A DNA stretch of 64,000 nucleotides, from positions 32,001-96,000 of the IMG/VR virus record IMGVR_UViG_3300009503_000019, one strand, 5' to 3'. The notes below the pieces were generated by a model. That model saw nothing but the letters and a program-made list of their open reading frames with translations, did not search any database and was not told where the DNA came from. Positions within the stretch are counted from its first letter, which is position 1. The number at the start of each line of letters is the position of its first letter. Origin of the DNA: a virus. Positions 1-64,000 of this stretch are shown one piece after another. The position numbers were made by a program, and so were the translations under genes.

Positions 1-1
1 A

Positions 2-781
2 CAAATTCCTATTGTAGAATTGATGGATGCATTAGAAAAAAGGATTATTCGTGTTATGAATGTTCCTCTTGAATTTGCATACGGAGGTGCTGGCTTTACA
101 TGGTCTGGAACGAGTGTAGGAATAAGAATGCTGGAAAATCTATTTACTAATGCTCGATTTGTTGCAATATCGTTATTAAAATTCATATTGCAAAAGATGC
201 AAGATATTTATCAAATTGATACACAGAAACTAAATATCAGATTTACAGATATGAAAACTGCAGATGATTTAGCACGAACCAGATTACTATTTGAACTTGC
301 ACAAGGAAATAGAATATCATGGTCAACACTTTTAAGAGAGGTTGGTTTAAATTATGAAGAAGAAATGAAAACATTAAAAAAAGATACCGAATTGTTTGCA
401 GAATTTATGGCAGCATCTGCATTGGCTGAGGCACATGCCCAAAGAGAAGCACAAAAGACTTTAGCAACAACTCCTCTATATCAACAAATGATGCAACAAA
501 TAGTAGCGGCTGGATTATCTATACCTTCTGACGAGGCAATTTCTCTTCCACCTCCAGTATTAGAGTTTTTGGGTCAAATAATGCAATTAGCACCGGCAGA
601 ACAAGAATATATATTAAGAATGATGGAAAAAAAGATGCCTACTCTTGTTAAATATACGAGGAAAATTTTAGAAAAAATAAAACTGAGAGCCCCCTCCCCT
701 CCACAAAGCGAGGAGGGCACAGAAGAATCTTTGCCTGAAGAAAAACCCCCACGGCGTGAGGGGGAAAAGAAACTTATTTAG
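2..781 (+). CDS. Probable portal protein, C-terminal part (5'-truncated by window)
   Basis: Frame is open from position 2. Segment ALEKRIIRVMNVPLEFAYGG...NIRFTDMK...ISWSTLLREVGLNYEEE resembles a portal wing/crown, followed by a low-complexity tail. Phage head genes lie downstream. Confidence 0.5.
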   Translation, partial: QIPIVELMDALEKRIIRVMNVPLEFAYGGAGFTWSGTSVGIRMLENLFTNARFVAISLLKFILQKMQDIYQIDTQKLNIRFTDMKTADDLARTRLLFELAQGNRISWSTLLREVGLNYEEEMKTLKKDTELFAEFMAASALAEAHAQREAQKTLATTPLYQQMMQQIVAAGLSIPSDEAISLPPPVLEFLGQIMQLAPAEQEYILRMMEKKMPTLVKYTRKILEKIKLRAPSPPQSEEGTEESLPEEKPPRREGEKKLI

Positions 782-960
782 TTTTCTTTTTTTTCGTAAT
801 AATAGTTGTCATATGTGTTTGATTGTTGGGAATTATTATCAACATTATAAAGTTGATTATTATAATCCCCGTATAATTTTTGGTTGATTTTGTCCTGGAT
901 ATACTGTCCAACCATTTGTCCTATTAAATATCCTATTGCACCAAAAAGTTTGTCTAACAT
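778..960 (-). CDS. Small hypothetical protein (60 aa, Asn/Tyr-rich tail)
   Basis: GGAGG RBS precedes ATG at 960; the track start at 1038 is probably an over-extension. Confidence 0.45.
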   Translation of the reverse strand: MLDKLFGAIGYLIGQMVGQYIQDKINQKLYGDYNNQLYNVDNNSQQSNTYDNYYYEKKEN

Positions 961-1104
961 AATATTCACCTCCTTCCAATATATAGTCGGTTCAATTGAC
1001 TCATTCCAATAGATTCTTCTGTGCCTCCAAATTAACAATTGATTTATAACAGGAAATTTAATTTTTTTTTGATTTTAGATTTTTTTTCTTGTATAATTGT
1101 ATTT

Positions 1105-1401
1105 ATGACGAGAATAAAATTTGATGTTTTCAATCTTTTATCTAAACGGGATGTCAACCGACTTAATAAAATTTTGAATGATCCTCATGTTTCTATATTG
1201 AAGTTTGAGATTAGAGATAATAATGCAATTGGATTGCGTCTTATAATGCAATGGAATGAATTTGATGAATCTATTCCAAAACAAATAGAAAAGATGATAA
1301 ATCTAGTTCCAGAAGAAGATTTGAGTAAGTATCCTGAAATTAAACATGAAACTAACGAAGAAAGGAAACGAAAGATGAAGGAGTCAACGGAACTTAAATG
1401 A
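1105..1401 (+). CDS. Hypothetical protein
   Basis: ORF downstream of a TTGATT...TATAAT promoter-like element; overlaps the next start (ATGA-type coupling). Confidence 0.55.
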   Translation: MTRIKFDVFNLLSKRDVNRLNKILNDPHVSILKFEIRDNNAIGLRLIMQWNEFDESIPKQIEKMINLVPEEDLSKYPEIKHETNEERKRKMKESTELK

Positions 1402-1928
1402 ATACAAATTCTCAAATAGAGCGGACAAAAGAATATGCAAGACAATTGGCAGAACAATTAAAACTAAGTCCAAAACCAATTGTAACATTTCATCCTGCGG
1501 GTGCTTTTGCATATCAACCATCTAAAGGCAAGCCAATCGTTTATTTATATCAATTCACACCAGAAGAACTGGCACATGAAATGGGACATATATATTTATT
1601 TCAGAGACATCCATTTTTATCATCTGTTGCTCAAAGTTTGTATGAGTTGCGGCCATTAACTACTTTTCTAGGGGGGATCACACCTATAGCTCTGATACGA
1701 GAAAGACCGTTGTGGGGGAAACCATTGTTAAAATCAATACCGTTGTCTATTTTAGGAATGTTGGCAGGTTATGGAATAGCAACTATTCCGAAATTGTTAG
1801 AAGAATCGGCTGCAACACAAGTTGGTATAAGAGGTTTGAAACAGTTAGGATATCAGCCTGCGCCTGGACTAACTCGAAGAGAAATGAAATTCTTGTATAG
1901 TTATGCGAAACCACATGTTTCAAGTTGA
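1398..1928 (+). CDS. HExxH putative zinc metallopeptidase with hydrophobic/Gly-rich helices
   Basis: LAHEMGH motif, downstream EESAA glutamate, two hydrophobic segments. Confidence 0.55.
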   Translation: MNTNSQIERTKEYARQLAEQLKLSPKPIVTFHPAGAFAYQPSKGKPIVYLYQFTPEELAHEMGHIYLFQRHPFLSSVAQSLYELRPLTTFLGGITPIALIRERPLWGKPLLKSIPLSILGMLAGYGIATIPKLLEESAATQVGIRGLKQLGYQPAPGLTRREMKFLYSYAKPHVSS

Positions 1929-1953
1929 CAAATAATGAAATTTGTGTTAATAT
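1925..1953 (+). promoter_or_regulatory. sigma70/sigmaA-like promoter
   Basis: TTGACA-N17-TAATAT immediately upstream of ORF 1963. Confidence 0.6.
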
Positions 1954-1962
1954 AAATGCAAC

Positions 1963-2235
1963 ATGTGGAATGATATTTTTAAAATTGCTTATCTGAAGAC
2001 TTTAGTAAAAGAAGCCGGAGTTTTACCATTGACTAAACAGGAAGAATTATGGAAAGCTCTAAAAAAAATGAGACAAGCATTAGGGCATGCTACTTTTGAA
2101 CAGGTGTTACCATCAACAATTGGCAGAGAAACAGAATACTTTACTAAAGCAAGGGCATTAAAAACAATGCCATGGCAGAGATTTACAGAAGAACTTTATA
2201 GAGAGGTACCACAAGTTCGATATTTATATAAATAA
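1963..2235 (+). CDS. Small protein with MW..IF..AY..K-x-A leader (putative capsid cargo)
   Basis: MWNDIFKIAYLKTLVKEAG N-terminus shared with paralogous leaders. Confidence 0.6.
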   Translation: MWNDIFKIAYLKTLVKEAGVLPLTKQEELWKALKKMRQALGHATFEQVLPSTIGRETEYFTKARALKTMPWQRFTEELYREVPQVRYLYK

Positions 2236-2255
2236 TGATTTTTGGAGGTAAAAAA

Positions 2256-2645
2256 ATGTGGCTAAAATATTTGATTGAAATGGAAAAACAGGCAGCAGAA
2301 TTTAGATTAACAACCCTATCACCAAGGGCACGAATGTTGATAAGAGACCTAATAGGAAAAATTGAAAAAGAACGAGCAGCTCAAGCACCAGTATTAAAAG
2401 AAACGTTACAAAAGATGTTACCTATTCCAGCATATGTGCCTCCGCCACAGCCCGGTTTTCTAAGAGGTTTACTTGAAGATACTTTAAATGTGCTCCGTGA
2501 ACCTCGTCGACAGCTTCCTCTTATTTTATCTCCGAAGACATGGAGAGGAGATATTGCTGTTGCAAGAAGGCAATTAGCAAGAAGGATGCGTGGTGCAGGA
2601 CAAGCAATGAGAAGGAGATTAGGGCAACTATTTCCTTTAAGATAA
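2256..2645 (+). CDS. Arg-rich small protein with MW...EKQA leader (putative capsid cargo)
   Basis: GGAGG RBS before ATG 2256; MWLKYLIEMEKQAAE; basic C-terminus. Confidence 0.6.
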   Translation: MWLKYLIEMEKQAAEFRLTTLSPRARMLIRDLIGKIEKERAAQAPVLKETLQKMLPIPAYVPPPQPGFLRGLLEDTLNVLREPRRQLPLILSPKTWRGDIAVARRQLARRMRGAGQAMRRRLGQLFPLR

Positions 2646-2663
2646 AAAATTAGCGAGGTTAAG

Positions 2664-2972
2664 ATGTGGAAAGAAATTTTTGATGAAGCATATGTAAAGT
2701 TAGCAAAGAAGCTAACTTATCGAGAGCGTCAGCAACTCCCAGACAGTGCATTTGCTATACCTGAAGAACGTAGATATCCTATTATGGATCGAGCGCATGC
2801 GAAAAATGCTCTTGCACGAGTAGCTCAGTTTGGAACTCCTGAAGAGAGACAGAGAGTGCGTGAAGCGGTTTACAGAAGATATCCTGATTTGAAAGAGCAG
2901 CGTGAAGAAAAAATTGGTCGTCCAATGTCTCGTAGAGAGTTAAAAGAAAAAAAGAAACTCCCAAAAAAATAA
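2664..2972 (+). CDS. Small basic protein, DUF6582-like domain, with MW..IF..AY.KLA leader
   Basis: LPDSAFAIPEERRYPIMDRAHAKNALARV resembles the small helical DUF6582-type domain found in phage head proteins (recalled, not searched). Confidence 0.6.
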   Translation: MWKEIFDEAYVKLAKKLTYRERQQLPDSAFAIPEERRYPIMDRAHAKNALARVAQFGTPEERQRVREAVYRRYPDLKEQREEKIGRPMSRRELKEKKKLPKK

Positions 2973-2984
2973 AAAATTAATTAT

Positions 2985-3779
2985 TTAATCCATTGCATAA
3001 GTATTTTCAGGCATTGATGCAATAATTTCTTCTAAATCTGGTAATTTTTTGGTTTTTTTCATAGTTTCCAGATGTTTTCTTATTTCAATAGCCCTACAAT
3101 ATCTTTTTACTTCTTCTGGGCAATAAGCACATAATGGACCGAATTCTGCAATTGAATTCGATATATCTTTTGAACCTTCATGAATTGCTTTAATTCTGTC
3201 AATTATAAAGTTTTTAATTTCTGTAGAGTTTTCAATGTCAACTTGAAATCTTTTTACTCCACGCATTGAAATATATATTAATTCTAATCGCTTAATATTG
3301 TCACTATGAGTTTTTTCATACATATATTTGTATAAATTTACTTGTTTTTTATGTGCTTCATATGGATGATATGGAAATTCCGATGTTGTTTTGTAATCTC
3401 TTAAAATTTTATTTTTGATATCAATTTCATCAATTCTTCCTACAATTTTTTCATTGTGTAATAAAAGCTGTACATCATATTCAGTTAATAAATTTTTATT
3501 ACTATGAAATTCTACTGCTAAATGTAATCCAGTTCCTCTAAATTTAAAAAATAGATTTTCAGGTTTTTCTAAGTAATCAATTTGTCTTTTCAATACTTTT
3601 TGTCTTGGACATACTGTCAAATCAGTAACATGAATATCTTCATCCATTCTTTCTTTTATCATACTCCTTAATATACTTGCCGTATAATCACATGGATTAT
3701 CTCCACTTTCTGCACATGTTAAACATTCTTTAACAGTAAATACATTTTTTCTTTTATTACACATTATTCCTTTTATCAT
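2985..3779 (-). CDS. Cas4-like PD-(D/E)xK exonuclease with Fe-S cysteines
   Basis: IHVTDLTVCPRQ, GRIDEID, RDYKTT, QVNLY and C-terminal CAYCP...YC; extra N-terminal CxxC. Confidence 0.8.
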   Translation of the reverse strand: MIKGIMCNKRKNVFTVKECLTCAESGDNPCDYTASILRSMIKERMDEDIHVTDLTVCPRQKVLKRQIDYLEKPENLFFKFRGTGLHLAVEFHSNKNLLTEYDVQLLLHNEKIVGRIDEIDIKNKILRDYKTTSEFPYHPYEAHKKQVNLYKYMYEKTHSDNIKRLELIYISMRGVKRFQVDIENSTEIKNFIIDRIKAIHEGSKDISNSIAEFGPLCAYCPEEVKRYCRAIEIRKHLETMKKTKKLPDLEEIIASMPENTYAMD

Positions 3780-4545
3780 TATATCCTCCTTGTACTAATC
3801 TGATCATATTATAAAATTCATCACAATCATAGAATTTATATTTATCCCCAAAAAATATTCCAAGATATTTAATAGTTTTTTTAGTGAGTATCTTAATTAT
3901 GAAAGATGTTGCTAATGATGCTCCAATGATATTCCATATTGGAAGTATACCATTTCCACAATGTACTTTTGACACGTTATTCTTTGATAACATTATATGC
4001 CATGGGACTATGTCAGTAATTTTGAATCCATCAAATATTTGTTTACCTGATTTATGTCTTATATTATAATATTGTGAGGAATGACTTATTGGAAATAATA
4101 GAGTTTGCCCTCCATTTTCATGAACGCCAGTATCGATGATTGCGATAATTTTTGAAATTAAAAAACGTGAACAATGATGGAATATTTTCAGTCGGGTTTC
4201 GAAGTTATCAACACACAAAACAATAATTGCATACATATTTAAAAAATTATTAATTGCATATTCTATTTTGTTTATTATATAGTACAAATTTGAGTATATT
4301 TTTGAATATCTTTGTGCTATGACCTCAGCTTTATATTTTTTTAAATCACTTTTTATAAAGTTCTGATTTAATAAATTTTTTTCTTCTACTCTATCAAAAT
4401 CTATAACAACAATATCTATATTTTTTAAATTTAATGCAGTTAGATTTCTTGCTAGAAAATTAGTGAGATAACTTCCAGTCGCTCCTGCGCCAACTATAAG
4501 TATGTTTATAGGGGCATCATAATCTTGTAAGTTAGCATATAGCAT
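3757..4545 (-). CDS. ThiF/E1-like adenylating enzyme
   Basis: GAGATG nucleotide loop, DFDRVEEKNLLNQNF, KAEV, CVDN..TR, IDTG, candidate catalytic Cys in VHCG. Confidence 0.85.
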   Translation of the reverse strand: MLYANLQDYDAPINILIVGAGATGSYLTNFLARNLTALNLKNIDIVVIDFDRVEEKNLLNQNFIKSDLKKYKAEVIAQRYSKIYSNLYYIINKIEYAINNFLNMYAIIVLCVDNFETRLKIFHHCSRFLISKIIAIIDTGVHENGGQTLLFPISHSSQYYNIRHKSGKQIFDGFKITDIVPWHIMLSKNNVSKVHCGNGILPIWNIIGASLATSFIIKILTKKTIKYLGIFFGDKYKFYDCDEFYNMIRLVQGGYNDKRNNV

Positions 4546-4546
4546 T

Positions 4547-5056
4547 TTATTCCTCCAGTGCGAGAAATTTTAAAAATACTTCTATGTTAATTTTTTTATA
4601 TAGAAAATTTGGTTTTTGAGAGAACGGCATTAATATAAATTTTTGAACTGCATCTTGTGCTGAATGCGGTATATAGTTGTTATAGCATATAGCTTTAAAT
4701 TCAGGTATTTCTTGAAATCCATCAATTTGATTTGGCATTTGTGGGAATATGCCTATAGATTCATTAGGAGTATTTCTATCTATTATACCAAAAAGGAATG
4801 TCTTTTTATTTTTTAAAACAATAAATAATTTTAAATTAGATGGTATTTCAATTTTTTCTATTATCTTATTATCGTTATTACCATTAATATAATACAGGTA
4901 TTTACTATCAACAAATTTGATGTCCAGAGATTTAATGAATTTATTTTTAAATAATATACTTAGCGGAACAATTTTAGTTCCTTTTATAGTATGGATATAT
5001 GCTACTTTATTTGTGTCGGGGTATATATCCATTTTCTTTGATTTATTCATTATCAT
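4547..5056 (-). CDS. Putative prokaryotic E2-like (family D / PRTRC protein B-like) conjugating enzyme
   Basis: FPQMPNQIDG...AICYN...FILMPFS resembles the APFxNxxxDGxICWG...FFxSPF pattern; adjacent to E1. Confidence 0.55.
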   Translation of the reverse strand: MIMNKSKKMDIYPDTNKVAYIHTIKGTKIVPLSILFKNKFIKSLDIKFVDSKYLYYINGNNDNKIIEKIEIPSNLKLFIVLKNKKTFLFGIIDRNTPNESIGIFPQMPNQIDGFQEIPEFKAICYNNYIPHSAQDAVQKFILMPFSQKPNFLYKKINIEVFLKFLALEE

Positions 5057-5291
5057 CCTCCCATTTGATTGTTATGCCTGTTCCGTTTAATACGAATTTG
5101 ATAAAGGAGTTAATATTTTTATCCCAAAGATATTTTTCATTAGTCAATGTATTTTTTATTTTTTCTGGATATATGAGGATTAAATGTGGGAATAGAAAGA
5201 TATTATATTTTTCAAATGCGGTGCGTAATCGTTCATAGAATTTTGATTTTTCCAAAATTTTATATAAATTCTTCGTCGGTTTCATAATCAC
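5043..5291 (-). CDS. Hypothetical protein in RT-E1-E2 operon
   Basis: ORF overlaps both neighbours. Confidence 0.55.
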   Translation of the reverse strand: MIMKPTKNLYKILEKSKFYERLRTAFEKYNIFLFPHLILIYPEKIKNTLTNEKYLWDKNINSFIKFVLNGTGITIKWEDDNE

Positions 5292-5649
5292 CCTCCAAAG
5301 ACTTTAATTGATTTGCAATTTCTTTTAAAACGTCTATATTTTTATGTATTTCAATAAAAAAATTTATTGCTTTATAAAGATCTTCTTTCAATTTAGGATC
5401 CAATGATAAATCCGGATCGAATTCTAATTTGAAATTATATCCCTTTTCACCAACAATTAATCCGACTTTATAAATAGAATCATCAATTTTTTCTATATTA
5501 TTTTCGTCAATTTTTATGTTAAGTCCGTCTAATTCATGAATAATTTCTTTTTTAATTTCTTCTTCTGACAGGGTATCATTCAATTCCAATACAATTTCAA
5601 AATCTGTGCTTGTTGGGTAGTTAGGACCTACTATTTTAATTTCTTTCAT
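5260..5649 (-). CDS. Putative ubiquitin-like protein (PRTRC protein C-like) with C-terminal extension
   Basis: First 70 aa end IYKVGLIVGEKG, resembling the ..F.RAVGTKG end of PRTRC-C/Prok-Ub proteins; AGGAGG RBS. Confidence 0.5.
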   Translation of the reverse strand: MKEIKIVGPNYPTSTDFEIVLELNDTLSEEEIKKEIIHELDGLNIKIDENNIEKIDDSIYKVGLIVGEKGYNFKLEFDPDLSLDPKLKEDLYKAINFFIEIHKNIDVLKEIANQLKSLEGDYETDEEFI

Positions 5650-5667
5650 TTTAGTACCTCCTTATTT

Positions 5668-6477
5668 TTATTTGTTCATTATTTCTATAATATTTTTCCA
5701 TGAACGGTATCCCATCAATTTTTTGTGAAGATTTTCATCATAATTTTTTTCTAAATGATGCTGTAATCCACGTATGGTATGAGAATGCTTCTGTCGAATT
5801 TTTGCTACGATTTTTCCATCATAATCATCTCTATATATAGTGAATCCAAGCATTTTTACAAATGGTTTGTTTTCAGATTTATATGGAATTTTTCTACATT
5901 TGAATTTTGATATTTTGAAACCGTAGTTTAGTATTGAAGCTACTAAGTATTTATTCATTTTTTTATCTGAGTGAAACATATAAAAATTATCTATATAATT
6001 TATAATTGCTACTGCTTTATATTTAAAAATATAATCAAACATTCTGAATAATTTAAATAAAGCAAATGAAGACAATCTAGGCGAAGTTGGTGCGCCTTGA
6101 GGCAATATTAATTTTCCTTTATATTCAACAAAACATTTTTCTACAATATTTATAAATTTTGAATTGCTCCATTTGTAGAAAATATTTAATAGATAATCTG
6201 GAGTCACATTCGTAAAAAAATTTTTGATATCACACGCTGTTAAGAATATTTCATCGGGATTAGGATCGTAAAATTGTGCGTTAATGAATTTAAATATGTA
6301 GCTTGGAGAACATTTATGTTGACCCAATATTATAGTGTTTTTTAATTTTGGATATTTAATTATTGCTAATTCATGATGTAGAATTTCTTTTTGTTGTTTT
6401 TTTAAATCATCATCTGGAATATGGAGGATTCTAAATCCTCCTTTCCTTTTTGGGATTTTAATAATTTTATACGGCAT
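5668..6477 (-). CDS. Compact reverse transcriptase (retron/UG-like) with YIDN in place of YxDD
   Basis: IPKRKGGFRILHIPDDDLKKQQ, DIKNFF, LPQGAPTSPRLS, NYIDNF, MLGF; GGAGG RBS. Confidence 0.85.
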   Translation of the reverse strand: MPYKIIKIPKRKGGFRILHIPDDDLKKQQKEILHHELAIIKYPKLKNTIILGQHKCSPSYIFKFINAQFYDPNPDEIFLTACDIKNFFTNVTPDYLLNIFYKWSNSKFINIVEKCFVEYKGKLILPQGAPTSPRLSSFALFKLFRMFDYIFKYKAVAIINYIDNFYMFHSDKKMNKYLVASILNYGFKISKFKCRKIPYKSENKPFVKMLGFTIYRDDYDGKIVAKIRQKHSHTIRGLQHHLEKNYDENLHKKLMGYRSWKNIIEIMNK

Positions 6478-6542
6478 GTTTCCTCCGAAATCTGGATTTA
6501 TTATTTGAATTTATAACAAAAAATTGATAAATTTAATGTCAA

Positions 6543-9500
6543 ATGCTGAAAGGGTATATTGAAGCTATTCAGAATCTCTTTCCCATTGATTCCCCAAATT
6601 ATACAATTAATGTATCTAATATAACGCCTAAGATCAAAGAAGATGTTTTTATTCCTGAGAATATAAAAAAAATGAAATTGGAAGGAAAGATTTTGACTAC
6701 TCCTATATATGCAGATGTTACAATTACTGACAAAAATGGTAAAGTTATTAGTTCCAGGAAACAGATGAAGATTGCAGAAATACCTGCACTTATTCCTGCA
6801 ACAAATTCTTATCTTGGAGGTAAAGGTAAAGAAATTACTATATTGGGTCAATTTAGATTCAAGCCAGGAATTTATACTATAATTCCATCTTCTGGTAATG
6901 TTAAAACAACTTTTCATTTAAAAGGTACGAGTTTTCATCTGACAAGCGATGCAGGAAAATTATATTTCACTGTAGATTCAAAACATTTCGCTATCTATCC
7001 AATATTAAAATTTTTTGGTATTACTGATAATGATATTATTAATAATTTTGGAAATAAATTTTTAGAGGATAATAAAATAGATATTTCTCCTGCAGAAATG
7101 GAAAGATTGATAAAGAGATTTTACAAAAATATTTCAAGAGATCAACGTTCCGAAGATGAGATTAGTATCAATGATATTATAACATATTTTTCAGGTAATA
7201 TTTTTGATCCGAATGTAAACAAAGTCACATTAGGTCAGGATTTTTCTCAATTAAATAAAGAAACATTATTAGCAGCTATTAAGAAATTTTTAAATGTTTC
7301 TACTGGAGTTGAACCACCAGATTCAAAAGATTTATTAATATTTAAAAGATTTCATAATGTAAATGATTTTATTAAAGAACGTATAGAAGGTCTTAAATGG
7401 CAATTAAAAAAGAAAATTCAGCGAAATCTTGAATTACATCCAGAGGAGATTCGCCGGGTTTTACCTACTGGATTATTGTCTAAACCATCGTTTGAATTAT
7501 TGAATTCTTCAGTAGCGTCTATGGAAAAATATACTAATCCCGCATCAATATTATCGGCAATGACGAAAATGACTTATCTTGGGGAAGGAGGATTACAGAC
7601 TGAATATGCCGCTACACCAGAAATGCGAAATTTCAATTTTTCTATGCTTTCAACCTTAGATCCTATACAAATGCCAGAGTCTGAGAAAATTGGGTTAGTT
7701 TTTCATGCTGCTTTGGGTGCTAATGTAGATAATCAAGGTAATATAACTAAAATTGTTTTCAATCATAAAACTGGAAAATATGAAACAATAAGTGGAACTG
7801 ATTTCTGGATAAAAAATATTGCTTTTCCTGATCAATATGAAAACGGTAAATTCAAGAATCCAAATTCAGTTAAAGTTATGAATGAAGGTAAAATAAAATA
7901 TGTAAAATCTAAAGATGTAGATTATATTCTTCCTATGAGTACTTCTTTTTCAATGCTTAGTTCGTTAATTCCAATGATTTCATCATTCCATCCTACAAGA
8001 GCTTTAATTGCTTCTAAAATGATTGGGCAAGCTTTGGCATTAAAGAATAAAGAAGCGCCTTTAGTTCAAAGTGAGATCCCTTCAGAATTATTAGAAATCA
8101 GGAAACAATTACATCCTGAATTGACTGGTGCCTTATCTGATCATTTAGAACATTCTAATTCCTTTGAAGAATTATTAGGTGCAAAATATTCTGTTGTTTC
8201 CCCAGTTAATGGAACGGTTACGTTAGTATCCAAAGATGAAATTGTCATTACTGATAAAAAAGGAGAAAAATACAGATTTCCTCTATATAATAATTTTCCC
8301 GTATATCCAGATTCTTTTATTCATCAGGAGCCTATAGTAAAAGTTGGTGATAAAGTTTCAAAAGGGATGCCATTAGCTAAAAGTAATTTTACTGATGGTA
8401 AAACATTAGCATTAGGTACTAATTTATTAACGGCTTATATACCTTTTAAAGGGTATAATTATGAAGATGCTATAGTTATATCAGAGAGTGCATCAAAAAA
8501 ATTGACTTCAGAAAGAATTATACATGAATATTTTGAAATTCGAGAGGGTATGATTCTTGATAAAAATAAATTTAGAGCAATTTTTCCAACATTATTATTA
8601 GAAGAAAATGCACGCAAATTAGATGATGATGGTGTAGTCAAAAAAGGAGCAATTGTTAAAAAAGGAGAAATTTTAATTGCGGCATTAATGCCTCGTATTA
8701 TAACTCCAGATGAATATCAACTTATGCGTATACACAGGAAATTAGTGCCTAAGTATCGTGATGCTTCATTAGTATGGAATAGGGAGAACGACGGAGAAGT
8801 TATAGAAGTGCGCAAAACAAGACATTCAATAAGTTTATTAATAAAAACATCAGATCCTGCTGAGATTGGTGATAAATTGGTAGGACGATTTGGTGAAAAA
8901 GGGCTCATTGCTTATATAGTTCCAGATAGTGAAATGCCAAGAACTAAAGATGGAAAGGTAATTGATGTCATTTTTAATCCATTAAGTGTTATTTCAAGAA
9001 TTAATACTGGACAATTAGTAGAACTTGCATTAGGTAAAGTTGCTCAGAAACAAGGAAAACCAATTTATGTTCCTTTATTCACAAAACAAAATTATGTAGA
9101 ATATGCAAAAAAATTATTGAAAGATCATGGATTATCCGACACCGAAACATTAATTGATCCAAAAACTGGAAAAGAAATACCTAATGTGATGGTTGGTCCA
9201 AAATATATATTTAAATTGGAACATGAGATTAAAGATAAATTAGATGCTCGTTACAAAGGTTCTTACGATATGGATTTAGCACCTGCTAGACAAGGAGAAG
9301 AAGGGGCAAAAGCATTAGATACTTATACTGCATATGGATTATTTGCACATGGAGCACTAGCAAATTTAAAAGAAATGGCAACATATAAAGCAGAGAAGAA
9401 TGATGCATTCTGGGATGCAATTGAAAATGGTTTTATGTTGCCAGCACCTAAACCTACATTTGCAATGGATAAATTTTTAGCAATGTTAAAATCTGCAGGG

Positions 9501-12500
9501 ATAAATGTTGAAAAACAAGGTACAACTTTTAGATTATTACCCCTAACTGATAAAGATGTCACTGAAATTGCAAAAATAAAAATAGAAAATCCGAGGACGG
9601 TATCTGGTGCAGAATTAAAACCCGAAAAAGGAGGTTTATTTGACCCGGCATTAGGAGGATTAACAGGAACACGCTGGGGATATATTCAATTAGCTGAACC
9701 GATGCCAAATCCTATCGTAGAAAAAGCATTATTACAAATATTACAATTAAGTTCTGCTCAATTTGAAGATTTGATTGCTGGTAAAACTGTTAATGGTATT
9801 CAAGGAATAGAAGGATTAAAACAATACTTAAAAAATTTAGATATTGATAAATTAATTACTCAGTATCAAGAAATGGCAAAGAATGCTCGTTTAGATGAAT
9901 TGGATAAATATAATAGAATAATAAGATTTTTAAAAGGACTAAAAGAAGCTAAAATAAAACCAGAATCATTAATAATAACAAAAATACCAGTAATTCCACC
10001 AAAAATGAGACCTATTTATGTGAAAGATGATCAGGTTATTTATTCTCCATTTAATGACTTGTATAAGCATTTATTGATGGCAAATGAATTATTAGAAAGA
10101 ACAAAAGAACTTCCTGAAGAACATCGTGCTTCTATACGATTAAAAGCTTATGAAGCCTTAAAAGCTATTGCAGGATTAACTGACCCCATTTCACCTGCAT
10201 TTTCAAAACGGCCTGTTCAAGGAATTTTATCAATGATTGCAGGTCCAACTCCTAAATTAGGATATTTTCAGTCTAAACTTGCACGTAAAGAGCAAGATTT
10301 AGTAGGAAGAACTGCAATTATTCCAGAACCAGATTTACATCCTGATGAAGTTGGATTGCCGTATGAGATTGCATGGAAGATATTTGAACCATTTGTTATT
10401 CGTAAACTTATTCAGCAAGGATATACAAAAATTCAAGCTGTTAAGAATGTAGAAGATAGAACTCCTATAGCAAAAGCTGCATTAGAAGCAGTTGCAAAAG
10501 AAAGATTAGTTTTATTAAATAGAGCACCAAGTTTGCATAAATATAATATACTTGCATTCAAACCCAGACTCATTGAAGGAAATGCAATGAAAATACCTCC
10601 ATTAGTTGTTGTTGGCTTTAATGCTGATTTTGATGGCGATGAGCAGCTAGGGTCGATATTGATTTCAGTTAAAAAAGATTTTAAATTACAGAAATGGTAT
10701 TTAGATTTGATAAAAACTGGGGCCAGAATAATGTTCGATAAAAATGCGAAAATACCCATTAAATCAGATCGTGAATATTTTATTATTAATCTTGCGGATT
10801 TTCCGAGACTTCATTTAGTAGCTTCTAAAAATCATATAGATTTTTATGCAGTTCCAGACGATATTGAAGTACTGGCATACGACGAGAAAATTCATACGAT
10901 TTCATGGCAAAAAGCGACTTCATGGTCGTTACATCATAAAAGAAAAATTTGTTTTATCAATTTGAAATCAGGCAAACAAATTGTGTCTGATGATGATCCA
11001 AGGGCAGTTTATGGGATAGATCCAGTTACATTAGAATACGGACGGTGGAGACCTGCAGAAAGTATTGGTAAATTAGTGCCGGTTGTAAAAAATTTGAAAT
11101 TGCAAGAATATGTAAAGCAAATAAGCACCAAAGGTTGTCCTTACTGGAAATTGAAGAATTGTCTAAAAGAAACAATAGAATTGAATGAGGAATTTGGTTA
11201 CTTACTTGGTTATATTATAGGCGACGGCTGGATATCTTATACAAAAGACGAAGAAAAAAATGTAAGCATTGCTATTGATCCAAAAAATTCAGAGCTCAAA
11301 AAACATTTGATTTCAATAACGAAAAAACTTTTCAATAAAAAATATAATCTCATTAGTGAACAAAAAGTATCAAAATCAAAGTGGCAATCTTCCAAAATAA
11401 CAATCAATTCCAAACAACTTGCATGGTTAATTTCTCCATGGATTGGTAAAAATGCAGAAAATAAACATTTACCTCCATTTACATTAATTTCTCCGGAAGA
11501 ATTCAGACGAGGATTATTAGCTGGTTTAATTGATTCAGATGGTAGCATCTCAATCTCTCATGCTAAGTCCAAACCACAATTACTTATAAATTTATCAACT
11601 GCAAGCATACGACTGGCACAGGAAATACAATTGCTAGCAAAAAGTTTAGGAATCCCTGCTTCTATAACTGCATATAATGGTGGAATGAAAAATAGCAAAA
11701 ATTATATGATTAATTTTTCTAATTATCATTTCCAGAAAGCTAATTTGAATATTAAACATCCTGAAAAAAGAAGAAAATTGTTATCAATTTCGATTGAATC
11801 TTCTCCTGGTTTGATGTCTCATGATTTAGTTCCATTTAATTCAACACTGGCGGAAATTATTATGAAACGAATAAATCGCAATAAAGAATGGAGTTTGTAT
11901 GTAATAGTGCAGAGGTATAAAAATTTGAATTATATAACTCGTTCTTCAGCATTAAAAATTCTAAAAATTGTTGATAATGATGATCCATTATTTTTGAGAT
12001 GGAAGCAGATTGTATTGAATGATTCAATAACATGGGATCCCGTAGTTTCTTATGAACAAACTGATATTGAAGAAGATGGTTATGATATCACCGTTCCAGG
12101 ATACGAAACATTTATGAACATTGAAGGAGTGATTTTATCAAACACAATGACTATTCATACTCCTGTAACTCAGGAAGCATTAGAAGAAGCACGTAGACTT
12201 TTGCCTTCAAATAACTGGGTACATGAAGCAAAAGGGACTATATTATTGATGCCACGTCATGAGGCAATTATTGGAATCTACAGATTGACTTCTGAAGGAC
12301 GCCAATTGAATATTACTTTCAACAATGAAAAGGAAGTGGAGGATGCTTATAAAGCAAATAAGATAAATTTCAATGATATTGTCAATGTCAAGGGAATAGG
12401 CAGGACGTCGTTTGGAAGAATAATTGTTAATAAAGTTTTACCTCCTGAATTGAGAGATTATAAATCTCAAATTGATGGTTCCAAATTACATGACATATTG

Positions 12501-14039
12501 ATGAAAATTTTTAGACGAGACCAAAAATTAGGAACTGATATTTCACATTATCTTGACAAAATAGGTAAAGAATTTGCATACTTATCTGGATATAGTTTAA
12601 GTTTGGATGATATAACACCAATTGATTTATCTGATATAAATCGTAAAATCAGAGAAACTATGCCGAAATTATCTTCTGATAAAGAAAGGCAAAAATTTTT
12701 ATCAGAATTAGCAGATAAAATAGATCAAAGGGTAATGTCTTCTAAAAGCCGATTAGTAGAGGCAATTAAATCTCGTGCAAGAGGAAAAGTTATTGATGCT
12801 AGACAAATTATAGGTGCACCTATTGTTGCAACTGATATTAATGACAATATTATACCCGCTCCTGTGAATACCAGTTATGCAGCAGGAATGTCTTTTTCAG
12901 ATTGGTTTAAATCAATATTTGGAGGAAGAAAAGCGGCAATAGATAAAGTAACTTCAGTGAGTGAACCTGGGATGATGACTAAAGAATTATTTTCAGCAAT
13001 GTCTTCATTTCGTATAGTAGAGCATGATTGCGGAACTAAAAATGGTGTTGAAATGGATTTAAATGAAGCGGATGCGTTAGATTATTGTTTAGCAGAAAAT
13101 ATTTATTCTCATGGAAGATTAATAGCAAAAAGGAATTCACCATTAACTTCAGATGTTGTAAATGCCTTAGTTGCACACAAAATAAATAGAGTTAAAGTTA
13201 GAACACCATTAACATGTGAATCCATAGATGGAGTTTGTCAATTATGTTATGGATTGGATAAATTCGGGCAATTTCCATCAATTGGAGAATATGTTGGAAT
13301 TAAAGCTGCACAATATATAGGCGAGCCGATGACACAATTAATTCTTTCAAGAGCCCATTTTGGTGGAACCAAAGGTGCACCATCATTACAGGGATATAAA
13401 TTATTTGAAAACATATTAAATTTTTCACCTTCAATTCGTCCTCGTGCAACACTTGCTAAATTAGATGGGAGAGTTCAAAAAATTTTGATTAATCCGGACG
13501 GATCTAAAGATGTGTTAATAGATGGAGTTAGTCATCCTGTTTCAAGAGAAAGTGTGGTTACAGTTAAAACTGGAGAAATTGTAAAAAAAGGACAACAAAT
13601 TTCAGAAGGAATTCCGCATCCTGTAGATGTATATGCTACTAGAGGGATGATGGAAATGAGAAAATATTTGTCAGAGCAATTAAGAAAAATATATTATGAT
13701 AATGGACTTAAAGTGGATAAAAGAATGTTTGATGTATTGGCAAAGGCTATGACAAATACCGGAATTATTACTGATCCTGGTGATTCTGATTATATAATAG
13801 GAGATAAAGTTTCAATAGATAAAATAGAAAATAAAAATAAAGAATTGAAGCACCCAATAAAATATACACCTGTTTTTCGTGGATTGCCCCATCAAGTCTT
13901 GCTTTCAACAGATTGGTTGAATAGAATTTCAAGAAAGGATATAAAAAATACATTGGTAGAAGGAACGATTAGGCAGTGGACTGGAGATATTTCAAGGTAT
14001 CCAATACCTGCATTCGCTTATGGAGTTGAGCTAAAGTGA
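6543..14039 (+). CDS. rpoBC: DNA-directed RNA polymerase, fused beta-beta' subunits, intein-containing
   Basis: Beta motifs GDKLVGRFGEKG, NPLSVISRIN, YIFKLEH. Beta' motifs GGLFDP, PVIPPKMRP, LNRAPSLHK, NADFDGD, DCG, CQLCYG, GEPMTQ. Confidence 0.95.
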   Translation: MLKGYIEAIQNLFPIDSPNYTINVSNITPKIKEDVFIPENIKKMKLEGKILTTPIYADVTITDKNGKVISSRKQMKIAEIPALIPATNSYLGGKGKEITILGQFRFKPGIYTIIPSSGNVKTTFHLKGTSFHLTSDAGKLYFTVDSKHFAIYPILKFFGITDNDIINNFGNKFLEDNKIDISPAEMERLIKRFYKNISRDQRSEDEISINDIITYFSGNIFDPNVNKVTLGQDFSQLNKETLLAAIKKFLNVSTGVEPPDSKDLLIFKRFHNVNDFIKERIEGLKWQLKKKIQRNLELHPEEIRRVLPTGLLSKPSFELLNSSVASMEKYTNPASILSAMTKMTYLGEGGLQTEYAATPEMRNFNFSMLSTLDPIQMPESEKIGLVFHAALGANVDNQGNITKIVFNHKTGKYETISGTDFWIKNIAFPDQYENGKFKNPNSVKVMNEGKIKYVKSKDVDYILPMSTSFSMLSSLIPMISSFHPTRALIASKMIGQALALKNKEAPLVQSEIPSELLEIRKQLHPELTGALSDHLEHSNSFEELLGAKYSVVSPVNGTVTLVSKDEIVITDKKGEKYRFPLYNNFPVYPDSFIHQEPIVKVGDKVSKGMPLAKSNFTDGKTLALGTNLLTAYIPFKGYNYEDAIVISESASKKLTSERIIHEYFEIREGMILDKNKFRAIFPTLLLEENARKLDDDGVVKKGAIVKKGEILIAALMPRIITPDEYQLMRIHRKLVPKYRDASLVWNRENDGEVIEVRKTRHSISLLIKTSDPAEIGDKLVGRFGEKGLIAYIVPDSEMPRTKDGKVIDVIFNPLSVISRINTGQLVELALGKVAQKQGKPIYVPLFTKQNYVEYAKKLLKDHGLSDTETLIDPKTGKEIPNVMVGPKYIFKLEHEIKDKLDARYKGSYDMDLAPARQGEEGAKALDTYTAYGLFAHGALANLKEMATYKAEKNDAFWDAIENGFMLPAPKPTFAMDKFLAMLKSAGINVEKQGTTFRLLPLTDKDVTEIAKIKIENPRTVSGAELKPEKGGLFDPALGGLTGTRWGYIQLAEPMPNPIVEKALLQILQLSSAQFEDLIAGKTVNGIQGIEGLKQYLKNLDIDKLITQYQEMAKNARLDELDKYNRIIRFLKGLKEAKIKPESLIITKIPVIPPKMRPIYVKDDQVIYSPFNDLYKHLLMANELLERTKELPEEHRASIRLKAYEALKAIAGLTDPISPAFSKRPVQGILSMIAGPTPKLGYFQSKLARKEQDLVGRTAIIPEPDLHPDEVGLPYEIAWKIFEPFVIRKLIQQGYTKIQAVKNVEDRTPIAKAALEAVAKERLVLLNRAPSLHKYNILAFKPRLIEGNAMKIPPLVVVGFNADFDGDEQLGSILISVKKDFKLQKWYLDLIKTGARIMFDKNAKIPIKSDREYFIINLADFPRLHLVASKNHIDFYAVPDDIEVLAYDEKIHTISWQKATSWSLHHKRKICFINLKSGKQIVSDDDPRAVYGIDPVTLEYGRWRPAESIGKLVPVVKNLKLQEYVKQISTKGCPYWKLKNCLKETIELNEEFGYLLGYIIGDGWISYTKDEEKNVSIAIDPKNSELKKHLISITKKLFNKKYNLISEQKVSKSKWQSSKITINSKQLAWLISPWIGKNAENKHLPPFTLISPEEFRRGLLAGLIDSDGSISISHAKSKPQLLINLSTASIRLAQEIQLLAKSLGIPASITAYNGGMKNSKNYMINFSNYHFQKANLNIKHPEKRRKLLSISIESSPGLMSHDLVPFNSTLAEIIMKRINRNKEWSLYVIVQRYKNLNYITRSSALKILKIVDNDDPLFLRWKQIVLNDSITWDPVVSYEQTDIEEDGYDITVPGYETFMNIEGVILSNTMTIHTPVTQEALEEARRLLPSNNWVHEAKGTILLMPRHEAIIGIYRLTSEGRQLNITFNNEKEVEDAYKANKINFNDIVNVKGIGRTSFGRIIVNKVLPPELRDYKSQIDGSKLHDILMKIFRRDQKLGTDISHYLDKIGKEFAYLSGYSLSLDDITPIDLSDINRKIRETMPKLSSDKERQKFLSELADKIDQRVMSSKSRLVEAIKSRARGKVIDARQIIGAPIVATDINDNIIPAPVNTSYAAGMSFSDWFKSIFGGRKAAIDKVTSVSEPGMMTKELFSAMSSFRIVEHDCGTKNGVEMDLNEADALDYCLAENIYSHGRLIAKRNSPLTSDVVNALVAHKINRVKVRTPLTCESIDGVCQLCYGLDKFGQFPSIGEYVGIKAAQYIGEPMTQLILSRAHFGGTKGAPSLQGYKLFENILNFSPSIRPRATLAKLDGRVQKILINPDGSKDVLIDGVSHPVSRESVVTVKTGEIVKKGQQISEGIPHPVDVYATRGMMEMRKYLSEQLRKIYYDNGLKVDKRMFDVLAKAMTNTGIITDPGDSDYIIGDKVSIDKIENKNKELKHPIKYTPVFRGLPHQVLLSTDWLNRISRKDIKNTLVEGTIRQWTGDISRYPIPAFAYGVELK
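10641..12143 (+). mobile_element. Intein with LAGLIDADG homing endonuclease (501 aa) in RNAP active-site motif
   Basis: Insert between NADFDGD and TMTIHTP. Ends GYDITVPGYETFMNIEGVILSN/T. Contains LLGYIIGDG and LLAGLIDSDG motifs. Confidence 0.9.
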
Positions 14040-14506
14040 TTGTATGTAAAAATTATACTATAGTTTCTGGTGTTGGTAGAGATGAAGATGAACTTGTTGC
14101 ATTTGATAAAGCATTAAAAAGTGCAGGATTGCATAGATTTAATTTAGTGCCTGTTTCAAGTGTGTTTCCTACTTTAGCTGAATATCATCCGCCAAGAGAT
14201 TTGAAGGAACTTGATCGTGGGGCAATCATTCATGTTGTTTTGAGTAAAATAAATGTGAAAAAAGAATTTGTAGATATATCGGCAGGAATTTGTTTAGCAA
14301 TTTCCAAAATAAGTGGTGGAGGGATCATAAGTGAATATTCGGGAGAAGTAAATAAGGAAAAATGTAAATCTATTCTAAGGGAAAGAGCCAATAAAATTGC
14401 AGAAACTCACGATCTTTTTGATATGACTATGGAATTTGAAATAATGAGTGCAAAATCTAATCCTGTAACTTATACTTGTTGTATAGCGGCAGTAGTTTTA
14501 TGGTGA
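14036..14506 (+). CDS. pdaD: Pyruvoyl-dependent arginine decarboxylase
   Basis: AFDKALKSAGLHRFNLVPVSSVFP with Ser-Ser self-cleavage site; IISEYSG glutamate. Confidence 0.85.
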   Translation: MIVCKNYTIVSGVGRDEDELVAFDKALKSAGLHRFNLVPVSSVFPTLAEYHPPRDLKELDRGAIIHVVLSKINVKKEFVDISAGICLAISKISGGGIISEYSGEVNKEKCKSILRERANKIAETHDLFDMTMEFEIMSAKSNPVTYTCCIAAVVLW

Positions 14507-14510
14507 AATA

Positions 14511-15386
14511 ATGGAACTAGCTTTAGAAAAAGCTAAAGTTATTTCAGTTGATCCAGAAAAAAGGACATTTACATTATTAACATTGAGAACAAAGAGAGAG
14601 ATTCGTTCTCCTTTTCCAGTTTCATTATATAGATCGCAAGATGGTGTTACAGGATTGTTATATATACCACAAAATGGTGATATATGCGTGGTATTATATG
14701 ATGAAAAATCTCCCGAAGTATATGTTTTAGGATTTATTTCTTCTGAAAATTTAATTAAGGAATTTCCCTTTCCCGTTGAGCAAGGAGATATCATTTTTGT
14801 TGGTGGAGAAAATAATTATATCCTTATGAATAAGCATGGATTAATTAGATTAATCGGTAGTCCAATGTGCAGATTAGATCTTATTCCACAGATAGCAAAG
14901 GAAGTAATGAGAGCTTTTTCTACACAATTCGATTTTCAAACACCTTATTGGGGAGAAAGAATTATAGTAGATGATTTTGGATATAATTATCGATTTCAAT
15001 TCAATGATTCCTCTACTGCTATCCCAACGGGTTATTTTTTTGTTTATGAAGTATTTGATTCAACAATGCAGCCAAGATTATCTATTCATATTGACAGATT
15101 GGGAAAATTAGAATATCAATCCGGATTAGTAAAAATGACTATTTTTAATAATATTGTAACAATTGATGGGATAATGCAATTAGATGTTAAAGCTCAAAAG
15201 ATAAATTTAGGCTCATCTCCGATGGCACCATTTGTGTTAGGTAATGTTTTAAATTCATTTTTAACTTCTTTGATCACCTGGTTAACTTCTCATACGCATC
15301 CAACTGCAATGGGTCCAAGTGGTCCTCCAGCTGCACCCCCACCGCAATTACCAAATATTCTATCTCAAATTATAACTGGGCAATGA
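14511..15386 (+). CDS. Baseplate central spike (gp5/gpV-like)
   Basis: N-terminal OB-like part (YIPQNGDICVV), beta-helix-like repeats, C-terminal HTH(P)...GPSGPP metal-binding tip. Confidence 0.7.
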   Translation: MELALEKAKVISVDPEKRTFTLLTLRTKREIRSPFPVSLYRSQDGVTGLLYIPQNGDICVVLYDEKSPEVYVLGFISSENLIKEFPFPVEQGDIIFVGGENNYILMNKHGLIRLIGSPMCRLDLIPQIAKEVMRAFSTQFDFQTPYWGERIIVDDFGYNYRFQFNDSSTAIPTGYFFVYEVFDSTMQPRLSIHIDRLGKLEYQSGLVKMTIFNNIVTIDGIMQLDVKAQKINLGSSPMAPFVLGNVLNSFLTSLITWLTSHTHPTAMGPSGPPAAPPPQLPNILSQIITGQ

Positions 15387-15568
15387 TTATATATAAGATA
15401 ATGCCTGTATGGCCAGATGATAAAGAAATGCATAAAAAATTGAAACAAAGAGGATATAGATTATGGAAAAAAGATGCAATTGTTTGTAATAGAAAAATTT
15501 TTCTTTTTCGTAAAAAAGATGAAGTTATTGATAAACCATATCCTTTTGGAAGGAGGAATGACGAATGA
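15383..15568 (+). CDS. Small hypothetical protein
   Basis: Coupled ORF in operon. Confidence 0.45.
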   Translation: MIIYKIMPVWPDDKEMHKKLKQRGYRLWKKDAIVCNRKIFLFRKKDEVIDKPYPFGRRNDE

Positions 15569-15867
15569 CCTATTTTTTAAGTGACGATGAGAAAAATGAG
15601 TTCAAGCAGGGTTTAAAAGTTAGAATTTCTGCGGCATTAACAGCATGTGATACAATTCCTGTGACTGGAACTATCAATGAAATAATTTCTGCTATTAGAG
15701 ATACAATTTCGGAGGAATTATCCAGTAAAATTACAAATGAATTACTTCAAAATATGACAATCATTATTCCGGCAAATACAGTAATCAAATTGAAAACTTC
15801 TACTGATTCAGTTACTGCTTTTACTATTACGGAAGATGTAACGGCAATAAGGGTTAAACTTGATTAA
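15565..15867 (+). CDS. Hypothetical protein (possibly virion-associated)
   Basis: GGAGG RBS, coupled to upstream ORF. Confidence 0.55.
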   Translation: MTYFLSDDEKNEFKQGLKVRISAALTACDTIPVTGTINEIISAIRDTISEELSSKITNELLQNMTIIIPANTVIKLKTSTDSVTAFTITEDVTAIRVKLD

Positions 15868-15873
15868 TTAAAT

Positions 15874-15902
15874 TTGACTTTAAATTTTTAATTTTGTAAA
15901 AT
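15874..15902 (+). promoter_or_regulatory. sigma70-like promoter
   Basis: TTGACT-N17-TAAAAT with TG extension. Confidence 0.6.
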
Positions 15903-15910
15903 CATTAAAA

Positions 15911-17902
15911 ATGTTAAAGACAAGTGAAAATTTTTATCAACTTTCAGATGATCCTTCATCATGGATTCCAGAGATTTCTCATATTTTTTCAGAACAGTTC
16001 CCGGAATTAGCAGAATTTGGTGCAGAAGTTAAGCTTTCTAAAGTAAATCCTGAAATTGGATTTGCTTTAGGCAGTATAACGATATTTTCTGATGTTGATG
16101 AAGTTCATATTCCTATTGTTATTCGTGAAAAAAAATTAGCTCCATTTGATATATTTGAGTATAAAAAAACTTATTATCCACTAAAGTCTTCAAAAATTAT
16201 AAATATACTGTATGCAGGTAAATTAGGATCACCTGTTGCTGCAATTCCTACCGAACGAGCAACACAACCGACAATGCTCGGTGAAATAATGCCACCTCCT
16301 TTCGGCTTGGGACCGCGCGCTGAATATTATACTGAAGTTAGGAGTTTGCCTAAAGGGGCATCATCATTATTTTTATCAATTTCAAAATCAACTTTTAGTG
16401 AAGAAGTAAAAAAAGCATATGACAAATTTATAAAAATAGCTCAATCATTGTCTTTGGTAGATACGGTTAGAACAATTTTAGACAAAATTTTATCTTTACA
16501 GAGTGGAATTGTTTCAGCAAAGAGTTATTTGAAAAATGAAATACGCCGGGTTCGTAGAAATGCATTTTTAATTAAAAAAATAGGACCAGATCAATATCAG
16601 ATTATTTTTAATCCAATCAACGAAATTTCCATGTCTTCTGCTGTAGTTAATTCAGATGGAATTATAAAATTATTAACTGCATTGAAATATGATATTCCTA
16701 CCGCATTTACAGATTTAGATTCTGGAAAAGTTATTTATTTTTCGCCTGAAATGCAACAATTAGTTCCTATTATACTCGAAAAAATAGATGGTCAACCTGT
16801 AATTAGTCCAGGAAAATATGTATTTATTACAGCTAATGGCAAAATTATTAGAGGATTGGTTATTAAAAATCTTTTTGGTGGTTGGATGTTATGGTCCGAT
16901 CCTTATGCAATATCAGATTCTTTATATGGTGTGAAAGAATCTGATTATATTGAAAAAACTCCATTTGTAGATGAATGTTCTCCAGGACAGACAATTTTAT
17001 TACGAATCATTTCTTGTAATAACTCTATAGGATTGGGTCCAATTAAAGTCTTCAGAGTTATTTCAAAAAGAGCTTCCTGTGAAGCAAAGCCTGTGATGAA
17101 ACTTGAAAATGCAGAATTTCCAAAGCTTATTGGTAAGATTTTGACGATAACTGGTAAATATGGAGATTTTCCAATAAAGATAGAAATTAGCCCCTTTAAA
17201 AATGAGAATAAAATAATTAATTTACAAAAAAGTGCAATAGGCGAAATAGAAATTACAATTTGTGGAGCACCTGTTGATATACTTCCTGTAACTTATGAAG
17301 TTACTTTACCAACTAACGAGCAGGAATTCTATGATTATTTGTCATTGTTCAAACGACCTGTTAATGTTGAATATCTTGGTGATGAAACTTATATGATTGC
17401 AAGTAATGGTGAAAAATATAAAGTTGATGGAACAGACAAATTAGTTTTATCATTGATATCAATGACAATACCAAAAGAGAGTGCTATGAAAATTGCTTCT
17501 GCAACCAAAACGGTTAGGAAATTAACACTTCTTGGTCCAAGTTTAACGAATAAAAAAGAAATTCCATTAGAAAAGATAGGAGTATCAAGTCAAAAGATAA
17601 AAGATATTCTTGGGATATCCGATGATTTAATAAAATCCGCAATTGTATCAAGAGAAGGATTAACAATTGATACTGTATTTTCTTTAAATTTAATAACACC
17701 ACAGAATATTCAAAAATTTATTGAATCCGTGCCTATAATCAGAGAAACCGTGAATCATCTTGCAAAATTACTTATATTTTCAAGATTAGGTTTCAAAGAA
17801 TTTTCAGAAGAAGATTTATCTTACTTAATGAAAAAATTAGATGAAATTGCTGATAAATTAGAATCATTAAAAATAATCTATAAATTAAAATCAATGGCAT
17901 AA
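15911..17902 (+). CDS. Large hypothetical, probable virion/head-associated protein
   Basis: 663-aa ORF with several K-x-A motifs (KIAQ, KSAI, KIAS). Confidence 0.5.
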   Translation: MLKTSENFYQLSDDPSSWIPEISHIFSEQFPELAEFGAEVKLSKVNPEIGFALGSITIFSDVDEVHIPIVIREKKLAPFDIFEYKKTYYPLKSSKIINILYAGKLGSPVAAIPTERATQPTMLGEIMPPPFGLGPRAEYYTEVRSLPKGASSLFLSISKSTFSEEVKKAYDKFIKIAQSLSLVDTVRTILDKILSLQSGIVSAKSYLKNEIRRVRRNAFLIKKIGPDQYQIIFNPINEISMSSAVVNSDGIIKLLTALKYDIPTAFTDLDSGKVIYFSPEMQQLVPIILEKIDGQPVISPGKYVFITANGKIIRGLVIKNLFGGWMLWSDPYAISDSLYGVKESDYIEKTPFVDECSPGQTILLRIISCNNSIGLGPIKVFRVISKRASCEAKPVMKLENAEFPKLIGKILTITGKYGDFPIKIEISPFKNENKIINLQKSAIGEIEITICGAPVDILPVTYEVTLPTNEQEFYDYLSLFKRPVNVEYLGDETYMIASNGEKYKVDGTDKLVLSLISMTIPKESAMKIASATKTVRKLTLLGPSLTNKKEIPLEKIGVSSQKIKDILGISDDLIKSAIVSREGLTIDTVFSLNLITPQNIQKFIESVPIIRETVNHLAKLLIFSRLGFKEFSEEDLSYLMKKLDEIADKLESLKIIYKLKSMA

Positions 17903-17908
17903 ACATAG

Positions 17909-17937
17909 TTGAAAAAATTATGAGGTTTTATTAAAAT
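17909..17937 (+). promoter_or_regulatory. sigma70-like promoter with no downstream CDS
   Basis: TTGAAA-N17-TAAAAT pointing into a GC-rich intergenic island. Confidence 0.45.
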
Positions 17938-17943
17938 GTTTTC

Positions 17944-18020
17944 AGCCCATGCCCTTCTCTTCCTCCTCCATACACGCCTCCTGCAGGAGGGAGACAACAA
18001 TCTCCCTCCTGATAAATTTG
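17944..18020 (+). ncRNA. Candidate small RNA / bidirectional terminator
   Basis: About 59% GC island; perfect 11-bp hairpin CAGGAGGGAGA/TCTCCCTCCTG (17984-18011); 14-bp palindrome at 17977-17990. Confidence 0.35.
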
Positions 18021-18026
18021 TTTAAT

Positions 18027-18386
18027 TTATCCTCCTTTTACTACTGTTCTAATAAAAGTTTGTGTTCCTCTTAATGGTCGAAATGGTACTGGTTCAGGAT
18101 ATCTTTCAATTATTTTTATTGGATAAAAATACAATTTATTCGGGAATCCCCACCATTTCATTGCTTCTTCTTGTGTGACTTTATGAATTGCTCTTAATTT
18201 TTCAAATTCTTTTCTTGATATCAATTTTGGTTCTTGTAATGAAATAATTCCCAGTATTCCTTCCGGTCCAACAAGTGCTAATGGAATATTTATCATTTTT
18301 GGATAATATCTTTTCTTCAGTAAAGCTTTTTTCTTTTGTTCAATTATCCATTGTGCGTGTGGAGAGATTATATATATTCCACGCAT
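18027..18386 (-). CDS. ASCH/PUA-like domain protein
   Basis: GIYIISPHAQWIIEQKKK...LYFYPIK...YPEPVPF..RGTQTF pattern typical of ASCH-like folds. Confidence 0.55.
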   Translation of the reverse strand: MRGIYIISPHAQWIIEQKKKALLKKRYYPKMINIPLALVGPEGILGIISLQEPKLISRKEFEKLRAIHKVTQEEAMKWWGFPNKLYFYPIKIIERYPEPVPFRPLRGTQTFIRTVVKGG

Positions 18387-18470
18387 GAAGGAATTTTAGA
18401 AAAAATTGTTATAATATTCAATGTTAAGAAATTTTTGAAAAAAAAGAAAAAAATAAGTTTTTAACTTTTA

Positions 18471-18553
18471 TGCGTCGGCTCCCCCCGCCGTCTCTTCCTT
18501 ATCACCTCTCTTGGGCTTATACCCATTGGAGCGGCCGCAGGGAGCCGAACGCA
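18471..18553 (+). ncRNA. Candidate structured small RNA
   Basis: About 64% GC; terminal inverted repeat TGCG-TCGGCTCCC/GGGAGCCGA-A-CGCA, pyrimidine-rich bubble, inner hairpin TGGG-CTTATA-CCCA. Confidence 0.4.
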
Positions 18554-18597
18554 AAAATCTTTCCAATATACTTATAACATTTTTTAAGGAGAAAAAA

Positions 18598-19212
18598 ATG
18601 AACAAAGAATTGGTAAAAATTCAAAATGAATTAAATAGAGCGATGTATATATCTGATGACGAATTTGAAAAGAAATATATGGAATTTATAAATAACTTAT
18701 TAAAGATAAAAACTTTGGTTTATAAAATATATAATTTATTTCGGCATCGTTTTGTAGATAGACCGGGTTATATTTTTCCATGGTCTGGTAGAATAAATTT
18801 TAAAAAAACATATTATAGATTTAATATTCTTGATACAGTTGATAACTTAGAAATTGATATGTTAATAAATTTAACTTCTAATTTGTTATGGGGTATAAAA
18901 AGAATTTGTATAAAAAAAACACACGATATTATAGAAGTGCTTCAATCAAATTTTGATTTACCAATTGATATTAATATCAGATTAACTAAAAAAGGTAATT
19001 ATAATGTTTATTTTTACTGTCTAGTTTGGGATGAAAATTTTACTAATTGTCATTATGTTTCTATAAAATATTTAGATCAAAAAAATAAATTGTATTTAAA
19101 ATATAGAAACGAGATTGAATTCATAGCACATTATATTTTCTTAAGACTATGTGATACAAAATTGAAATTTATAATTGATACATTGAAGAATGATTTTAAG
19201 GGATTTTTATGA
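18598..19212 (+). CDS. Hypothetical protein
   Basis: AAGGAG RBS before ATG 18598; track start 18511 lies inside the hairpin. Confidence 0.55.
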   Translation: MNKELVKIQNELNRAMYISDDEFEKKYMEFINNLLKIKTLVYKIYNLFRHRFVDRPGYIFPWSGRINFKKTYYRFNILDTVDNLEIDMLINLTSNLLWGIKRICIKKTHDIIEVLQSNFDLPIDINIRLTKKGNYNVYFYCLVWDENFTNCHYVSIKYLDQKNKLYLKYRNEIEFIAHYIFLRLCDTKLKFIIDTLKNDFKGFL

Positions 19213-19794
19213 TAATTTTTTTTCTATTATTGAGAAAATATTAGATCTATTAATTATTCTAATGAGTAGATTTTTTATTTCTTTATTTAGATATCGTGAG
19301 AATTGTAAACTGGGTTTAGAATTTATATAAAAGAAATACAATCTAAAATCTTTAATTATTTTCTCTACAGTGATAATGTGAGGTTTAATGATTATATCTT
19401 CCAAGCGAATGTAAACATTTTTGTTTGCGGAGACTGTTAATTTTGATGGAAATGTATATTCAGAAGAATGTATTTGAAAAGATAGTATTTTTTCTGAAGG
19501 TATGGATATAGGAATTGTTAAATGTAAATATACATCGAAATATGAATTACCATTTGTTGCTGAAATTTTTAAAGACCAGTTTTTCATATATCCAAATAAA
19601 TAATTAAATCTTTCGACTTCAGAATTATGTAGATTGCAATTTAATTCAATTAAATTCATTAATATTTTATTATACAAATTTATTGCTTTTTCCGAGATTG
19701 ATATAAATTTTTCAATAATTTCTTTTTTTTCTTTTTTTATTTCATCGTTTGGGAGAAATAATGTTTTGTTAATAATAGCTAATGAATTTTCCAT
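19207..19794 (-). CDS. Hypothetical protein
   Basis: GGAGG RBS, 195-aa ORF. Confidence 0.55.
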   Translation of the reverse strand: MENSLAIINKTLFLPNDEIKKEKKEIIEKFISISEKAINLYNKILMNLIELNCNLHNSEVERFNYLFGYMKNWSLKISATNGNSYFDVYLHLTIPISIPSEKILSFQIHSSEYTFPSKLTVSANKNVYIRLEDIIIKPHIITVEKIIKDFRLYFFYINSKPSLQFSRYLNKEIKNLLIRIINRSNIFSIIEKKLS

Positions 19795-19805
19795 TTTTAC
19801 CTCCT

Positions 19806-19834
19806 TTGCATTTTTTTTAATTATTGTTTATAAT
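19806..19834 (+). promoter_or_regulatory. sigma70-like promoter for terminase operon
   Basis: TTGCAT-N17-TATAAT. Confidence 0.6.
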
Positions 19835-19841
19835 AATTCTT

Positions 19842-20621
19842 ATGAAATTACCATTTAGAAGATTTCTTGCTGCACTTATTGTTGATAGCCCTAATGATAT
19901 TAATTTGATCAAACGTATTCTTAGTGAATGCGGAATATTTATAACAGATAATGACGATATTTTAAGTTTCAGAGCTCGCATATTCAATAAATTCAAGCGT
20001 ATTCCTAAAAATAAGAATTTGACATTTAAGAAATTGGGTTTAACAGAATATTTAGAAAATAAAGAAAAAGGTAATATAGATTTTCTTGGGGCATATTTTG
20101 CACAAAAAGATCAATTTTTGAGAAAAGCATTTCAAGCATATATTTTTACTCATAACGAGAAATTTTTAGATTTTATTCCATCACAAAATAAAGAAACTGA
20201 AATAAATATATTTAAAAAATACTTTTTTGATATTGATAATTTATCTTTAGCAGAATGGACATATTATAAGAAATTTATTTCAGGAGCAGATGTGTTATTT
20301 TTAAATGCATTATTAAATAATGATTTGGGATTAGCCCTTCATTATCTCAAAAGGTCTATACCACCATCGGTTGAAGAGGGATTATCAAAATTATTATCAA
20401 TTTCATACTGGAGGGCAATGGAAACTGCTTATAATGCAGACCCATCTGATTTTATCAAACTATCGGACACTTTCTTAAAAATATATAAAGCATCCAAGGA
20501 CGTTTTAATTGAAAAGAAAAAAGAAACTTTACCTGATTTAATCTTTGAAGAGAAAAATCCAGAAGAAGATGAAAGGTTAGTTTCCTATGACGAACTTGGA
20601 AAACAATCAAAAACAAAGTAA
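19842..20621 (+). CDS. Hypothetical protein, possible terminase small subunit
   Basis: Helical protein directly upstream of and overlapping the TerL gene. Confidence 0.4.
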   Translation: MKLPFRRFLAALIVDSPNDINLIKRILSECGIFITDNDDILSFRARIFNKFKRIPKNKNLTFKKLGLTEYLENKEKGNIDFLGAYFAQKDQFLRKAFQAYIFTHNEKFLDFIPSQNKETEINIFKKYFFDIDNLSLAEWTYYKKFISGADVLFLNALLNNDLGLALHYLKRSIPPSVEEGLSKLLSISYWRAMETAYNADPSDFIKLSDTFLKIYKASKDVLIEKKKETLPDLIFEEKNPEEDERLVSYDELGKQSKTK

Positions 20622-22155
20622 AATTTCTCGCGCAGATATTGCTCAAAAAATTCTTTATTTGAGAGGAAACCCATTTTCTTTGAATGAACGGCCACATTTA
20701 AAATTTATTTATGATTATGCAGATAAGGTCTGGGTCATAAAAGCAGGTAGACAGGTAGAGAAATCTACTACATTGGCAGCAATTATTCTTACAGAATCGA
20801 TAATAATTCCACATTTTAATTCTTTATATGTAACTTATTCTAATAAGCAGGTTTCTGATTTCTCTTCAGATAAGATTGTTCCTATGATATTACATTCTCC
20901 ATTTGTAAGAAATTATTATCATTCCGGTGAAGTTGTGAAAAGAGTTACAGACAGAACTTTTACAAATGGCTCACATATTTTTTTGAGATCTGCATATAAT
21001 AATCCAGAAACATTAAGAGGTATTCCTGCCGATAGAGTAGTTTTCGATGAGGTTCAGAATTTGATTCCTGAAGTTATTTATGTAGCTGAGGAATCACTTG
21101 CTCATAGCAAATATCAATGGAAGATATTTTCAGGCACGGCAAAAACGAGAAATAATCTTATAGAGACTTACTGGAATCTTTCAAAGCAAATAGAGTATAT
21201 GATTAAATGTGAAGCGTGTAATAATTGGAATTATCAGGATGAAAAAATTATAGGTAAGGATTCTTATATATGTACTAAATGTGGGAAGAAAATTGATATC
21301 AGGAATGGAAGATTTGTAATGCTTAATCCATCAGGCAAATTTATGGGAATTCGTATTACTCAAGTTATGGTTCCATGGATGACTTTTGAAAATATTAAAG
21401 AAAAATTTGAGTTAAAGCCAATGTCTTATTTTTATAATGAAGTCCTCGGACTTCCTTATGAATCAATGGAACAGCCCGTTACAGAATTAGAACTTCGTCA
21501 ATGTTGTTCCGACTACCCAATGAATCTGGATTTTGTGAAATCAATTCCTTATGAATCAATTATTGTAGGTATTGACTGGGGAATGGGATTGAATTCTTCT
21601 ACTGTTGTGACAATAGGGCATCTACATGCGGGTAAAGCTCGTGTTTTGTATGCAGTTCGTATTATGGAAACAGATGCAGTAAAGCAATATGAACAGATTA
21701 AAAATTTATTATCATATTGTAAAGCGTCTATTATAATTACTGATTTTGGTGCGGGATTTGGCTTAAATGACATGTTAAGAAGAGATTTTAATATGGTTAT
21801 TCCAGTTTTATATACAGAAGGTGGTGTGGGAAAGGTTTTAAAATGGGATACAAAAGGAAAAAAATATATTGCGTTGAGAACACCATTATTGAATATTGTT
21901 TTCAGTTCTTTAAAACGGCAGGATATCATATTTCCTAAATATGAGAATATAAAAGATTTTTTACAGGATATAATGAATGTTTATGTTGATTACAGAACAG
22001 TTAAAGGAAGAGAAATTCCATATTATACTCATAATGTGCAAGAATATGATGATTTTTTACATAGCCTTACTTATTTCTTAATTGGATGCTGGTTATATTC
22101 TGGAAAACAATATTTATTTACGTCAGTTGCGGAATTTCCAAGAGAATTTGAGTAA
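20587..22155 (+). CDS. terL: Terminase large subunit (GpA-like)
   Basis: Walker A KAGRQVEKST, LRG...VVFDEVQ, Zn-finger CEAC...CTKC, nuclease VGIDWG and DDFLHS. Confidence 0.9.
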   Translation: MTNLENNQKQSKISRADIAQKILYLRGNPFSLNERPHLKFIYDYADKVWVIKAGRQVEKSTTLAAIILTESIIIPHFNSLYVTYSNKQVSDFSSDKIVPMILHSPFVRNYYHSGEVVKRVTDRTFTNGSHIFLRSAYNNPETLRGIPADRVVFDEVQNLIPEVIYVAEESLAHSKYQWKIFSGTAKTRNNLIETYWNLSKQIEYMIKCEACNNWNYQDEKIIGKDSYICTKCGKKIDIRNGRFVMLNPSGKFMGIRITQVMVPWMTFENIKEKFELKPMSYFYNEVLGLPYESMEQPVTELELRQCCSDYPMNLDFVKSIPYESIIVGIDWGMGLNSSTVVTIGHLHAGKARVLYAVRIMETDAVKQYEQIKNLLSYCKASIIITDFGAGFGLNDMLRRDFNMVIPVLYTEGGVGKVLKWDTKGKKYIALRTPLLNIVFSSLKRQDIIFPKYENIKDFLQDIMNVYVDYRTVKGREIPYYTHNVQEYDDFLHSLTYFLIGCWLYSGKQYLFTSVAEFPREFE

Positions 22156-22157
22156 AT

Positions 22158-22186
22158 TTGACATCATTTAAAAAAAATTGTATTAT
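22158..22186 (+). promoter_or_regulatory. sigma70-like promoter for head operon
   Basis: TTGACA-N17-TATTAT. Confidence 0.65.
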
Positions 22187-23293
22187 ATTCTTATGTTTAA
22201 AACTGCAATAAAACTTGATGAAGATGCGATAAGTCTTCTGGCTTCTGTAGCTGCTAATGATTATATAGAGAACAATACTCCACCTGCAGAAGCAATCGCT
22301 AAAGTAATAGTTGAACAAGGATATGAACTTACGCCAGAGCAAGTTTCGAGAATTGCTGAAAAAACTAATAACTATATATATTTGCAGTTATTAAAAACTA
22401 AAAAACAACCTCCTAAATTTCCAGTTGCAAAACGTGATGATATATTAAAAATTATTGATCAAAAAATTCATCCTCCTGAAAAAACCGCTAATCATCCTAT
22501 ATCTTCGTTATTTGATAAAGAATTGAAAGATTATTCTGATTTATTCGACAGATATATTGAACAATTATTATCCAAAACTGGTAGTAAAGAAATTGAAAAA
22601 GACAAGATTTCATCTCCATCCATTCCTTATTTTGAAGTTGTTGATGATTTGAAAAAGTTTAAATTTATTGTTGAGGATGAAATTGAAAAAATTGAATCTG
22701 GGCGATTTGAAACTTTGAATAGTATGATTAAAAAGGCGGCAAATGAAATAGTTAATAATGAATTAAAATTAACTGATTTTGTCAAATTCATATTCAAAAC
22801 TGCAAATAATGAAGTATTAGCACAGGAAATTATTTTAGAACTTGATAAAGAATTAAATAAACTCGGATTTAATAAATATGCAAATCAACCTAAATATTTA
22901 ATTAGACAATCTCCTATGCAATATACATATACTTTGACAACAATTATGGATCAGGATGCTTACAGAGATGCCCTATACAAACTTCCAACTATAACGAATG
23001 ACTGGATTATGTATCTGGAGAAAACAATGAGTGATTTGATAGAAATGAATAAAATCGCAGAATCAGTACCAGAAACAATATTAATAAAGATTTTAAATGA
23101 TGTTGTTGTTCCAGCGCATAATGCGGGATTATTTAAGAAATCTCAAGAAGCTGCAATATGGGCAAAATCTACACTTTCAAAGGAACCATGGTATAAAAGC
23201 TTTTTTAGTCTCAAGAAAGGACTGAAAGCAGTTAAGAGTCATGGATTATGGTCTTTATTTGGAACATTTCTTGAACCGGGGTTGAAGATATGA
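22178..23293 (+). CDS. Head-associated hypothetical protein with multiple K-x-A motifs
   Basis: KTAI, KTAN (twice), KAAN, KYAN, KIAE; located between TerL and the protease. Confidence 0.5.
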   Translation: MYYILMFKTAIKLDEDAISLLASVAANDYIENNTPPAEAIAKVIVEQGYELTPEQVSRIAEKTNNYIYLQLLKTKKQPPKFPVAKRDDILKIIDQKIHPPEKTANHPISSLFDKELKDYSDLFDRYIEQLLSKTGSKEIEKDKISSPSIPYFEVVDDLKKFKFIVEDEIEKIESGRFETLNSMIKKAANEIVNNELKLTDFVKFIFKTANNEVLAQEIILELDKELNKLGFNKYANQPKYLIRQSPMQYTYTLTTIMDQDAYRDALYKLPTITNDWIMYLEKTMSDLIEMNKIAESVPETILIKILNDVVVPAHNAGLFKKSQEAAIWAKSTLSKEPWYKSFFSLKKGLKAVKSHGLWSLFGTFLEPGLKI

Positions 23294-23790
23294 AGAAAAG
23301 AATTGTAACAAAAAAAGCTATGAAAAAACAGGCTGGTGCTATTGCACCAATTAAATTGGAATCATGGGCACTTCCGCTTGCAGTTACTGCGTTAGGAGCA
23401 ACTACCGTTGGATTTCCTTTACTCGTAGAGGCAATTCACCATGCAAAATTGAAGAAGCAGCAAGAACGAGCGTACCAAGTTGCTACTAAATTATATGAAC
23501 CTGAATTGAAATCATATCCGGAGCAAGAGAAAAGATTATATTTTCATACATTGAGAACATTGGCTCCTTCATTAGCAACCGATCCGATACTTGTAGGGAC
23601 TTTTTTAAAGCAAACTCTTGCTATGAGAGCAATTGATCCTAATCTCATAAAAAATTTAAGAGAAGCAACTCCCGTAGAAAGGATGGTGTATACGCATACA
23701 CCTCCAATGGCTACGGAAGCTGGAAAGATGCTTGCACAAACAATATTAGGTTTAGGCACAATTGGACCTACTGGAACTAGTGAGACATGA
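23290..23790 (+). CDS. Putative head cargo/ejection protein with hydrophobic helix
   Basis: MKKQAG followed by a hydrophobic segment WALPLAVTALGATTVGFPLLV. Confidence 0.5.
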   Translation: MKKRIVTKKAMKKQAGAIAPIKLESWALPLAVTALGATTVGFPLLVEAIHHAKLKKQQERAYQVATKLYEPELKSYPEQEKRLYFHTLRTLAPSLATDPILVGTFLKQTLAMRAIDPNLIKNLREATPVERMVYTHTPPMATEAGKMLAQTILGLGTIGPTGTSET

Positions 23791-24983
23791 TAAAAACTAT
23801 AACAATACCTTATCAAGATAAAGAAGGATTAAGAATTTCTGTTGTTAATAAAAAATGTCTCCATAAACTTGCGAGTGATTCTTTATCCCAAGAATTAGAT
23901 AAATTCTTATCTAATGAGCCTCCGCGTAAAAATGAATCTTATATTTTGATTAATGCATTAGGTGCAGGAGAAATATGGGGTCCTAATAATCGTGGTGATT
24001 ATTTTCCCGAATCTCAATTGAATGTGGAAAATCCCACATATGGATATAAAACTTTTGAAGTTTATGGAAATTTTTATCAACATCATGAAAATAAAGTTTT
24101 TGCAAATCGCATTGGTTATGTGAAAAAAGCAATATGGGTAGATGATTTAAAAAAAGTTTATCTTATTGTTTCTGCAGGAAGAATGTATGGTCCAATTTCA
24201 GAAAAAATTGTTATTGATATTGAATCTGGAAAACCAGTTGCTACATCCATGGGATGTCGTGTTCCATACGAAGTATGTTCTTTATGTTTAAAAAAAATTA
24301 CATCATTTCCAGAGAGGTGTGAACATCTTAAGTATCACATGAATGAAATCCTTGACGATGGCCAGCAAATATTTGCTATAAACTATTATCCCTTATTTTT
24401 TGATATATCTGCAGTATATTCTCCTGCAGATCAAACTTCTTATGTACTTGCAAAAGTTGCTTCTGATAAAGTTGCAGATATGGAAAAAAGGTTCCCTGCA
24501 TTGACTTTGCCTTTATCTGTGGATGAAGAAACTTATAGGAAAGCTGCTCTAATTCGTATGTTAAGACAGAGAGAACCATTTTTACATGAATTAGAATATA
24601 TGCATGATTATTTTGATCCAAGAGAATTATTATCAGCATTAACTCTTGGTGGAATTGCACTTTCTCCTTATGAATTCAATAAATATTTTGGTAAATTTCC
24701 TGGATTTACTGAAGAAATCAGTCCAAATTTACTAAGTATTATTCCACAATTAGCAGAAAAAAGATCAATATTTAAACCATATGTTCAAAAAAGAATAACA
24801 ATAATAATTCAAGGAGCTCCTCAGCCTCCTGCTGAAACTACAAGAGAGTATTTGAAATATAAATTATTCTTAAAACAAATACTACCATTTATTCTGGAGA
24901 AGTTTAGAGAATTATTATCAATAATAGATGCGGAAATGGTTGGAATTGACCCTGAATTATTAGATTATTATCTGGAGATGTAA
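23787..24983 (+). CDS. Prohead (capsid maturation) protease
   Basis: GPNNRGDYFP, FYQHHENK (His), ATSMGC (Ser), CSLC...CEH zinc finger; precedes capsid genes. Confidence 0.75.
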   Translation: MIKTITIPYQDKEGLRISVVNKKCLHKLASDSLSQELDKFLSNEPPRKNESYILINALGAGEIWGPNNRGDYFPESQLNVENPTYGYKTFEVYGNFYQHHENKVFANRIGYVKKAIWVDDLKKVYLIVSAGRMYGPISEKIVIDIESGKPVATSMGCRVPYEVCSLCLKKITSFPERCEHLKYHMNEILDDGQQIFAINYYPLFFDISAVYSPADQTSYVLAKVASDKVADMEKRFPALTLPLSVDEETYRKAALIRMLRQREPFLHELEYMHDYFDPRELLSALTLGGIALSPYEFNKYFGKFPGFTEEISPNLLSIIPQLAEKRSIFKPYVQKRITIIIQGAPQPPAETTREYLKYKLFLKQILPFILEKFRELLSIIDAEMVGIDPELLDYYLEM

Positions 24984-24986
24984 AAA

Positions 24987-25340
24987 ATGGAAGATTTAAT
25001 TTTACAAGCATTAATCAAAGAAGCAGCTGCTGAAAAATTATTAGAAGAAGCAGAATTATTAAAAATTGCAGCAGAACAATTGTCTGCTCCCCCTAAACCA
25101 GAATTACCATGGTCTTATAGACATCCTGTATTAGCGAATGCTTCAGCATTAGCGACTATGGGGCTATTGGCGGCATCTCCATTCGCAATTCGAAAATTTA
25201 TAACAAAAGAACCTGAAGAAGCATGGGGATTGCTTGCTAGTGGGCTTCTTGCAGGTGTTGTAATCGGAGGGTTACGTGGACATCTCCAATCTCGCGAATT
25301 GGAAAGATATAAAAGAATGAAAAAATTAGGAATAACATGA
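24987..25340 (+). CDS. KEAAA-leader paralog with two hydrophobic Gly-rich helices
   Basis: QALIKEAAAEKLLEEAELLKIA leader. Confidence 0.65.
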   Translation: MEDLILQALIKEAAAEKLLEEAELLKIAAEQLSAPPKPELPWSYRHPVLANASALATMGLLAASPFAIRKFITKEPEEAWGLLASGLLAGVVIGGLRGHLQSRELERYKRMKKLGIT

Positions 25341-25394
25341 GAAATTTGCTTTTTAAATTTTTTTTGATATCATTATCAAAAATGGAGGTTTGCG

Positions 25395-25880
25395 ATGTAT
25401 TACTTAGAAGACTTAATCGAAGAGGCAATGCTTAAAGAAGCCGCGGCACTAGAACTTCTAGAAGAAAGTGATTATCTATATAAACTTGCAGCGGCTGAAG
25501 CTAAAGCAGAAGAAGAGGAAGAATTAGCGGATGAAGAACCTACTGAAGAGGAACTTGAGGAAGAAGAGGAAGAAAAAAAGGCATTTGGAGGTCTAATGAG
25601 AGCTCTTAAATTACGATTACTCAGTAGATTAGCTCCGGATGTAGAAACTTTTGCAGAAGCTTTAGGTCGACGTGCCGCTAGAAGAATGGGTCCAGAACAG
25701 TTTAGGGCATTAGGGATGAGAGAAATTGGTGAAGCTTTAGGCAGACCTGCGAGAACGATAGGAAGAGAATCCTGGTGGTCTAGATACGGTGCTCCTATAG
25801 GAATTGGACTAGGTGGTGTTGGAGCGGGATTAGGTGCAGCAGCTCTTATAGATTTATTATCAAAACCACGTGGATTATAA
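25395..25880 (+). CDS. KEAAA-leader paralog, acidic spacer, Arg-rich region, Gly-zipper helix
   Basis: EAMLKEAAALELLEESDYLYKLA leader; GIGLGGVGAGLGAAA helix. Confidence 0.65.
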   Translation: MYYLEDLIEEAMLKEAAALELLEESDYLYKLAAAEAKAEEEEELADEEPTEEELEEEEEEKKAFGGLMRALKLRLLSRLAPDVETFAEALGRRAARRMGPEQFRALGMREIGEALGRPARTIGRESWWSRYGAPIGIGLGGVGAGLGAAALIDLLSKPRGL

Positions 25881-25900
25881 TATTGATAATTCATTTAAAG

Positions 25901-25929
25901 TTGACAAAAGATTTTTTTTATATTAAAAT
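25901..25929 (+). promoter_or_regulatory. sigma70-like promoter
   Basis: TTGACA-N17-TAAAAT. Confidence 0.65.
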
Positions 25930-25960
25930 TGACAACAATAAAATTTAAGGAGGTTAAAAA

Positions 25961-26794
25961 ATGGCCGGAATAGATGAGCTTATAAGGACAATTTTATCCG
26001 AAGGTGATGCTGAACTTCAGAAACTTGCTGAAGACTTAAATACAGAATTACTCGCTCAGAAAAAAAATGAAGAAAAAATTCTGAAATCTTATGAGAAGCA
26101 GGGACAAGCATTTGCAAGAGGATTTATCAATGAACTTCGTAAAAGAGGATTTGGTAAACTTGCTCAGGGAATAGTTTCTCCTGCAGTTACGCCTGAATCA
26201 AATGTTGAAAAACAACCTGAGCCTGCCGCTCCAACAGTGAATGAACCTACGGGTGAAGCTCCAGAAGATGTTGGAGAAGCAATAGAAACAATGATTGCAG
26301 CACCAGAAGCTGCATCGGATGTTGCGGGAGAGAATGTAACTGCAATAGAAGGACAGATGGAAACAACTCCTGGTGGAGAAACTCAACCAGTCGATGAGGC
26401 TGCTCTTGATGCATTAAATACTCTTATTCAAGGTGCTGTATCACAAAGTCCAGAAGCCGCATCTGCTGTTGCATCTACATCGCCATCTGCAGAACAACAG
26501 GCGCAGTCTCGAACTTCTAGCATAGAAGCTGCTCTTAGCGATCTAGCTTCTCAACTTGAAGTTACTTCTCAAGCCACTACACCGGAAGAAGTTATAGACC
26601 AAGCAATAGGAGAAGGAGAATCTGCACCTTCTTCAGAAGCTGCACCAGCCACACCAACCGGAGGATTAATAATGGATCCTACAACTGGATTATTGGTTAA
26701 CCCTGCTACTGGCGAAGCTTATGATCCACTAACTGGAATGCCTGTAGAAGCATCATTCTATGATCCTTGGTTGTACCCATTTTATGAATATTAA
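25961..26794 (+). CDS. Acidic Ala/Glu/Pro-rich scaffold/core-like protein
   Basis: Low-complexity acidic body, KLA motifs, position before capsid genes. Confidence 0.5.
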   Translation: MAGIDELIRTILSEGDAELQKLAEDLNTELLAQKKNEEKILKSYEKQGQAFARGFINELRKRGFGKLAQGIVSPAVTPESNVEKQPEPAAPTVNEPTGEAPEDVGEAIETMIAAPEAASDVAGENVTAIEGQMETTPGGETQPVDEAALDALNTLIQGAVSQSPEAASAVASTSPSAEQQAQSRTSSIEAALSDLASQLEVTSQATTPEEVIDQAIGEGESAPSSEAAPATPTGGLIMDPTTGLLVNPATGEAYDPLTGMPVEASFYDPWLYPFYEY

Positions 26795-26815
26795 TATTAA
26801 AAATGGAGGCTAGCC

Positions 26816-27061
26816 ATGTATAGAGACGAAGCACTTTTTGAGGATCCGCTGGTAAAAATAGCGGAAAAGGAATTAAAATTTCCTACAATAACAGAATTTG
26901 AAAAAATCGCCGCTGGATATCGCTTGAAGTTAAATGCTCATGATCTTAAAACAGCACAGAAAATTGCTTCTATGATAAAATTCTTTTCAAAACATCCAAA
27001 AGTTGCTACCGTAGTTCGCGATGCGGCAACTATTGGTTTGATTAAGTCTAGAAAAAAATAA
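26816..27061 (+). CDS. Small K-x-A-motif protein
   Basis: KIAE, KIAA, KIAS motifs; GGAGG RBS. Confidence 0.55.
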   Translation: MYRDEALFEDPLVKIAEKELKFPTITEFEKIAAGYRLKLNAHDLKTAQKIASMIKFFSKHPKVATVVRDAATIGLIKSRKK

Positions 27062-27079
27062 TTTATAAGGAGGTTTAAA

Positions 27080-27430
27080 ATGATGTACTACGACGACATA
27101 AACGCTCTTTTAGAAGAGGCAATGATAAAAGAAGCAGCTGCTGAAGAGCTGCTTGCTGAAAGTGAAGAGCTTTATAAATTGGCTCAACTTGGAGAACTTT
27201 TAGGGATTCCTGCTGCAGAAGTTTTATCTCGTGCAAGACAAGAGACTGTTCCAATTACGCAACTTGTAGGATATGAAACAAGACTTACTCCTAGTGTAAC
27301 ACAAAGAATGAGAGCAGCTTTAGCAAGATTAATAAGAGCTAAGGCGTTCTTACCTACTGCAGTCGGTCTAGGAGCTCTCGGACTTGGTGCTGGAGCAGGA
27401 TATTTAGCAGCTCGTCCACGTAAGAGATAA
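27080..27430 (+). CDS. KEAAA-leader paralog with C-terminal Gly-zipper helix and basic tail
   Basis: EAMIKEAAAEELLAESEELYKLA; AVGLGALGLGAGAGYL; RPRKR. Confidence 0.65.
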   Translation: MMYYDDINALLEEAMIKEAAAEELLAESEELYKLAQLGELLGIPAAEVLSRARQETVPITQLVGYETRLTPSVTQRMRAALARLIRAKAFLPTAVGLGALGLGAGAGYLAARPRKR

Positions 27431-27439
27431 AAATAATTA

Positions 27440-27847
27440 ATGCATTCTTCTATCTTCTACACTAGAGCGTTGATGAAAAGCGCAGCAGCGGAAAAACTTC
27501 ATATTGAAAGTATATTGCTTTATAAATTGGCTGGAGAACTTTATCGCGAAGAAACAGAAGCATTATTAAAATCAATAGGAATTAATCCAGAAACTGTTGT
27601 ATATCATCCTCCTCTAGGCGAACTTTATAGACAAGAAGTTGCCCCTGTAATTCAAGCACGTCCACAAGAAATATTATCTGCCGAACAAGAGATAGCTGAA
27701 CTTCCGAAAACTATCGAAACTGCTCAACAGGCAGGTAAACTTAGAAGATTAATTAAATCCAAAGCATTCTTACCGGCGGCAGTTGGTCTCGGAGCTTTAG
27801 GACTTGGTTTAGGTGGGAGCTACTTATTATCCCATAGGAGATATTAA
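27440..27847 (+). CDS. KSAAA-leader paralog with C-terminal Gly-zipper helix
   Basis: RALMKSAAAEKLHIESILLYKLA; AVGLGALGLGLGGSYL. Confidence 0.65.
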   Translation: MHSSIFYTRALMKSAAAEKLHIESILLYKLAGELYREETEALLKSIGINPETVVYHPPLGELYRQEVAPVIQARPQEILSAEQEIAELPKTIETAQQAGKLRRLIKSKAFLPAAVGLGALGLGLGGSYLLSHRRY

Positions 27848-28458
27848 TGTATTATTCTAATTTCAATACTGATATTAATTCTTTAAAAGAATCTCTTATT
27901 CTTGATGAGCTTCAAAAGGAATTGATAAAAGAAGCACAATGGGAATGGTTAAAACAGTTAGGACGTCGTGTTTCAGGCGGTTTTGCTCGATATTTTAGAG
28001 GAGCGTCGCCTGCAATTAGAACATCCGCAGAGGAAGCTGCACGACAAAGAGAATTATATGAACATTTCATAAGAGGTCTTCCTGGAGCAGAAGCAACTCG
28101 TAAAGGACGGATAGGACGTGCTTTTGAAAAAGCAAAAGGATTACTACGACGAAAACAAAAAGTTCCAGAAGCTCCGGCAGCAAAAGGACCAGGTGAACGT
28201 TATTGGGGAGAGGTTGCACCTGTGATTCAACCACGTCCTGCGGAGAGAATTGAAGAAGCATTTGAAACTGCATTAGCTAGAGAGACTGCAACTCAGCCTA
28301 CTGCAACAGAAGTGGCTCAAACTGTGACTCAAACTGCTCCAGTAGCAGAAACTACTCAAGGTCGAAGATGGATTGGTCCAGCAATTGTTGGTGGTGGATT
28401 GGCAGCAGGTGGATTATTAGGATATGGTTTAAGTAGAAGAAGGAGAGAAGAAGAATGA
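27847..28458 (+). CDS. Divergent leader paralog, Arg-rich, C-terminal Gly-zipper helix
   Basis: ELIKEAQ; IVGGGLAAGGLLGYGL; RRRR tail. Confidence 0.65.
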   Translation: MYYSNFNTDINSLKESLILDELQKELIKEAQWEWLKQLGRRVSGGFARYFRGASPAIRTSAEEAARQRELYEHFIRGLPGAEATRKGRIGRAFEKAKGLLRRKQKVPEAPAAKGPGERYWGEVAPVIQPRPAERIEEAFETALARETATQPTATEVAQTVTQTAPVAETTQGRRWIGPAIVGGGLAAGGLLGYGLSRRRREEE

Positions 28459-28730
28459 TGCCTTATAGAGATTTAATTTTTGAGGCAATGTTAAAAGAAG
28501 CGGCAGCATACGAACTTCTGAGAGAAAGTAATTATTTGTATAAACTCGCAGGTGGATTCTGGGCTAGAGCTGGCGAATACTTATCAAAAGTTCCAGAATA
28601 CTGGCAGAAATTCAGAACTTCTAAATATTTCTGGCCTACTGTTGCAGGTGTTGGGGGATTAACCGTTGGTGGACTAGGTGGTGCAGTGTATGGACTCAGT
28701 AGACCCAGGAAACGATATATTGAAGAATAA
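28455..28730 (+). CDS. KEAAA-leader paralog with C-terminal Gly-zipper helix
   Basis: EAMLKEAAAYELLRESNYLYKLA; VAGVGGLTVGGLGGAVYGL; RPRKR. Confidence 0.65.
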   Translation: MMPYRDLIFEAMLKEAAAYELLRESNYLYKLAGGFWARAGEYLSKVPEYWQKFRTSKYFWPTVAGVGGLTVGGLGGAVYGLSRPRKRYIEE

Positions 28731-28749
28731 AATTAAGGAGGTTTAAAAA

Positions 28750-29127
28750 ATGTACTACGATGAGTTTGATCTTTTGATAGAATTAGAGAAAGAAGCAGCT
28801 TTAGAAAAAATAGCACAAGGTAAACTTAGATCAGTTTTACGCAAAATTCCATTGCTTGGTAGATTAGTAAAAGCCCCGCCTCGTCCTTTAACCAGAACAG
28901 AAAGATTAGCTGCAAGATTGGGGGCATTTGCAACAAGACATCCATATCTTTCTTTAGGAATTCCAGCAGCTGGATTAGGCCTTGGTGTAGCAGGTGGATA
29001 TCTTCTTGGTAGCAGAATGGGAGGTATTGGATTAGCAGCGGGTCAAGAACCTCTTACAACTGAATTAGCAGCTGATCAGGAACCTCTTACAATAGAGGAT
29101 TTGGGATATTATCTCGGTGAGATTTAA
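28750..29127 (+). CDS. Short-leader paralog with Gly-zipper helix and 11-aa tandem duplication
   Basis: EKEAALEKIAQ; AAGLGLGVAGGYLLG; LAAGQEPLTTE/LAADQEPLTIE. Confidence 0.65.
   Translation: MYYDEFDLLIELEKEAALEKIAQGKLRSVLRKIPLLGRLVKAPPRPLTRTERLAARLGAFATRHPYLSLGIPAAGLGLGVAGGYLLGSRMGGIGLAAGQEPLTTELAADQEPLTIEDLGYYLGEI
29031..29097 (+). repeat. Two imperfect 33-bp tandem copies (in-frame)
   Basis: ATTAGCAGCGGGTCAAGAACCTCTTACAACTGA / ATTAGCAGCTGATCAGGAACCTCTTACAATAGA. Confidence 0.75.
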
Positions 29128-29588
29128 TGATAGTTCCTAAGAGAATAAATAAATATTCTCATATCGCTCTTCTCAAAAAAATTGCACAAGCAGCGGAGAC
29201 TGCAACAATAACAACAGAAAAAGCATTGAAGAAACCTACACCTCAAATATCACATCCTAAAATTTCGCAGCAAAAACCATCTGCTCAGAAGAAATTTGAA
29301 AAGATGGGTTCATTCGAGAATATTGCTATTAAATATGCTAATTTCTTGAATAAAGTTGGTTCTTCTATATTACCCACATTAAATATCAATATTGACAATG
29401 AAATGAAAAAAGAAGCGATTAAATGGTGGCCCTGGATGAAACGATTGGGATTACTTGGAGCAGGATATTATCTTGGATATAGATCCGCAAAGAGCAAATA
29501 TGGTCCGCAGCCCCCACCAGAAATGGCGAATCCCCTTGAAAGTGGTTATTTTCTTACACCTGAAATGGAATATGGAGGTATGAAATGA
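29127..29588 (+). CDS. K-x-A-motif protein with hydrophobic helix
   Basis: KKIAQ, KYAN, KKEAI; LGLLGAGYYLGY. Confidence 0.55.
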   Translation: MIVPKRINKYSHIALLKKIAQAAETATITTEKALKKPTPQISHPKISQQKPSAQKKFEKMGSFENIAIKYANFLNKVGSSILPTLNINIDNEMKKEAIKWWPWMKRLGLLGAGYYLGYRSAKSKYGPQPPPEMANPLESGYFLTPEMEYGGMK

Positions 29589-29917
29589 CAGGACCAGAAA
29601 AAATAAGAACTTTATTTAAAGTAGCTTCACAAGTGATAATTAAACTTGCAAATGAGAATAAACAATTGAAAGCTAAATTAGATTATTATGAGAAAAGGGC
29701 TAAAGCGGAGAAAATAGTGGATAAATTGATTCGTGCTGGGCATCTTTCAGAATTTCAAAAAGAAGCAAAGATAAATGAATTGATGAAAGATGATCTCAAA
29801 GCATGGGAAAAAGCAGCTTCTTTAGTATCGACAATGACTTCGTTAGGAGAAACCGTATCTCCAGTTCAATCAAATGATGCAGAAAATGAACTCATTAAAG
29901 CTTTATTGAGTTCGTAA
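29585..29917 (+). CDS. Coiled-coil scaffold-like protein
   Basis: KVAS, KLANENKQLKAKL coiled coil, directly upstream of decoration/MCP genes. Confidence 0.55.
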   Translation: MTGPEKIRTLFKVASQVIIKLANENKQLKAKLDYYEKRAKAEKIVDKLIRAGHLSEFQKEAKINELMKDDLKAWEKAASLVSTMTSLGETVSPVQSNDAENELIKALLSS

Positions 29918-29938
29918 AAAAAAGAAGGAGGTTAAAAT

Positions 29939-30355
29939 ATGGCGCTGACAGAACTAAAACTGAGACTTTTAAAAGCAGCAATAGGTGTTACCGAAGAAAA
30001 GGTGAGTTTAAGTACAGCATTTAATGAAGGTATGGCTCTGGTATATGATGCAACTGCCGGAGCCTGGAAAGCAGGTAATGCAACTGATGGAAAGGTTCCA
30101 CTCAGAGTAGTCTATTTTGGCTATGCATCAGATCGACCGGATGTTATGCAACTCGGGCAGTGTAAAACAATTGCCGCTCCATGCGTGATAACCGTTAGTG
30201 TAGACAACGTTATAACTGCAACTGGTAGAATTCCAACTGCAGGAAGTGGAATTATCATAACTGGTGGTAAATATGCAGCTGTGAGTGGTACTGAAGTTCC
30301 ATGTGGAATGTGCCTCGGCGTGAAAGGCGATGAATACGAGATTGAACTCTATTAA
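29939..30355 (+). CDS. Probable head decoration/cement protein
   Basis: Beta-rich 138-aa protein immediately upstream of MCP. Confidence 0.55.
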   Translation: MALTELKLRLLKAAIGVTEEKVSLSTAFNEGMALVYDATAGAWKAGNATDGKVPLRVVYFGYASDRPDVMQLGQCKTIAAPCVITVSVDNVITATGRIPTAGSGIIITGGKYAAVSGTEVPCGMCLGVKGDEYEIELY

Positions 30356-30367
30356 GGAGGTGAAACA

Positions 30368-31339
30368 ATGTACGGAAATACAATGAGATTATTCTTAAAT
30401 AAATTAGACACAGGTTTATCAAAAGAGGCACAAGGAGCCCTTGCAACAGTAATAAGAAGAAAAGTTCGTGAAAGAGGTATATCTCCAAGAGTTATTCCTT
30501 TTGAAACAATAAGTCCAGGAGATGTGAGAATTCAGAGAGATCTTGATAGAGATATTATCTATTTTGTTGGTGAAAAAGAAGCTGATTCTTATGCAATGGT
30601 TCTTACTCTTGAAGGTAAACCCGGTATAATTGAGCCCAGAGGTACAAGATTTAGGGTTGATTTCTATCAGTTTGCAACTCCGAAAGTCAAAAAGCATGAA
30701 ATCAATCTTCTTTCCTATACATATTCATTTGAAAAATGGTTAGAAGAAAATGTTGTATATGATATTGAAGAAGCTTACGATACCAAATTCTTAACACTTG
30801 CTTTGAGATCGGCTGAAACGACAAATCAGATTGTTCAAACTACAAGTGCAAAATTTACACTTAATGATTTAATTGATCTTCAAAAAGTATTAACTCAAAC
30901 AAAGAAGGCTTCTGATGCTAATATTGTAGTTATGAATAAAACTACATTCCTTGAGTTCTTATCACAGGGTACAACAGTATTCGGTGATGTTCTGCAGAAG
31001 GAAATTGTAATCAATGGATACAAATATCAAACTCTACTTGATACTGCATTTGTCGTAACTGAAAATAATGTTGTCGTTCCTCCAGGAATAGTTTATGCAT
31101 TTGCAAAACCTCAGTATCTTGGTGTAGTTCCAGTTCTTCATGATATAAAATTTTTCATCAAGAAAGAAGGACCAGAAGTTGAATGGAATACATGGTCAAT
31201 ACTCGGAATGAACATTGCTAATGCTTATGGGGTTGCGGTTTTAATTTATGGCTCTAAAGGTTGGTCTGTTAAAAATGGTAAAATCACATATACAGTAGAC
31301 ACTGTTGATTACACCGAACCACCATATCCTGAGAAGTAA
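30368..31339 (+). CDS. Major capsid protein (probable HK97 fold)
   Basis: Position after protease, scaffold and decoration genes; strong RBS; followed by terminator; EEAYDTKFL..., GxVPVLHDIKFF pattern. Confidence 0.7.
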   Translation: MYGNTMRLFLNKLDTGLSKEAQGALATVIRRKVRERGISPRVIPFETISPGDVRIQRDLDRDIIYFVGEKEADSYAMVLTLEGKPGIIEPRGTRFRVDFYQFATPKVKKHEINLLSYTYSFEKWLEENVVYDIEEAYDTKFLTLALRSAETTNQIVQTTSAKFTLNDLIDLQKVLTQTKKASDANIVVMNKTTFLEFLSQGTTVFGDVLQKEIVINGYKYQTLLDTAFVVTENNVVVPPGIVYAFAKPQYLGVVPVLHDIKFFIKKEGPEVEWNTWSILGMNIANAYGVAVLIYGSKGWSVKNGKITYTVDTVDYTEPPYPEK

Positions 31340-31362
31340 ATTGTTGTTCTTTTGTATAATTG

Positions 31363-31390
31363 AAGGAGGGGTAAATCCCCTCCTTTTTTT
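31363..31390 (+). terminator. Rho-independent terminator after MCP
   Basis: AAGGAGGGG-TAAAT-CCCCTCCTT followed by a T-run. Confidence 0.85.
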
Positions 31391-31417
31391 CTTTTTAAAC
31401 AAAAATAGGAGGTAACA

Positions 31418-31786
31418 ATGGCAATAAAAATACAAAGTGCAGTAAAATATTTAATATCATTAGGGGAAATAATTTTTAATCCTGGAATAATTTATGAACT
31501 TTCAGACGAATTTTATAATAAACATAAAGATGTACTGGATAATCTTGTTAAGAATGGGTTATTAAAAAGAATAGATATACCAGATATTCCTTCAGCATCA
31601 TCTGAGACTGATGAATCATCTAAAGAGGAACCAAAAGTTGAAATAGAAACTAAAGTAGAAGAGAAAAAAGAAGAAGAATCTATACCTAAATTAGAAGTGG
31701 ATGCAGAAGTTGTAGATGAAGTTGCAAATCTTTCTGTTGAGGAAGATTCTTCAAAAAGAAGAGGAAGAAGAAAAAAGGCGGATTAA
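31418..31786 (+). CDS. Hypothetical protein with acidic tail
   Basis: GGAGG RBS; small N-terminal domain plus E/K-rich tail. Confidence 0.55.
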   Translation: MAIKIQSAVKYLISLGEIIFNPGIIYELSDEFYNKHKDVLDNLVKNGLLKRIDIPDIPSASSETDESSKEEPKVEIETKVEEKKEEESIPKLEVDAEVVDEVANLSVEEDSSKRRGRRKKAD

Positions 31787-31841
31787 CATGTATAATTATT
31801 TTCTAATACAATTTTCAATATTATGAAATAAGGAGGTTAGC

Positions 31842-32111
31842 ATGTATAATTATTTTCTAGCACAAGCTTTAATTAAAGAAGCAACGGCGTTAGAGCTTTT
31901 AAGGGAAGCGCGATTATTAAAATTAGCTGCTCGTGAAAGTTCTCTAACTCCTGAAGAAAAACTTCGTCTAATAGGACGTGGTGCATTATATGGAGGCCTA
32001 GTAGGACTTCCAGTTGCAATATCTGGCATAGTAGCTAAAGATCCAGAACTTGCAGCAATACCTATAGGAACTGCAATTTTAGGTTCTATTGTATCAAGAT
32101 CACTATTTTGA
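31842..32111 (+). CDS. KEATA-leader paralog with two hydrophobic helices
   Basis: QALIKEATALELLREARLLKLA leader. Confidence 0.65.
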   Translation: MYNYFLAQALIKEATALELLREARLLKLAARESSLTPEEKLRLIGRGALYGGLVGLPVAISGIVAKDPELAAIPIGTAILGSIVSRSLF

Positions 32112-32136
32112 TTAAATTTTAAATATTTAATATAAT
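32108..32136 (+). promoter_or_regulatory. sigma70-like promoter for neck genes
   Basis: TTGATT-N17-TATAAT. Confidence 0.55.
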
Positions 32137-32142
32137 TATTCT

Positions 32143-32550
32143 ATGACATTAGAAGAATTGATAACAAAAATTCGTGATTTTTTGAGAGATTATTCAGAAT
32201 TAAATGAACTGTTGGATGCTAGAGAAAATTCAGATGAATTATTAAAAATGTCTGTAGAATTTATTTTAAATGATTTTAATCAACAGCCTCCTATTACTAA
32301 TTTTGATATAGATGGGTTCCCTTCTATACCTCATTTAATAATGGGTGCATCTGCACATGCATTGCAGAGTGCTATGGTATGGTATTCAAGAAATAGAATT
32401 AATATTAGTGATGGTGGGATCAGTTTATTATATAAGGACAAAGCAGGGGAATATGCAAATATAGTATCAGGTTTTATGGAACAATATACTAGATGGAAAA
32501 TGATGTATAAGAAAGGAATGAATTTAGAACAATTCTATGGCATTGGATAA
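32143..32550 (+). CDS. Probable head-tail adaptor
   Basis: Helical 135-aa ORF after MCP; NISDGGISL motif. Confidence 0.5.
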   Translation: MTLEELITKIRDFLRDYSELNELLDARENSDELLKMSVEFILNDFNQQPPITNFDIDGFPSIPHLIMGASAHALQSAMVWYSRNRINISDGGISLLYKDKAGEYANIVSGFMEQYTRWKMMYKKGMNLEQFYGIG

Positions 32551-32579
32551 TTAAACTTAAATTTTATATAATTATTTGT

Positions 32580-33341
32580 ATGAAATTTACTTCAATTAAA
32601 GTTTATTATTCATATCCAAATAATACCGTAATTTACTGGGAAGTTTCAAATGTACAAGGAGCTGTTAAATTTGCAATTGAAAGATCTCTATCTCCACAGA
32701 ATGGATTTGAAACTGTAGTGGAAAATATTGAACAAAATTATTATATAGATTCGTTGCCGATTATTAATAGAAATGTTTATTTTTATTATAAAGTGCGTGG
32801 AAAAGATGATTCTGGGGAAGTAATATCAGAGCCAACAGCGTTACCATTTCCTCCAGATCCAATATTGAAATCAGTACTGAAAATGGAGAATCACTGGTTA
32901 AGAAAATTTGTTCAGAGACCTATTAGAGTTTATATTAGAAAAAAATATGGAAAAAGATGTCTTTATTGTTGGGATGAATTGAAACAAAGAGTAACCAGAG
33001 AGAAATGTGAATATTGTTTTGGAACAGGTTTTGAAGGTGGGTATTATTCTCCTGTTGATGCATATATACAAATTATGCCTATGCCGAAACAGCAAGTTCC
33101 TTCGCCTGTTGGAATTCAAATGATAAACGAAATAGAGGCATGGATGACTAATTATCCATTAGTTTCATCAGGAGACCTGATAAGTGAGAAGGCAATGTCT
33201 TATAAATACAAAATTACTCAAGTGTATCCGACATTCTGGAAAGGATATATAGTGAGACAACAGTTAAGATTACATATGATAAACCTGGAAGATATTGAAT
33301 ATGAAATTGATAAATTAAAAATAATTGAGGAATTGAAATGA
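32580..33341 (+). CDS. Probable neck/head-closure protein
   Basis: Ig/FN3-like N-terminus, CLYC...CEYCFGTGFEGGY zinc finger. Confidence 0.5.
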   Translation: MKFTSIKVYYSYPNNTVIYWEVSNVQGAVKFAIERSLSPQNGFETVVENIEQNYYIDSLPIINRNVYFYYKVRGKDDSGEVISEPTALPFPPDPILKSVLKMENHWLRKFVQRPIRVYIRKKYGKRCLYCWDELKQRVTREKCEYCFGTGFEGGYYSPVDAYIQIMPMPKQQVPSPVGIQMINEIEAWMTNYPLVSSGDLISEKAMSYKYKITQVYPTFWKGYIVRQQLRLHMINLEDIEYEIDKLKIIEELK

Positions 33342-33715
33342 TAAAAAGAGAAGAATGGCTTAAATTATTAGCTACTGCAATAGAAGGAAAATTGATATCA
33401 TTATTGCAAGCACAAGGATACAGAAATATTGCTCATTCCGTATCAGTGAAAGTTAGAAATGGAGAGATTGTTATTAATATTACACATCCAGCATTTGAGT
33501 ATTTAGATCGAGGAGTACGACCATTCCAGATGAAACCTCACGATAAAGCAGTACCAATAAAAAAAGGGTATACCATAATTTTTAGAAAAATTACACCCCA
33601 ATCGCTTCAAAGAGGACGATGGAGACATCCTGGAATAAAAGCTCATAAATTTATTCAAAGAGCAGTGAATGATGCAATTAATCAAATGGTAAAGATTTAT
33701 GGGAGGCCTGAATAA
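33338..33715 (+). CDS. Probable neck/tail completion protein
   Basis: FEYLDRGVRP...WRHPGIKAHKFIQRA pattern typical of neck proteins. Confidence 0.5.
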   Translation: MIKREEWLKLLATAIEGKLISLLQAQGYRNIAHSVSVKVRNGEIVINITHPAFEYLDRGVRPFQMKPHDKAVPIKKGYTIIFRKITPQSLQRGRWRHPGIKAHKFIQRAVNDAINQMVKIYGRPE

Positions 33716-34311
33716 TGCAGATAACAGATATCATTAAAGATAATATTTTAAAAATCCTAAGAGAAGCTTTTATACGACATCCGGAATATCCTTTTAATTC
33801 AGATCCATTAGAAAGTAAAGTTATTATATGTGATTCTTATGCAGCAACATTAGAAGATGTTGAGAAAAGACCATTGATTGTATTAATGCGCCCAGGATTA
33901 TCAATTGCAGAAGTTGGAGGTGCCTCTAAATTTGTAAATAGAAAAACTGGGGCATATCAAATAACTATAAACGTAGGAACCACAATTGAAATAAATTGTG
34001 TTGCAAAGAGCGGAATTGTAGCAGAAAGATTAGCTTCTTTCATAGCTTTATTATTTATAGTAAATAAAGATGAATTAAGAAAATATGGGTTCCATAAAAT
34101 TCAATCTGTCGGTATATCTGGAGAAATGCCTCAAGAATTTACAGAACGAGAAGAAAAGGTTATTGTTTCAGTATCTATACAAACAATATTGATGTTAACA
34201 TTCGAAGTTGTTCCTGAAACACTGGAAATTAAAGAAATTGGGATTGAAGTTCAAGCTAAACCTTCATTACAAGAACCTGCTTCAATCATTGATAGAATTA
34301 AGATTAAATGA
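33715..34311 (+). CDS. Probable tail terminator protein
   Basis: Position before sheath; alpha/beta pattern. Confidence 0.5.
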   Translation: MQITDIIKDNILKILREAFIRHPEYPFNSDPLESKVIICDSYAATLEDVEKRPLIVLMRPGLSIAEVGGASKFVNRKTGAYQITINVGTTIEINCVAKSGIVAERLASFIALLFIVNKDELRKYGFHKIQSVGISGEMPQEFTEREEKVIVSVSIQTILMLTFEVVPETLEIKEIGIEVQAKPSLQEPASIIDRIKIK

Positions 34312-34312
34312 T

Positions 34313-34341
34313 TTGACTTATTTTTTTGTTTTTGATATTAT
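34313..34341 (+). promoter_or_regulatory. sigma70-like promoter for sheath/tube operon
   Basis: TTGACT-N17-TATTAT. Confidence 0.6.
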
Positions 34342-34363
34342 TACTTAAAATAATTATTGGAGG

Positions 34364-34789
34364 ATGAAAATGCATTTGTATCTAAGATCGCGAATAAACC
34401 AGGCAAAATTAGAAAAATTAGCCCAATTTGCACCAGAAGTATTTCTTACTCCTAAAACAAGAAGTGTGTTTCGTGCATTAGCAGAAAGATTAACACGAAC
34501 TACTCCCACTCTTGCGGAAGAATACTTTAAACCAATGCATAGAATTTGGTATGACACAATGAGAAAGATCCCTGCACCATATGATTGGTTAGGGGCTTCG
34601 GAACGAGCTATGAGACATAGAGTGTTTTCAGAAGTCGAACGTGCACCTAAAATTTTAAGAGAAGCATTTGGAATTCCTTTTGAAGAATCAATGGAATTGA
34701 CTCATAGAATTGATCCAGAGATTATTGCAGAAAGATTAAGACAAGATTTATTAAGAACTTTTGCAAGGAGATATCCATGGCTAAAATAA
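34364..34789 (+). CDS. Arg-rich helical protein with EKLA motif, overlapping sheath start
   Basis: GGAGG RBS; KLEKLAQ; 13-nt overlap with the sheath gene. Confidence 0.55.
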   Translation: MKMHLYLRSRINQAKLEKLAQFAPEVFLTPKTRSVFRALAERLTRTTPTLAEEYFKPMHRIWYDTMRKIPAPYDWLGASERAMRHRVFSEVERAPKILREAFGIPFEESMELTHRIDPEIIAERLRQDLLRTFARRYPWLK

Positions 34790-36903
34790 CAGCACCACAT
34801 ATTGAGATTTATGAGTATTATCGTGTCGTTGCACCTGCTGTAGGACCAACCCGACTCATGGCTAATATTGTTGGTCCTCTTTATAAATTGAAAAAAAACG
34901 AATACAAAGCTCCTTATGATGGTAATTCAGATGTGTTGATTACATTCACTGTGGAACCTAATACGGAATTTGATGAATCCTATGTATCATTCAAATTAAG
35001 AACTTTATATGGAACTGAATATGACTTGCCTATTGCTAAATATGATTTATCCAATTATCCATCAGTTGCCACAGATTCTGGAATATCAGTGACTGCAAGT
35101 GGCGGAATAGCAGTTAGGCCAGATGATTTTATTGAAATTACCGATCCTATTCCATTAAAAGGCAAATATAAAATCACAGCAGTCACATTCGATGGAACAA
35201 AATATACAATTACTTTAGATGGTTGGATTACTGGATATACATGTTCAGTTAAAGCAAAAGTATTGGTATTGAATCCTGTTAGAGAAGCGACTGCTCAATA
35301 TAGAATCAAAGCATATCAGGGATTAAATGAGCATCCTGTTTCTATTCCATTCACAGGAGTTACTGCTACATTAGATACAACTGCGAATACAGTTTTAACA
35401 TTTGCATTGGCTAATGATATCAAACATATTATTGATGGAGATACGGTTTATATAACGAGTAGTACAGATACTCATTTAGCAGTCGGTTCCTACAAGATAA
35501 TTCAAAAAGCGTCTGCTACAACATTAACAATTCAACATGTTGCAGGAGTAACTGGATCTTCTACAGTTGCAGGATATTTCATTTATGGCAGCTCTGTGTC
35601 CACTGGAAAAATATATTCTAATTCCAGAGCACTGGATAAATCTCAAACTGATATTATTACAATTAATTCTGTACAGGATTTAGAGAACAGATTTGGGGAA
35701 GTTGATCTGGATAATCCGTTAGTATTTGGCGTTTATATGGCAATGCTTAATGGTGCTACTCCCTGTTATGCACAGGCAATTCCTTCTAATGATGAAAGTG
35801 GCTACGCAGCAGTTACTGATATATGGGATAAAAGAGATTTTTACGTAGTAGCTCCTCTTACAGATTCTGATACTGTTATTAATAATTATCATACTAAAGC
35901 AGTTGCTCTTTCTGCACCAGATGTTGCAAAATGGAAACGAATAGTTGCAGGAAAATCTGTTCCAAAAATAACATCTATATTTACAGGAAATAATACAAAT
36001 ATGACTGGCGGACTTGTCAAAGTTGATGATTCATCTTTCAGTGTAACATTCACATCAACTACTAATATTCCATGGGATAAAGTTGTTGTTAATAAGACGA
36101 AATTTAAAATATCAAATTGTTCAGATTCTCATTTCAATGGTGAATATTTGATAACTGCATCTTCTCCGGCAGATAGAAAAATCACATGTTCTGGCGCAAT
36201 AGGTAAAGATCAAACTACACTTACATTCAATTGCTCACTAATTAATCCAATGTCTACTGAAGAGCAAGTAGATACTTTAGCATCTTATGGAGAAATTTAT
36301 GCATCAAGATTGATATCTATAATAATTGGTGATGTTTATACATCAATCAATGGAACTGACACAGCAATTCCTACTTATTATGCTGCAGCGGGATTAGCTG
36401 GTATGGTAGAAGGATATGCTCCACATGTTCAATTTAATGGATATCCCATTGCAGGAATAACCAAAGTTGAGAATACATGGGATATATTTACGGAAGATCA
36501 ATTATCTACAATTGCAGGTGGGGGAATAATAATTCTTGTTCAGAAAACTCCTACTTCACAACCATACATTAGAAATCAGTTAACTACTGATGTTAGCGAT
36601 TTACTCAAAAGATCTTTATCTGTAGTAAAATCAGTGGATTATTTCAAAAGACTTATTTATGATAATGTGGTAGATTTCTTGAAAGGATGGAATGTTGTTG
36701 CTGAGGCAATTGAGGGATTACAAATAAAATTACAGGCAGTTATAAACTTTGCAAGAAGTTTCAATGTGCCAAAAGCAGGAACTTTAATAGTCAGTGCTAA
36801 TATTGATCAGATTGTTCCACAGGATAATGCAATATCAATCACAATTTCGGCAGTATTTCCTAAGCCACTTGAAGTAATTAGAATTGAATTATATATAAGT
36901 TAA
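34777..36903 (+). CDS. Contractile tail sheath protein
   Basis: FGEVDLDNPLVFGV, YYAAAGLAG, RNQLTTD, RSLSVVKSVDY, C-terminal FPKPLEVIRIEL. Confidence 0.85.
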   Translation: MAKITAPHIEIYEYYRVVAPAVGPTRLMANIVGPLYKLKKNEYKAPYDGNSDVLITFTVEPNTEFDESYVSFKLRTLYGTEYDLPIAKYDLSNYPSVATDSGISVTASGGIAVRPDDFIEITDPIPLKGKYKITAVTFDGTKYTITLDGWITGYTCSVKAKVLVLNPVREATAQYRIKAYQGLNEHPVSIPFTGVTATLDTTANTVLTFALANDIKHIIDGDTVYITSSTDTHLAVGSYKIIQKASATTLTIQHVAGVTGSSTVAGYFIYGSSVSTGKIYSNSRALDKSQTDIITINSVQDLENRFGEVDLDNPLVFGVYMAMLNGATPCYAQAIPSNDESGYAAVTDIWDKRDFYVVAPLTDSDTVINNYHTKAVALSAPDVAKWKRIVAGKSVPKITSIFTGNNTNMTGGLVKVDDSSFSVTFTSTTNIPWDKVVVNKTKFKISNCSDSHFNGEYLITASSPADRKITCSGAIGKDQTTLTFNCSLINPMSTEEQVDTLASYGEIYASRLISIIIGDVYTSINGTDTAIPTYYAAAGLAGMVEGYAPHVQFNGYPIAGITKVENTWDIFTEDQLSTIAGGGIIILVQKTPTSQPYIRNQLTTDVSDLLKRSLSVVKSVDYFKRLIYDNVVDFLKGWNVVAEAIEGLQIKLQAVINFARSFNVPKAGTLIVSANIDQIVPQDNAISITISAVFPKPLEVIRIELYIS

Positions 36904-36927
36904 AAATAAATGAAGGAGGTATAAAAA

Positions 36928-37626
36928 ATGGCATTAGTGCCTAGTTGGGATTTTAAAAATTTTCATGTTTATCAAAAAGCGAAACCTGTATTTGTCAACT
37001 ACGAAAGTGTATTAATATGTTCTGCTCCTGCAAATAATGAAGATTTAGCTAATGGTGAACTTGTCCCAATTGGATTGGTTGAGAATTTTGGAGTTGGATT
37101 TGGATTGCAAATGCAGAGAATATTCGAAATTGGTTCTTCTCTTAATTACATAGTTCCAGGAAATGCTATGGGTTCAGGTTCAATTTCTACTGTGATATAT
37201 GGTGGACCTTCTTTGTTATCACTTTTATATGCTTCATATAAAATGTCTTTTGCTAATACCGATGTGGTAATAGCTTCAACAATACCTGATGGTTATGATT
37301 TATCAAAACAATTAAAAGAACCACCAGGGTTTCCTATTTTGCATACTGATCAGCAAACATATCCGAATAAATATGGATTCTTTGGGTTCGATTTAGGGTC
37401 TAATTTGTTCAATAGACCATTCGGATTGATGGTAATATTTCATGATATAAATAATACACCTTTGGGAGCTATTTTACTTGAAGATTGTTATGTTTCAGGT
37501 TCTCAATTTGGAATGAGTGCGGGTGCCGTTGTTTTGATGGAAACTGTGACATTTACTTTTGAGCGCTCTACACCTTATACATTAGCTGCAATGGCAGGAG
37601 TTGAAGCTGCAGGCGCAATTGTATGA
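36928..37626 (+). CDS. Tail tube protein
   Basis: Follows sheath; PIGLVENF, QRIFEIGS, LEDCYVSG motifs. Confidence 0.75.
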   Translation: MALVPSWDFKNFHVYQKAKPVFVNYESVLICSAPANNEDLANGELVPIGLVENFGVGFGLQMQRIFEIGSSLNYIVPGNAMGSGSISTVIYGGPSLLSLLYASYKMSFANTDVVIASTIPDGYDLSKQLKEPPGFPILHTDQQTYPNKYGFFGFDLGSNLFNRPFGLMVIFHDINNTPLGAILLEDCYVSGSQFGMSAGAVVLMETVTFTFERSTPYTLAAMAGVEAAGAIV

Positions 37627-37644
37627 TTGTAATCAATAAAATAA

Positions 37645-37998
37645 ATGATTACGATTAATAAAATAAATGAACCAAAAACAATTTCTCCTTCTGCATTTAC
37701 TCGTCCTGTAATATTCATATTTAAAGGTAAGATGTTGACATTACAAATTAGTGAAAAAAATAATGATTTAATTGTAAATCTACAAGCACCTTTAAATATT
37801 GATAATTTTTTCTATGAGCAGATTCCTATGATGATAATTAAAGGTCTTTCAGATATTATTCCTGAGACCATACAAGTGCATATTTATATTCATTCAGATA
37901 TTAAAGGACATTCTATAGTATTTGAGAATGCGAAGAATCATCCTTTTTATGATATGTTAAAAGAAAAAATTACAAAAAAATTATTATCTATGTTTTAG
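37645..37998 (+). CDS. Hypothetical protein
   Basis: ORF after the tube gene. Confidence 0.5.
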   Translation: MITINKINEPKTISPSAFTRPVIFIFKGKMLTLQISEKNNDLIVNLQAPLNIDNFFYEQIPMMIIKGLSDIIPETIQVHIYIHSDIKGHSIVFENAKNHPFYDMLKEKITKKLLSMF

Positions 37999-38294
37999 TA
38001 TAATTTTCTTATGATTTTTCCATTTAAATTTTTTGTTTTTATTTTTGTAATTCTTGTATTAGCTATTATTGTATCAGATATCTCTTCAAAAATATTATAA
38101 AGTTGTTCTTCAGTATATTGAGATATATCAATTATTTTATTTAAATTAGGGTTGTTAAACAAGAATTGTAAGAAGATTTTATTATTTTTTAATATTAACA
38201 TTGTATTTAATTCTTCATCTGTGATTAAACATCTAAAATATTTGATTTTAGGATTATTTTTTAATTTTGAGACTAATTCTATTATTTTTTCCAT
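37995..38294 (-). CDS. Hypothetical protein
   Basis: Last ORF of the minus-strand RNase HII unit. Confidence 0.45.
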   Translation of the reverse strand: MEKIIELVSKLKNNPKIKYFRCLITDEELNTMLILKNNKIFLQFLFNNPNLNKIIDISQYTEEQLYNIFEEISDTIIANTRITKIKTKNLNGKIIRKLY

Positions 38295-38311
38295 TTTAAT
38301 TCCTCAGAAAG

Positions 38312-38947
38312 TTAAACCAGATTTTCAATTAGATATATTCTATGCCATTTAGATGGTCCATATTTTAATATATCTTGAAAGTGTCTTTTCGATCTATAAC
38401 CTTTATTTGATATAAAATCATATCTATTTTTCATACTTTTACCAATTTTTATCATTAAATAATCTCTAAATACTTTTGCAATAATTGACGCAGCAGCCAC
38501 TTCATAATAATTTTCATCTGCCTTAGGAAGAGCAATAGTCAACCCATTTATTCTAATAGGAATATTGTGGAAATCTATAGTAATTCTTGCAGTGATTTTG
38601 TCATTATGCTTCAAAAAATTTAGAAAAGGTCCTAATGCTTGTATCATTGCTAATTTTGAACACCAATTGAGATTCTTATAACTATTTATTATGTCAACAG
38701 ATACTATACCAAATGAATATAATCCATTATTTATTAGCTCTTTAGCTAATTCTAATCTCTCTTTAGGAGCTAATTGTTTTGAATCTTTTAAGTGATTTGC
38801 AATTTTTTTATTAGGAGAATAGGCGCAGGCAATTAAGGGTCCTGCAATTGCACTGACCCCTACTTCATCTACGCCTATTCTCAAATCAAAATGAGTATAT
38901 TCAAATAAGTCATACAAGGCTTCGCATTCCTGCTTTCTTGGTTTCAC
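38312..38947 (-). CDS. rnhB: Ribonuclease HII
   Basis: GVDEVG...AGP, LKDSKQL, KAD...VAAASIIAKVFRD, NKGY. Confidence 0.9.
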   Translation of the reverse strand: MKPRKQECEALYDLFEYTHFDLRIGVDEVGVSAIAGPLIACAYSPNKKIANHLKDSKQLAPKERLELAKELINNGLYSFGIVSVDIINSYKNLNWCSKLAMIQALGPFLNFLKHNDKITARITIDFHNIPIRINGLTIALPKADENYYEVAAASIIAKVFRDYLMIKIGKSMKNRYDFISNKGYRSKRHFQDILKYGPSKWHRIYLIENLV

Positions 38948-39410
38948 GAACTTTATTTAATATTTCCATTTTCTCAAACAGCATATCGAAATCTTTTATA
39001 TCAGAAGGCTTTCCGATGAAAATGCAGTAATCATATATTCTGTAAGTTGACTCTACACCAAAGTCTGTTTTTAGCCTTTTTTCATCTTTAGTGACAATAG
39101 CTATTTGCTTACCATCAGTTGCAACATAAAGATCTTTATCAGTATTAAATCTGAAATTTTTTGGAATCAATAATTGTTCTTGGAACATCATATCCGCATT
39201 TTCTTCTAATACAAATACTCGCCATTCTCCACTTTTCGGAGCAACTAACATAGTTATTTCTTTATTCTTGTCAGAATATTTGATAGGCCATGCCGCAGAT
39301 TGTTTTTCAGGAATAGCAGCAACTAGCCAGCATCTTGGAAAATTGGGGATTTTTACACCATAAATTGGTTTCAATTTAGGTTCTGTTGATTCTTTTTTCA
39401 TCATCAGCAC
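38910..39410 (-). CDS. Hypothetical protein
   Basis: GGAGG RBS, 166 aa. Confidence 0.55.
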   Translation of the reverse strand: MLMMKKESTEPKLKPIYGVKIPNFPRCWLVAAIPEKQSAAWPIKYSDKNKEITMLVAPKSGEWRVFVLEENADMMFQEQLLIPKNFRFNTDKDLYVATDGKQIAIVTKDEKRLKTDFGVESTYRIYDYCIFIGKPSDIKDFDMLFEKMEILNKVRETKKAGMRSLV

Positions 39411-39515
39411 CTCCTTAAAAATTATTTTATTTTATTTCATTTTCAATTGTCAATTAAAATTTGAATTTTTGGGGTTTCTTCATACAATGTGTTTTATAAC
39501 AAGATTTTGAAAAAT

Positions 39516-40919
39516 TTATATTGTGAATTCCTTCCCCTTTTCTGCATGCCATGAAATAAATGATGGTTGTCTGTATGCTCCTGAAGGCAATTGCTCAATA
39601 GTTCTTATTCTTGCAACTCGTCCAACATATTTTTCAGGATGCTTCCACATATCTATTTTCTCTTCTCTCGTAAATCCCGTTCCTACTGCACCTACAATAG
39701 GACCATTAGGAGTTAATGAATATCCAAATCCACCTGCGGCAATTCCTTTCATACTTCCTTTTGCAGGTAGAATTTCTCTCACATAAACATCCACATCTTT
39801 TTTGAATTTCGCTTTCAATGGTTTTTGCCAGTTAGTTAAATTCTGTATAACTATACCTTCAATAGTTTCAGGAACTTTGCCAGATTTTATACGTTCCATT
39901 AAATCTAATTTTTCATGTGGCTCAATTGCATATTCCGGTACTTCTATGCCAGGAATTTTGGATTCAATTTCATGTAATAATTTCAATTTTTCTGCATACG
40001 GCAATTGAGATACATCTTTTCCTTTATATTTTTCAATATCAAATACAGTAGTTCTTGGAATTGCTCCTAATTGATTTAATATTGCACGAGAAGTCCATGT
40101 ATTTGAATTTGTATATTTAATAATTTCATTTATAGGAATAAACCTGCCTGTTTTTTTACTTACTAAAAATAATTCCCCTCTAGCAACTGTTCCTTTTAAC
40201 TCTGGAGCATGTATATTAAATAAATGTGGAATTTTATATGTATGTTCTATCAATCCAGTTTCAGACAATACTGAATCTCTAGGAGAAAATATTTTTAATT
40301 TACCATTAGGTTTAAAATAATATACAACTTGTACACCATCGTCTTTTCTGGAGAATAAATAATTAGGGTCATGTACATATTTCTTGGCGTCTTCAATAGA
40401 GATTTCTTTAAATTTTGGTCTATCATCGGGAACATCCGGTAATGAAGATCTATCGTCAGTGACATCCATAAAAAGCCATTGATTACCACTAGTTCTTTTT
40501 AGTAAGTATTCTCTTACAGTATTTCCACGATATATATTAAATCTAATTTCATTATCATCAGCATGTAGTATTTCAGCATTATCTCTCTCTACAATTCTAA
40601 CTGTTCCTTCGCCATATCCTGGACCAATTTCTCCTTCAAAATTGAAATAATCAATATCATGTGTAAATGTTTGATTTGCTAGTCTGGGCTGCCCGCGTGT
40701 AGGTAAATACCTAACTGCCCATGAATGGCCGTGTCCTGTTTTTGGATCTCCTAATCTGACATCATAATGTTTTCCTGCTCTTTTTGCTTGATGCTCCTGT
40801 ATAACAAATTCCCATATTTCAGGCTGAGTTACAGGCCTGATTCTATGCGTAGTTGTAGGCAATGGAATGCCTGGAGCGAATTCTTTTTTTCCTGCAGAAT
40901 ATTTTAATAATGTGTCCAT
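39516..40919 (-). CDS. ATP-dependent DNA ligase fused to LigD-type 3'-phosphoesterase domain
   Basis: FVIQEHQA..HYDVRL..HSWA..THDIDY..FEG..GYGEG (PE domain); KDDG, VFDI, EGIVI, KAK (ligase); OB-fold VGTGF. Confidence 0.85.
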   Translation of the reverse strand: MDTLLKYSAGKKEFAPGIPLPTTTHRIRPVTQPEIWEFVIQEHQAKRAGKHYDVRLGDPKTGHGHSWAVRYLPTRGQPRLANQTFTHDIDYFNFEGEIGPGYGEGTVRIVERDNAEILHADDNEIRFNIYRGNTVREYLLKRTSGNQWLFMDVTDDRSSLPDVPDDRPKFKEISIEDAKKYVHDPNYLFSRKDDGVQVVYYFKPNGKLKIFSPRDSVLSETGLIEHTYKIPHLFNIHAPELKGTVARGELFLVSKKTGRFIPINEIIKYTNSNTWTSRAILNQLGAIPRTTVFDIEKYKGKDVSQLPYAEKLKLLHEIESKIPGIEVPEYAIEPHEKLDLMERIKSGKVPETIEGIVIQNLTNWQKPLKAKFKKDVDVYVREILPAKGSMKGIAAGGFGYSLTPNGPIVGAVGTGFTREEKIDMWKHPEKYVGRVARIRTIEQLPSGAYRQPSFISWHAEKGKEFTI

Positions 40920-40975
40920 TTTTAACAATCTTAACAAAAATTGAATTATTTTTCAAAATAAGCGATAATAATAAC

Positions 40976-42331
40976 ATGCACTTTTTAACAATATTAGACA
41001 CACCATGTATGACCTTTCAGTTATTAAAAGAAGGGCATAAAATCACTATTCTTGCTTTAAAAGATTTTGAAAAAACAAAAGAATTATATAAAGATATAAA
41101 AAATGTGAAAATTATAAATAATGCTAGTGATATTCCTTCAGATGTGGACTTTGCAATATTCGTAGGTGCAACTAATCGTGAATTTATGGTTGCATCACAA
41201 TTAAGAAAAAGAATTCCTGGTTTACTCGCTCCTTTAGAATTAATTCAACTGGAATTGGATAGAGAACTTGGTAAGAAAGTCGCTATGTCTTTAGGTTTAA
41301 ATGTTCCTAAATACGCACAAATGAAAATTTCAGAAGCTGTTAATTATGTTAAGACCAGAAAAGTGCCTCAGGTCATAAAAGCAATAAAAAATAAACCCAC
41401 ATTCAGTACTACTATATGCAATACTATAGATGATACGATCTTTTCATTGATTAAACTGCAAAAGATTTTAGGAGATGTTGATGTAGAGGTAGAAGATAAG
41501 ATTTTTGGTACTGAAATAGGTGTTGAGAGTTTCTTTAATGGTAGAACATTCATGAAACCAATAAATATCAGTTTTGAACATAAACATCCATATGATGGGG
41601 ATATGGGACCATTAAGTCCTGAAGCAGGAACACTCATGTATTATGAATTTCCTTCTTTATTGTATATGGAAACTTTATATAAAATTGAACCATTATTAGC
41701 GCGATTTGGCTATCATGGTGATTTCGCAATGGGAATGATGCTGGAATATGAAACAAATAAACTATACTTTCTTGAATTTACTGTTCGATTTGGATATCCA
41801 GAAATAATGATACAATTATCTGCAATGAAGAATATGACATTGTCGGAATTATTCTTAACAATTTATAACGGAAAGCGTGATACTTTAGATATAGAAGACA
41901 AATTTATTAATGGGATTTGTTATCAAACTGGAGGAGCTCCTATACCTGCAGGTATGAAAGTGGGAGAGGGGCATTTAATTAATTATAAAAATAAAGGATT
42001 AACAATTAAAGATCTATACAATCCGCCAGAAAATACATATTTCGTAGATATAGAAAGAATTGATGATTATATCGCGGCAGCTGCTGCGCCTATGCCACTG
42101 GTTGCAACGGGTAGCGGATATACTGCAGCAGAAGCAGTTTTAAATTCTTATTTAAATATTCAAAATTTTTCAATTGTCTATGGATTTTATAGAACTGATA
42201 TTGGAAGAAAAATGATTGAGGAAGGTTGCAAACATGTATATGAAGCAGGTTATATGGACAATAATAGATTCTCAAGATTTTATGTTCCTCAGTTTGATGT
42301 GAGAAGTTTATTAAAGAATTTTGTAATATGA
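40976..42331 (+). CDS. PurD-like ATP-grasp ligase
   Basis: LELDRELGK, FEHKHPYDGDMGP...AGT, YFLEFTVRFGYP; likely start at 40976. Confidence 0.75.
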   Translation: MHFLTILDTPCMTFQLLKEGHKITILALKDFEKTKELYKDIKNVKIINNASDIPSDVDFAIFVGATNREFMVASQLRKRIPGLLAPLELIQLELDRELGKKVAMSLGLNVPKYAQMKISEAVNYVKTRKVPQVIKAIKNKPTFSTTICNTIDDTIFSLIKLQKILGDVDVEVEDKIFGTEIGVESFFNGRTFMKPINISFEHKHPYDGDMGPLSPEAGTLMYYEFPSLLYMETLYKIEPLLARFGYHGDFAMGMMLEYETNKLYFLEFTVRFGYPEIMIQLSAMKNMTLSELFLTIYNGKRDTLDIEDKFINGICYQTGGAPIPAGMKVGEGHLINYKNKGLTIKDLYNPPENTYFVDIERIDDYIAAAAAPMPLVATGSGYTAAEAVLNSYLNIQNFSIVYGFYRTDIGRKMIEEGCKHVYEAGYMDNNRFSRFYVPQFDVRSLLKNFVI

Positions 42332-42969
42332 AAGATTATTTTTTACTAATGGCAATGCAATGCCCAGAGGAATTTGGTTTATATATTAAAAATAAATTAC
42401 CTTCTTTATTATCTAGACTACTTAAAGATACAATTATTAATATGCATATTGAAGAAAATGAATTACCTGAATATGTAGTTAAAGAGGAAGTTCCAGCCGA
42501 AGTAGATGAAGAAAAAAATAAAATTGATATTTATATTCCAATAATAAAACAAAAAAATAATCCCGATGAAGAATTATTATTAACAGTTTATCATGAGCTA
42601 TTTCATATATTTTCTTATCATATTTCTTTTTATAATAGACTTGAATCTGTATTAAAAGGATATATAAGTGATTTTCTGGGAATTACTAAAGAAGATATTG
42701 AAGAATTTTTACTTGATGTTGAACAATTCGATATCAAAGAATTCATCAAATACGCAGGATTAGAAAAGAGCTGGAATGAGGATTATTTAAAAGAATGTGC
42801 GGAACTTGATAAAGATAATGGTATTTTAAAATATATTAAAAATGATTTATTAAGAGGAATAATTGAAGATGCGTTTGCAGAAACATTTGCAAGAATGATG
42901 ATAGGATTGAAAATAGATATAAATTGCCTTCCATTTGAAAAATTATTAAAAAAGATAAATTTCTATTGA
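42328..42969 (+). CDS. HExxH putative metallopeptidase
   Basis: TVYHELFH with downstream EDAFAE. Confidence 0.5.
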   Translation: MKDYFLLMAMQCPEEFGLYIKNKLPSLLSRLLKDTIINMHIEENELPEYVVKEEVPAEVDEEKNKIDIYIPIIKQKNNPDEELLLTVYHELFHIFSYHISFYNRLESVLKGYISDFLGITKEDIEEFLLDVEQFDIKEFIKYAGLEKSWNEDYLKECAELDKDNGILKYIKNDLLRGIIEDAFAETFARMMIGLKIDINCLPFEKLLKKINFY

Positions 42970-43283
42970 CAAATAATTTTTTATTTTTTAAATTGTTATT
43001 AATGAAAGAGAAATTGTCATCAGCACAGGATGCCATAAAACAGTTTTGCTTATTCTGTTTGAATATTGAGAGGAAAACTCATACTTATTATACTTCAGAG
43101 TTAGTAAAGAGATTATGTAATGCTATTGATTGCCCATTCTGGCCCGATAATAATCCTTTGAGACATCCTTTAAAAGCAATAAAATTAAAATGTAAAGATT
43201 GTAGTCCTTATGGACATGAGTCTGATGGATGTTTTCAATGTTCTATATATGAATGGCTAAGATTGAGAGAAAAAGCAGGCTAA
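42966..43283 (-). CDS. Small Cys-rich (zinc-binding) protein
   Basis: AIKQFCLFC...C..DCPFWP and AIKLKCKDC...C..CSIY duplicated motif. Confidence 0.6.
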
Positions 43284-43555
43284 TATCCTCTCCTTCTCCA
43301 CTCAAGAGCTCTAGGATGTTGTGAATGATAGGCACTTCGTTTACGACCTTTCTCAGTGAGTTGCATTGTTCCTGGTTTCAAATAACCAGTTCTTTGTAAT
43401 TGCTTCACGGCAATTGCATATGCTTGTTCTCTTGTATATTCAGGATGCTCTTTCATTATTCTAGCGGCAACGTGATCAACTAATTCAGGAGTAGGATCTC
43501 CTCTTTCTCTACCCGCTATCTTTTCATATACTACTTTAAAAATCCTATTCCACAT
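43280..43555 (-). CDS. Small basic protein with MW..IF...Y.KIA leader
   Basis: MWNRIFKVVYEKIAG; EQAYAIA motif; has its own promoter. Confidence 0.65.
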   Translation of the reverse strand: MWNRIFKVVYEKIAGRERGDPTPELVDHVAARIMKEHPEYTREQAYAIAVKQLQRTGYLKPGTMQLTEKGRKRSAYHSQHPRALEWRRRGY

Positions 43556-43583
43556 TTTATCCTTCTTCAATAAATATATTATT

Positions 43584-43612
43584 ATTTTATAAGATACAAA
43601 TATTAAAGTCAA
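43584..43612 (-). promoter_or_regulatory. sigma70-like promoter
   Basis: TTGACT-N17-TAAAAT on the minus strand. Confidence 0.6.
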
Positions 43613-43626
43613 ATTTCAGTTTAGAT

Positions 43627-43655
43627 TTGACAAAAATTTTTTTAAATTATATAAT
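43627..43655 (+). promoter_or_regulatory. Consensus sigma70 promoter
   Basis: TTGACA-N17-TATAAT. Confidence 0.75.
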
Positions 43656-43661
43656 CAAAGC

Positions 43662-43898
43662 ATGGAAGTATTTAGTTATATTATTACTGGGATTATCTCA
43701 ATATACGCTGGTGTTTTAATATATTTAATTAGACATTCAATAACAAATAAAAAAGAAATAGATGAACAGATCAAAAATTTAGAAAAACAAATAGTAGAAT
43801 TACAGACATGTTTAAAAGACACAAAGCAAATCATACAGGATTTAAGAGAAAAAATAGAGAAGGTTGATGAAAGACTATGGAAATCTACAAAGAAATAA
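43662..43898 (+). CDS. Holin-like single-TM plus coiled-coil protein
   Basis: N-terminal TM helix followed by heptad repeats. Confidence 0.45.
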   Translation: MEVFSYIITGIISIYAGVLIYLIRHSITNKKEIDEQIKNLEKQIVELQTCLKDTKQIIQDLREKIEKVDERLWKSTKK

Positions 43899-44059
43899 AA
43901 AATGAGTTATTAAAATTATATTCAAGTGTGGACATGTTAGAGAAACTTGTAGATTTGACCATTGTTAATTCCGGAAAATTTCATAAAAAGAAAACCATTC
44001 ATTTTAAAACAGGAAAATCAAATAATTGTAAAAAAAATGGAAAAGGAGAATATAAATGA
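43877..44059 (+). CDS. Small hypothetical protein
   Basis: Coupled ORF. Confidence 0.4.
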   Translation: MEIYKEIKNELLKLYSSVDMLEKLVDLTIVNSGKFHKKKTIHFKTGKSNNCKKNGKGEYK

Positions 44060-44409
44060 TAGCTATCATACCTCCTTATCAAGAGACTATAACATGTCAG
44101 GCTAATCAAACAACAACAAAGACTTATAGAACTAATAGGATAGTAAGAGATTTTTGTATTTATATTATTTCAAAAACTTCTACTACTGCAACAATAAATA
44201 TTAAATATGGAGATACAGTGAGAGATACAGGTAGTTATACAACTGCACAAAAAATAGTTCATGTTTTTACTGAAAATGCTACATTTCCTGCATTAGCAAA
44301 AATGGATGGAACAGATTTAGGGTTATTTGATCTTGTTATAGAGATTACTCCAGGAACAACAACAGACTTTATTATTCTTATTTTTGGATCTCCTGTAAGA
44401 GACTTTTAG
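44056..44409 (+). CDS. Beta-rich hypothetical protein
   Basis: AGGAG RBS; Thr-rich beta-sandwich-like composition. Confidence 0.5.
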   Translation: MIAIIPPYQETITCQANQTTTKTYRTNRIVRDFCIYIISKTSTTATINIKYGDTVRDTGSYTTAQKIVHVFTENATFPALAKMDGTDLGLFDLVIEITPGTTTDFIILIFGSPVRDF

Positions 44410-44688
44410 ACAATCACTGATCTGCAAAAATAGGGGTATAAAATTACGAACATTATTAGAATCAAAAAAATAAGTATATTGAAAAATGTATAGTTACGTG
44501 AAAAATTAAGAATCAATTTTATATTAATCAAATAACTTACAAAATTTATATAATTTTTTCCGATATGTTAACCATTTTTGCCTTCGAAATTTCAACGATC
44601 TCCGGCGACCCCCTAGTAACCCCCTTACCCGGTATTCAAAAATCAAAAAATAAGCAAAATTGTTTATTTTCTATGTTTAGAAAATTAC

Positions 44689-45471
44689 TTATTGTGAGAA
44701 TAAATTTAAGTTAGCAAATTCAATTCTATTTTTTAATCGCTTAATTGCTTTTTCAAAATAATTATCATTTTTCTCAATGCATATCCATCTTCTTTTTGTT
44801 TCTTCACAAGCAAGGGCTGTTGAACCACTTCCAGCAAATGGATCCAATACTAAATCATTTTCATTTGTTAGATATAAAATCCAGGTTTTTAATACATTCA
44901 CAGGTTTTTCTGTGGGATGAAATCTATTTTGATTTTTATAAGATGCTTCAATATATGCTTTTTCCTGTCCTAGTTGATAATTAAAAATGTAGCCTTTCTT
45001 TGGAGAAGCCTCTCCTTTTACAGCCCAAAAAGCTGAGACAATGTTTCTCATGAAATCAATGCGACGTGCCCTTGGAGTCGGATTCTTCAGTATATATCCA
45101 ATATCCATCATTATATCCATATTATTTTCTTTACATAATTGATATAGATAATTCATTCTTAATCTGTCAAAAAAGATGATTATACTTCTATAAGGTTTTA
45201 ATATACGAATACATTCTAAAAACCATTTTTTTGTCCATTCAAGATATTCTTGTTCAGATTGGAATTCATCCCAGTCCCATCCAATTTCAATATCTGATCC
45301 ACGATATTTTCCTTTATCTTTTTTTCTACGAATAATTGTTTGTTCGCGAATAAAATATGGTGGATCAGTTAAAATCATATCAATACTTTCAGAAGGTAAT
45401 GTTGGTAGAATTTCAAAGCAATCTGCTTTATAGAATCTTCCATTATTAATGTCGACAACGTTCTCTTTCAT
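44689..45471 (-). CDS. Orphan DNA methyltransferase (N6-A/N4-C, beta class)
   Basis: TDPPY before HPTEKP and DPFAGSGS. Confidence 0.9.
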   Translation of the reverse strand: MKENVVDINNGRFYKADCFEILPTLPSESIDMILTDPPYFIREQTIIRRKKDKGKYRGSDIEIGWDWDEFQSEQEYLEWTKKWFLECIRILKPYRSIIIFFDRLRMNYLYQLCKENNMDIMMDIGYILKNPTPRARRIDFMRNIVSAFWAVKGEASPKKGYIFNYQLGQEKAYIEASYKNQNRFHPTEKPVNVLKTWILYLTNENDLVLDPFAGSGSTALACEETKRRWICIEKNDNYFEKAIKRLKNRIEFANLNLFSQ

Positions 45472-45494
45472 TGTATCTCCTTATTGTTATTTAT

Positions 45495-46022
45495 TTAGAA
45501 ATTGAATCGTAAAAATAATCCTGCTTGCCATCGTTTATCACTATCTATTTGGCCATATCCTCCCAGGTCAATATCTTTGAACATGAATGGAACATATTCA
45601 ATCCTGGGTGTTATAATCCATTCTGGAGCAAGTGATATATTTACACTTACATTACCTCGTAATAAGCTGAATACCCTTTTTGGCTTCAACTTCGGACACT
45701 CCGGACATTTAATCTCCAACTGGGGAAGCGTTGCACTTATTGGTTCTGGGCATTTTGTAATTCCAGACGGAAATGTTATGGTAGCAGTAATTTCTCCTGA
45801 ATAAGGTTTCTCCCGCCATTTCACAATATATTTCGTTTTCCATTTATAAACTACTTGTGTTGCAGGTTGTGGACTAACCTGTTCAATTGGGCATACTTGT
45901 TGATTCCCTGATATCTGCGGTGGAGTTATTGGTTGAGGAGATTTGCATAATTCATACTGAATATACAAAGCAACAATAAGTAAAATATTTAAAATTATTG
46001 AGGTTATCAATATTTTTTTCAT
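45495..46022 (-). CDS. Putative spanin-like lysis protein
   Basis: N-terminal TM, Pro/Cys-rich linker, C-terminal beta-strands ending in Phe; downstream of the endolysin. Confidence 0.45.
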   Translation of the reverse strand: MKKILITSIILNILLIVALYIQYELCKSPQPITPPQISGNQQVCPIEQVSPQPATQVVYKWKTKYIVKWREKPYSGEITATITFPSGITKCPEPISATLPQLEIKCPECPKLKPKRVFSLLRGNVSVNISLAPEWIITPRIEYVPFMFKDIDLGGYGQIDSDKRWQAGLFLRFNF

Positions 46023-46032
46023 TTTATCCTCC

Positions 46033-46119
46033 TTAACAATGTTTAATCAAAACAATAATTCCAATTATCAATATCCAAATAAGAGTTCCGATTAATACAC
46101 CAATTGAAAGTCCTCTCAT
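46033..46119 (-). CDS. 28-aa single-TM peptide (not in ORF track)
   Basis: MRGLSIGVLIGTLIWILIIGIIVLIKHC; GGAGG RBS; ATGA overlap with the amidase stop. Confidence 0.55.
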   Translation of the reverse strand: MRGLSIGVLIGTLIWILIIGIIVLIKHC

Positions 46120-46763
46120 TTTTTTGTTCCTCCACTTTGAATCCATTGATTTATTTCTATGCATGATTTCCATATTGCTTTTGCAATAGCATCAATCCAT
46201 GTACCGTCTTTAAGTAAAGAAAAATGTATAACATTGTCAATGAAAGCGGGTTCGTATATGAACGCAGGGCATTTGAATTTCTTAACTATATCATATCCTC
46301 TATCACCTTCTTTCAAATTCCATATTGTATCTTTTGATTCATCAAAATCTTTAACTGAAATACCTAAAAATTTCATTGTATTATTTGAGAGTATTTGTCC
46401 ATAAGCGGTTTCAATTTTAGTTAGTTCATTTTGTGAAATTATTTTATCATCAAGATATCCCAGAACACTCATTATAAGTGCATAATTCCCTTTGCCACTG
46501 TTTAAATGGCACTGAATATATAGATCATTTTCATTAAAATTTTGATTTACCCAGTTTCTTCTTTTCCAATAATCCCCAACAAGAATATTTTTTGTTGGAT
46601 CTGATATAAATACTTCAATTGAATGTTCTGTTTTCAACAATTCATATGCTTTTTTGGCATACATTAATGCAAAATCAGCTTCATAAAAACCTTGATAAAA
46701 TGCTCCTTTATCGTCCTTATTTGAATCTTTATACAAATGCCCTATGTCAAGCGCTACTTTCAT
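46116..46763 (-). CDS. N-acetylmuramoyl-L-alanine amidase (Amidase_3) endolysin
   Basis: VALDIGH, E(ADFA), CHLNS, IYEPAFIDN. Confidence 0.8.
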   Translation of the reverse strand: MKVALDIGHLYKDSNKDDKGAFYQGFYEADFALMYAKKAYELLKTEHSIEVFISDPTKNILVGDYWKRRNWVNQNFNENDLYIQCHLNSGKGNYALIMSVLGYLDDKIISQNELTKIETAYGQILSNNTMKFLGISVKDFDESKDTIWNLKEGDRGYDIVKKFKCPAFIYEPAFIDNVIHFSLLKDGTWIDAIAKAIWKSCIEINQWIQSGGTKK

Positions 46764-46805
46764 AATTGCAACCTCCTTATTCAGAGAAAATTATATCAAA
46801 AAAAA

Positions 46806-47162
46806 TTATTTTTTAAACAATTTATTTAAAGTTTTTTTAAAATCTTTTAGAGAGCTATAATAGTCTTCTCCTTCAGCTTCTACATTGTCTTTAGTTCGTC
46901 TTAATAAAATTTTATTGTGCCAATCGTTTTTTTGATATCTTACATCCGGAACAAAGAAGTATACATATTTATCATTCTTTTTGACATATCCCCAGATAAA
47001 ATAATGTCCAACACTATGTTTATCTAATTTGGCTCCTTTAGGTAGATTCTCTCTGACATGATTTAGGAATAATAATGCGAATTTTTTAAAATCTCTTGTT
47101 GTTTTGACGCCACTTTTAAATTCCCAATTCAAATAATCTTCAAGTTTTTTTGGAAGCTTCAT
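46806..47162 (-). CDS. Hypothetical protein
   Basis: GGAGG RBS, 118 aa. Confidence 0.55.
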   Translation of the reverse strand: MKLPKKLEDYLNWEFKSGVKTTRDFKKFALLFLNHVRENLPKGAKLDKHSVGHYFIWGYVKKNDKYVYFFVPDVRYQKNDWHNKILLRRTKDNVEAEGEDYYSSLKDFKKTLNKLFKK

Positions 47163-48038
47163 TTATGTCCTCCTATACGGGCATCCATGTGTATTTATAA
47201 TATTTATTCCTTTTCTCATATAATATTTTATTGGTTTATCTTCTAAAATATTGCCTAGAGATTTTCTTAAGAAAGAACATGGATAAACATTACCAATAGC
47301 ATCTATTGTAAGAAATCTCTTTGTACCATAACATTTATTACATGTAAATCCATCTACAGCTATTTTTTGGTATTTATGCATAAAAATATCTTTTGCAATT
47401 CTATATACTTCTTCTGGAAAAATCATTTTTTCATAATATTCTTTATTTACAGGTTTCAATGTTAACAGTAATAATGTTGCATCATATATTCTTGCAATTT
47501 CAACAATAGTATTCAAAAAAGGTATTGTATCCTTTTTGACAATAAAATTTATTGCTGCATCTATATTTTTTTCATTTAAAAATTTTAAAGATTTTACCAA
47601 ATTTTCTATTCCTGTATGGAAGGATACACTTATTCTGTCAAACATATTTAATTTATTTCCAAATTTTTGTAATTTCAATCCATTTGTAGTCATACTTACT
47701 AGCATATTTTTTGATTTCGCATATTTAGCAAGTTCTATTATATCTTTACGAAATAATGGTTCTCCCCCTCCGAATGTTATTTGCCATACATTTTCTGCGG
47801 CTAGTTTACTGATAACTTTCTTCCATTTTTCAGTCGATAATTCATTTCCATTTTTTTCCATATAACATTCTTTACAATTTAATTGACATTTGTTAGATAC
47901 TTCTAAATGAACGAATTCAGGTGACGGCCATGTTTTTGGAATCTTTAGTCCTAATTTTTTTGTTTCTTTTCGGTTTAGTCTTATTATTACATAATCTCTT
48001 CTGAGTACTAATCCTTCCGGCGTTAATTTTATTTGCAT
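47163..48038 (-). CDS. Radical SAM protein with Twitch/SPASM-like C-terminus
   Basis: CQLNCKECY, GGGEP, TTNG, C...GNVYPCSFL; AGAGGAG RBS before ATG 48038. Confidence 0.85.
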   Translation of the reverse strand: MQIKLTPEGLVLRRDYVIIRLNRKETKKLGLKIPKTWPSPEFVHLEVSNKCQLNCKECYMEKNGNELSTEKWKKVISKLAAENVWQITFGGGEPLFRKDIIELAKYAKSKNMLVSMTTNGLKLQKFGNKLNMFDRISVSFHTGIENLVKSLKFLNEKNIDAAINFIVKKDTIPFLNTIVEIARIYDATLLLLTLKPVNKEYYEKMIFPEEVYRIAKDIFMHKYQKIAVDGFTCNKCYGTKRFLTIDAIGNVYPCSFLRKSLGNILEDKPIKYYMRKGINIINTHGCPYRRT

Positions 48039-48537
48039 TTTCTCTCCTCTTAAGTATTTCAAATAATAATCCAGAATTATACCATATAGTTTCATCATGA
48101 AATAATTTTTCTGGAATTGGAATAACGTTTTCATCTAAAAGAGAAACTGAATATATTGCATCCTCTTCGTCGAGAAAAATACGCCAATCATTTATTACCC
48201 AAAATGCAAGTTTAATTAATTTTTCATTATCTCCTTTTTTAATTTTAAAAATTTTTCTTATATTTTCAAGCATTTCAGGATATTTTTTCAGATAATAAGC
48301 AAAATTTATAGTATTGCAAAAATCTTCATAATGAAAACCTCCTCCACCAAAATCTTCGCATAAATATAAATCATTCACTATTTGTTTCATCTCTTCTGGA
48401 TCTAATTTGAATAAATCTACGATAAAATCAGTTGCACAACCTGCTTCATCCATATAATCATGAATAGCAAAATATTCTCCATATAAGTATAAAGCAATTT
48501 CGGAACAATTTATCTGTAATGCATTCTCTATTTTCAT
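47917..48537 (-). CDS. Hypothetical protein
   Basis: GGAGAAGG RBS; C-terminus overlaps the radical SAM start by about 120 nt. Confidence 0.5.
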   Translation of the reverse strand: MKIENALQINCSEIALYLYGEYFAIHDYMDEAGCATDFIVDLFKLDPEEMKQIVNDLYLCEDFGGGGFHYEDFCNTINFAYYLKKYPEMLENIRKIFKIKKGDNEKLIKLAFWVINDWRIFLDEEDAIYSVSLLDENVIPIPEKLFHDETIWYNSGLLFEILKRRENANKINAGRISTQKRLCNNKTKPKRNKKIRTKDSKNMAVT

Positions 48538-48812
48538 TTCTTCCTTCTCCTTTGTTTCTTTTTTTTTCCTCCAATTATTAACAATTCATCATAAACCATA
48601 TATTTTCCTAATACAGATGCTATACTTTTAGATTTAATATTTTTTTTATATTTTATTTGAATAAGTCTTATTTCTTTTAATAAAGGATGAATAGCAATAA
48701 GATCCCATTTGCCATGAGAACCAGATGCTCTTATAACAATATATCCTTCTTTTTCAAGTTTCTTTTTGATTAAATACTCGTATCTTCTTCCTTTTAAATA
48801 TCTACTTTTCAT
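48534..48812 (-). CDS. Hjc-like Holliday junction resolvase (PD-(D/E)xK)
   Basis: KGRRYE...LEKEGYIVIRASGSHGKWDLIA...LIQIK. Confidence 0.75.
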   Translation of the reverse strand: MKSRYLKGRRYEYLIKKKLEKEGYIVIRASGSHGKWDLIAIHPLLKEIRLIQIKYKKNIKSKSIASVLGKYMVYDELLIIGGKKKKQRRRKK

Positions 48813-48813
48813 T

Positions 48814-49296
48814 TCATTGCAAATTACTTTTATCTACTTTTTCTTCTAACATGTTAGAAAGAAATGAGAATTTTCCTGCAGATTTATCGCATTGTGTTCT
48901 TTGTTCCCTAATGATTTCTCTTTTTTCAGGATCCAAAATCATCATACAAGAGTATGATTGGACTTGTCCTGAATTGTCAATAAATTCTAATGTTACATAT
49001 GCACCATCGTCATAGAATTCCCATTCTCCTTTTTTATCATTGAAAATACGAATTCGGGCTTCACCCACCATAATAATTAACTCTGGAATATGTTTATTTA
49101 CATATTGTTGTAATGCCATTGCACCTAATTCCTTTGTTTCTTCATTTTGCATAATTTCACGGGTAGAAACTATTTTTAATTCCCCATTTTTTAACATAAA
49201 TAGTACAGGTTCAAGATATCCATCTCTTTTGTATAAAGATTTAGCTTGTTCAATAACTGTATCGAATAATTCAAGTGCTTTCTGTTCTTCCATCAT
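48814..49296 (-). CDS. Hypothetical protein
   Basis: GGAGG RBS, 160 aa. Confidence 0.55.
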   Translation of the reverse strand: MMEEQKALELFDTVIEQAKSLYKRDGYLEPVLFMLKNGELKIVSTREIMQNEETKELGAMALQQYVNKHIPELIIMVGEARIRIFNDKKGEWEFYDDGAYVTLEFIDNSGQVQSYSCMMILDPEKREIIREQRTQCDKSAGKFSFLSNMLEEKVDKSNLQ

Positions 49297-49547
49297 TCTT
49301 CCTCCTTTTTATTTCTTCTTCTTATGTTTTTTAATGTTAATTCAATTGTATGCTTCACATCTTCAGTTAGATATTTATCACGTAATTCATTATAATGTTT
49401 CATAATACTAAGAATTTTTTCTTTGCTTAATCCACTAATCTTGGAAACGAATACAATATCAAACATATTAGTTATTCCCGACTGTCTAATTGTTTCGTAT
49501 GCGATAAAATCTGACTTTGATATTTCATTGATATCAAGTTCCTTCAT
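49293..49547 (-). CDS. DUF5049-like small protein
   Basis: IRQSGITNMFD motif; AGGAGG RBS before ATG 49547. Confidence 0.55.
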   Translation of the reverse strand: MKELDINEISKSDFIAYETIRQSGITNMFDIVFVSKISGLSKEKILSIMKHYNELRDKYLTEDVKHTIELTLKNIRRRNKKEEE

Positions 49548-50550
49548 TTTTTTCCTCCTTATCTTTATCCAATGAAAAATCACAAAATTTATTTCCTTCC
49601 TTTTCCGCAATCTCTTCCAGTTGAGACAAAAATAATTTTTTCCCTTTATACAAATATCTTCCCCTTTCTGCTTCTTCAATATAACCTTTTCTGATAAAAT
49701 GGCTTATTCTGTCAAAAGCGACAGAAAATCCTTTTCCATAGATTATTTTTTCATAGATTGTTTGTAAAGGAATATTTATTTTATTTTTAATAGTTTGAAT
49801 TTTTACAATTTGATGATCCTCTTTTCTTTCTTCAATTTCTAATTGAAGTGAGATGAAACACCAATGTCTTAGAGCATGTCCTCCAGTAGGAATAGTCGTT
49901 GGGATCATCCCTCTTATGAAAGCACTACGAACTTGATTAACGATTATAAGAGGAACTTTATATTCGTCTAATATTCCAATAGTCATCCGTAGCTCGGGAC
50001 CAAGTTTTCTTGCAAATTCCCCTATTTGCTGGGATAATTCAACATCTCTAATATTTTGCTGAAATTGTGCATCTGGAATTAATGATGATATTGAATCAAT
50101 TATAACAATATCTGCAATTTTTTGTTTAACTGCAGCTCTAATTTTAGAAAATACTTTTGAAATTTGTAATTCTTTTAAAATTTTTAATTTCTTTTTGGAA
50201 ATATCTATTCCTATATCTATTACTGCTTGCTTGGTTAATGATTTTTCTGCATCTACGACCATAACAGTTTTATTAAGGTCATTTATCCAGTGTTTGGACC
50301 ATGATAACCATAATGTAGATTTGCCTGCAGATTCTTCTCCCAACATTTCAATTATTTTACCAACAGGAATTCCTCCACCTAATACGTCATCTATTCCGAT
50401 ATAACCCGTAGGGATTGTTTCCAACTCAGTTAACGCGGATAAATCTACAAGGTTTTCAATCTGTTCTTCTTGCTCTGCTGTTGCTAATACATTTGTTTGT
50501 TCTTGATATGTCGTTTCTGCTTTAGGTATTTTCCTTTTTCTGCCTCTCAT
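49534..50550 (-). CDS. recA: RecA/UvsX-like recombinase
   Basis: TGYIGIDDVLGGGIPVGKI, GEESAGKST, IIDSI, NQVR, GGHALRH, KNK. Confidence 0.9.
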   Translation of the reverse strand: MRGRKRKIPKAETTYQEQTNVLATAEQEEQIENLVDLSALTELETIPTGYIGIDDVLGGGIPVGKIIEMLGEESAGKSTLWLSWSKHWINDLNKTVMVVDAEKSLTKQAVIDIGIDISKKKLKILKELQISKVFSKIRAAVKQKIADIVIIDSISSLIPDAQFQQNIRDVELSQQIGEFARKLGPELRMTIGILDEYKVPLIIVNQVRSAFIRGMIPTTIPTGGHALRHWCFISLQLEIEERKEDHQIVKIQTIKNKINIPLQTIYEKIIYGKGFSVAFDRISHFIRKGYIEEAERGRYLYKGKKLFLSQLEEIAEKEGNKFCDFSLDKDKEEKNEGT

Positions 50551-50788
50551 TGTTTCCTCCTATTATTTTTTTACTCAATTCTTTTATACCCTGCCAGCAT
50601 TCTTTACACAACCATATTCGCATCAAAGAACTTCTCTTATAAAGAACATACCAAATGAAAGTTGCCACTTCTCCACAAATAGAACATTCCATCTCCTTTT
50701 TTGTTTCAGGATCATATTCTATTATATATTCTTGAATTCTAAATTTTTCATCTTCTTTTCCTATCATTCTTCTGTAAATAATTTTCAT
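50522..50788 (-). CDS. Small Zn-finger protein
   Basis: CSIC...CKEC. Confidence 0.55.
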   Translation of the reverse strand: MKIIYRRMIGKEDEKFRIQEYIIEYDPETKKEMECSICGEVATFIWYVLYKRSSLMRIWLCKECWQGIKELSKKIIGGNNERQKKENT

Positions 50789-50789
50789 T

Positions 50790-51125
50790 TCAGTCCTCCT
50801 TCAATAATTTTAAAAACTTGCCATGTCCTTCTTTAAAAATAAATGGTGCAATTTGACAAGCACCAGTATCACAATATCCACAGAACCCATGAGAATAACA
50901 AAATTGTTCTTCAGATATTTCAACTCCGCAACAAAGACAATAGAATTTTCCAGTATTTTTTATCCAGACATCACATATCTTTTCTTCAGGATCAGTTCCA
51001 CCACCAGCTGTATGATAACCCATTTTTGTTAAAACTTTTTCTATTTTTTCATATCTATCTTCAGGAGATAACAAAGGAAATGTCAAAATTATAAATTTTT
51101 TATCTTTTGTAAATTCTATTTTCAT
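50790..51125 (-). CDS. Small Zn-finger protein
   Basis: CLCCG...CGYCDTGAC. Confidence 0.55.
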   Translation of the reverse strand: MKIEFTKDKKFIILTFPLLSPEDRYEKIEKVLTKMGYHTAGGGTDPEEKICDVWIKNTGKFYCLCCGVEISEEQFCYSHGFCGYCDTGACQIAPFIFKEGHGKFLKLLKED

Positions 51126-51143
51126 TCTATAGTCCTTTCATTG

Positions 51144-51228
51144 TGCCCGAGGCCGGACTTGAACCGACACGGGAGGCATCTCCCAGAGGATTTTAAGTCC
51201 TCTGTGTCTTCCATTCCACCACTCGGGC
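51144..51228 (-). tRNA. trnL: tRNA-Leu(UAA), CCA not encoded
   Basis: Acceptor GCCCGAG/CTCGGGC, anticodon arm GAGGA-CTTAAAA-TCCTC, long variable arm, GTTCAAGTCC T-loop. Confidence 0.92.
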
Positions 51229-51235
51229 ATCTTAT

Positions 51236-51628
51236 TTATTCTTTTAATTTTTTTATTTCCTTTTCAATAATTTTATATTGTTCTAGAAGTTTTTTACCTG
51301 AAGTTGCTATATTAAGTTCAAAGAGTTTACAAGAATCAGGATCATTCACATTAATACATGAATAAATTCGCATAAAGCAATTGTCTGAATAATTTTCACA
51401 GCATATTGTCCATGTTGAATAACTTTCAGTACCGCTAGTATCACCTAATATAGCACATGAATGATTTGCATATTTATTGTCCTGCAAGAAGCCAAGATTA
51501 CTAATCAGTAAGTTATATTTTAAATCAGCAAAGAAATCAAATATTACAATCAATAATATTATTGAAACTACAATAAGTGCAATTTGTATTAGTCTGTATT
51601 TTCTTTTACTTACGGTTATTTCTTTCAT
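51236..51628 (-). CDS. Membrane-anchored protein with Cys-rich external domain
   Basis: N-terminal TM; six Cys in the following domain. Confidence 0.55.
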   Translation of the reverse strand: MKEITVSKRKYRLIQIALIVVSIILLIVIFDFFADLKYNLLISNLGFLQDNKYANHSCAILGDTSGTESYSTWTICCENYSDNCFMRIYSCINVNDPDSCKLFELNIATSGKKLLEQYKIIEKEIKKLKE

Positions 51629-51655
51629 ATTTTTCCTCCTTTTTTATTTTTTTCC

Positions 51656-51865
51656 TTAGTAACAATTTGTTGTGCAAATAGTTCCGTAACAACATGTCTG
51701 ACAGGTTGTGCATCCGTAAATGTCGCAGCATCTTTCGTAGCAACAATCCCCTGAACACCAGCTGGTACAGGTCATATCGCCGTAATATACCTGGGAATTG
51801 TCTTTTGCAAATGAGAATAAACTGATTGCAATTGCTAAGAAAATTATTTTTGCTAGCTTCTTCAT
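51656..51865 (-). CDS. Secreted 12-Cys mini-protein
   Basis: GGAGG RBS, Sec-type signal MKKLAKIIFLAIAISLFSFA, 12 Cys in the last 37 aa. Confidence 0.65.
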   Translation of the reverse strand: MKKLAKIIFLAIAISLFSFAKDNSQVYYGDMTCTSWCSGDCCYERCCDIYGCTTCQTCCYGTICTTNCY

Positions 51866-51867
51866 AT

Positions 51868-52086
51868 TTATTTACCTCCTTCATTATTATTTTCATAATC
51901 TTTAGAATTTTCTTTCATAGATGATGCAACTGCCATACCAAACATTGCTAAAGGGAGATAAGATTTTAATGAACCCATCTCCCTATTTGTATTTTTGATA
52001 ATTTGTTCCTCTTTCATATCTTTTTTATGATTCAAATTAGAACTAATTTTTTTGATTCCTTTAGTATACTTTTTATATTTAGACAT
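51868..52086 (-). CDS. Small hypothetical protein
   Basis: GGAGG RBS, coupled ORF. Confidence 0.45.
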   Translation of the reverse strand: MSKYKKYTKGIKKISSNLNHKKDMKEEQIIKNTNREMGSLKSYLPLAMFGMAVASSMKENSKDYENNNEGGK

Positions 52087-53635
52087 TAGACCCTCCTTTC
52101 ATTAATTTCGTATAATAGCCATACAATTTTTTTATCACATTCTGTCTTTCTTTCAAGAATTTTAATATTACTTCCTCAATAGTGTCTTCACATACTAAAT
52201 CGTAATAATACACATCTGTTTTGGTTCCATATCTATAAATTCTATCTTCCGACTGAATCCTTGCTTCTACAGAGAATGAATTAGAATAATAAATAACATT
52301 GTTTATCTTCTGTAAATTCAATCCGAACTTCCCAATTCCTAATGGAATAATCAGATGCTTCTTTTCTGCTAAGGCTTGCTGTATTTTTTCATCCCTCTTT
52401 TTAGGACTATCTTCTGAAGCAACTCTTATAGAATTTTTAACGATATTAGAAATTATTTTTCCCTCATATACATAATTATGCCATATTAGAAATTGTTGAT
52501 CGGGTTTAGATTTTAATATCTTTATCAATTCCTGTTCTTTGGGACTATGAAAGTATTCTACTCCATCTTTTTTGTACTTGAATCCGGAGCATATACAGGA
52601 TAATGTAGTAGTCCACATTGTGATATCTTCTTTTGTGAATTCTTTTCTCTGTTTAATCTTTTCAATTAATTCATCATAATGTTTTTGTTGAATTTCATTT
52701 AGCTTAACGGGAATTTCAATATATTTCTTTTCAAATTTCATATCAAAGCATTTCTCTTTTTCTATAGAGATAATATAAGGTTTTAGAATATTCATTATTT
52801 CTTTTCTTGCAAATGATTTATCAATATATTTATAGACAACAAATGATCTAATTTTTTTTAATTCTTTTTTGAATGTATATCTTTCTCTAAAATGGTCATA
52901 ATTCCATCCTAATGCGTCAGTGACCATCAGCGCTTGAGGAAATATGTCGCATACAGACTGTGTTACTAATGTTCCGGTTAACAATACAAGATAATCAACA
53001 TATTTCCTCAATTTTACAATTTTTCTTGTTCTTTTTGTTAAATAATTTTTTATCTTTGTAGATTCATCCAGAACAATCATTTGTACAGGGGGAATATTAT
53101 TAATTATTTCATAATTCGCCAGAATCACATCTCCTTTATCATCAGGATAGAATGATATTTTTAAATCGGAATTTTTTCTTATCTCCCATTGCCACTGTTT
53201 CAATAAAGTTTTAGGAACTATTATCAAAGCTTTGAGTATTTCTCCAGATTCTATTAAATAAGAAATTGCATCTATCGTTGCTTTAGTTTTACCAATTCCC
53301 CGATCTCCTAAAACAATAATCTTTTTCAATTTTATAATTGCTGATGTAATTATCTTTTGATGATTGAATGGTCTTATTTTTGTTTTATATTCAATTAATT
53401 CTTTATTTTGAAATAGATTTTCAATGATTTTTATTCTTTCTTGTTCAATTTCAATCTGTCTTTCTAAATCGGGTGGATACAAGGGAAGATTTAGTTTTAA
53501 TGCTATCTCTTTGTATATTCGCCAATGATTTGGAAATAAATATTTATTTTTATAAAAAAATCCACCATAACAATTTTTTATTCGTTCGTCTTCTTGAAAA
53601 ATTAATGCTTTACTTGTTTTATTCATCGAGATCAT
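52079..53635 (-). CDS. SNF2-family helicase
   Basis: GDRGIGKT, LDEST, LTGT, GLNLQ, QSEDRIYRYG. Confidence 0.9.
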   Translation of the reverse strand: MISMNKTSKALIFQEDERIKNCYGGFFYKNKYLFPNHWRIYKEIALKLNLPLYPPDLERQIEIEQERIKIIENLFQNKELIEYKTKIRPFNHQKIITSAIIKLKKIIVLGDRGIGKTKATIDAISYLIESGEILKALIIVPKTLLKQWQWEIRKNSDLKISFYPDDKGDVILANYEIINNIPPVQMIVLDESTKIKNYLTKRTRKIVKLRKYVDYLVLLTGTLVTQSVCDIFPQALMVTDALGWNYDHFRERYTFKKELKKIRSFVVYKYIDKSFARKEIMNILKPYIISIEKEKCFDMKFEKKYIEIPVKLNEIQQKHYDELIEKIKQRKEFTKEDITMWTTTLSCICSGFKYKKDGVEYFHSPKEQELIKILKSKPDQQFLIWHNYVYEGKIISNIVKNSIRVASEDSPKKRDEKIQQALAEKKHLIIPLGIGKFGLNLQKINNVIYYSNSFSVEARIQSEDRIYRYGTKTDVYYYDLVCEDTIEEVILKFLKERQNVIKKLYGYYTKLMKGGSNV

Positions 53636-54407
53636 CTATATCCTCTATATCTTCTTCATTGATTTCATCTTCACTAATATCTTCTTTTTCTTTTGAGGAT
53701 TTTTTCTTCGGGAAAGGCTCATCTTCCTCTTCCACTTCTTCTGATTCTGTTTCTTTATCTTCAATACTCTCTTCAGCTTCAGCTTCTTCTTCCTCAATTT
53801 CTTCTTCAAAAGATTTTTCTTTAACAGATTTATTTTTTGGTTCTTCTATTCCCAAAAGCAATTTTAATTCTTCTAACATTTCAGCAGCATCAGCATAAAT
53901 TTGCTGAGGAGGAATTTTTTCGGATTCTTTCGATTTTATATTGTATATAATTTTTCGCGGATTATCTTTGCTGCGTCTTGATTCAATAACGATAATGTAT
54001 TTATCTATTTTTTCTAAATCTACTTGTTTTTCTATTTCTTCCAGCAAATCTGGAGAAATAGGAACTACTGCAAGTGGATAGTCTTGTCTTTTCAAATCTC
54101 TAGCAACTGCGAAATATTTAGCAATTGGTTTGTTGACCCTACAAGATATACATATTTTATCTTCTCTTAAGGTAGTAGTTTTTGAATCAAATTTTCCACA
54201 TACAACAAATGGACAGCTGATTGATTGATTCTTCCCAAATCCTACCCAATGAACCATAGCAAATATAGGGTCGCTGACAATCCTTATTTTAATTTGAGTC
54301 GGAGATACCGCATTGGCTTTTACTCCAGGAAATATAAATGGAATTTGTGTTTTAGGACGCACTTGCTTTTTTGTTGGTTGTTTTGGTAAGTTTTTCCATC
54401 CTTTCAT
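53619..54407 (-). CDS. Probable single-stranded DNA-binding protein (gp32-like)
   Basis: Zn-binding H/C motif, OB-like core, long acidic C-terminal tail, in the replication operon. Confidence 0.6.
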   Translation of the reverse strand: MKGWKNLPKQPTKKQVRPKTQIPFIFPGVKANAVSPTQIKIRIVSDPIFAMVHWVGFGKNQSISCPFVVCGKFDSKTTTLREDKICISCRVNKPIAKYFAVARDLKRQDYPLAVVPISPDLLEEIEKQVDLEKIDKYIIVIESRRSKDNPRKIIYNIKSKESEKIPPQQIYADAAEMLEELKLLLGIEEPKNKSVKEKSFEEEIEEEEAEAEESIEDKETESEEVEEEDEPFPKKKSSKEKEDISEDEINEEDIEDIDDLDE

Positions 54408-54709
54408 GATAACCTCCTTCTAAAATTATTTTCTAATTCTATAATTGTTAAAATACGAGATTGGGTATCAAACATATAACTTAAGTTTTTCAATAATATA
54501 TTTAATTTCGACTTAAATTCTTTATTTGTTGTAAGTGCATATTGATAACTTACATATGTTCTTAATGCTTGTATATTTTTAAATACTTCTTTCATCTGAT
54601 TTAAATCTGTGGTTTCAATTTTTATTTCTTTCATTTTAATAATTATTTTTTTCAATATTTCTTCATTATTACCAGTTTCAATTTTTGATTTTTCATTTAC
54701 GATTTTCAT
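54404..54709 (-). CDS. Hypothetical helical protein
   Basis: Coupled ORF. Confidence 0.5.
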   Translation of the reverse strand: MKIVNEKSKIETGNNEEILKKIIIKMKEIKIETTDLNQMKEVFKNIQALRTYVSYQYALTTNKEFKSKLNILLKNLSYMFDTQSRILTIIELENNFRRRLS

Positions 54710-54712
54710 GCT

Positions 54713-57070
54713 TCACTCTCCTATTTTTATTTCATCTATTTTTTTCAATTTATCTAAAGAATACCCTATTGAACAATCGATAACAAATGGAAGGGTCAAT
54801 TCAATTTTATATATTTCTTTTAACATATTTTTTATTTTTTCAGTTTCAGATTTTAAGATTTCTATCGTTTGCTTTACTGAATTTTCTGGTATTTCGAAAA
54901 GAAATCCATCATGTACTGCCATACAAAAGTATCCTTTTATTTTTGGGCGTAATTTAGAAATAATGAATAAAGCTAAATCTGATGCAGTAGATTGTACCAT
55001 ATAATTGAATGCATATCTTGTCATTTCTGATAAAGATGAAGGGGAATATTTAAGAATATCCATTTTTCTTGTTCTTCCAAATGGATTTTTCACCATGTTT
55101 TTGGTGTTTATTTCATTAACTATTTCCCTTTTCCATGCTACAATATAAGAAAACATAGAACGGAATTTATCATAAAATTTAGTTGCAGTGTTTTCTGATA
55201 CTTTCAATCTATTTGCTAATGACTTAATTCCCATACCATACATCAATCCAAATACAATAGTTTTAGCTTTTTTTCTTTCTTCTTTAGAAACTTCTTCATA
55301 TTTCTTTTTCCATACTGTAGCCGCTGCCCATGTATGAACATCTATATTATTTTTGATTAAATCAATCATTTTTTTATCATTAGCTAATAATGCATATGTT
55401 CTAACTTCAATTTGTGAAAAGTCTAAATTCATAAAAATATGTCCCTCTCTCGGAACGATATATGGATATATTGCTGGAGGTAAATTTTGCATATTTGGAT
55501 TAGATGAACTGATTCTACCAGATACTGTCCCATAAATATAATATTCTCCATGTATGCGATCATGATTATTACCATTTAATCGTTCTAAAAAAGGATTAAC
55601 ATATGTTGATAAAATTTTAAATAATTTTCTATAATTTGATACTAATTTCAAGAATGGAATTTTAGATTTTATATTCTCAACCGTTTCCTCATTCATACTG
55701 GAAATATCAAGATTATATTTGGATAATATAGGTGAGTAGTATTTTGTTAAAAAATCTTTCAATTGGATATGAGAATTTATGTTAAATTCTGGTATCTCTG
55801 GTATTTTCTTCTTATATTTTGACTTTTCCTTTTCAAATAAATAATTTCTATATGCTTGCACTTTGGGCAATGAATTTATTTTTTCTAATATTTTTTTAAT
55901 CTTATTTTCTAATTTTTGTTTGAATATTTTTAATCTTTCATAATCAATTTTAATACCAGTTTGTTCTAATTCCGGAATTAGAGAAACTGCCCATTTATTT
56001 GAAATATATTTATATAAATTAATCTTATTTTCTTTTTTAGCAAGAAGATAATATTTTTTAAATAGACTTAATGTATAAAAAGCGTCTAAAGCACAATACT
56101 TTATTTTAGTCTCGTCAATTTCAGGAATAGTTTTCAAGCTATCGTCTATGTCCCATTTTTCAATGTTATTATCAATTGCAATAGATTTTAATGAATAAGA
56201 ATCTCTACCTTCTTCAATTAAATGAACTAATGGAAGTAAATCATATATAGGTCCTGACACATTTATGTATTTCTTTAAAAATGGGACATCATATTTGGCA
56301 TTGAAACAAATTTTTTTGAGTTTTGAATTGAATATTGGTTCCAATTCTTTAATGTCTATATAATTGAGATTGAAAAAATATGCAATTTTTGCTTTATTTG
56401 CTGGAACTATGCTCAATGCATAAATTTTATCTCTTTGTATATCTAATCCCGTTGCTTCTATATCAAAAGAAAACATTTTATGTAATAAAATTTGCTTAAT
56501 AGCTTCAGGAACTCCTTGTGGGGAAACATTTACTATTTGTAATCCTTCCTCTGGAGATTCTTTTTTTTCATATAAAAATCGTTCCAAATCTTTAATAAAA
56601 ATAGTTATTAATTCTGGATTTCTCAATATTTCTGCAGGATGATATGTAAAATATATTTTAGCATTGAATTTGTTTTCGGTTTCTAATCTCAATTTTTCTA
56701 TTTTCTTTGGTTTTTTTAAAATGAATTTCGCTGCAGTTGCTCCTAAATAAATTATTTTTTCAGGCTTAATTGTTTTTATTTCTTCTAATAGAATAGAAGA
56801 ACAACACTCTATTTCTTTTGGTTTAGGAGTTCTATTTTTAGGCGGTCTACATTTTATCACATTAGTAATATACATTAAATCTTGTGATATTTTAAAGGAT
56901 CCAAGAACTTGTCTTAAAAGTGTTCCAGATTTTCCCACAAATGGTTTCAATTGAATTTCTTCAGACGCTCCGGGTGCTTCACCTATTATCATAATCTTTG
57001 CATTAGATGGTCCTTCGCCAGGAACTATTCTTTGAGATAATCCACAAGGATTCTTACATTCTATTTTCAT
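54713..57070 (-). CDS. polA: Family A DNA polymerase with N-terminal family-4 uracil-DNA glycosylase domain
   Basis: UDG: GEAPG, PFVGKSG, NVIKCRPPKNR, TYHPA. Exonuclease: FDIEATG, FNAKYD, YCALD. Polymerase: DFSQIEVR, RKKAKTIVFGLMYG, VHD. Confidence 0.95.
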   Translation of the reverse strand: MKIECKNPCGLSQRIVPGEGPSNAKIMIIGEAPGASEEIQLKPFVGKSGTLLRQVLGSFKISQDLMYITNVIKCRPPKNRTPKPKEIECCSSILLEEIKTIKPEKIIYLGATAAKFILKKPKKIEKLRLETENKFNAKIYFTYHPAEILRNPELITIFIKDLERFLYEKKESPEEGLQIVNVSPQGVPEAIKQILLHKMFSFDIEATGLDIQRDKIYALSIVPANKAKIAYFFNLNYIDIKELEPIFNSKLKKICFNAKYDVPFLKKYINVSGPIYDLLPLVHLIEEGRDSYSLKSIAIDNNIEKWDIDDSLKTIPEIDETKIKYCALDAFYTLSLFKKYYLLAKKENKINLYKYISNKWAVSLIPELEQTGIKIDYERLKIFKQKLENKIKKILEKINSLPKVQAYRNYLFEKEKSKYKKKIPEIPEFNINSHIQLKDFLTKYYSPILSKYNLDISSMNEETVENIKSKIPFLKLVSNYRKLFKILSTYVNPFLERLNGNNHDRIHGEYYIYGTVSGRISSSNPNMQNLPPAIYPYIVPREGHIFMNLDFSQIEVRTYALLANDKKMIDLIKNNIDVHTWAAATVWKKKYEEVSKEERKKAKTIVFGLMYGMGIKSLANRLKVSENTATKFYDKFRSMFSYIVAWKREIVNEINTKNMVKNPFGRTRKMDILKYSPSSLSEMTRYAFNYMVQSTASDLALFIISKLRPKIKGYFCMAVHDGFLFEIPENSVKQTIEILKSETEKIKNMLKEIYKIELTLPFVIDCSIGYSLDKLKKIDEIKIGE

Positions 57071-57405
57071 GATTTACCCTCCTTCAATATTTTTTTAATG
57101 TAATCATGCATTAATTCTATTCCCTTGTCTGGATTACTTTTATATTCATCTATTAGAAGTTTGATTATTGCTTTTTCATTATTGATATTTATTTTTCTAT
57201 GAAATAACTCTTCTTCTTGAGGGATAACTTCTAATTTTCCATTATTCAATTTGATTTCATAAGATTTATTAATGAGCTTAAAAGGGCACTTTCCCAATGA
57301 GATATTAACTTTTTTATATTTTGCAATTTCCAACATTAGTTCTGTAACCAGCCGTAATTCTTTTAGTTTCAATCTATAGTATTTTTTCAATAATGTTTTA
57401 ATCAT
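57067..57405 (-). CDS. Hypothetical protein
   Basis: Coupled ORF. Confidence 0.5.
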   Translation of the reverse strand: MIKTLLKKYYRLKLKELRLVTELMLEIAKYKKVNISLGKCPFKLINKSYEIKLNNGKLEVIPQEEELFHRKININNEKAIIKLLIDEYKSNPDKGIELMHDYIKKILKEGKS

Positions 57406-57557
57406 TTTTTGCCTTTAAGTTTTGTTTCTAATATTTCAGTGAGCCATCTTGCAAAAGATTGGTAATTTTTTGCAGCTGCCTCTTTAGCTTGTTGATACAA
57501 GTCAGAAGCCAGCCATACGGATACCTTCACTTTTTGTTTCTTTTTGTTTTTATTCAT
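57402..57557 (-). CDS. Ribbon-helix-helix DNA-binding protein (51 aa, not in ORF track)
   Basis: MNKNKKKQKVKVSVWLASDLYQQAKEAAAKNYQSFARWLTEILE; GGAGG RBS; ATGA coupling on both sides. Confidence 0.65.
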   Translation of the reverse strand: MNKNKKKQKVKVSVWLASDLYQQAKEAAAKNYQSFARWLTEILETKLKGKK

Positions 57558-58399
57558 TTTGCACCTCCATAAAATATTTTTATTAATTCCCTAAAATTCT
57601 TAGGGATATCTATCCATTCATCAGGATCTCTATCTATTTTTAATGATACTATTTCAAATTTATATTTTAGTTTGTCCTCTAATTCAGTTTGTATTTTTTG
57701 CCCTGCATTGTCATTATCAAACATTAAAATTATTCTTTTAGGACAATTCCTAATTAAAGTTAAATTTTTTGTTTTTGGCCAATATGTGCCAAAAGAGCAT
57801 ATAGCTGGAAATCCGTTATCTGCCAGTTTTAACATATCAAATAATCCTTCTACTAATATTATTGTTTTTGACTTTACATAGAATGGATATAAATATTGAG
57901 AAAAATGTTTATTATTTATTGTTTTTTCTTTAGAAAATATCCAACTATGAGGGTATCTTATTGCATACCCAACTAATTTGTTACCAAATAGTATTGGGAA
58001 ATAGATATTTCCTGAATATGTTAACTTTATTCCAAATTGTTTTAATGTCTTTGGAGAAATACCTCTTATTGGAAAATTTATTTCTTTCAATCCTTCAGGT
58101 GGGGATATTTCTTTTAATTCAAAATCTTTTACTAATAATAAATCTTTATTATAAGGAGTTAATGGTTCAGGAGTTTTTGAATAATTTGTATATTTTAATT
58201 TGAATAAATCATTTATCTTTCCATGTATATTACAACCGAAACAATGATAATGCCCATTACGATAAATAAACATTGAAGGAACAGTATCTACATGGTTTGG
58301 ATTTAAACATCTCAATCTTATATAACTCCTATCTCCATTCACTTTGTATTCTATATTATGTTCTTCCAAATATTCTATTATTGTTTCTAACCTATCCAT
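57554..58399 (-). CDS. dnaG: DNA primase (Zn finger + TOPRIM)
   Basis: CLNPNH...HCFGC, LVEGLFD, FDNDNAG, DPDE. Confidence 0.9.
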   Translation of the reverse strand: MDRLETIIEYLEEHNIEYKVNGDRSYIRLRCLNPNHVDTVPSMFIYRNGHYHCFGCNIHGKINDLFKLKYTNYSKTPEPLTPYNKDLLLVKDFELKEISPPEGLKEINFPIRGISPKTLKQFGIKLTYSGNIYFPILFGNKLVGYAIRYPHSWIFSKEKTINNKHFSQYLYPFYVKSKTIILVEGLFDMLKLADNGFPAICSFGTYWPKTKNLTLIRNCPKRIILMFDNDNAGQKIQTELEDKLKYKFEIVSLKIDRDPDEWIDIPKNFRELIKIFYGGAK

Positions 58400-59765
58400 T
58401 TTTAATAATTACTTTATGATGTAAGAAATCAGCTTCCATAACCATATGTTTAATTGGTGCAATGTTACGTGATTTGATTGTATAGAATTTGAAAATTCTG
58501 ATATCTGGTATAACATCTTCTTCCTCAGGAGTTAATTCTGGTTTCCATGAGAATGCAATATCACATGCTTCAGTTATAGCACGAGAATATCTTGTATCTT
58601 GCATTTTTTCATCCAATTGTGCCGCAGTTACAACTGGTATTTCAAGATTCTTTGCCGCCATTTTTAGAGTTTCTGCTACATTTTTTAATTTTTCCCAATA
58701 AGGTAAACTTTCCTGAAAAGGTATATACAAAAAATCTAAATAATCAATATATAAGATGTCACATTTTTTCTCTTTTTTGAGTGAATTTGCTTTGTCAATT
58801 AATTCATTAACACTTAACTTATTCTGCCAGGTAGGAATCTCAAGAACATTTTGCCTGAAATATTTTTTTTGAAAAATTTTTTTTAAGGTTTCACTAAAAT
58901 CTTTGAATGATAATTCACACATTTTTTTAACATTTTTGTCATACCATTCAAAAATTTCTTGAGTATGCTTAGGAGTAAATACAAAAGAAATCAAAGATTT
59001 TTGAATTGTTATTTTGTCTTCAAGTGTTAAAGAGCCATTTCTCAATTTACCTACTGGAATTCCAGATATTGAAGATAATAAACGACCAATCCATTCACGT
59101 TCTGATAATTCGAGATTTACATAAACTGGGGAATATCCCATTAAATAATTATTAATAGCTAAATTCTGCATTAATGTTGATTTTCCCGTACCTTTTACGG
59201 CCGCTAAAACTACAAATTCATGTTTGGAAAATCCATTTATTTTTTCATCTAAATCTTTAAAACCAGTAGGAACACAAAATTTTGTGTCACGAAGTTGTTC
59301 ATCTACTCTTTCTAAATTAAGATCTTTACCTAACGATGTTGATGTCAATTCTGGAGTATACAAATGGATATCTGATGCAGAAGTTAAAAATAATTCCTTT
59401 GCTTTTTTAATTTTATTATCACTTAGCAATTCGATCATTTTTTCTAATGTTTTTCTTAATTGAATTCCTTCATAATAATCGTTCAATTTTGCAATAATTG
59501 TGTTAAATTCTTCTTCCGATACTATTTCTTTTTCTAATGCATCAAAAAAGGCATTTAACTCATCAAGTTTTATGTTACTTTCTGTTTCCAATATTGATTT
59601 CAATACTGATAATGAAGGCAATTTATTATTTGTAATCAAATACATTTTAGCTGTTTTATATACTTCATTTGCTATCTTGTCAGTGAACAAATGATGTTGT
59701 AGTTTAGAAAACAATTGTTCATTTGATAGTCCTAATTTGAGTGCAGCTATCTGCAGATACAACAT
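58392..59765 (-). CDS. dnaB: Replicative DnaB-like helicase
   Basis: AAVKGTGKS, NLELSE, YIDYL, AAQL, KSRN. Confidence 0.9.
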   Translation of the reverse strand: MLYLQIAALKLGLSNEQLFSKLQHHLFTDKIANEVYKTAKMYLITNNKLPSLSVLKSILETESNIKLDELNAFFDALEKEIVSEEEFNTIIAKLNDYYEGIQLRKTLEKMIELLSDNKIKKAKELFLTSASDIHLYTPELTSTSLGKDLNLERVDEQLRDTKFCVPTGFKDLDEKINGFSKHEFVVLAAVKGTGKSTLMQNLAINNYLMGYSPVYVNLELSEREWIGRLLSSISGIPVGKLRNGSLTLEDKITIQKSLISFVFTPKHTQEIFEWYDKNVKKMCELSFKDFSETLKKIFQKKYFRQNVLEIPTWQNKLSVNELIDKANSLKKEKKCDILYIDYLDFLYIPFQESLPYWEKLKNVAETLKMAAKNLEIPVVTAAQLDEKMQDTRYSRAITEACDIAFSWKPELTPEEEDVIPDIRIFKFYTIKSRNIAPIKHMVMEADFLHHKVIIKNG

Positions 59766-59992
59766 TTTTTCACCTCCTTTTCATTATGTATATCAATCTC
59801 TTTCATTCTCATTTTTAGCCTCCTTTAAGGAGGACAACAGTTGCAATATAATACAAGAGAAAACATTTGTCAAGAGGGCCTTGAAATTTACGCCTCAAAT
59901 TTCAATAAGTGAAAATATATTTTCACTGGTAATAAAAATAATTTAATTTTTGATTTGATTTATTTTTTTAAATATGATAATAGATAAATACA

Positions 59993-60460
59993 ATGATTGT
60001 AAGAATGGGAAAATTATTACGATTGCATAATTTAGTCAAAGATTCGCAATCTCAAAAAGTATGCGTTTTAGTAGTAGGAACAAAAAATCCGCAGAGTGAC
60101 CCAAATGATCCAAAAAGAACAGGTTTAGACAATCCTAGATTCTGGTATACTGTTAATTATGGTATTAGTGGAAATCCTCAGGGAAATGATGTTATTCAAA
60201 TAAAATTTGTATCAACAATGAATATGTATGGACTTAGGGGTCAAGGAGCATTTACAGGAACTATAGATGAAGCTGGACTTTATGCATACAATGAAGGTGA
60301 TTTTAGCGGAATAGATATTCCTAATACGCCAGTTTCACAATTTTTGAATTTATCCCCAACACCAGCACTTTTTGCATATTCTTTAATCAATCCTGCTATA
60401 TCTTGGAATTCATCGCAGAATATTGATATAACTTTTGAATGGATTATAGTTTCAGACTAG
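59993..60460 (+). CDS. Putative baseplate/tail structural protein
   Basis: TIDEAGL and ITFEWII motifs common in tail/baseplate proteins. Confidence 0.5.
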   Translation: MIVRMGKLLRLHNLVKDSQSQKVCVLVVGTKNPQSDPNDPKRTGLDNPRFWYTVNYGISGNPQGNDVIQIKFVSTMNMYGLRGQGAFTGTIDEAGLYAYNEGDFSGIDIPNTPVSQFLNLSPTPALFAYSLINPAISWNSSQNIDITFEWIIVSD

Positions 60461-60470
60461 GAGGTTAAAT

Positions 60471-61361
60471 ATGAGAAGAAGTGCAAAAGCAGGTTTACCA
60501 ATACCAACTGTAGGAGAGGATGTAGATTTATGGGGAGATTACCTTAGTACATCTTTAGATATGATAGATAATTTTTTAGGTGAAATTATCGATGCAAGAG
60601 GAGGATTTACTCAATTAAATGAGAGATTTAGTGCAATTGATACGAATATTAATTCTGCTATTGATGCAATAAATTTAGCATCACAAATAAGCGATTATAA
60701 TTTATTGACGACTTTATTTAGGCTTTTGGGGTATAAGAAGAATTGTGTAAATGAATATTTAGCAGGAAGTTCATTGACTTATGAAAATGGAATAATTAGT
60801 TTAAAACCTCCAGTAATTTTTAATGTAGAAACTGCAACAGGAATATATTTATATAAAACTGAAAAAGAATATAATTTAGCTGTTACTCCTGGCGGAATAC
60901 AAGCAATAAATTTAATTGTATCAGGTTCACAATCAAATCCAGAAATTACATTAGAATCACAAATTATTAGTGAAGATTTTATTCCGTATGAAGATGGAAA
61001 AGTAAGAATAGCATATCTTATTGAATCATCTTTTTATAAAATTCCTTCTAATTTGATCTGTACGTATGAACGAGATGATGTTATAAATTTAACTGGTAAT
61101 TTATTCAATCAATGGCAATATGTTCATCAATTAGGATATCAACCTAAGAGAATTGATATATTGGTAAAAGTGCAATCTGGTGATTCTGGACCTTCTGCAT
61201 GGATTAGACCTTCTTCAGATATAATGGTACCTGTTGTTAATATTCATACAATATCATTTTCCATTTTTCCTAAAGTTACAGGGAGTACTTATTATATTTA
61301 TTATGATGGAACTAATTATTATAATAAAATTCTTAAAGGAAAAATTGTAATAGAAGCATGA
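60471..61361 (+). CDS. Putative tail fibre/baseplate protein
   Basis: GLPIPTVGEDVDLWG...LDMIDNFL N-terminus typical of fibre attachment domains. Confidence 0.5.
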   Translation: MRRSAKAGLPIPTVGEDVDLWGDYLSTSLDMIDNFLGEIIDARGGFTQLNERFSAIDTNINSAIDAINLASQISDYNLLTTLFRLLGYKKNCVNEYLAGSSLTYENGIISLKPPVIFNVETATGIYLYKTEKEYNLAVTPGGIQAINLIVSGSQSNPEITLESQIISEDFIPYEDGKVRIAYLIESSFYKIPSNLICTYERDDVINLTGNLFNQWQYVHQLGYQPKRIDILVKVQSGDSGPSAWIRPSSDIMVPVVNIHTISFSIFPKVTGSTYYIYYDGTNYYNKILKGKIVIEA

Positions 61362-64000
61362 GAAAAATAATAGCAGATTTTTCTCCTAATACAGCGTCAA
61401 CTCTTAATGAAGTTCAAAAAATTTTATTGACTAATGGTTTAATTACTCAGCCAGTAATTTCGATGGGGCAAAATGACATTTATATTGGAAACTTTACATT
61501 TATGAATAATGGAATTATTATTGAATCTGATCCTACAACTATTCCAAAACCAAATTATCCAAAGTTTTATATTTATGCATATTCGGATGCTAATCCAAAT
61601 AGTTCAGTGAATTTTATCTGTACTGATAAAGATTATAAATTTTCTAATGAAGTTAAAGTTGCTTATTATGACGGATTGAATTTTCATGTTGAAGATACAA
61701 TTGATTTAAAAGATATAATTAAATATGTAAGAAATGTAGAAAAATATAGAGGATTTGTGTCGGATGAAGAGATTTATTATGATACATCTGCGCAAGAATT
61801 AATAATTCCTCCAGGAAAAATAATTTCAAGAATAGGAAACAAATCAATAAGCAATTATACATATGTCTCATTACCTTTGTCATATTTGTTTCTTACTGCA
61901 AGTAATAAAAATTCAAGATTATCAGTTAGATTATTCTATAATAAATTAGATAAGATTGATATTGAAGGAATTTACCATTCTCCTGAATTTCAATTAACTC
62001 AAGGATACGCGATAAGATCCGAATCAGTATCTTACACATTAACTGGCAAAAGTGAACCTGTTGATTTTAGAAAAGCTATTTTTCTTACAACATCTCAAGA
62101 TTGTGTAATTTACGATTCAATAGAAAATTCAGTAACTACTATAAGACCTTTGCCTGGTGAAATTCCGGATGATGTGAAATGTATATATAATGAAAGAGTA
62201 TTCTTTGTGAATTATGCTCAAAATTTAGTGAAGATCAAATCATATCCTCCTGATTTTTCTGAAAACAATAGTACATATTTAGAATTATCTACAACAGAAC
62301 AAATGCAATATTGTTTCATTAATCCTATTACTAAAATAATTTATTTGGCTAACCAATATGGCACTAAAATTTATTTATATAAAATTTCTTATGATGATAA
62401 TTATAGTATGAAATATCAGAAAAAAATAATTATCGATACCAATAAGACGATAACATCAATAAAAGGTGGATATAACGATAGAAAAATTATACTTTTTATT
62501 AAAGTATCAAATGAATTGATTCTTTATAAAATCGAAATAGATGAATTTGATAGTTGGAAAATAATTCCATTGATGCAAGTAGATACTTTTAATTATATAG
62601 TTAAAAATTCGCTTGATGGTGATCTTTATTGCTGTATTGTTCCTTATAAAACTAAAGATTTAATTGTTTTAAGAAATGATGAGTTATATATAAATGCGTG
62701 GGGAATTCTAGGAGCGGGTACTGGAGATATTATAGCACTCAATGGATTAGAAATAATAAACAATCACATATATTTGCGAGTTAATTATTCTAGTGGTCAA
62801 TTTTTGCACGAAATTATCAAGACTGACAAGAATCAAATTTATGAAGATCATATATCAAATCCTTCATGGTTAACGCGTTCAGGTGCAATGCTATTAACAT
62901 ATAATCCATCAACTATCTCTCAAATAATGCCAACTTATCATCGATATTTACCGCGCTACTATGAAGATAATATACTGGCAATAATATATCAAGATATTGG
63001 AAAATATGATTCAGCTATTAATTTCAATCCAGTTGTTAAAACAAACAGAATTAGTTCTGAAGACGATAATTTCTTCATAGGTAAAACTCAAAGTAAAAAT
63101 TTATGCTTAGATTTATCTTTAATTTTAGATGAATTGTATTCAAATTATCCTCAATCTAAAATAGATTTGAGAATATCAAATGGTATTTATATTGATAAAC
63201 AGATTATTTTGAGAGGAAATACTACTTTTGAAGGAACTTTTTATATAAATCAAGACAAAATTGGAAATTTAGATGTTTTTAATGCATATACTATTGGAAC
63301 TGCCCCTATATCAATAATTTCATTGCAAAATAATTATTATTATTTAGATGTAAACTTACCGTCGCAAACGGAAATAAATAAAATTGGGCCAAATGATTAT
63401 TTTTATGGATACAATTCTTCAGGAAATATTGTTGTAAAATATAAAATTATTGAACGTGTTTCTAAAAACAGATTTTTAGTTTTTAGAGAACTATATACGG
63501 GAGATCCATCTTCTTATAGATTGATTATTAAAAATATTAAATTCAAGAATTCAAAAATAATTTCAGCATTTACATCAACAACGTCTTGTAGATTTTGTAG
63601 TACCGATGTTGGTATAGAATTTATTAATTCTTTTATATCAAATAGTCTGATAAAAGGAAATGAAATAATAATTAAAGATTCTACTTCAGATCGAATTCAA
63701 ATTGATATTACTAAAACAGAAAGATTTGAAATGGAAAGTTCAAAAACTGTAAATACAATTACTCCATTGATTACAGGAAGTCCAATATATCCAATAACAA
63801 TAATTATGAAGAATAATGATTTATTTGCTTATAATACATATGATTCTGTTTTTAATAATTTCAATTTTGATAACTCAAATATCAAAAAAATAATTTTAGA
63901 AAACAACAATATTTCTGATGCAATCAATGATAATTTGTATACTTATATATTAAAACTTACTCCACAACGAGGAAATATAAGAGAAGGTTCTGTCCCAGCA
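61358..64000 (+). CDS. Large beta-rich tail/receptor-binding protein candidate (3'-truncated; absent from ORF track)
   Basis: ATG at 61358 overlaps the upstream stop; I read the frame as open to the window end (about 880 aa). Confidence 0.6.
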   Translation, partial: MRKIIADFSPNTASTLNEVQKILLTNGLITQPVISMGQNDIYIGNFTFMNNGIIIESDPTTIPKPNYPKFYIYAYSDANPNSSVNFICTDKDYKFSNEVKVAYYDGLNFHVEDTIDLKDIIKYVRNVEKYRGFVSDEEIYYDTSAQELIIPPGKIISRIGNKSISNYTYVSLPLSYLFLTASNKNSRLSVRLFYNKLDKIDIEGIYHSPEFQLTQGYAIRSESVSYTLTGKSEPVDFRKAIFLTTSQDCVIYDSIENSVTTIRPLPGEIPDDVKCIYNERVFFVNYAQNLVKIKSYPPDFSENNSTYLELSTTEQMQYCFINPITKIIYLANQYGTKIYLYKISYDDNYSMKYQKKIIIDTNKTITSIKGGYNDRKIILFIKVSNELILYKIEIDEFDSWKIIPLMQVDTFNYIVKNSLDGDLYCCIVPYKTKDLIVLRNDELYINAWGILGAGTGDIIALNGLEIINNHIYLRVNYSSGQFLHEIIKTDKNQIYEDHISNPSWLTRSGAMLLTYNPSTISQIMPTYHRYLPRYYEDNILAIIYQDIGKYDSAINFNPVVKTNRISSEDDNFFIGKTQSKNLCLDLSLILDELYSNYPQSKIDLRISNGIYIDKQIILRGNTTFEGTFYINQDKIGNLDVFNAYTIGTAPISIISLQNNYYYLDVNLPSQTEINKIGPNDYFYGYNSSGNIVVKYKIIERVSKNRFLVFRELYTGDPSSYRLIIKNIKFKNSKIISAFTSTTSCRFCSTDVGIEFINSFISNSLIKGNEIIIKDSTSDRIQIDITKTERFEMESSKTVNTITPLITGSPIYPITIIMKNNDLFAYNTYDSVFNNFNFDNSNIKKIILENNNISDAINDNLYTYILKLTPQRGNIREGSVPA

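Follow-up and report, generated by a model that had tools for sequence, protein, structure and literature searches.

A phage operon combining a retron-type reverse transcriptase with PRTRC-like ubiquitin-like conjugation genes and a Cas4-like nuclease

Introduction

Few topics in phage–bacteria conflict are as active as retrons and bacterial ubiquitin-like systems, which work so far has treated as host defences distinct from one another. One stretch of viral DNA (IMG/VR record IMGVR_UViG_3300009503_000019, positions 32,001 to 96,000; 64,000 nucleotides, referred to here as the window) raises the question of whether both can be joined in a single module, since it carries a retron-type reverse transcriptase (RT) gene in one run with genes for a Cas4-like nuclease and for putative ubiquitin-like (Ubl), E2-like and E1 proteins. 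The carrier is a large, lytic-type hot-spring phage. A sequence-only reading of this DNA had proposed a new system and knew of no characterised one combining these activities; the literature search agrees, as no paper describing an RT with E1, E2 and Ubl was found. It may then be asked whether the gene set is a one-off assembly, and whether the RT and the conjugation genes work together.

The operon and its products

The six minus-strand genes are one operon (Table 1). From the RT gene onwards, 18 nt separate the first two genes, the next two junctions overlap by 32 and 14 nt, a single nucleotide lies between the E2-like and E1 genes, and a 23-nt overlap joins the E1 stop to the start of the Cas4-like gene; a GGAGG ribosome site precedes all six, and the gene of a 2498-aa fused beta-beta' RNA polymerase (RNAP) starts 65 nt away in the divergent direction. 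The close-set arrangement first read from the open reading frames is thereby borne out, coordinates and spacing included. The six-gene order is identical in relatives L001–L004 (RT identity 66%), the E2–E1–Cas4 segment is retained in relatives L009–L013 (E1 identity 52–54%), and conservation of the operon as a whole spans 52–67% identity.

Table 1. Location of the operon genes and associated features (window positions, except for the JAB gene, which lies outside the window)
Feature	Position	Strand	Basis
Retron-type RT gene, 269 aa	5668-6477	-	RVT_1 profile
Ubl-like gene, 129 aa	5260-5649	-	Predicted structure and motifs
82-aa ORF, function not assigned	5043-5291	-	Position kept between Ubl and E2 genes
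E2-like gene, 169 aa	4547-5056	-	Profile-profile comparison and motifs
E1/ThiF gene, 262 aa	3757-4545	-	ThiF profile
Cas4-like nuclease gene, 264 aa	2985-3779	-	PDDEXK_1 and Cas4 profiles
Divergent intergenic region between RT and RNAP genes, 65 nt	6478-6542	none	Too short for a retron ncRNA
JAB peptidase gene	G000 102275-102940		Cassette-JAB homology

The E1 protein matches the ThiF profile PF00899 (1.1e-21), and its best NCBIfam family is TIGR03736 (PRTRC_ThiF; 8.4e-20), at 71.1 bits under a cut-off of 144.75. PRTRC_ThiF is also the best match of 19/19 E1 homologues in family A5, and among solved structures the E1 profile finds ThiF and the SUMO, UBA5 and NEDD8 E1s at 1e-10 to 1e-8. The protein has a GAGATGS P-loop, a CVDN..R motif and a conserved C196. 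All A5 members share GxGxxG, D49, D51, N57, Q61, K72, D138 and the CVDN..R motif; an E1 adenylation domain with its nucleotide-binding and catalytic residues is present, in line with the E1/ThiF call of the sequence-only reading. No match to the ParB family was obtained among the seven ORFs scanned against Pfam and NCBIfam.

The E2-like, Ubl-like and 82-aa proteins have no direct match in Pfam, NCBIfam, PHROG or PADLOC. In the case of the E2-like protein, the AF2 model is also poor (pLDDT 56), and what stands of the original call is a profile–profile match and a set of invariant residues. Its family (A4) aligns by hhalign with the phage Prok-E2_D family A7, 45/49 members of which match PF14460, at a probability of 67.7% (E 4.9e-5, 151 columns), the alignment bringing together PN...C and (M/S)PF(S/N); none of 18 other neighbour families exceeded 20% in the same comparison. 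P108-N109 and C124 are invariant. A diverged, short relative of Prok-E2_D/PRTRC-B is thus predicted with moderate support, and Cys196 of E1 and Cys124 of E2 can be pointed to as candidate thioester residues.

The Ubl call is also upheld by structure and motifs rather than by profiles. The AF2 model of the 129-aa protein is a beta-grasp with topology b-b-a-b-b at residues 1–64 (pLDDT 81–93), followed by disorder at 67–74; VIA-align gives Z 4.6–6.0 to GB1 and many Ubl domains, values at which a match can arise from nothing more than a common arrangement, and an ESM model resembles Ufm1, DWNN and PRTRC-C. The sequence GLIVGEKG occupies residues 63–70, its GEKG being invariant; beyond it the protein continues as an acidic, helical tail of some 59 aa with DEEFI at its end, and P0178 has an insertion immediately behind GEKG. 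Small cassette-linked proteins of other phages terminate in G-x-K-G, and tandem di-Ubls or poly-Ubls occur, which implies processing at that glycine. No link between the operon Ubl and the Ubls of other cassettes was found by hhalign. The model and the GEKG motif support the 129-aa product as a putative pro-ubiquitin-like protein. As for the 82-aa protein, homologues of 80–82 aa hold the same position in L001–L004 and L009–L011, and hhalign gave no match to other cassette families.

The Cas4-like protein matches PDDEXK_1 (9.7e-9), phrog_1706 (9e-18), the PADLOC Cas4 model (3e-11) and TIGR00372 (1e-8), the last at 35.1 bits, under the equivalog cut-off of 65. D117, D128-x-K130, Q146xxxY150, C57 and C217xxC220x7C228 are invariant, and the profiles confirm the earlier call of a Cas4-like nuclease; the enzyme is of the PD-(D/E)XK type, and a 4Fe-4S cluster is predicted for it. 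Its gene lies between those of E1 and a DUF6582 protein. A lineage HMM found it beside E1 in this small lineage only, among the surveyed loci; it had been counted as part of the module, and in the recurrent module it has no place.

A widespread phage cassette with unlinked parts

Pattern-limited scans of 2.9 million contigs confirmed 212 E1-bearing and 111 RT-bearing contigs. Cassette proteins match PRTRC_B, PRTRC_A, PRTRC_C and PRTRC_ThiF, and nothing else, the first three being the only scoring families for the E2, JAB and Ubl of other phages, respectively. The operon is not a one-off six-gene system; it is a rearranged, reduced member of a widespread phage cassette of Ubl, Prok-E2_D, JAB and PRTRC-like E1. 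Its variant features are that the JAB gene and the RNAs are unlinked, the Ubl is tailed and a Cas4-like gene is added.

Both unlinked parts had been thought absent. There is no JAB gene inside the six-gene operon; the same genome carries one 64 kb away, adjoining an AAA+ ATPase gene. Its product is homologous to the cassette JAB (2.3e-25), has an intact HSH...SGTDD motif, and stays below the cut-offs of PRTRC_A (1.1e-8) and Prok-JAB (8e-4). Likewise, a tandem pair of candidate retron-like RNAs lies 5 kb downstream of the operon end on the same strand, each unit having a stem formed by terminal inverted repeats and two hairpins, one conserved and the other long and variable. The pair is kept in three lineage members and covaries (100% of cells paired, double compensatory changes in 8/17 pairs, z scores -6.6 to -9.2), and an analogous array of three units is found in L132, 0.5 kb from the RT gene. 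An Rfam scan of the window gave no family, retron included, at gathering score; the flanks of the RT gene (65 nt upstream, 18 nt downstream) hold no adjacent msr-msd ncRNA, and self-BLAST of the 121-kb genome showed no repeat that involves the operon region, such as the template/variable pair of a diversity-generating retroelement. What links the distant RNAs to the RT as candidate partners is only their architecture and analogy.

Linkage of the reverse transcriptase to the cassette

The expectation that RT homologues co-occur with E1/E2 genes elsewhere was confirmed by the neighbourhood survey, repeatedly and in unrelated phage lineages, many of the phages being uncultured. A retron-like RT lies within 7 kb in 22/80 E1-anchored phage loci, roughly a quarter; conversely, E1 is found within 10 kb in 17/80 RT-anchored loci, 11 of which also carry Prok-E2_D. 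The E1-linked RTs spread over at least eight RT clades. It could be argued that the RT, with or without the RNAs, is an independent retron-like accessory that has no common mechanism with the cassette and comes to lie, or stays, beside it time and again because the two share a variable co-directional early region in the genomes of large phages. The RT is indeed missing from 58/80 E1-anchored loci and from all seven whole E1-bearing phage records (RVT_1 in 0/5 jumbo phage records and 0/2 isolates), and is therefore optional for the cassette; in 63/80 RT-anchored loci E1 is missing from the surrounding 10 kb, one large group has the RT 3.8–6.2 kb from E1, past an opposite-strand block, and the candidate RNAs do not adjoin the RT in this phage. 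However, the RT directly adjoins or overlaps E1 or E2 in at least 17 loci with differing orders, at least four gene orders being found for the RT–E1/E2 pairs, and translational coupling is suggested by gaps of only 0–60 nt in the order E1>RT and overlaps of 3–48 nt in the order RT>E2. Furthermore, RT and E1 are on the same strand in 44/44 pairs, their linkage survives rearrangement and protein identities of about 20–30%, and the rarity of both genes among the contigs scanned makes chance co-location very unlikely. Many of the surveyed loci share ancestry, and independent events are fewer than the counts suggest. A mere sharing of the region is thus considered unlikely, while keeping an appreciable chance.

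Another explanation is that the Ubl/E2/JAB/E1 set helps to assemble or mature the virion, at its tail or baseplate, in the manner of the lambda tail-assembly pair gpI (Ubl) and gpK (JAB), with the RT unrelated to this role. A Ubl and JAB pair in phage tail assembly has been described (Iyer et al., 2006; PMC1779556), and in many phages the cassette has a fixed place by tail or baseplate genes. In about 35 loci it abuts a conserved opposite-strand block, c4-c3-c5-c6, which in Salmonella phage Arash is annotated as structural and followed by a PAAR spike gene; the Arash homologues of E2 (gp248c) and E1 (gp246c) are annotated as structural from virion mass spectrometry (PMC10585845), and the present genome has a homologue of c3 close to the operon. 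On the other hand, the Arash virion proteome comprises 116 proteins, ribonucleotide reductases and RNA ligases included (PMC10585845), and presence in such a list is weak evidence of a structural role. This explanation also leaves the recurrent RT unaccounted for, and the operon adjoins the RNAP gene, not structural genes. A virion role is regarded as distinctly unlikely.

State of the reverse transcriptase

The RT call holds, with matches to RVT_1 (9.1e-13), to the PADLOC retron RT models (1e-17 to 1e-13) and, as the best NCBIfam match, to the retron St85 RT (1.4e-18), at 67 bits against a family cut-off of 235. Motif A contains D83 and motif B is LPQGAPTSP, while motif C is YIDN in place of YxDD; the position of the retron VTG motif is occupied by MLG, and relatives have a retron-like xTGxVVN motif. 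Given YIDN, the enzyme may be altered or inactive. A catalytically dead RT could have been kept in this lineage as a scaffold that binds RNA or protein, or as a regulator of the Ubl machinery: Asn replaces the second Asp in all five lineage members (YIDN) and also in P0006 (YVDN) and L056 (YGDN), and the loss of activity of HIV-1 RT on D186 substitution lends support to this possibility. Against it, the motif A Asp, motif B, the first motif C Asp and a downstream Gly and Lys are invariant in RTs with 53–68% identity, most E1-linked RTs retain YADD, and some viral RNA polymerases work with a GDN or ADN variant of motif C. A dead enzyme is given a small chance. The RT itself ends in …IMNK, not in glycine, and is therefore unlikely to be the activated substrate.

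Proposed working and significance

The reading preferred here, with somewhat better than an even chance, is that the operon couples an RT and a PRTRC-like conjugation set, together with a lineage-specific Cas4-like nuclease, as a cassette member whose JAB and ncRNAs are unlinked. The biochemistry and the biological role that we infer would be as follows. The JAB peptidase would cleave the pro-Ubl after G70 of GEKG, E1 would adenylate the G70 glycine, Cys124 of E2 would receive the Ubl as a thioester, and one or more target proteins would be conjugated to it. From the ncRNAs the RT would make a small retron-like DNA, and this DNA would sense, regulate or direct Ubl tagging, by analogy with the action of RT-msDNA on retron effectors. 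The setting would likely be phage–host or phage–phage conflict. The functions first suggested for the module (protein-linked DNA, a Ubl tag on the RT or on a host protein, counter-defence) are speculative. A covalent Ubl–DNA conjugate, either with the Ubl joined to cDNA or with a Ubl-tagged RT priming DNA, and with the Cas4-like nuclease trimming the product, is very improbable; if made, it would be a macromolecule of a new kind, serving in phage–host conflict.

If the coupling of RT and conjugation set is functional, the RT and its RNA may serve as a retron-like sensor that governs a protein-tagging effector or, alternatively, the tagging of proteins may govern the reverse transcriptase; in the literature searched, neither was found described. 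Retron-like and ubiquitin-like parts are joined in one conserved cassette that is carried by the phage and not by the host, and the PRTRC-type E1/E2/JAB/Ubl sets found on mobile elements would gain a first functional handle. The natural dissection seen in this phage (JAB and RNAs unlinked, tailed pro-Ubl, added nuclease, YIDN) shows which cassette parts are separable. An RT-less cassette is present in the cultured Salmonella phage Arash and Vibrio phages D69, D148 and D181, which makes part of it testable now.

Comparison with known systems

The nearest likeness of the E1 is to the PRTRC systems (ParB-related, ThiF-related cassette; TIGR03734-03742) of plasmids and integrative conjugative elements (ICEs), with PRTRC_ThiF as its best match; cassettes of other phages share with them the E2–JAB–E1 order and a Ubl ending in G-x-K-G. 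In contrast, all scores here are under the NCBIfam cut-offs, the operon has no ParB gene and its JAB is unlinked, the carrier is a phage, and the set comes with an RT, with ncRNAs and with a Cas4-like nuclease. With retrons, of which Mestre et al. reportedly distinguished 13 types in 2020, the operon shares an RT closest to retron RT models, the xTGxVVN motif of its relatives, the architecture of the candidate ncRNA, and the logic of RT, RNA and accessory protein. It differs in the RT score (67 vs 235 bits), in motif C (YIDN), in ncRNAs that are tandem and 5 kb off, in its lytic-type large phage carrier, and in a retron-like DNA product that is only predicted. To our knowledge, E1/E2/Ubl accessory genes occur in no described retron type. 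The nuclease shares with Cas4 and RecB-family phage exonucleases the PD-(D/E)XK and QxxxY motifs and four 4Fe-4S cysteines, but it scores 35 vs 65 bits, its gene is translationally coupled to that of E1, and no cas1, cas2 or CRISPR array was seen.

Among bacterial conjugation systems, Bil (BilABCD) and Bub are described (PMC10557695, PMC11601596) as ubiquitination-like anti-phage operons with separate genes for Ubl, E2, E1 and a JAB-type peptidase and with a Ubl that needs a free C-terminal glycine, all of which resembles the cassette. The protein families are different, however, the operon E1 profile reaching merely 1e-5 against BubCD, and Bil and Bub are host defences, whereas the present set is encoded by a phage together with an RT. 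Finally, type II CBASS (CD-NTase, Cap2 E1-E2 and Cap3 JAB) was first noted by Iyer et al. (2006; PMC1779556), as an operon of E2+E1, JAB and a pol-beta nucleotidyltransferase. PADLOC matches of the phage proteins to CBASS E1-E2 are weak, and the phage set has an RT in place of the CD-NTase, separate E1 and E2, and a dedicated Ubl. Type II CBASS nevertheless resembles it in coupling a nucleotide-polymerising enzyme to E1, E2 and JAB, and provides a precedent for conjugation regulating the polymerase.

Genome and operon organization

The window belongs to a single-contig phage genome of 121,041 bp that encodes a gpA-type large terminase. The six minus-strand ORFs that the sequence-only reading had proposed as an operon are present, and the coordinates it assigned to them hold. 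From 5' to 3', the genes are separated by an 18-nt gap, a 32-nt overlap, a 14-nt overlap, a 1-nt gap, and a 23-nt overlap; GGAGG stands upstream of each, and 65 nt lie between the operon start and the divergent RNAP gene. The same six-gene order is repeated in L001–L004, contigs with 66% RT identity, and its E2–E1–Cas4 portion in L009–L013, contigs with 52–54% E1 identity, all of them kin of the window's phage. The public runs containing the operon are hot-spring metagenomes, with no RNA run among those listed, and blastn of the operon region against 50,697 phage records gave no match. An Rfam scan of the window returned only tRNA at or above the gathering threshold. The neighboring RNAP carries a LAGLIDADG intein placed after the NADFDGD loop; since the 1995-aa RNAP of the relative L005 has no intein match, this intein is polymorphic in the lineage.

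Features of the operon, its genome, and related loci (window positions unless a record or locus is named; G000, whole record; L, loci examined)
Feature	Coordinates	Strand	Description
RT	5668-6477	minus	269 aa; RVT_1 9e-13
Ubl	5260-5649	minus	129 aa; predicted structure and motifs
82-aa ORF	5043-5291	minus	position conserved in relatives
E2-like	4547-5056	minus	169 aa; profile-profile match to Prok-E2_D
E1	3757-4545	minus	ThiF 1e-21
Cas4-like nuclease	2985-3779	minus	PD-(D/E)XK and Cas4 models, 1e-8 to 9e-18
DUF6582 gene, window	2664-2972	plus	adjoins Cas4-like gene
DUF6582 gene, L001–L004	L001:13531-14514	minus	327 aa; Intein_splicing and HNH_3 matches
RNAP	6543-14039	plus	single 2498-aa beta-beta' fusion, bacterial-type
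Pyruvoyl-dependent arginine decarboxylase	14036-14506	plus	PF01862, 6.5e-34; directly 3' of RNAP; conserved in relatives
Ligase-domain protein	39516-40937	minus	473 aa; LigD 3'-phosphoesterase and ATP-dependent DNA ligase domains
Distal JAB	G000 102275-102940	minus	221 aa
JAB and AAA+ pair	G000:C1 100,584-102,940 (L176:2585-4941)	minus	
Candidate RNA pair	G000:C1 about 29,649-29,925 (L177:2649-2925)	minus	277-nt intergenic region
Di-/poly-Ubl genes	L041:3526-3876; L044:2357-2779; L048:3024-3449; L174:3388-4179 (Vibrio phage D69)		upstream of Prok-E2_D/JAB/E1; repeats each end TGTKG or AGTKG
Short-motif clusters	L015:11770-12291; L048:11747-12396; L062:11722-12185		motif e.g. CTTCCGCACTT or GTGTCCAGTT

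The predicted ubiquitin-like conjugation genes

The best family for the E1 is PRTRC_ThiF (8e-20, under cut-off), which is also preferred by 19/19 aligned E1 homologues, and the nucleotide-binding and catalytic residues, together with Cys196, are invariant across the alignment. A profile of these homologues matches the solved ThiF, SUMO, UBA5, and NEDD8 E1 structures; these matches came via the profile and not the single sequence, for which phmmer against the PDB gave 0 matches. The gene coupled to E1 encodes a nuclease with invariant D117, D128-x-K130, QxxxY, and four cysteines for a predicted Fe-S cluster. It scores under the Cas4 equivalog cut-off, has no CRISPR context, and adjoins E1 only in the window's lineage, as judged with a lineage-built HMM on the loci of both scans. 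The DUF6582 gene on its other side encodes 101–104 aa in the window, L009, and L012; in L001–L004 it appears to host an intein, because of its greater length and its Intein_splicing and HNH_3 matches.

The Ubl assignment of the sequence-only reading is supported by structure prediction and motifs, with no profile match for the 129-aa protein. An AF2 model from five sequences shows a confident b-b-a-b-b domain, of beta-grasp type, at residues 1–64 (pLDDT 81–93), then disorder at 67–74, and then helices. Structural neighbors of the domain model are GB1 and, in a long and homogeneous series, ubiquitin-like domains (Z 4.6–6.0, rmsd 2–3 Å); Foldseek gave a probability of up to 0.96, yet E >0.09, and similarity to Ufm1, DWNN, and PRTRC-C was seen for the ESM Atlas model. 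Residues 63–70, GLIVGEKG, are invariant, with an insertion directly after them in one homologue. In other phages, small proteins encoded upstream of Prok-E2_D have ...G(T/S/N/D)KG as their C-terminal end; one of them matches PRTRC_C weakly, and those of L041, L044, and L048 are head-to-tail di-Ubls. Because the motif is internal in the 129-aa protein and terminal in these small proteins, the former looks like a pro-Ubl that would need cleavage after G70. The whole Ubl, its N-domain, its tail, the 82-aa protein, and the Cas4-like protein were each compared by hhalign with 18 neighbor families of other cassettes (that is, of the phage Ubl, Prok-E2_D, JAB, and PRTRC-like E1 sets), and none exceeded 20%. 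A separate proposal, that the tail corresponds to one of these families (c14) by a shared acidic-Phe-aliphatic tip, received no support from hhalign and was rejected.

The E2 assignment stood in part. Structure searches gave it no support: the AF2 model has a pLDDT of 56, Foldseek against the PDB found nothing below E 0.35, and an ESM Atlas search gave no usable match; four profile libraries held no direct match either. What argues for it is the comparison with Prok-E2_D, which in other phages immediately precedes JAB and E1 (45/49 members match, best 2.6e-34). The profile-profile alignment spans 151 columns (67.7% probability, E 4.9e-5), and the invariant P108-N109, C124, and MPFS of the 169-aa family align to PFxN, C, and SPFN of Prok-E2_D, while none of 18 other neighbor families exceeded 20%. 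The protein is thus moderately supported as E2-like by its sequence.

The JAB gene that other phages have within the cassette has a single homologue in this genome (cassette-JAB profile, E 2.3e-25), beyond the window and at a distance of 64 kb from the operon. This homologue matches Prok-JAB and PRTRC_A weakly, and its JAMM motif, E...HSH...SGTDD, is intact; a JAB is therefore available in the same genome for pro-Ubl processing. Its stop overlaps the start of a gene for a 566-aa classic AAA+ ATPase (PF00004, 1e-29), a pairing reminiscent of Rpn11 with the proteasomal ATPases. A pattern scan of metagenome contigs found no relative of this JAB. About 1.2 kb downstream of the ATPase gene lies a gene for a DUF3150 protein.

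Recurrence of RT with the cassette

The sequence-only reading had made its proposal depend on RT homologues occurring with E1/E2/Ubl genes elsewhere, and they do so beyond the kin of this phage. An IMG/VR scan with the E1 alignment profile confirmed 212 phage contigs; in about 70 of the 80 best-scoring loci, Prok-E2_D, a JAB-containing protein, and E1 follow one another in that order, and a retron-like RT lies within 7 kb of E1 in 22/80. In the reciprocal scan with the RT alignment (111 contigs confirmed, best 80 analyzed), E1 is found within 10 kb of RT in 17/80, with Prok-E2_D as well in 11. RT and E1 are co-oriented in 44/44 pairs, and E1-linked RTs fall into at least eight clades of an RT tree with an unresolved backbone. 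At least four gene orders were observed, including [Ubl]-E2-JAB-E1-RT, with RT 0–60 nt from E1 in eight loci; RT-E2-JAB-E1, with an RT/E2 overlap of 3–48 nt; E1-RT alone; and the window's RT-Ubl-x-E2-E1-Cas4. Hence, of the six-gene combination originally put forward, the association of RT with a PRTRC-like cassette recurs, and the full set does not. This recurrence is consistent with the reading that we favor, at somewhat better than even chances, in which a retron-type RT works in functional coupling with a PRTRC-like Ubl cascade, in a setting of phage conflict.

Alternatively, RT and cassette might be neighbors without a shared mechanism. In most RT loci E1 is missing from the neighborhood, and RVT_1 was found in 0/5 jumbo-phage records and 0/2 cultured phages among cassette-bearing whole records, so that RT is not obligatory for the cassette; given the constant co-orientation and the several compact gene orders, we regard mere proximity as unlikely. 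In one phage group (L015, L048, and L062), clusters of a short motif sit between the tail-gene block and RT, with reverse-complement clusters a few hundred nt further on. Plasmids carry phage-type E1 relatives too (about 40% identity): 333 plasmid records contain such relatives, with Bacillus accounting for 134, for example NZ_CP013278.1 (Bacillus thuringiensis, 235 kb); the 8/8 listed measure 220–240 kb, and such records may be phage-plasmids.

Cultured phages bear on another explanation, a role of the cassette in tail or baseplate morphogenesis. In Salmonella phage Arash, the cassette (gp251c Ubl, gp248c Prok-E2_D, gp247c JAB, and gp246c E1) is followed by an opposite-strand block of the families c4, c3, c5, and c6, and then by a PAAR spike gene. 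Several proteins of cassette and block have been annotated as structural from virion mass spectrometry, and the cassette proteins so annotated are made; as evidence of localisation this is weak, because the virion proteome contains 116 proteins, metabolic enzymes included (PMC10585845). A morphogenetic role is somewhat less probable still than simple proximity. The cassette, with a poly-Ubl, is also found in Vibrio phages D69, D148, and D181. An RT is missing from both Arash and D69, a search of cultured phages for RT and cassette together found none, and the isolate RT matches (Klebsiella P2-like phages, Staphylococcus and Listeria jumbo phages) do not coincide with E1 matches.

The RT and the candidate RNAs

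The best specific models for the operon RT are those of retron RTs (NCBIfam St85, 1.4e-18, far under cut-off; PADLOC retron RT types, 1e-17 to 1e-13). A single-sequence pattern scan of IMG/VR had found no match where the alignment-based scan succeeded. The protein is short and begins at RT motif 1, and it retains Asp83 of motif A and LPQGAPTSP of motif B. Motif C is YIDN in 5/5 lineage members (53–68% identity), YVDN in the relative P0006, and YGDN in L056; more distant relatives have YADD and a retron-like xTGxVVN motif. That the RT is inactive and acts as a scaffold, which would be compatible with the other readings, is improbable, the altered motif C standing beside the retained motifs A and B. 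A DGR reading was rejected, since BLAST of the 121-kb genome against itself gave no template and variable repeats involving the operon region.

On the operon's strand, 5 kb beyond the Cas4-like gene and about 2.1 kb before the window start, an intergenic region contains two tandem units, which span G000 29,667-29,918. Each unit combines a 9-bp stem of terminal inverted repeats with two hairpins, one conserved, the other long and variable. Three lineage members share the pair, which lies at the same syntenic site beside c3 in L001/L002 and L009. In the model-fitted alignment all cells pair, with double compensatory changes in 8/17 pairs and a covariation score of 0.443 vs ≤0.126 in slid controls; the long hairpins differ wholly in sequence and retain pairing, and fold z-scores range from -6.6 to -9.2. 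This layout is shared with retron msr-msd RNAs. Another example is L132, with adjacent E1 and RT, where three tandem units of ~170 nt with the same layout (z = -10.2) lie 0.5 kb downstream of RT; a direct-repeat scan near RTs found a clear tandem array there only, among 19 other loci. The RNA model R1 detects units only within the window's lineage, with no sequence link to the RNAs of other lineages. By architecture and analogy, the tandem RNAs may be linked to the RT.

Proposed mechanism and comparison with known systems

From the observed gene identities, operon structure, co-occurrence, and RNA conservation, we infer each biochemical step of the coupled cascade. JAB would cut the pro-Ubl at G70, E1 would adenylate the Ubl, a thioester would form on Cys124 of the E2-like protein, and the Ubl would be conjugated to targets. 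The retron-type RT, coupled to this cascade, would probably copy the tandem ncRNAs into small DNA, and by analogy with retrons the RT/RNA part may serve as sensor, regulator, or guide, presumably in phage–host or phage–phage conflict. Full-text searches, which cover part of the literature, turned up no publication in which an RT is connected with an E1/E2/JAB/Ubl set. Such a coupling is unexpected and testable, and hence of high interest. A precedent for an E1–E2/JAB set regulating a nucleotide polymerase is type II CBASS; Iyer et al. were the first to recognize its operon in genomes, in 2006 (PMC1779556). The window's operon joins known kinds of system, the retrons and the PRTRC- or Bil-type Ubl systems, as a distinct variant of the RT and cassette combination, with unlinked JAB and RNAs, a tail on the Ubl, YIDN in the RT, and a Cas4-like nuclease gene coupled to the E1 gene.

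Follow-up and report, generated by a model that had tools for sequence, protein, structure and literature searches.

In the textbook account, reverse transcriptases (RTs) require all three of their aspartates. The L polymerases of Mononegavirales are active enzymes with a natural GDN motif C, in which the last Asp is Asn; the RT described here, P0001, likewise has Asn for the last Asp of motif C, but the L polymerases are RNA-dependent RNA polymerases and share with P0001 only the palm fold. The substitution has also been engineered: the D211N mutant of the Ty1 RT, with the second D of YXDD turned into N, is active in vitro (Pandey, Patel and Gabriel, PMC2148107); its kpol is ~223-fold lower, it binds dNTPs as before, and Mn2+ is the favoured metal. 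No activity is left in D211E or in mutants of the other two Asp, and D211N cannot support transposition (PMC2148107). Residue and change are the same as in P0001, the difference being that Ty1 D211N was made in the laboratory from the RT of a yeast LTR retrotransposon, a eukaryotic element, while the Asn of P0001 is natural, conserved and part of a bacterial-type RT. The preliminary description of the present DNA had started from the view that RTs usually suffer badly when the second Asp is lost, and to this the retained polymerase activity of Ty1 D211N is a counter-example (PMC2148107).

Two further systems provide the frame for the locus. Retrons consist of an RT, an msr-msd ncRNA and an effector, and 13 types have been distinguished (Mestre et al. 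2020, PMC7736814); in retrons of type VI, catalysis is dispensable for the neutralisation of the toxin but is still needed for defence (10.1101/2025.10.22.683967). PRTRC (NCBIfam TIGR03735-03742; Pfam Prok-E2_D, Prok-JAB and Prok_Ub) is a ParB-related, ThiF-related cassette of plasmids and integrative elements.

The RT gene occupies positions 5668..6477, minus strand, of the window, by which we mean the whole 64,000-nucleotide stretch of DNA analysed, and its translation of 269 aa matches Pfam RVT_1 over the entire profile (48.8 bits, E 9e-13). P0001 is a minimal retron-type RT that lacks an N-terminal extension, has a thumb of ~55 aa and ends ~55 aa past motif E, with no extra C-terminal domain. 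Residues 8-18 read IPKRKGGFRIL. As described earlier from the letters alone, the translation contains intact motifs A and B: DIKNFF (residues 83-88; 6214..6231, minus strand) includes the catalytic Asp83, which is invariant across two homologue alignments, and LPQGAPTSP (residues 125-133; 6079..6105, minus strand) is seen in both translation and alignment. The lysine of motif D is K193 (Lys is present in 165 of the 169 aligned RTs, P0001 included), LGF is found at 210-212 and motif E is intact. The exception is motif C, which indeed reads YIDN in place of YxDD, with the codons TAT ATA GAT AAT at 5986..5997 on the minus strand (residues 161-164). The retron signatures NAxxH and VTG, described earlier as absent, were read from the columns of the 169-sequence RT alignment, which bears this out for NAxxH and for the VT of VTG: the histidine of NAxxH, present in 157 of 169 RTs, is not conserved in the five-member clade of the window RT, where the position holds S, Y, H, Y and K, and the VTG column reads MLG, so that V and T are lost and only the G, shared by 161 of the 169, is kept; L at the middle position is found in 35 of the 169 relatives.

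In spite of the lost signatures, P0001 belongs to the retron or retron-like RT clade. Its best PADLOC match is retron RT_II-A (1.6e-17), followed by III-A and I-A, with VI also matched; the 25 best matches comprise retron RTs, generic RT models and a CRISPR-associated Cas1 fusion, with no UG/Abi or DRT model among them. The best NCBIfam model is retron_St85_RT at 1.4e-18 and 67 bits, far under the 235-bit cut-off of this exception-type model, and all nine solved-structure matches are retron RTs. Other RT families were considered and rejected. Diversity-generating retroelements are excluded by motif B, which is LPQGAPTSP and not I/LGxxxSQ, and none of their models is among the matches; a group II intron RT or maturase by the score of TIGR04416 (39.5 bits against a cut-off of 300) and a window devoid of intron RNA; and the UG/Abi and DRT groups by the lack of any such model among the 25 best PADLOC matches and of an extra C-terminal domain.

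The unusual motif C is shared by the close relatives of P0001. A search of 5.8 billion proteins returned four close homologues, P0002-P0005, with 67, 66, 56 and 53% identity, after which the scores drop to E 1e-14; among 1.84 billion cluster representatives, only one of those four was recovered. Motif C reads NYIDNFY[ML] in all four, none of which thus has the YxDD that would have pointed to a private change in the window. The motif is retained through synonymous codons, being TAT ATA GAT AAT in the window, TAT ATC GAC AAT in contig L002 and TAC ATT GAC AAC in L003, and the dN/dS of the RT is 0.17-0.19 for the window against L002 and L003, with synonymous sites near saturation. D83, Q127, G128, Y161, D163, K193 and G211 are conserved across the clade at up to 47% divergence. 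Three diverged phages share the gene order RNA polymerase, divergent RT, a protein of 129/137 aa, proteins of 82 and 169 aa, ThiF and a PD-(D/E)XK nuclease, and identical pieces of the RT locus are present in an independent sequencing run. To judge from these comparisons, YIDN is a fixed, selected character of the whole small clade; the proposal that we are dealing with a family-level variant holds, given the YxDN common to all four homologues, the synonymous codons and a dN/dS of ~0.18.

The variant is not peculiar to P0001. Across the 169 nearest RT sequences compared, the position of the second Asp of YxDD is Asp in 143, Asn in 22, Glu in 2 and Gly in 2; in terms of motifs, [YF]xDN is carried by 22, YxDG by 2 and YxDE by 2. 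On a FastTree phylogeny, the Asn state needs 8 changes, of which the well-supported branches force at least 3; by this tree, YxDN arose in at least three separate retron-like RT lineages. Type VI retrons, considered as a YxDN group, were rejected as their motif is YADD, and a literature search for YxDN-type RT motifs brought up nothing but names of E. coli genes. In P0001, the remodelling around the active site goes beyond one residue. YADD is accompanied in 92% of the relatives by an R (in TRYADD), an N (in LSN) and, seven positions later, a D; the three positions, R160, N137 and D144, are often altered in Asn RTs and all of them are altered in P0001. With such surroundings, the activity of P0001 cannot be presumed. 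The YADG relatives, in which the second-Asp position tolerates having no side chain, would fit dispensability of that Asp and equally a loss of catalysis. In L006, L103 and L105, the stretch immediately upstream of a YVDN RT of the P0006 type contains a strongly structured RNA, closed by long-range stems and with z between -4.6 and -7.4; three further YVDN RTs (P0107, P0095 and P0054) come from contigs of 1.4-2 kb, too short to contain neighbours. In the phylogenetic comparison called for earlier, the YxDN clade of the window is recovered among retron-like RTs, but its sister group is unstable: the clade forms a long branch whose position differs between methods, FastTree placing it beside E1-linked YCDN and YADG RTs and IQ-TREE beside the YVDN P0006 type.

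The DNA comes from a 121-kb IMG/VR record (G000), estimated to be 66% complete and with 30% G+C; its four matches among sequencing runs are contigs of DNA runs, all labelled hot springs metagenome. The divergent neighbour of the RT is a fusion of RNA polymerase beta and beta' of 2,498 aa with a LAGLIDADG intein, starting with the ATG at 6543, and the window also encodes a terminase, a DnaB-like helicase and a PolA-UDG fusion; on the strength of these genes, the source of the record is a large tailed phage. A tblastn comparison of P0001 with 50,697 GenBank phages gave just three weak matches of 25-28% identity.

The space around the RT gene is tight. The divergent intergenic region (6478..6542) is 65 nt long, and its minus strand contains both a phage promoter motif, TTTTTTGTTATAAA at 6510-6523, and the GGAGG ribosome-binding site of the RT at 6482-6486, 5 nt before the ATG. 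Since these elements already take up the 65 nt, there is no room for an msr-msd upstream, as the preliminary description had argued from the length of the gap; only 18 nt separate the RT from the next gene downstream, and an msr-msd contiguous with the RT is thus absent. An Rfam scan of the window gave nothing except a tRNA, with no intron RNA. The promoter belongs to a class that is common in the phage: the 121-kb record has 14 copies of the motif TTGTTATAAA where 2.8 are expected, most of them 20-35 nt ahead of a ribosome-binding site and an ATG, and one copy is at G000 38519 on the minus strand, that is, at window position 6519. In the form TTTTTGTTATAAA, the motif lies 33 nt ahead of the start of the RT; the same form is found ahead of a small ORF that runs into the pair of structured RNAs described below and, in L003, directly precedes the first of them.

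The earlier statement that no ncRNA adjoins the RT is true of its immediate flanks; the phage does have retron-like RNAs further away. On the strand of the RT (minus), at G000 29,658-29,920, two retron-like RNA units stand in tandem, with a fold of -72.3 kcal/mol and z -7.6; they are 7.7 kb downstream of the RT stop and 2,081-2,343 nt ahead of the window start. Each unit is closed by an a1/a2 inverted repeat and contains two hairpins, one conserved and of 8 bp, the other longer and variable: the closing repeat is GGAAGAUAGA/UCUAUCUUC in unit 1 and AAAGAUAGG/CCUAUCUUU in unit 2, and the conserved hairpin is GCUAUUG-AUAU-CGAUAGC in unit 1 and GCCAUUG-UUAU-CGAUGGC in unit 2. L003, with an RT 66% identical to P0001, has a homologous pair at 18,609-18,899, in the same relative place and with z -9.3; between the two phages the conserved hairpins and closing stems match, whereas the variable hairpins differ entirely in sequence but are still hairpins. 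When the four units are aligned, 98.7% of the cells pair, compared with 34-56% when the partners are slid, and 6 of the 19 pairs have changed on both sides. One U-G pair is invariant across the four, from which it follows that the structure exists on the RT's strand only. Terminal inverted repeats a1 and a2 enclosing a stem-loop and an msd-like hairpin, the architecture expected of a retron RNA, are thus found in the remote pair. We infer its link to P0001 from this architecture, the strand, the shared promoter class and the co-occurrence in two independent phages. An Rfam search of the RNA locus matched no family, and DNA-pattern scans for the conserved hairpin among viral and metagenome contigs gave only chance matches inside coding sequence, which limits the RNA family to those two phages.

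The RT is the first gene of a same-strand operon that extends over G000 35-38.5 kb behind the phage promoter motif. The second gene (5260..5649, minus strand) encodes a 129-aa protein that AF2 models with an N-terminal domain of ~65 aa and a helical tail; residues 1-64 have a pLDDT of 80-89 and a beta-beta-alpha-beta-beta topology. Foldseek places ubiquitin, SUMO, NEDD8 and GB1 at the top but with E 0.1-0.3, in the ESM Atlas the protein neighbours Ufm1, DWNN and PRTRC protein C, and the L002 ortholog, of 72 aa, has the C-terminal end GIRGGNKSRL; on the model, the protein is weakly assigned to the beta-grasp, ubiquitin-like fold. Next come an 82-aa protein (5043..5291, minus strand), conserved in L003 with 50% identity and unmatched in Pfam, NCBIfam, PHROG and PADLOC, and a 169-aa protein (4547..5056, minus strand), whose homologue alignment reveals a conserved MPNQID...KAIC motif. 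Reading this motif as of the HPN...Cys type, and the 169-aa protein as E2-like, is only a guess: its AF2 model has a pLDDT of 53.5, the best VIA Z is 3.8, only two homologues are available and ESM Atlas gave no usable match. In hhalign comparisons of the 169-, 129- and 82-aa proteins with the E2_D, JAB and ThiF of the phage cassettes introduced below, the probabilities were 0.1-0.2, that of the 169-aa protein against E2_D being 0.1, and neither PF14460 nor the cassette E2_D model has a match in the 121-kb record.

At 3757..4545 (minus strand), 1.1 kb from the RT, the operon encodes an E1-like adenylyltransferase of the ThiF family and PRTRC type, 262 aa long (Pfam ThiF 1.1e-21); its best NCBIfam model is PRTRC_ThiF (TIGR03736; 8.4e-20, 71.1 bits, under the cut-off of 144.75 bits), and it matches ThiF genes that adjoin RTs in other phage contigs. 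The linkage of RT and ThiF is also seen in L003-L005. The last gene of the operon (2985..3779, minus strand) encodes a Cas4-like PD-(D/E)XK nuclease of 264 aa (Pfam PDDEXK_1 9.7e-9, PADLOC Cas4 2.7e-11). Compared with L003, the five genes from RT to ThiF have 50-66% identity, against 89% for the RNA polymerase, 86% for the nuclease and 81-83% for the other neighbours. By this measure, the five-gene module evolves faster than the phage core, as conflict genes do; the nuclease, with an identity like that of core genes, may be a core phage gene and not a member of the module. Further away, 64 kb from the operon at G000 102,275-102,940 (minus strand), a 221-aa JAB protein with the motif HSHx9Sx2D is encoded; its gene adjoins that of an AAA ATPase and is preceded by the same promoter motif. 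The cassette JAB model matches G000 102,278-102,988 at 1.1e-11, and the protein is of the Prok-JAB/PRTRC_A kind.

Related to this, RTs and ThiF genes are found together in many phage contigs. Of the 74 RT loci that an alignment query retrieved from IMG/VR (a peptide-pattern scan with P0001 alone found none), ~22 are flanked by ThiF, in many cases together with E2_D and JAB, in the three arrangements RT-E2_D-JAB-ThiF, E2_D-JAB-ThiF-RT and ThiF-RT. In L007 and L012, the gene of the YCDN relative P0024 precedes those for a Prok-E2_D-like protein, for a JAB with the motif HSHx7Sx2D and for ThiF. Most ThiF-linked cassette RTs are YADD or YSDD, YxDN being found only in the window clade and the L007/L012/L023 clade, and YADG in L010. 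Judged from gene order, the association of RT and E1 is broad in large phages and, as most of the ThiF-linked RTs are YADD, independent of YxDN. Our literature search on RTs paired with ubiquitin-like cassettes in phages found no paper.

Considering all this, we put a probability of about 0.6 on P0001 being a real, selected, minimal retron-type phage RT that is templated on the remote RNAs and works within a dispersed RT and ubiquitin-like cassette. By analogy, the likeliest reading of the protein itself would be a slower but working templated polymerase, since Ty1 D211N is active, the other catalytic residues are conserved and YVDN RTs have structured RNAs upstream. To polymerise DNA on an RNA template, P0001 would rely on the carbonyl of Asn164 together with Asp83 and Asp163; its rate would probably be lower and its metal preference perhaps different, like those of Ty1 D211N; a slow polymerase may be acceptable, as a short retron DNA needs no fast one. 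The templates would be the two tandem RNAs 7.7 kb downstream on the same strand, of which the variable hairpin would be copied into short single-stranded DNA. The locus as a whole would represent a dispersed form of the phage cassette combining an RT with ubiquitin-like tagging, and the complex of RT and RNA, possibly with DNA, would most likely sense or regulate the tagging step in a conflict between host and phage or between phages. A bolder version, which we regard as rather unlikely, sees one scattered system in which a deliberately slow YxDN RT makes short DNA from the two RNAs and the resulting nucleoprotein either gates the ubiquitin-like conjugation that the E1, JAB and the ubiquitin-like protein carry out or serves as its target, to be used against host defences or rival phages; the loss of the third carboxylate would then be an adaptive tuning in several lineages.

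Other readings account for parts of the data. There is next to no chance that YIDN results from a private mutation, from a sequencing error or from the decay of a pseudogene: nothing beyond the oddity of the motif speaks for any of these, while four homologues from separate samples share it with synonymous codon changes, the gene order is conserved and the independent run contains identical pieces of the locus; a pseudogene is at odds with an open frame preceded by a ribosome-binding site and a promoter and with the dN/dS of ~0.18. A more serious competitor is the idea, raised already in the preliminary description, that P0001 is a non-catalytic scaffold, an RNA-binding subunit or sensor that holds the retron-like or another RNA and controls the E1 and the ubiquitin-like step. 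The loss of the second Asp, accompanied by changes at R160, N137 and D144, the lost histidine of NAxxH and VT of VTG, and the existence of YADG relatives all speak for it, and type VI retrons neutralise their toxin without catalysis (10.1101/2025.10.22.683967). The same retrons still require catalysis for defence (10.1101/2025.10.22.683967), however, and a pure scaffold would have no need for D83, Y161, D163, QG..SP, K193 and G211, all of them kept over 47% divergence; the identical D-to-N change leaves the Ty1 RT active, and the variable RNA hairpin keeps its form under sequence change, which is what a copied msd should do. With every other catalytic residue conserved, we found no support for the scaffold, and consider it possible but unlikely.

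The RNAs themselves could mislead us. P0001 might be active but copy some other phage or host RNA, with the remote pair forming an independent small-RNA locus of the phage: the two are separated by 7.7 kb and about ten genes, they co-occur in only two phages, fourteen promoters of the same class make a shared promoter weak evidence and no Rfam family was matched. This we consider improbable, as a closing stem, a conserved hairpin and a variable hairpin are what retron RTs use, the pair lies on the RT's strand, both the RT and the RNA pair are the only ones of their kind in the 121-kb record, and the 65 nt upstream and 18 nt downstream of the RT leave no space for another dedicated RNA. Less probable still is the altered chemistry that had been proposed earlier, protein-primed or template-independent synthesis in the manner of AbiK, DRT4 and DRT9. 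The unusual motif C and the lack of a template RNA adjoining the RT could be read that way, and yet retron RTs account for all of the best matches among profiles and solved structures, with no UG/Abi or DRT among the 25 best in PADLOC, P0001 has 269 aa and no extra C-terminal domain, the same genome has retron-like RNAs and YxDN relatives have structured RNAs next to them; protein priming and untemplated addition thus find no support. A templated RT working from the remote RNAs remains the reading that we prefer.

Whichever reading is correct, there are whole natural retron-type RT lineages with Asn, Gly or Glu at the third aspartate, under purifying selection and with presumed partner RNAs that are well preserved. 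Active YxDN RTs would mean that two carboxylates suffice for this branch of RTs, and retron engineering could draw on them as natural variants that are slow or shifted in metal use; inactive ones would exemplify an RT that has been retained in nature to bind RNA as a regulator. Should the scattered system be true, reverse transcription would be directly coupled to protein tagging. P0001 is one instance of a recurrent pairing of RT and ubiquitin-like tagging in large phages, and parts working from separate places in a genome would matter for how such systems are searched for.

Compared with the described systems, the locus combines features of several. With PRTRC it shares an E1 whose best match is PRTRC_ThiF, a JAB of the Prok-JAB/PRTRC_A kind and a 129-aa protein with PRTRC protein C among its neighbours; it differs in scores that are under the curated cut-offs, in having an RT and ncRNAs and in being carried by a phage, and none of the operon proteins scanned with Pfam and NCBIfam has a ParB domain. 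With retrons, the likeness consists of the best matches of P0001, the retained LPQGAPTSP, motif D Lys and G of VTG, the presumed RNAs, in which an a1/a2 stem encloses one conserved stem-loop and one variable hairpin, and accessory genes within the RT operon. Unlike in retrons, P0001 has YIDN and not YADD, and lacks the NAxxH histidine, the VT and the N-terminal extension; the presumed RNAs are tandem-duplicated and 7.7 kb away from the RT; accessories consisting of a putative ubiquitin-like protein and an E1 fit none of the 13 types; and the carrier is a large phage of lytic type, with the RT beside an RNA polymerase gene and not in a bacterial defence island. The phage cassettes of RT and ubiquitin-like genes (L012, L018, L023, L024, L039, L040 and L067) resemble the locus in having a retron-type RT and a PRTRC-type E1 in one operon, a putative beta-grasp protein, a JAB matched by the model of the cassettes and the context of a large phage. 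Where they have E2_D, two unrelated small proteins stand here in place of a recognisable one, and the parts are scattered over the genome, with the RNAs at 29.7 kb, the operon at 35-38.5 kb and JAB at 102 kb.

Judged by its sequence identities, the block running from the reverse transcriptase (RT) to ThiF (window 3757-6477) is fast-evolving. Identity to the related phage contig L003 (10001-12749) is 50-66% for the RT, the ubiquitin-like protein, ThiF and the proteins of 82 and 169 aa; between these two phages it reaches 89% for the RNA polymerase, 86% for the Cas4-like PD-(D/E)XK nuclease and 81-83% for other neighbours. The block's 129-aa ubiquitin-like protein also varies in form: its ortholog in a second related contig, L002 (10805-11023, plus strand), is a free-standing beta-grasp of 72 aa ending in GIRGGNKSRL, with Gly-Gly close to the end, whereas those of the window and L003 are extended by a helical stretch of about 60 aa. 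At the far end of the operon, a 327-aa intein/HNH gene directly follows the PD-(D/E)XK nuclease in L003 (13531-14514, minus strand), an insertion common to L003, L004 and L005; at that site, the window has none.

The surrounding genes include a fused RNA polymerase beta and beta' of 2,498 aa (6543-14039, plus strand) with a LAGLIDADG intein in its beta' part, the L002 ortholog being 1,995 aa and intein-free, and, immediately 3' of it, a pyruvoyl-dependent arginine decarboxylase (14036-14506, plus strand) that is kept in L002 and L003. Farther along (54713-57070, minus strand), a uracil-DNA glycosylase domain is joined to the N-terminus of a family A DNA polymerase.

A tandem pair of retron-like ncRNAs lies on the minus strand at 29658-29920 of the whole record, 2,081-2,343 nt ahead of window position 1. 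Each unit is closed by an a1/a2 stem and has two hairpins, one of them conserved, with a U-G pair that is invariant, and the other variable; the tandem pair ends in a U-run. Both position and architecture are kept in the homologous pair of the phage L003 (18609-18899, plus strand), which has an RT of 66% identity.

A promoter-like motif, TTTTTGTTATAAA, is present in 14 copies in the 121-kb record, where 2.8 are expected, and the majority of copies stand 20-35 nt upstream of a ribosome-binding site and ATG; one is found at window 6510-6523 (minus strand). Another precedes, and an AAA ATPase follows, a gene for a 221-aa JAB/JAMM protein with the signature HSHx9Sx2D, situated 64 kb from the RT operon and beyond the window (record 102275-102940, or 70275-70940 in window coordinates; minus strand). 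This protein matches the JAB of the phage cassettes that combine RT and ubiquitin-like genes.

Among RT relatives, motif C takes other forms. P0093 and P0102 have YADG, with a residue that lacks a side chain in place of the third carboxylate, and in the contig of the former (L010, 1-4301) the RT is preceded by one ThiF-like and two E2_D-like genes. In three contigs, strongly structured RNAs (L006, 1556-1810; L103, 266-530; L105, 150-415) sit immediately 5' of retron-like RTs with YVDN, those of the P0006 type. L006, which also holds a divergent RNaseH_like gene (PF04308), shares an RNA hairpin with L103, and a compensatory C-G to G-C change separates the two.

What the first reader, a model, noticed from the sequence alone, without database searches (positions are those of the whole stretch)
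24987..29127. Array of paralogous small proteins sharing a conserved N-terminal leader and variable cargo, directly behind the prohead protease
Seen: consensus (E/Q/R)A(M/L)(L/I/M)K(E/S)A(A/T)AxxL(L)xE(S/A)xxL(Y)K(L/I)A in ORFs 24987, 25395, 27080, 27440, 28455 and also 31842; shortened forms in 27847 and 28750. Downstream parts are unrelated or mosaic. Established: T4 internal proteins use a shared N-terminal capsid-targeting sequence that the prohead protease removes. Inference: a leader-directed capsid-loading system delivering a cocktail of effector or ejection peptides into the host.
Basis: partly seen in the sequence, partly recalled or inferred. Interest (0 to 1): 0.82.

Follow-up and report, generated by a model that had tools for sequence, protein, structure and literature searches.

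The report
Leader-tagged small head proteins behind protease
An uncultured hot-spring phage carries, next to its capsid-maturation protease, a row of small genes that all begin with the same 30-residue tag built from two copies of a short motif (K-x-A) that also marks the capsid, scaffold and protease proteins of a large group of related phages. This is most likely a cut-and-load signal like the one phage T4 uses for its internal head proteins, here written in a different code and not yet shown by experiment.

Summary
Six ORFs (24987, 25395, 27080, 27440, 28455, 31842) share a roughly 30-aa N-terminal leader. In leave-one-out HMM tests each member scores E 1e-6 to 7e-16, and the best non-member scores E 0.03 or worse. 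ORFs 27847 and 28750 keep only the core motif.

The upstream gene is a prohead protease by fold (Z 9.4 to T4 gp21 and to a herpesvirus assemblin).

The new point is that the leader is two tandem copies of a clade-wide motif, φ-x-K-x-A-(S/A/G/Q). In 173 non-redundant proteins encoded between protease and capsid gene in about 60 distant relatives, its sub-patterns are the most enriched three-residue patterns. EK.A occurs 254 times against 29 expected. The motif also sits near the N-terminus of the capsid protein, in the scaffold, and at both ends of the protease domain.

The best reading is a protease recognition site inside a targeting propeptide, a functional analogue of the T4 capsid-targeting sequence without sequence homology to it.

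Most members end in a Gly-rich hydrophobic segment followed by a basic tail. So the "effector cocktail" idea is unsupported. Packaging, cleavage and injection are all untested.

This same stretch was already noted from another window of this genome.

The parts
23290..23790 (+). 166-aa protein with N-proximal MKKQAG (aa 11-16) followed by a hydrophobic Gly/Ala-rich segment (aa 28-46). It has the same build as the array members and sits just upstream of the protease.
23787..24983 (+). Prohead maturation protease. The catalytic domain spans about aa 39-226 and has the T4 gp21/herpes assemblin fold. The motif LHKLAS lies at aa 25-30, and LAKVAS at aa 221-226 closes the domain. A disordered linker and a helical C-terminal domain follow.
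   Evidence: AF2 model; VIA Z 9.4 to 5jbl and 1vzv; weak PHROG head-maturation-protease hit; invariant H100, S154, K223, A225
24987..25340 (+). Leader paralog 1 (117 aa). The leader is aa 1-28 (nt 24987-25070). The cargo has two hydrophobic segments.
25395..25880 (+). Leader paralog 2 (161 aa). The leader is aa 1-32. An acidic E-rich run follows, then a C-terminal Gly-rich hydrophobic segment.
25961..26794 (+). 277-aa very acidic protein (net charge -33) with low-complexity sequence. It has no full leader. It is conserved in the close relative L084 (69% identity). Probably a core or scaffold-associated protein.
26816..27061 (+). 81-aa protein with FEKIAA at aa 28-33 and a basic remainder. It has no full leader. 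It is 80% identical to its L084 counterpart.
27080..27430 (+). Leader paralog 3 (116 aa). The leader is aa 1-35 with net charge -8. The cargo has net charge +8 and ends GLGALGLGAGAGYLAARPRKR.
27440..27847 (+). Leader paralog 4 (135 aa), with the most divergent leader. Its C-terminal 34 aa form a mosaic with 27080, and the DNA there is 80% identical.
   Evidence: (D11)
27847..28458 (+). 203-aa member with only the core motif (LIKEAQ at aa 26-31), a C-terminal Gly-rich segment and an RRRR tail.
   Evidence: orthologs P0122, P0128
28455..28730 (+). Leader paralog 5 (91 aa). The two sites are K14-E-A16 and K30-L-A32. The leader is modelled as a confident helix (pLDDT 79-92).
28750..29127 (+). 125-aa member with a short leader (LEKEAA at aa 12, LEKIAQ at aa 18) and a Gly-rich hydrophobic segment at aa 69-87.
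29127..29588 (+). 153-aa protein with LKKIAQ at aa 16-21 and a Gly-rich segment near aa 105-120. An ortholog is present in L084.
29585..29917 (+). 110-aa coiled-coil protein, the likely scaffold. LFKVAS lies at aa 10-15. It occupies the position of the multi-motif scaffold-like genes of relatives.
30368..31339 (+). HK97-fold major capsid protein with LSKEAQ at aa 17-22. The predicted maturation cut is A21|Q22.
31842..32111 (+). Leader paralog 6 (89 aa), displaced downstream of the capsid gene. The cargo has two hydrophobic segments.

Best explanation
The array encodes small prohead-core or internal head proteins. Each begins with an acidic, helical propeptide of about 30 aa that holds two copies of the recognition motif of this phage's own maturation protease, φ-x-K-x-A followed by S/A/G/Q.

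Proposed mechanism (inferred, by analogy with the T4 capsid-targeting sequence):
1. The leader brings the protein into the assembling prohead core, next to scaffold and protease.
2. The gp21/assemblin-type protease then cuts at the K-x-A sites, probably after the Ala as in herpesvirus A|S sites, and removes the leader.
3. The same protease trims the capsid protein N-terminus, degrades the scaffold and processes itself.
4. What remains is a set of small, mostly basic peptides with a marginally hydrophobic Gly-zipper-like segment. They probably stay in the head with the DNA. They may act on the host membrane after ejection, which is the weakest step.

Shown here: the family, the motif, its clade-wide enrichment and N-terminal bias, the protease fold, and the turnover of the array.

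Inferred: cleavage, the scissile bond, targeting, packaging and fate after ejection.
For: (1) Six paralogs share the leader far beyond chance. K-x-A is invariant at both sites in 17 leader proteins from this phage and its relatives.

(2) Among orthologs the leader is 63-100% identical and the rest 18-85%. The leader is the better conserved part in 9 of 10 pairs.

(3) The motif [LIVMF]xKxA[ASG] occurs 24 times in 20.3k aa of the window, and 17 of these are in the head module. In the whole genome 19 of 31 occurrences start within the first 35 residues (p=1.8e-7).

(4) In relatives whose protease is only 29-46% identical:
- Proteins encoded between protease and capsid gene hold 239 motifs against 21.8 in shuffles.
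- The proteases hold 130 against 12.8.
- An unbiased scan of all three-residue patterns ranks EK.A (254 vs 28.9), K.AS (188 vs 20.6) and L.K.A (200 vs 24.3) first.
- Scaffold-position genes carry 3-5 copies.
- Capsid proteins keep x-K-x-A at about residues 20-30.

(5) The protease model matches T4 gp21 (Z 9.4, rmsd 3.4, 133 aa) and VZV protease (Z 9.4), followed by other assemblins. LAKVA|S at aa 221-226 closes the protease domain before a disordered linker. This resembles the herpes release site YLQA-T(226), which frees the protease from the scaffold (PMC4498786).

(6) T4 precedent: 10-19-residue propeptides target the internal proteins to the core and are removed by gp21. The internal-protein genes vary between relatives (PMC9026906).

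(7) A relative with an 82-83% identical protease and an 86% identical capsid protein has a different set of leader genes.

(8) Co-folding of protease aa 30-235 with the leader gave weak support only. The score was 0.42 and the best of 3 controls 0.00. That mark was reached by 58 of 80 solved complexes and 2 of 110 mismatched pairs, but at 0.60 or under by only 7 of the 80 and by both mismatches. The runs agree in at least 0% of contacts, and the partner's pLDDT is at least 44.
Against: - No experimental datum exists for this phage or for any relative that shows cleavage at K-x-A. The only virion proteome of a relative (Arash) lists 116 proteins, including metabolic enzymes, and reports no N-termini. 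It is therefore uninformative.
- The leader is predicted as a stable helix, whereas proteases bind extended substrates.
- The motif could be a shared docking element rather than a cut site.
- Hydrophobic cargo could instead send these proteins to the host membrane during infection.
- Phage G has the motif only in its protease, and cluster C mycobacteriophages lack it. The code is therefore not universal for this protease family.
- The co-fold result is weak, and its three runs disagree.
Confidence: 0.6

Rival explanations
1. Membrane tethers for prohead assembly. The proteins sit in the host inner membrane through their Gly-rich hydrophobic segments. The cytoplasmic leader binds the prohead core. 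Cleavage at K-x-A then releases the matured prohead from the membrane. The cargo is never packaged.
For: - One or two hydrophobic segments per protein, with basic flanks.
- Several members have two segments, which fits a hairpin with both ends in the cytoplasm.
- T4 proheads assemble on the membrane and detach after gp21 cleavage (PMC9026906).
Against: - Hydrophobicity is marginal. The 19-residue Kyte-Doolittle maxima are 1.26-1.76, mostly below the usual 1.6 threshold.
- At least one leader protein elsewhere (P0147) has a soluble cargo.
- A need for 6-8 different tethers is hard to explain.
Confidence: 0.15
2. Expendable core or scaffold accessories. The proteins co-assemble with the scaffold through the leader and the self-associating Gly-rich segments. 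They are then degraded and expelled before DNA packaging, and have no role after assembly.
For: - They lie between the protease and the scaffold or capsid genes.
- The motif is shared with scaffold-position proteins, which carry several copies.
- In T4 the scaffold and gp68 are largely removed.
Against: - The sites are confined to the N-terminal 35 residues rather than spread along the chain. This would leave the cargo intact, as with T4 internal proteins.
- Rapid cargo turnover between close relatives is unusual for structural scaffolds.
Confidence: 0.15
3. Not head-related. The array is a family of small membrane proteins (holin/antiholin-like, exclusion proteins or bacteriocin-like peptides with a shared export leader) that merely lies inside the head operon.
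For: - Tandem small genes with a conserved N-terminal leader and variable Gly-rich hydrophobic cores resemble bacteriocin or RiPP precursor arrays.
- No family in Pfam, PHROGs or NCBIfam matches them.
Against: - The leader motif is shared with the capsid protein, scaffold and protease across a large clade.
- Only one of the six leaders is followed by Gly-Gly.
- No C39 peptidase, ABC exporter or modification enzyme lies nearby. The neighbours are terminase, protease, scaffold and capsid genes.
- The leader is acidic and has no hydrophobic core, so it is not a Sec signal.
Confidence: 0.07

Closest known systems
Phage T4 internal proteins IPI/IPII/IPIII with their capsid-targeting sequence (CTS), processed by prohead protease gp21
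   Same: - Small, mostly basic proteins share a short N-terminal propeptide but have dissimilar mature parts.
- The propeptide ends in the consensus site that the phage's own protease also uses on the capsid protein, the scaffold and itself.
- The genes are variable between related phages.
- The protease has the same fold.
   Different: - There is no sequence similarity.
- The leader is about 30 aa with two sites, against 10-19 aa in T4.
- The motif is φ-x-K-x-A-(S/A/G) instead of L/I-x-E.
- The genes sit inside the head operon between protease and scaffold.
- The cargos share a Gly-rich hydrophobic segment, which T4 internal proteins lack.
- Nothing has been shown experimentally here.
Herpesvirus assemblin (pUL26) release and maturation sites
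   Same: - The protease fold is shared.
- The architecture is a protease domain followed by a linker and a helical, scaffold-like C-terminal part.
- A conserved site with Ala then Ser lies exactly at the end of the protease domain. This is LAKVA-S226 here and YLQA-T226 in pseudorabies virus.
   Different: - The register of the upstream specificity residues differs. Lys lies two residues and a hydrophobic residue four residues upstream of the Ala here.
- Herpesviruses have no array of leader-tagged small proteins.
- The scissile bond here is inferred, not shown.
Propeptide-bearing head and ejection proteins of giant phages (phiKZ, 201phi2-1, SPN3US; protease gp175/gp245, site S/A/G-x-E)
   Same: Many head proteins, including paralog families, carry N-terminal propeptides with a common protease motif. 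The protease also trims itself.
   Different: - The motif is different.
- Propeptides there are mostly long (111-254 aa).
- The substrates are large proteins rather than peptides of 90-200 aa with a shared leader.

Membership tests
T4-type internal protein / capsid-targeting-sequence system | Several otherwise dissimilar small proteins share one N-terminal propeptide | tested here: met
   Six paralogs. Leave-one-out E 1e-6 to 7e-16. Identity 52% in the leader against 22% in the rest.
T4-type internal protein / capsid-targeting-sequence system | The propeptide ends in the motif that also marks the capsid protein, the scaffold and the protease of the same phage | tested here: met
   φxKxA(S/A/G/Q) lies in the capsid protein at aa 17-22, the scaffold at aa 10-15 and the protease at aa 25-30 and 221-226. 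It is enriched clade-wide.
T4-type internal protein / capsid-targeting-sequence system | The propeptide is removed by the prohead protease | not testable with these tools
   Only a weak co-fold result is available: 0.42 against 0.00 for the best control, with the runs disagreeing.
T4-type internal protein / capsid-targeting-sequence system | Mature proteins are packaged in the head and ejected into the host | not testable with these tools
   No virion proteome exists for this phage. The Arash proteome is not discriminating.
T4-type internal protein / capsid-targeting-sequence system | Sequence homology to T4 IPI-III or their leader, and an L/I-x-E cleavage site | tested here: not met
   No PHROG, Pfam or NCBIfam hit. 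The motif is K-x-A, not x-E.
T4-type internal protein / capsid-targeting-sequence system | Gene content of the locus varies between close relatives | tested here: met
   L084 has an 83% identical protease and an 86% identical capsid protein but a different set of leader genes.
gp21/assemblin-fold capsid maturation protease (for 23787-24983) | Herpesvirus-protease fold | tested here: met
   Z 9.4 to 5jbl_A (133 aa aligned, rmsd 3.4) and Z 9.4 to 1vzv, with many assemblins below. The Foldseek E-values were weak, 0.03-0.1.
gp21/assemblin-fold capsid maturation protease (for 23787-24983) | Catalytic Ser and His conserved | tested here: inconclusive
   H100 and S154 are invariant in 15 homologs. 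Their equivalence to the gp21 catalytic residues was not mapped residue by residue.
Bacteriocin / RiPP precursor arrays with a shared export leader | Leader ending in Gly-Gly (or another known site), with a dedicated peptidase/exporter or modification enzyme nearby | tested here: not met
   Only 28455 has GG after K-L-A. The neighbours are terminase, protease, scaffold and capsid genes.
Sec/Tat signal peptide | Basic n-region, hydrophobic h-region and A-x-A c-region at the N-terminus | tested here: not met
   Most leaders are acidic (net charge from -8 to +2 across the six), amphipathic and helical, without a hydrophobic core.
Pfam glycine-zipper families (for the C-terminal segment) | Match to a curated Gly-zipper profile | tested here: not met
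   No such hit at E up to 0.1 for four of the array proteins. The resemblance is compositional only.

The most novel reading that the evidence does not exclude
A large, mostly uncultured clade of roughly 150-215-kb phages (including Salmonella phage Arash and Vibrio phage D69) uses a previously undescribed maturation code, φ-x-K-x-A|S, read by a gp21/assemblin-type protease. On top of it, this hot-spring lineage has evolved a modular two-site leader that works as an exchangeable loading tag. The tag fills the capsid with a changing set of glycine-zipper peptides that are injected and act on the host membrane.
Probability: 0.25. Interest if true: 0.72.

Novelty: new variant of a known kind. Interest (0 to 1): 0.58.

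Why it matters
If the K-x-A motif is the cut site, it gives a readable maturation code for a big, barely annotated phage clade whose protease has no Pfam or NCBIfam family.
- Protease substrates and mature N-termini could then be predicted from sequence alone.
- It would extend the T4 capsid-targeting idea to an unrelated leader. This would be a second natural example of a portable tag for loading proteins into capsids, here in a thermophilic setting, which is useful for protein-packaging tools.
- It would link phage and herpesvirus proteases through a shared Ala|Ser-type specificity.
- The Gly-rich cargo class would be a new kind of internal head peptide.

Tried and rejected
The contigs of the closest protease homologs P0002 and P0003 could therefore not be fetched directly. 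One close relative (L084) was obtained through the metagenome scan instead.
- The search for related loci in IMG/VR found no relatives with either the single protease or the leader alignment A4. Alignment A3 was too variable to search with.
- A PDB sequence search with the protease profile found nothing meaningful.
- The ESM Atlas look-up of 27080 gave only low-score rows.
- The exhaustive profile search with the leader found 27 proteins. About 17 are small N-terminal leader proteins. The roughly 10 long ones are Sel1/TPR-type repeat proteins whose consensus (AARLYKLAADQG) mimics the second half of the leader. These were rejected as chance or structural mimicry.
- The Arash virion proteome was rejected as evidence because it lists 116 proteins, including nucleotide-metabolism enzymes.
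- The phage G capsid structure paper (PMC7316594) is not held.
- Phage G has the motif only in its protease, and mycobacteriophage I3 has almost none. The code does not extend to them.
- The signal-peptide and bacteriocin-leader readings were considered and rejected (see membership tests).

Full report
CONTEXT

The window is bases 32001-96000 of a 121-kb IMG/VR viral contig estimated at about 66% complete. GC content is about 30%. Earlier notes of this scan call it an uncultured hot-spring phage.

The region of interest is a head-morphogenesis operon on the + strand:
- large terminase, 20587-22155 (phrog_675, E 1e-73)
- two unassigned genes, 22178-23293 and 23290-23790
- a 398-aa gene, 23787-24983
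- eleven small genes, 24987-29917
- a decoration-like gene, 29939-30355
- the HK97-fold major capsid protein, 30368-31339 (phrog_2522 E 5e-12; NCBIfam capsid_Caudo_2 E 1e-14)

. Most of the small genes have GGAGG ribosome sites.

IS THE GENE IN FRONT A PROHEAD PROTEASE?

Sequence evidence alone is thin. There is a PHROG 'head maturation protease' hit at E 0.003, tblastn hits to Rhodococcus phage E3 'prohead protease' and phage G gp19, and no Pfam or NCBIfam family.

An AlphaFold model built on 15 homologs has mean pLDDT 70, with the core at 77-90. It matches T4 gp21 (5jbl, Z 9.4, 133 residues, rmsd 3.4) and varicella-zoster protease (Z 9.4), followed by a run of herpesvirus assemblins. Foldseek alone gave only E 0.03-0.1.

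H100, S154 and a CxxC…CxH cluster are invariant in the family. With the gene context added, I accept the protease assignment.

THE OBSERVATION

- Leave-one-out profile searches against all 178 ORFs of the genome recover each omitted member at E 1e-6 to 7e-16. The best non-member is at E 0.03 or worse.
- Leader identity among paralogs averages 52%, against 22% for the remainder.
- The leader DNA is only 60-77% identical. The similarity is therefore maintained by selection on the peptide rather than by recent gene conversion.
- ORFs 27847 and 28750 keep only the core motif.

Examples are GLGALGLGAGAGYLAARPRKR and GGGLAAGGLLGYGLSRRRR. Two others (24987, 31842) carry two hydrophobic segments. The leaders are mostly acidic and the remainders mostly basic. 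The leader of 28455 is modelled as a confident helix, and the rest of that protein has low confidence.

WHAT THE LEADER IS MADE OF

Across 17 leader proteins from this phage and its relatives, the invariant positions are two K-x-A triplets, 16 residues apart in 28455, each preceded by a hydrophobic residue two positions earlier.

The pattern [LIVMF]xKxA[ASG] occurs 24 times in the window's 20.3k residues, and 17 of those are in the head module. With Q allowed at the last position it also appears at:
- residues 17-22 of the capsid protein
- residues 10-15 of the scaffold-like protein 29585
- residues 25-30 and 221-226 of the protease
- residues 11-16 of 23290
- the N-terminal 30 residues of several other genes

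. In the genome, 19 of 31 strict occurrences start within the first 35 residues (p=1.8e-7).

THE MOTIF IS CLADE-WIDE

The protease family has at least 581 loci in IMG/VR. Cultured members include Salmonella phage Arash and Vibrio phages D69, D148 and D181.

In 61 loci whose protease is only 29-46% identical to the window's:

| Protein set | Motifs observed | Expected from shuffles |
|---|---|---|
| Encoded between protease and capsid gene | 239 | 21.8 |
| Proteases | 130 | 12.8 |
| Other flanking proteins | 322 | 75.9 |

. The local logo is (E/D)(E/D)-L-E-K-x-A-S.

To avoid cherry-picking I enumerated all three-residue patterns in six spacing forms, on 173 non-redundant 'between' proteins, excluding the window and its close relative. 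The top three are EK.A (254 vs 28.9, z 42), K.AS (188 vs 20.6) and L.K.A (200 vs 24.3).

Genes in the scaffold position carry three to five copies. Capsid proteins keep an x-K-x-A at about residues 20-30 inside a conserved N-terminal block. In the protease the second copy closes the catalytic domain (…SYVLAKVA-S226) just before a disordered linker and a helical C-terminal domain.

This distribution is the one known for the cleavage motifs of T4 gp21 and the phiKZ/SPN3US proteases: the capsid N-terminus, multiple scaffold sites, both ends of the protease and the N-terminal propeptides of small head proteins. The placement at the end of the protease domain parallels the herpesvirus release site YLQA-T226, which frees assemblin from the scaffold. 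I therefore read the motif as the protease recognition site, probably cut after the Ala. The scissile bond is an inference.

Limits of the code: phage G carries the motif only in its protease, and mycobacteriophage I3 almost lacks it.

HOW WIDESPREAD IS THE FULL LEADER?

A word-indexed search of 5.8 billion proteins with the family profile found 15 proteins. An exhaustive HMMER search of 1.84 billion cluster representatives with the leader alone found 27. About 17 are small proteins with the leader at residue 1. The others are Sel1-type repeat proteins that mimic its second half.

The full leader is therefore confined to a small phage group, while its K-x-A core is shared by a large clade. Other lineages have their own small paralog sets with a common N-terminal LEKYAS-type start (L033, L069).

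TURNOVER

A metagenomic relative (L084) has an 83% identical protease and an 86% identical capsid protein. It keeps orthologs of 25961, 26816, 28750, 29127 and the scaffold. Its leader genes differ in number and cargo: 4473, 4792, 6219, 6530 and 10112.

Among ortholog pairs the leader is 63-100% identical and the remainder 18-85%. This is the behaviour described for the T4 internal-protein genes.

MECHANISM AND RIVALS

Most likely reading (0.6): a two-site propeptide targets small proteins to the prohead core and is removed by the protease. The leaderless, basic, Gly-rich peptides remain in the head. Whether they are then injected and act on the host membrane is open.

The co-fold of the protease domain with the leader gave weak support only. 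The score was 0.42 and the best control 0.00. That mark was reached by 58 of 80 solved complexes and 2 of 110 mismatches, but at 0.60 or under by only 7 of the 80 and by both mismatches. The runs agree in at least 0% of contacts, and the partner's pLDDT is at least 44.

Rivals:
- membrane tethers that are cut to release the prohead (0.15)
- expendable scaffold accessories (0.15)
- unrelated small membrane or bacteriocin-like proteins (0.07)

The last is disfavoured by the motif sharing with capsid, scaffold and protease, and by the absence of export machinery.

COMPARISON AND NOVELTY

The system works like the T4 CTS and internal-protein system and shares its protease fold. It is not a member by sequence: the leader, the motif (K-x-A rather than L/I-x-E) and the cargo class all differ.

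Among the papers I searched I found none that describes this motif or these proteins. That is not proof of absence.

I class it as a new variant of a known kind. The same stretch was already noted from another window of this genome (e1-5941752), and I saw only that note's title.

Noticed in passing
window 6543-14039 (+): A 2498-aa ORF that fuses multisubunit RNA-polymerase beta/beta'-like regions (phrog_25354, 24349, 3295, 3015, 2987). It has an endonuclease/terminase-nuclease-like insert at about aa 1543-1731. In the distant relative Arash, RNAP subunits are the top virion mass-spectrometry hits, so the clade may package an RNA polymerase.
   Followed up: no
window 23787-24983, aa 164-180: An invariant CxxC…CxH cluster (C164, C167, C178, H180) lies inside the protease domain in all 15 aligned homologs. 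It is a possible zinc site, which I do not recall for T4 gp21.
   Followed up: no
window 29585-29917; L001, L002, L004, L005, L007, L009, L015: Across the clade, the genes just upstream of the decoration and capsid genes end in a conserved C-terminal D-P-L-T-x-F-L-L-like motif. This is possibly the capsid-binding tail of the scaffold. The window's copy ends …ENELIKALLSS.
   Followed up: partly
P0139, P0148 and other long hits: The second half of the leader (E…LYKLAA) mimics the Sel1-repeat consensus AARLYKLAADQG. This produces false hits in profile searches.
   Followed up: yes
L033 7871-9098; L069 12445-13079: Other lineages of the clade have their own adjacent paralog pairs that share an N-terminal LEKYAS…LL.AEYG leader. 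Leader-sharing small head proteins are therefore not unique to this phage.
   Followed up: partly
L061, L062, L064 protease genes; L001 6738-8213; L002 6605-8020: In several relatives the protease protein itself carries a C-terminal Gly/Ala-rich hydrophobic segment. The window's shorter protease lacks it.
   Followed up: no
window 51143-51228 (-): A single tRNA-Leu (anticodon TAA) lies in the phage genome.
   Followed up: no
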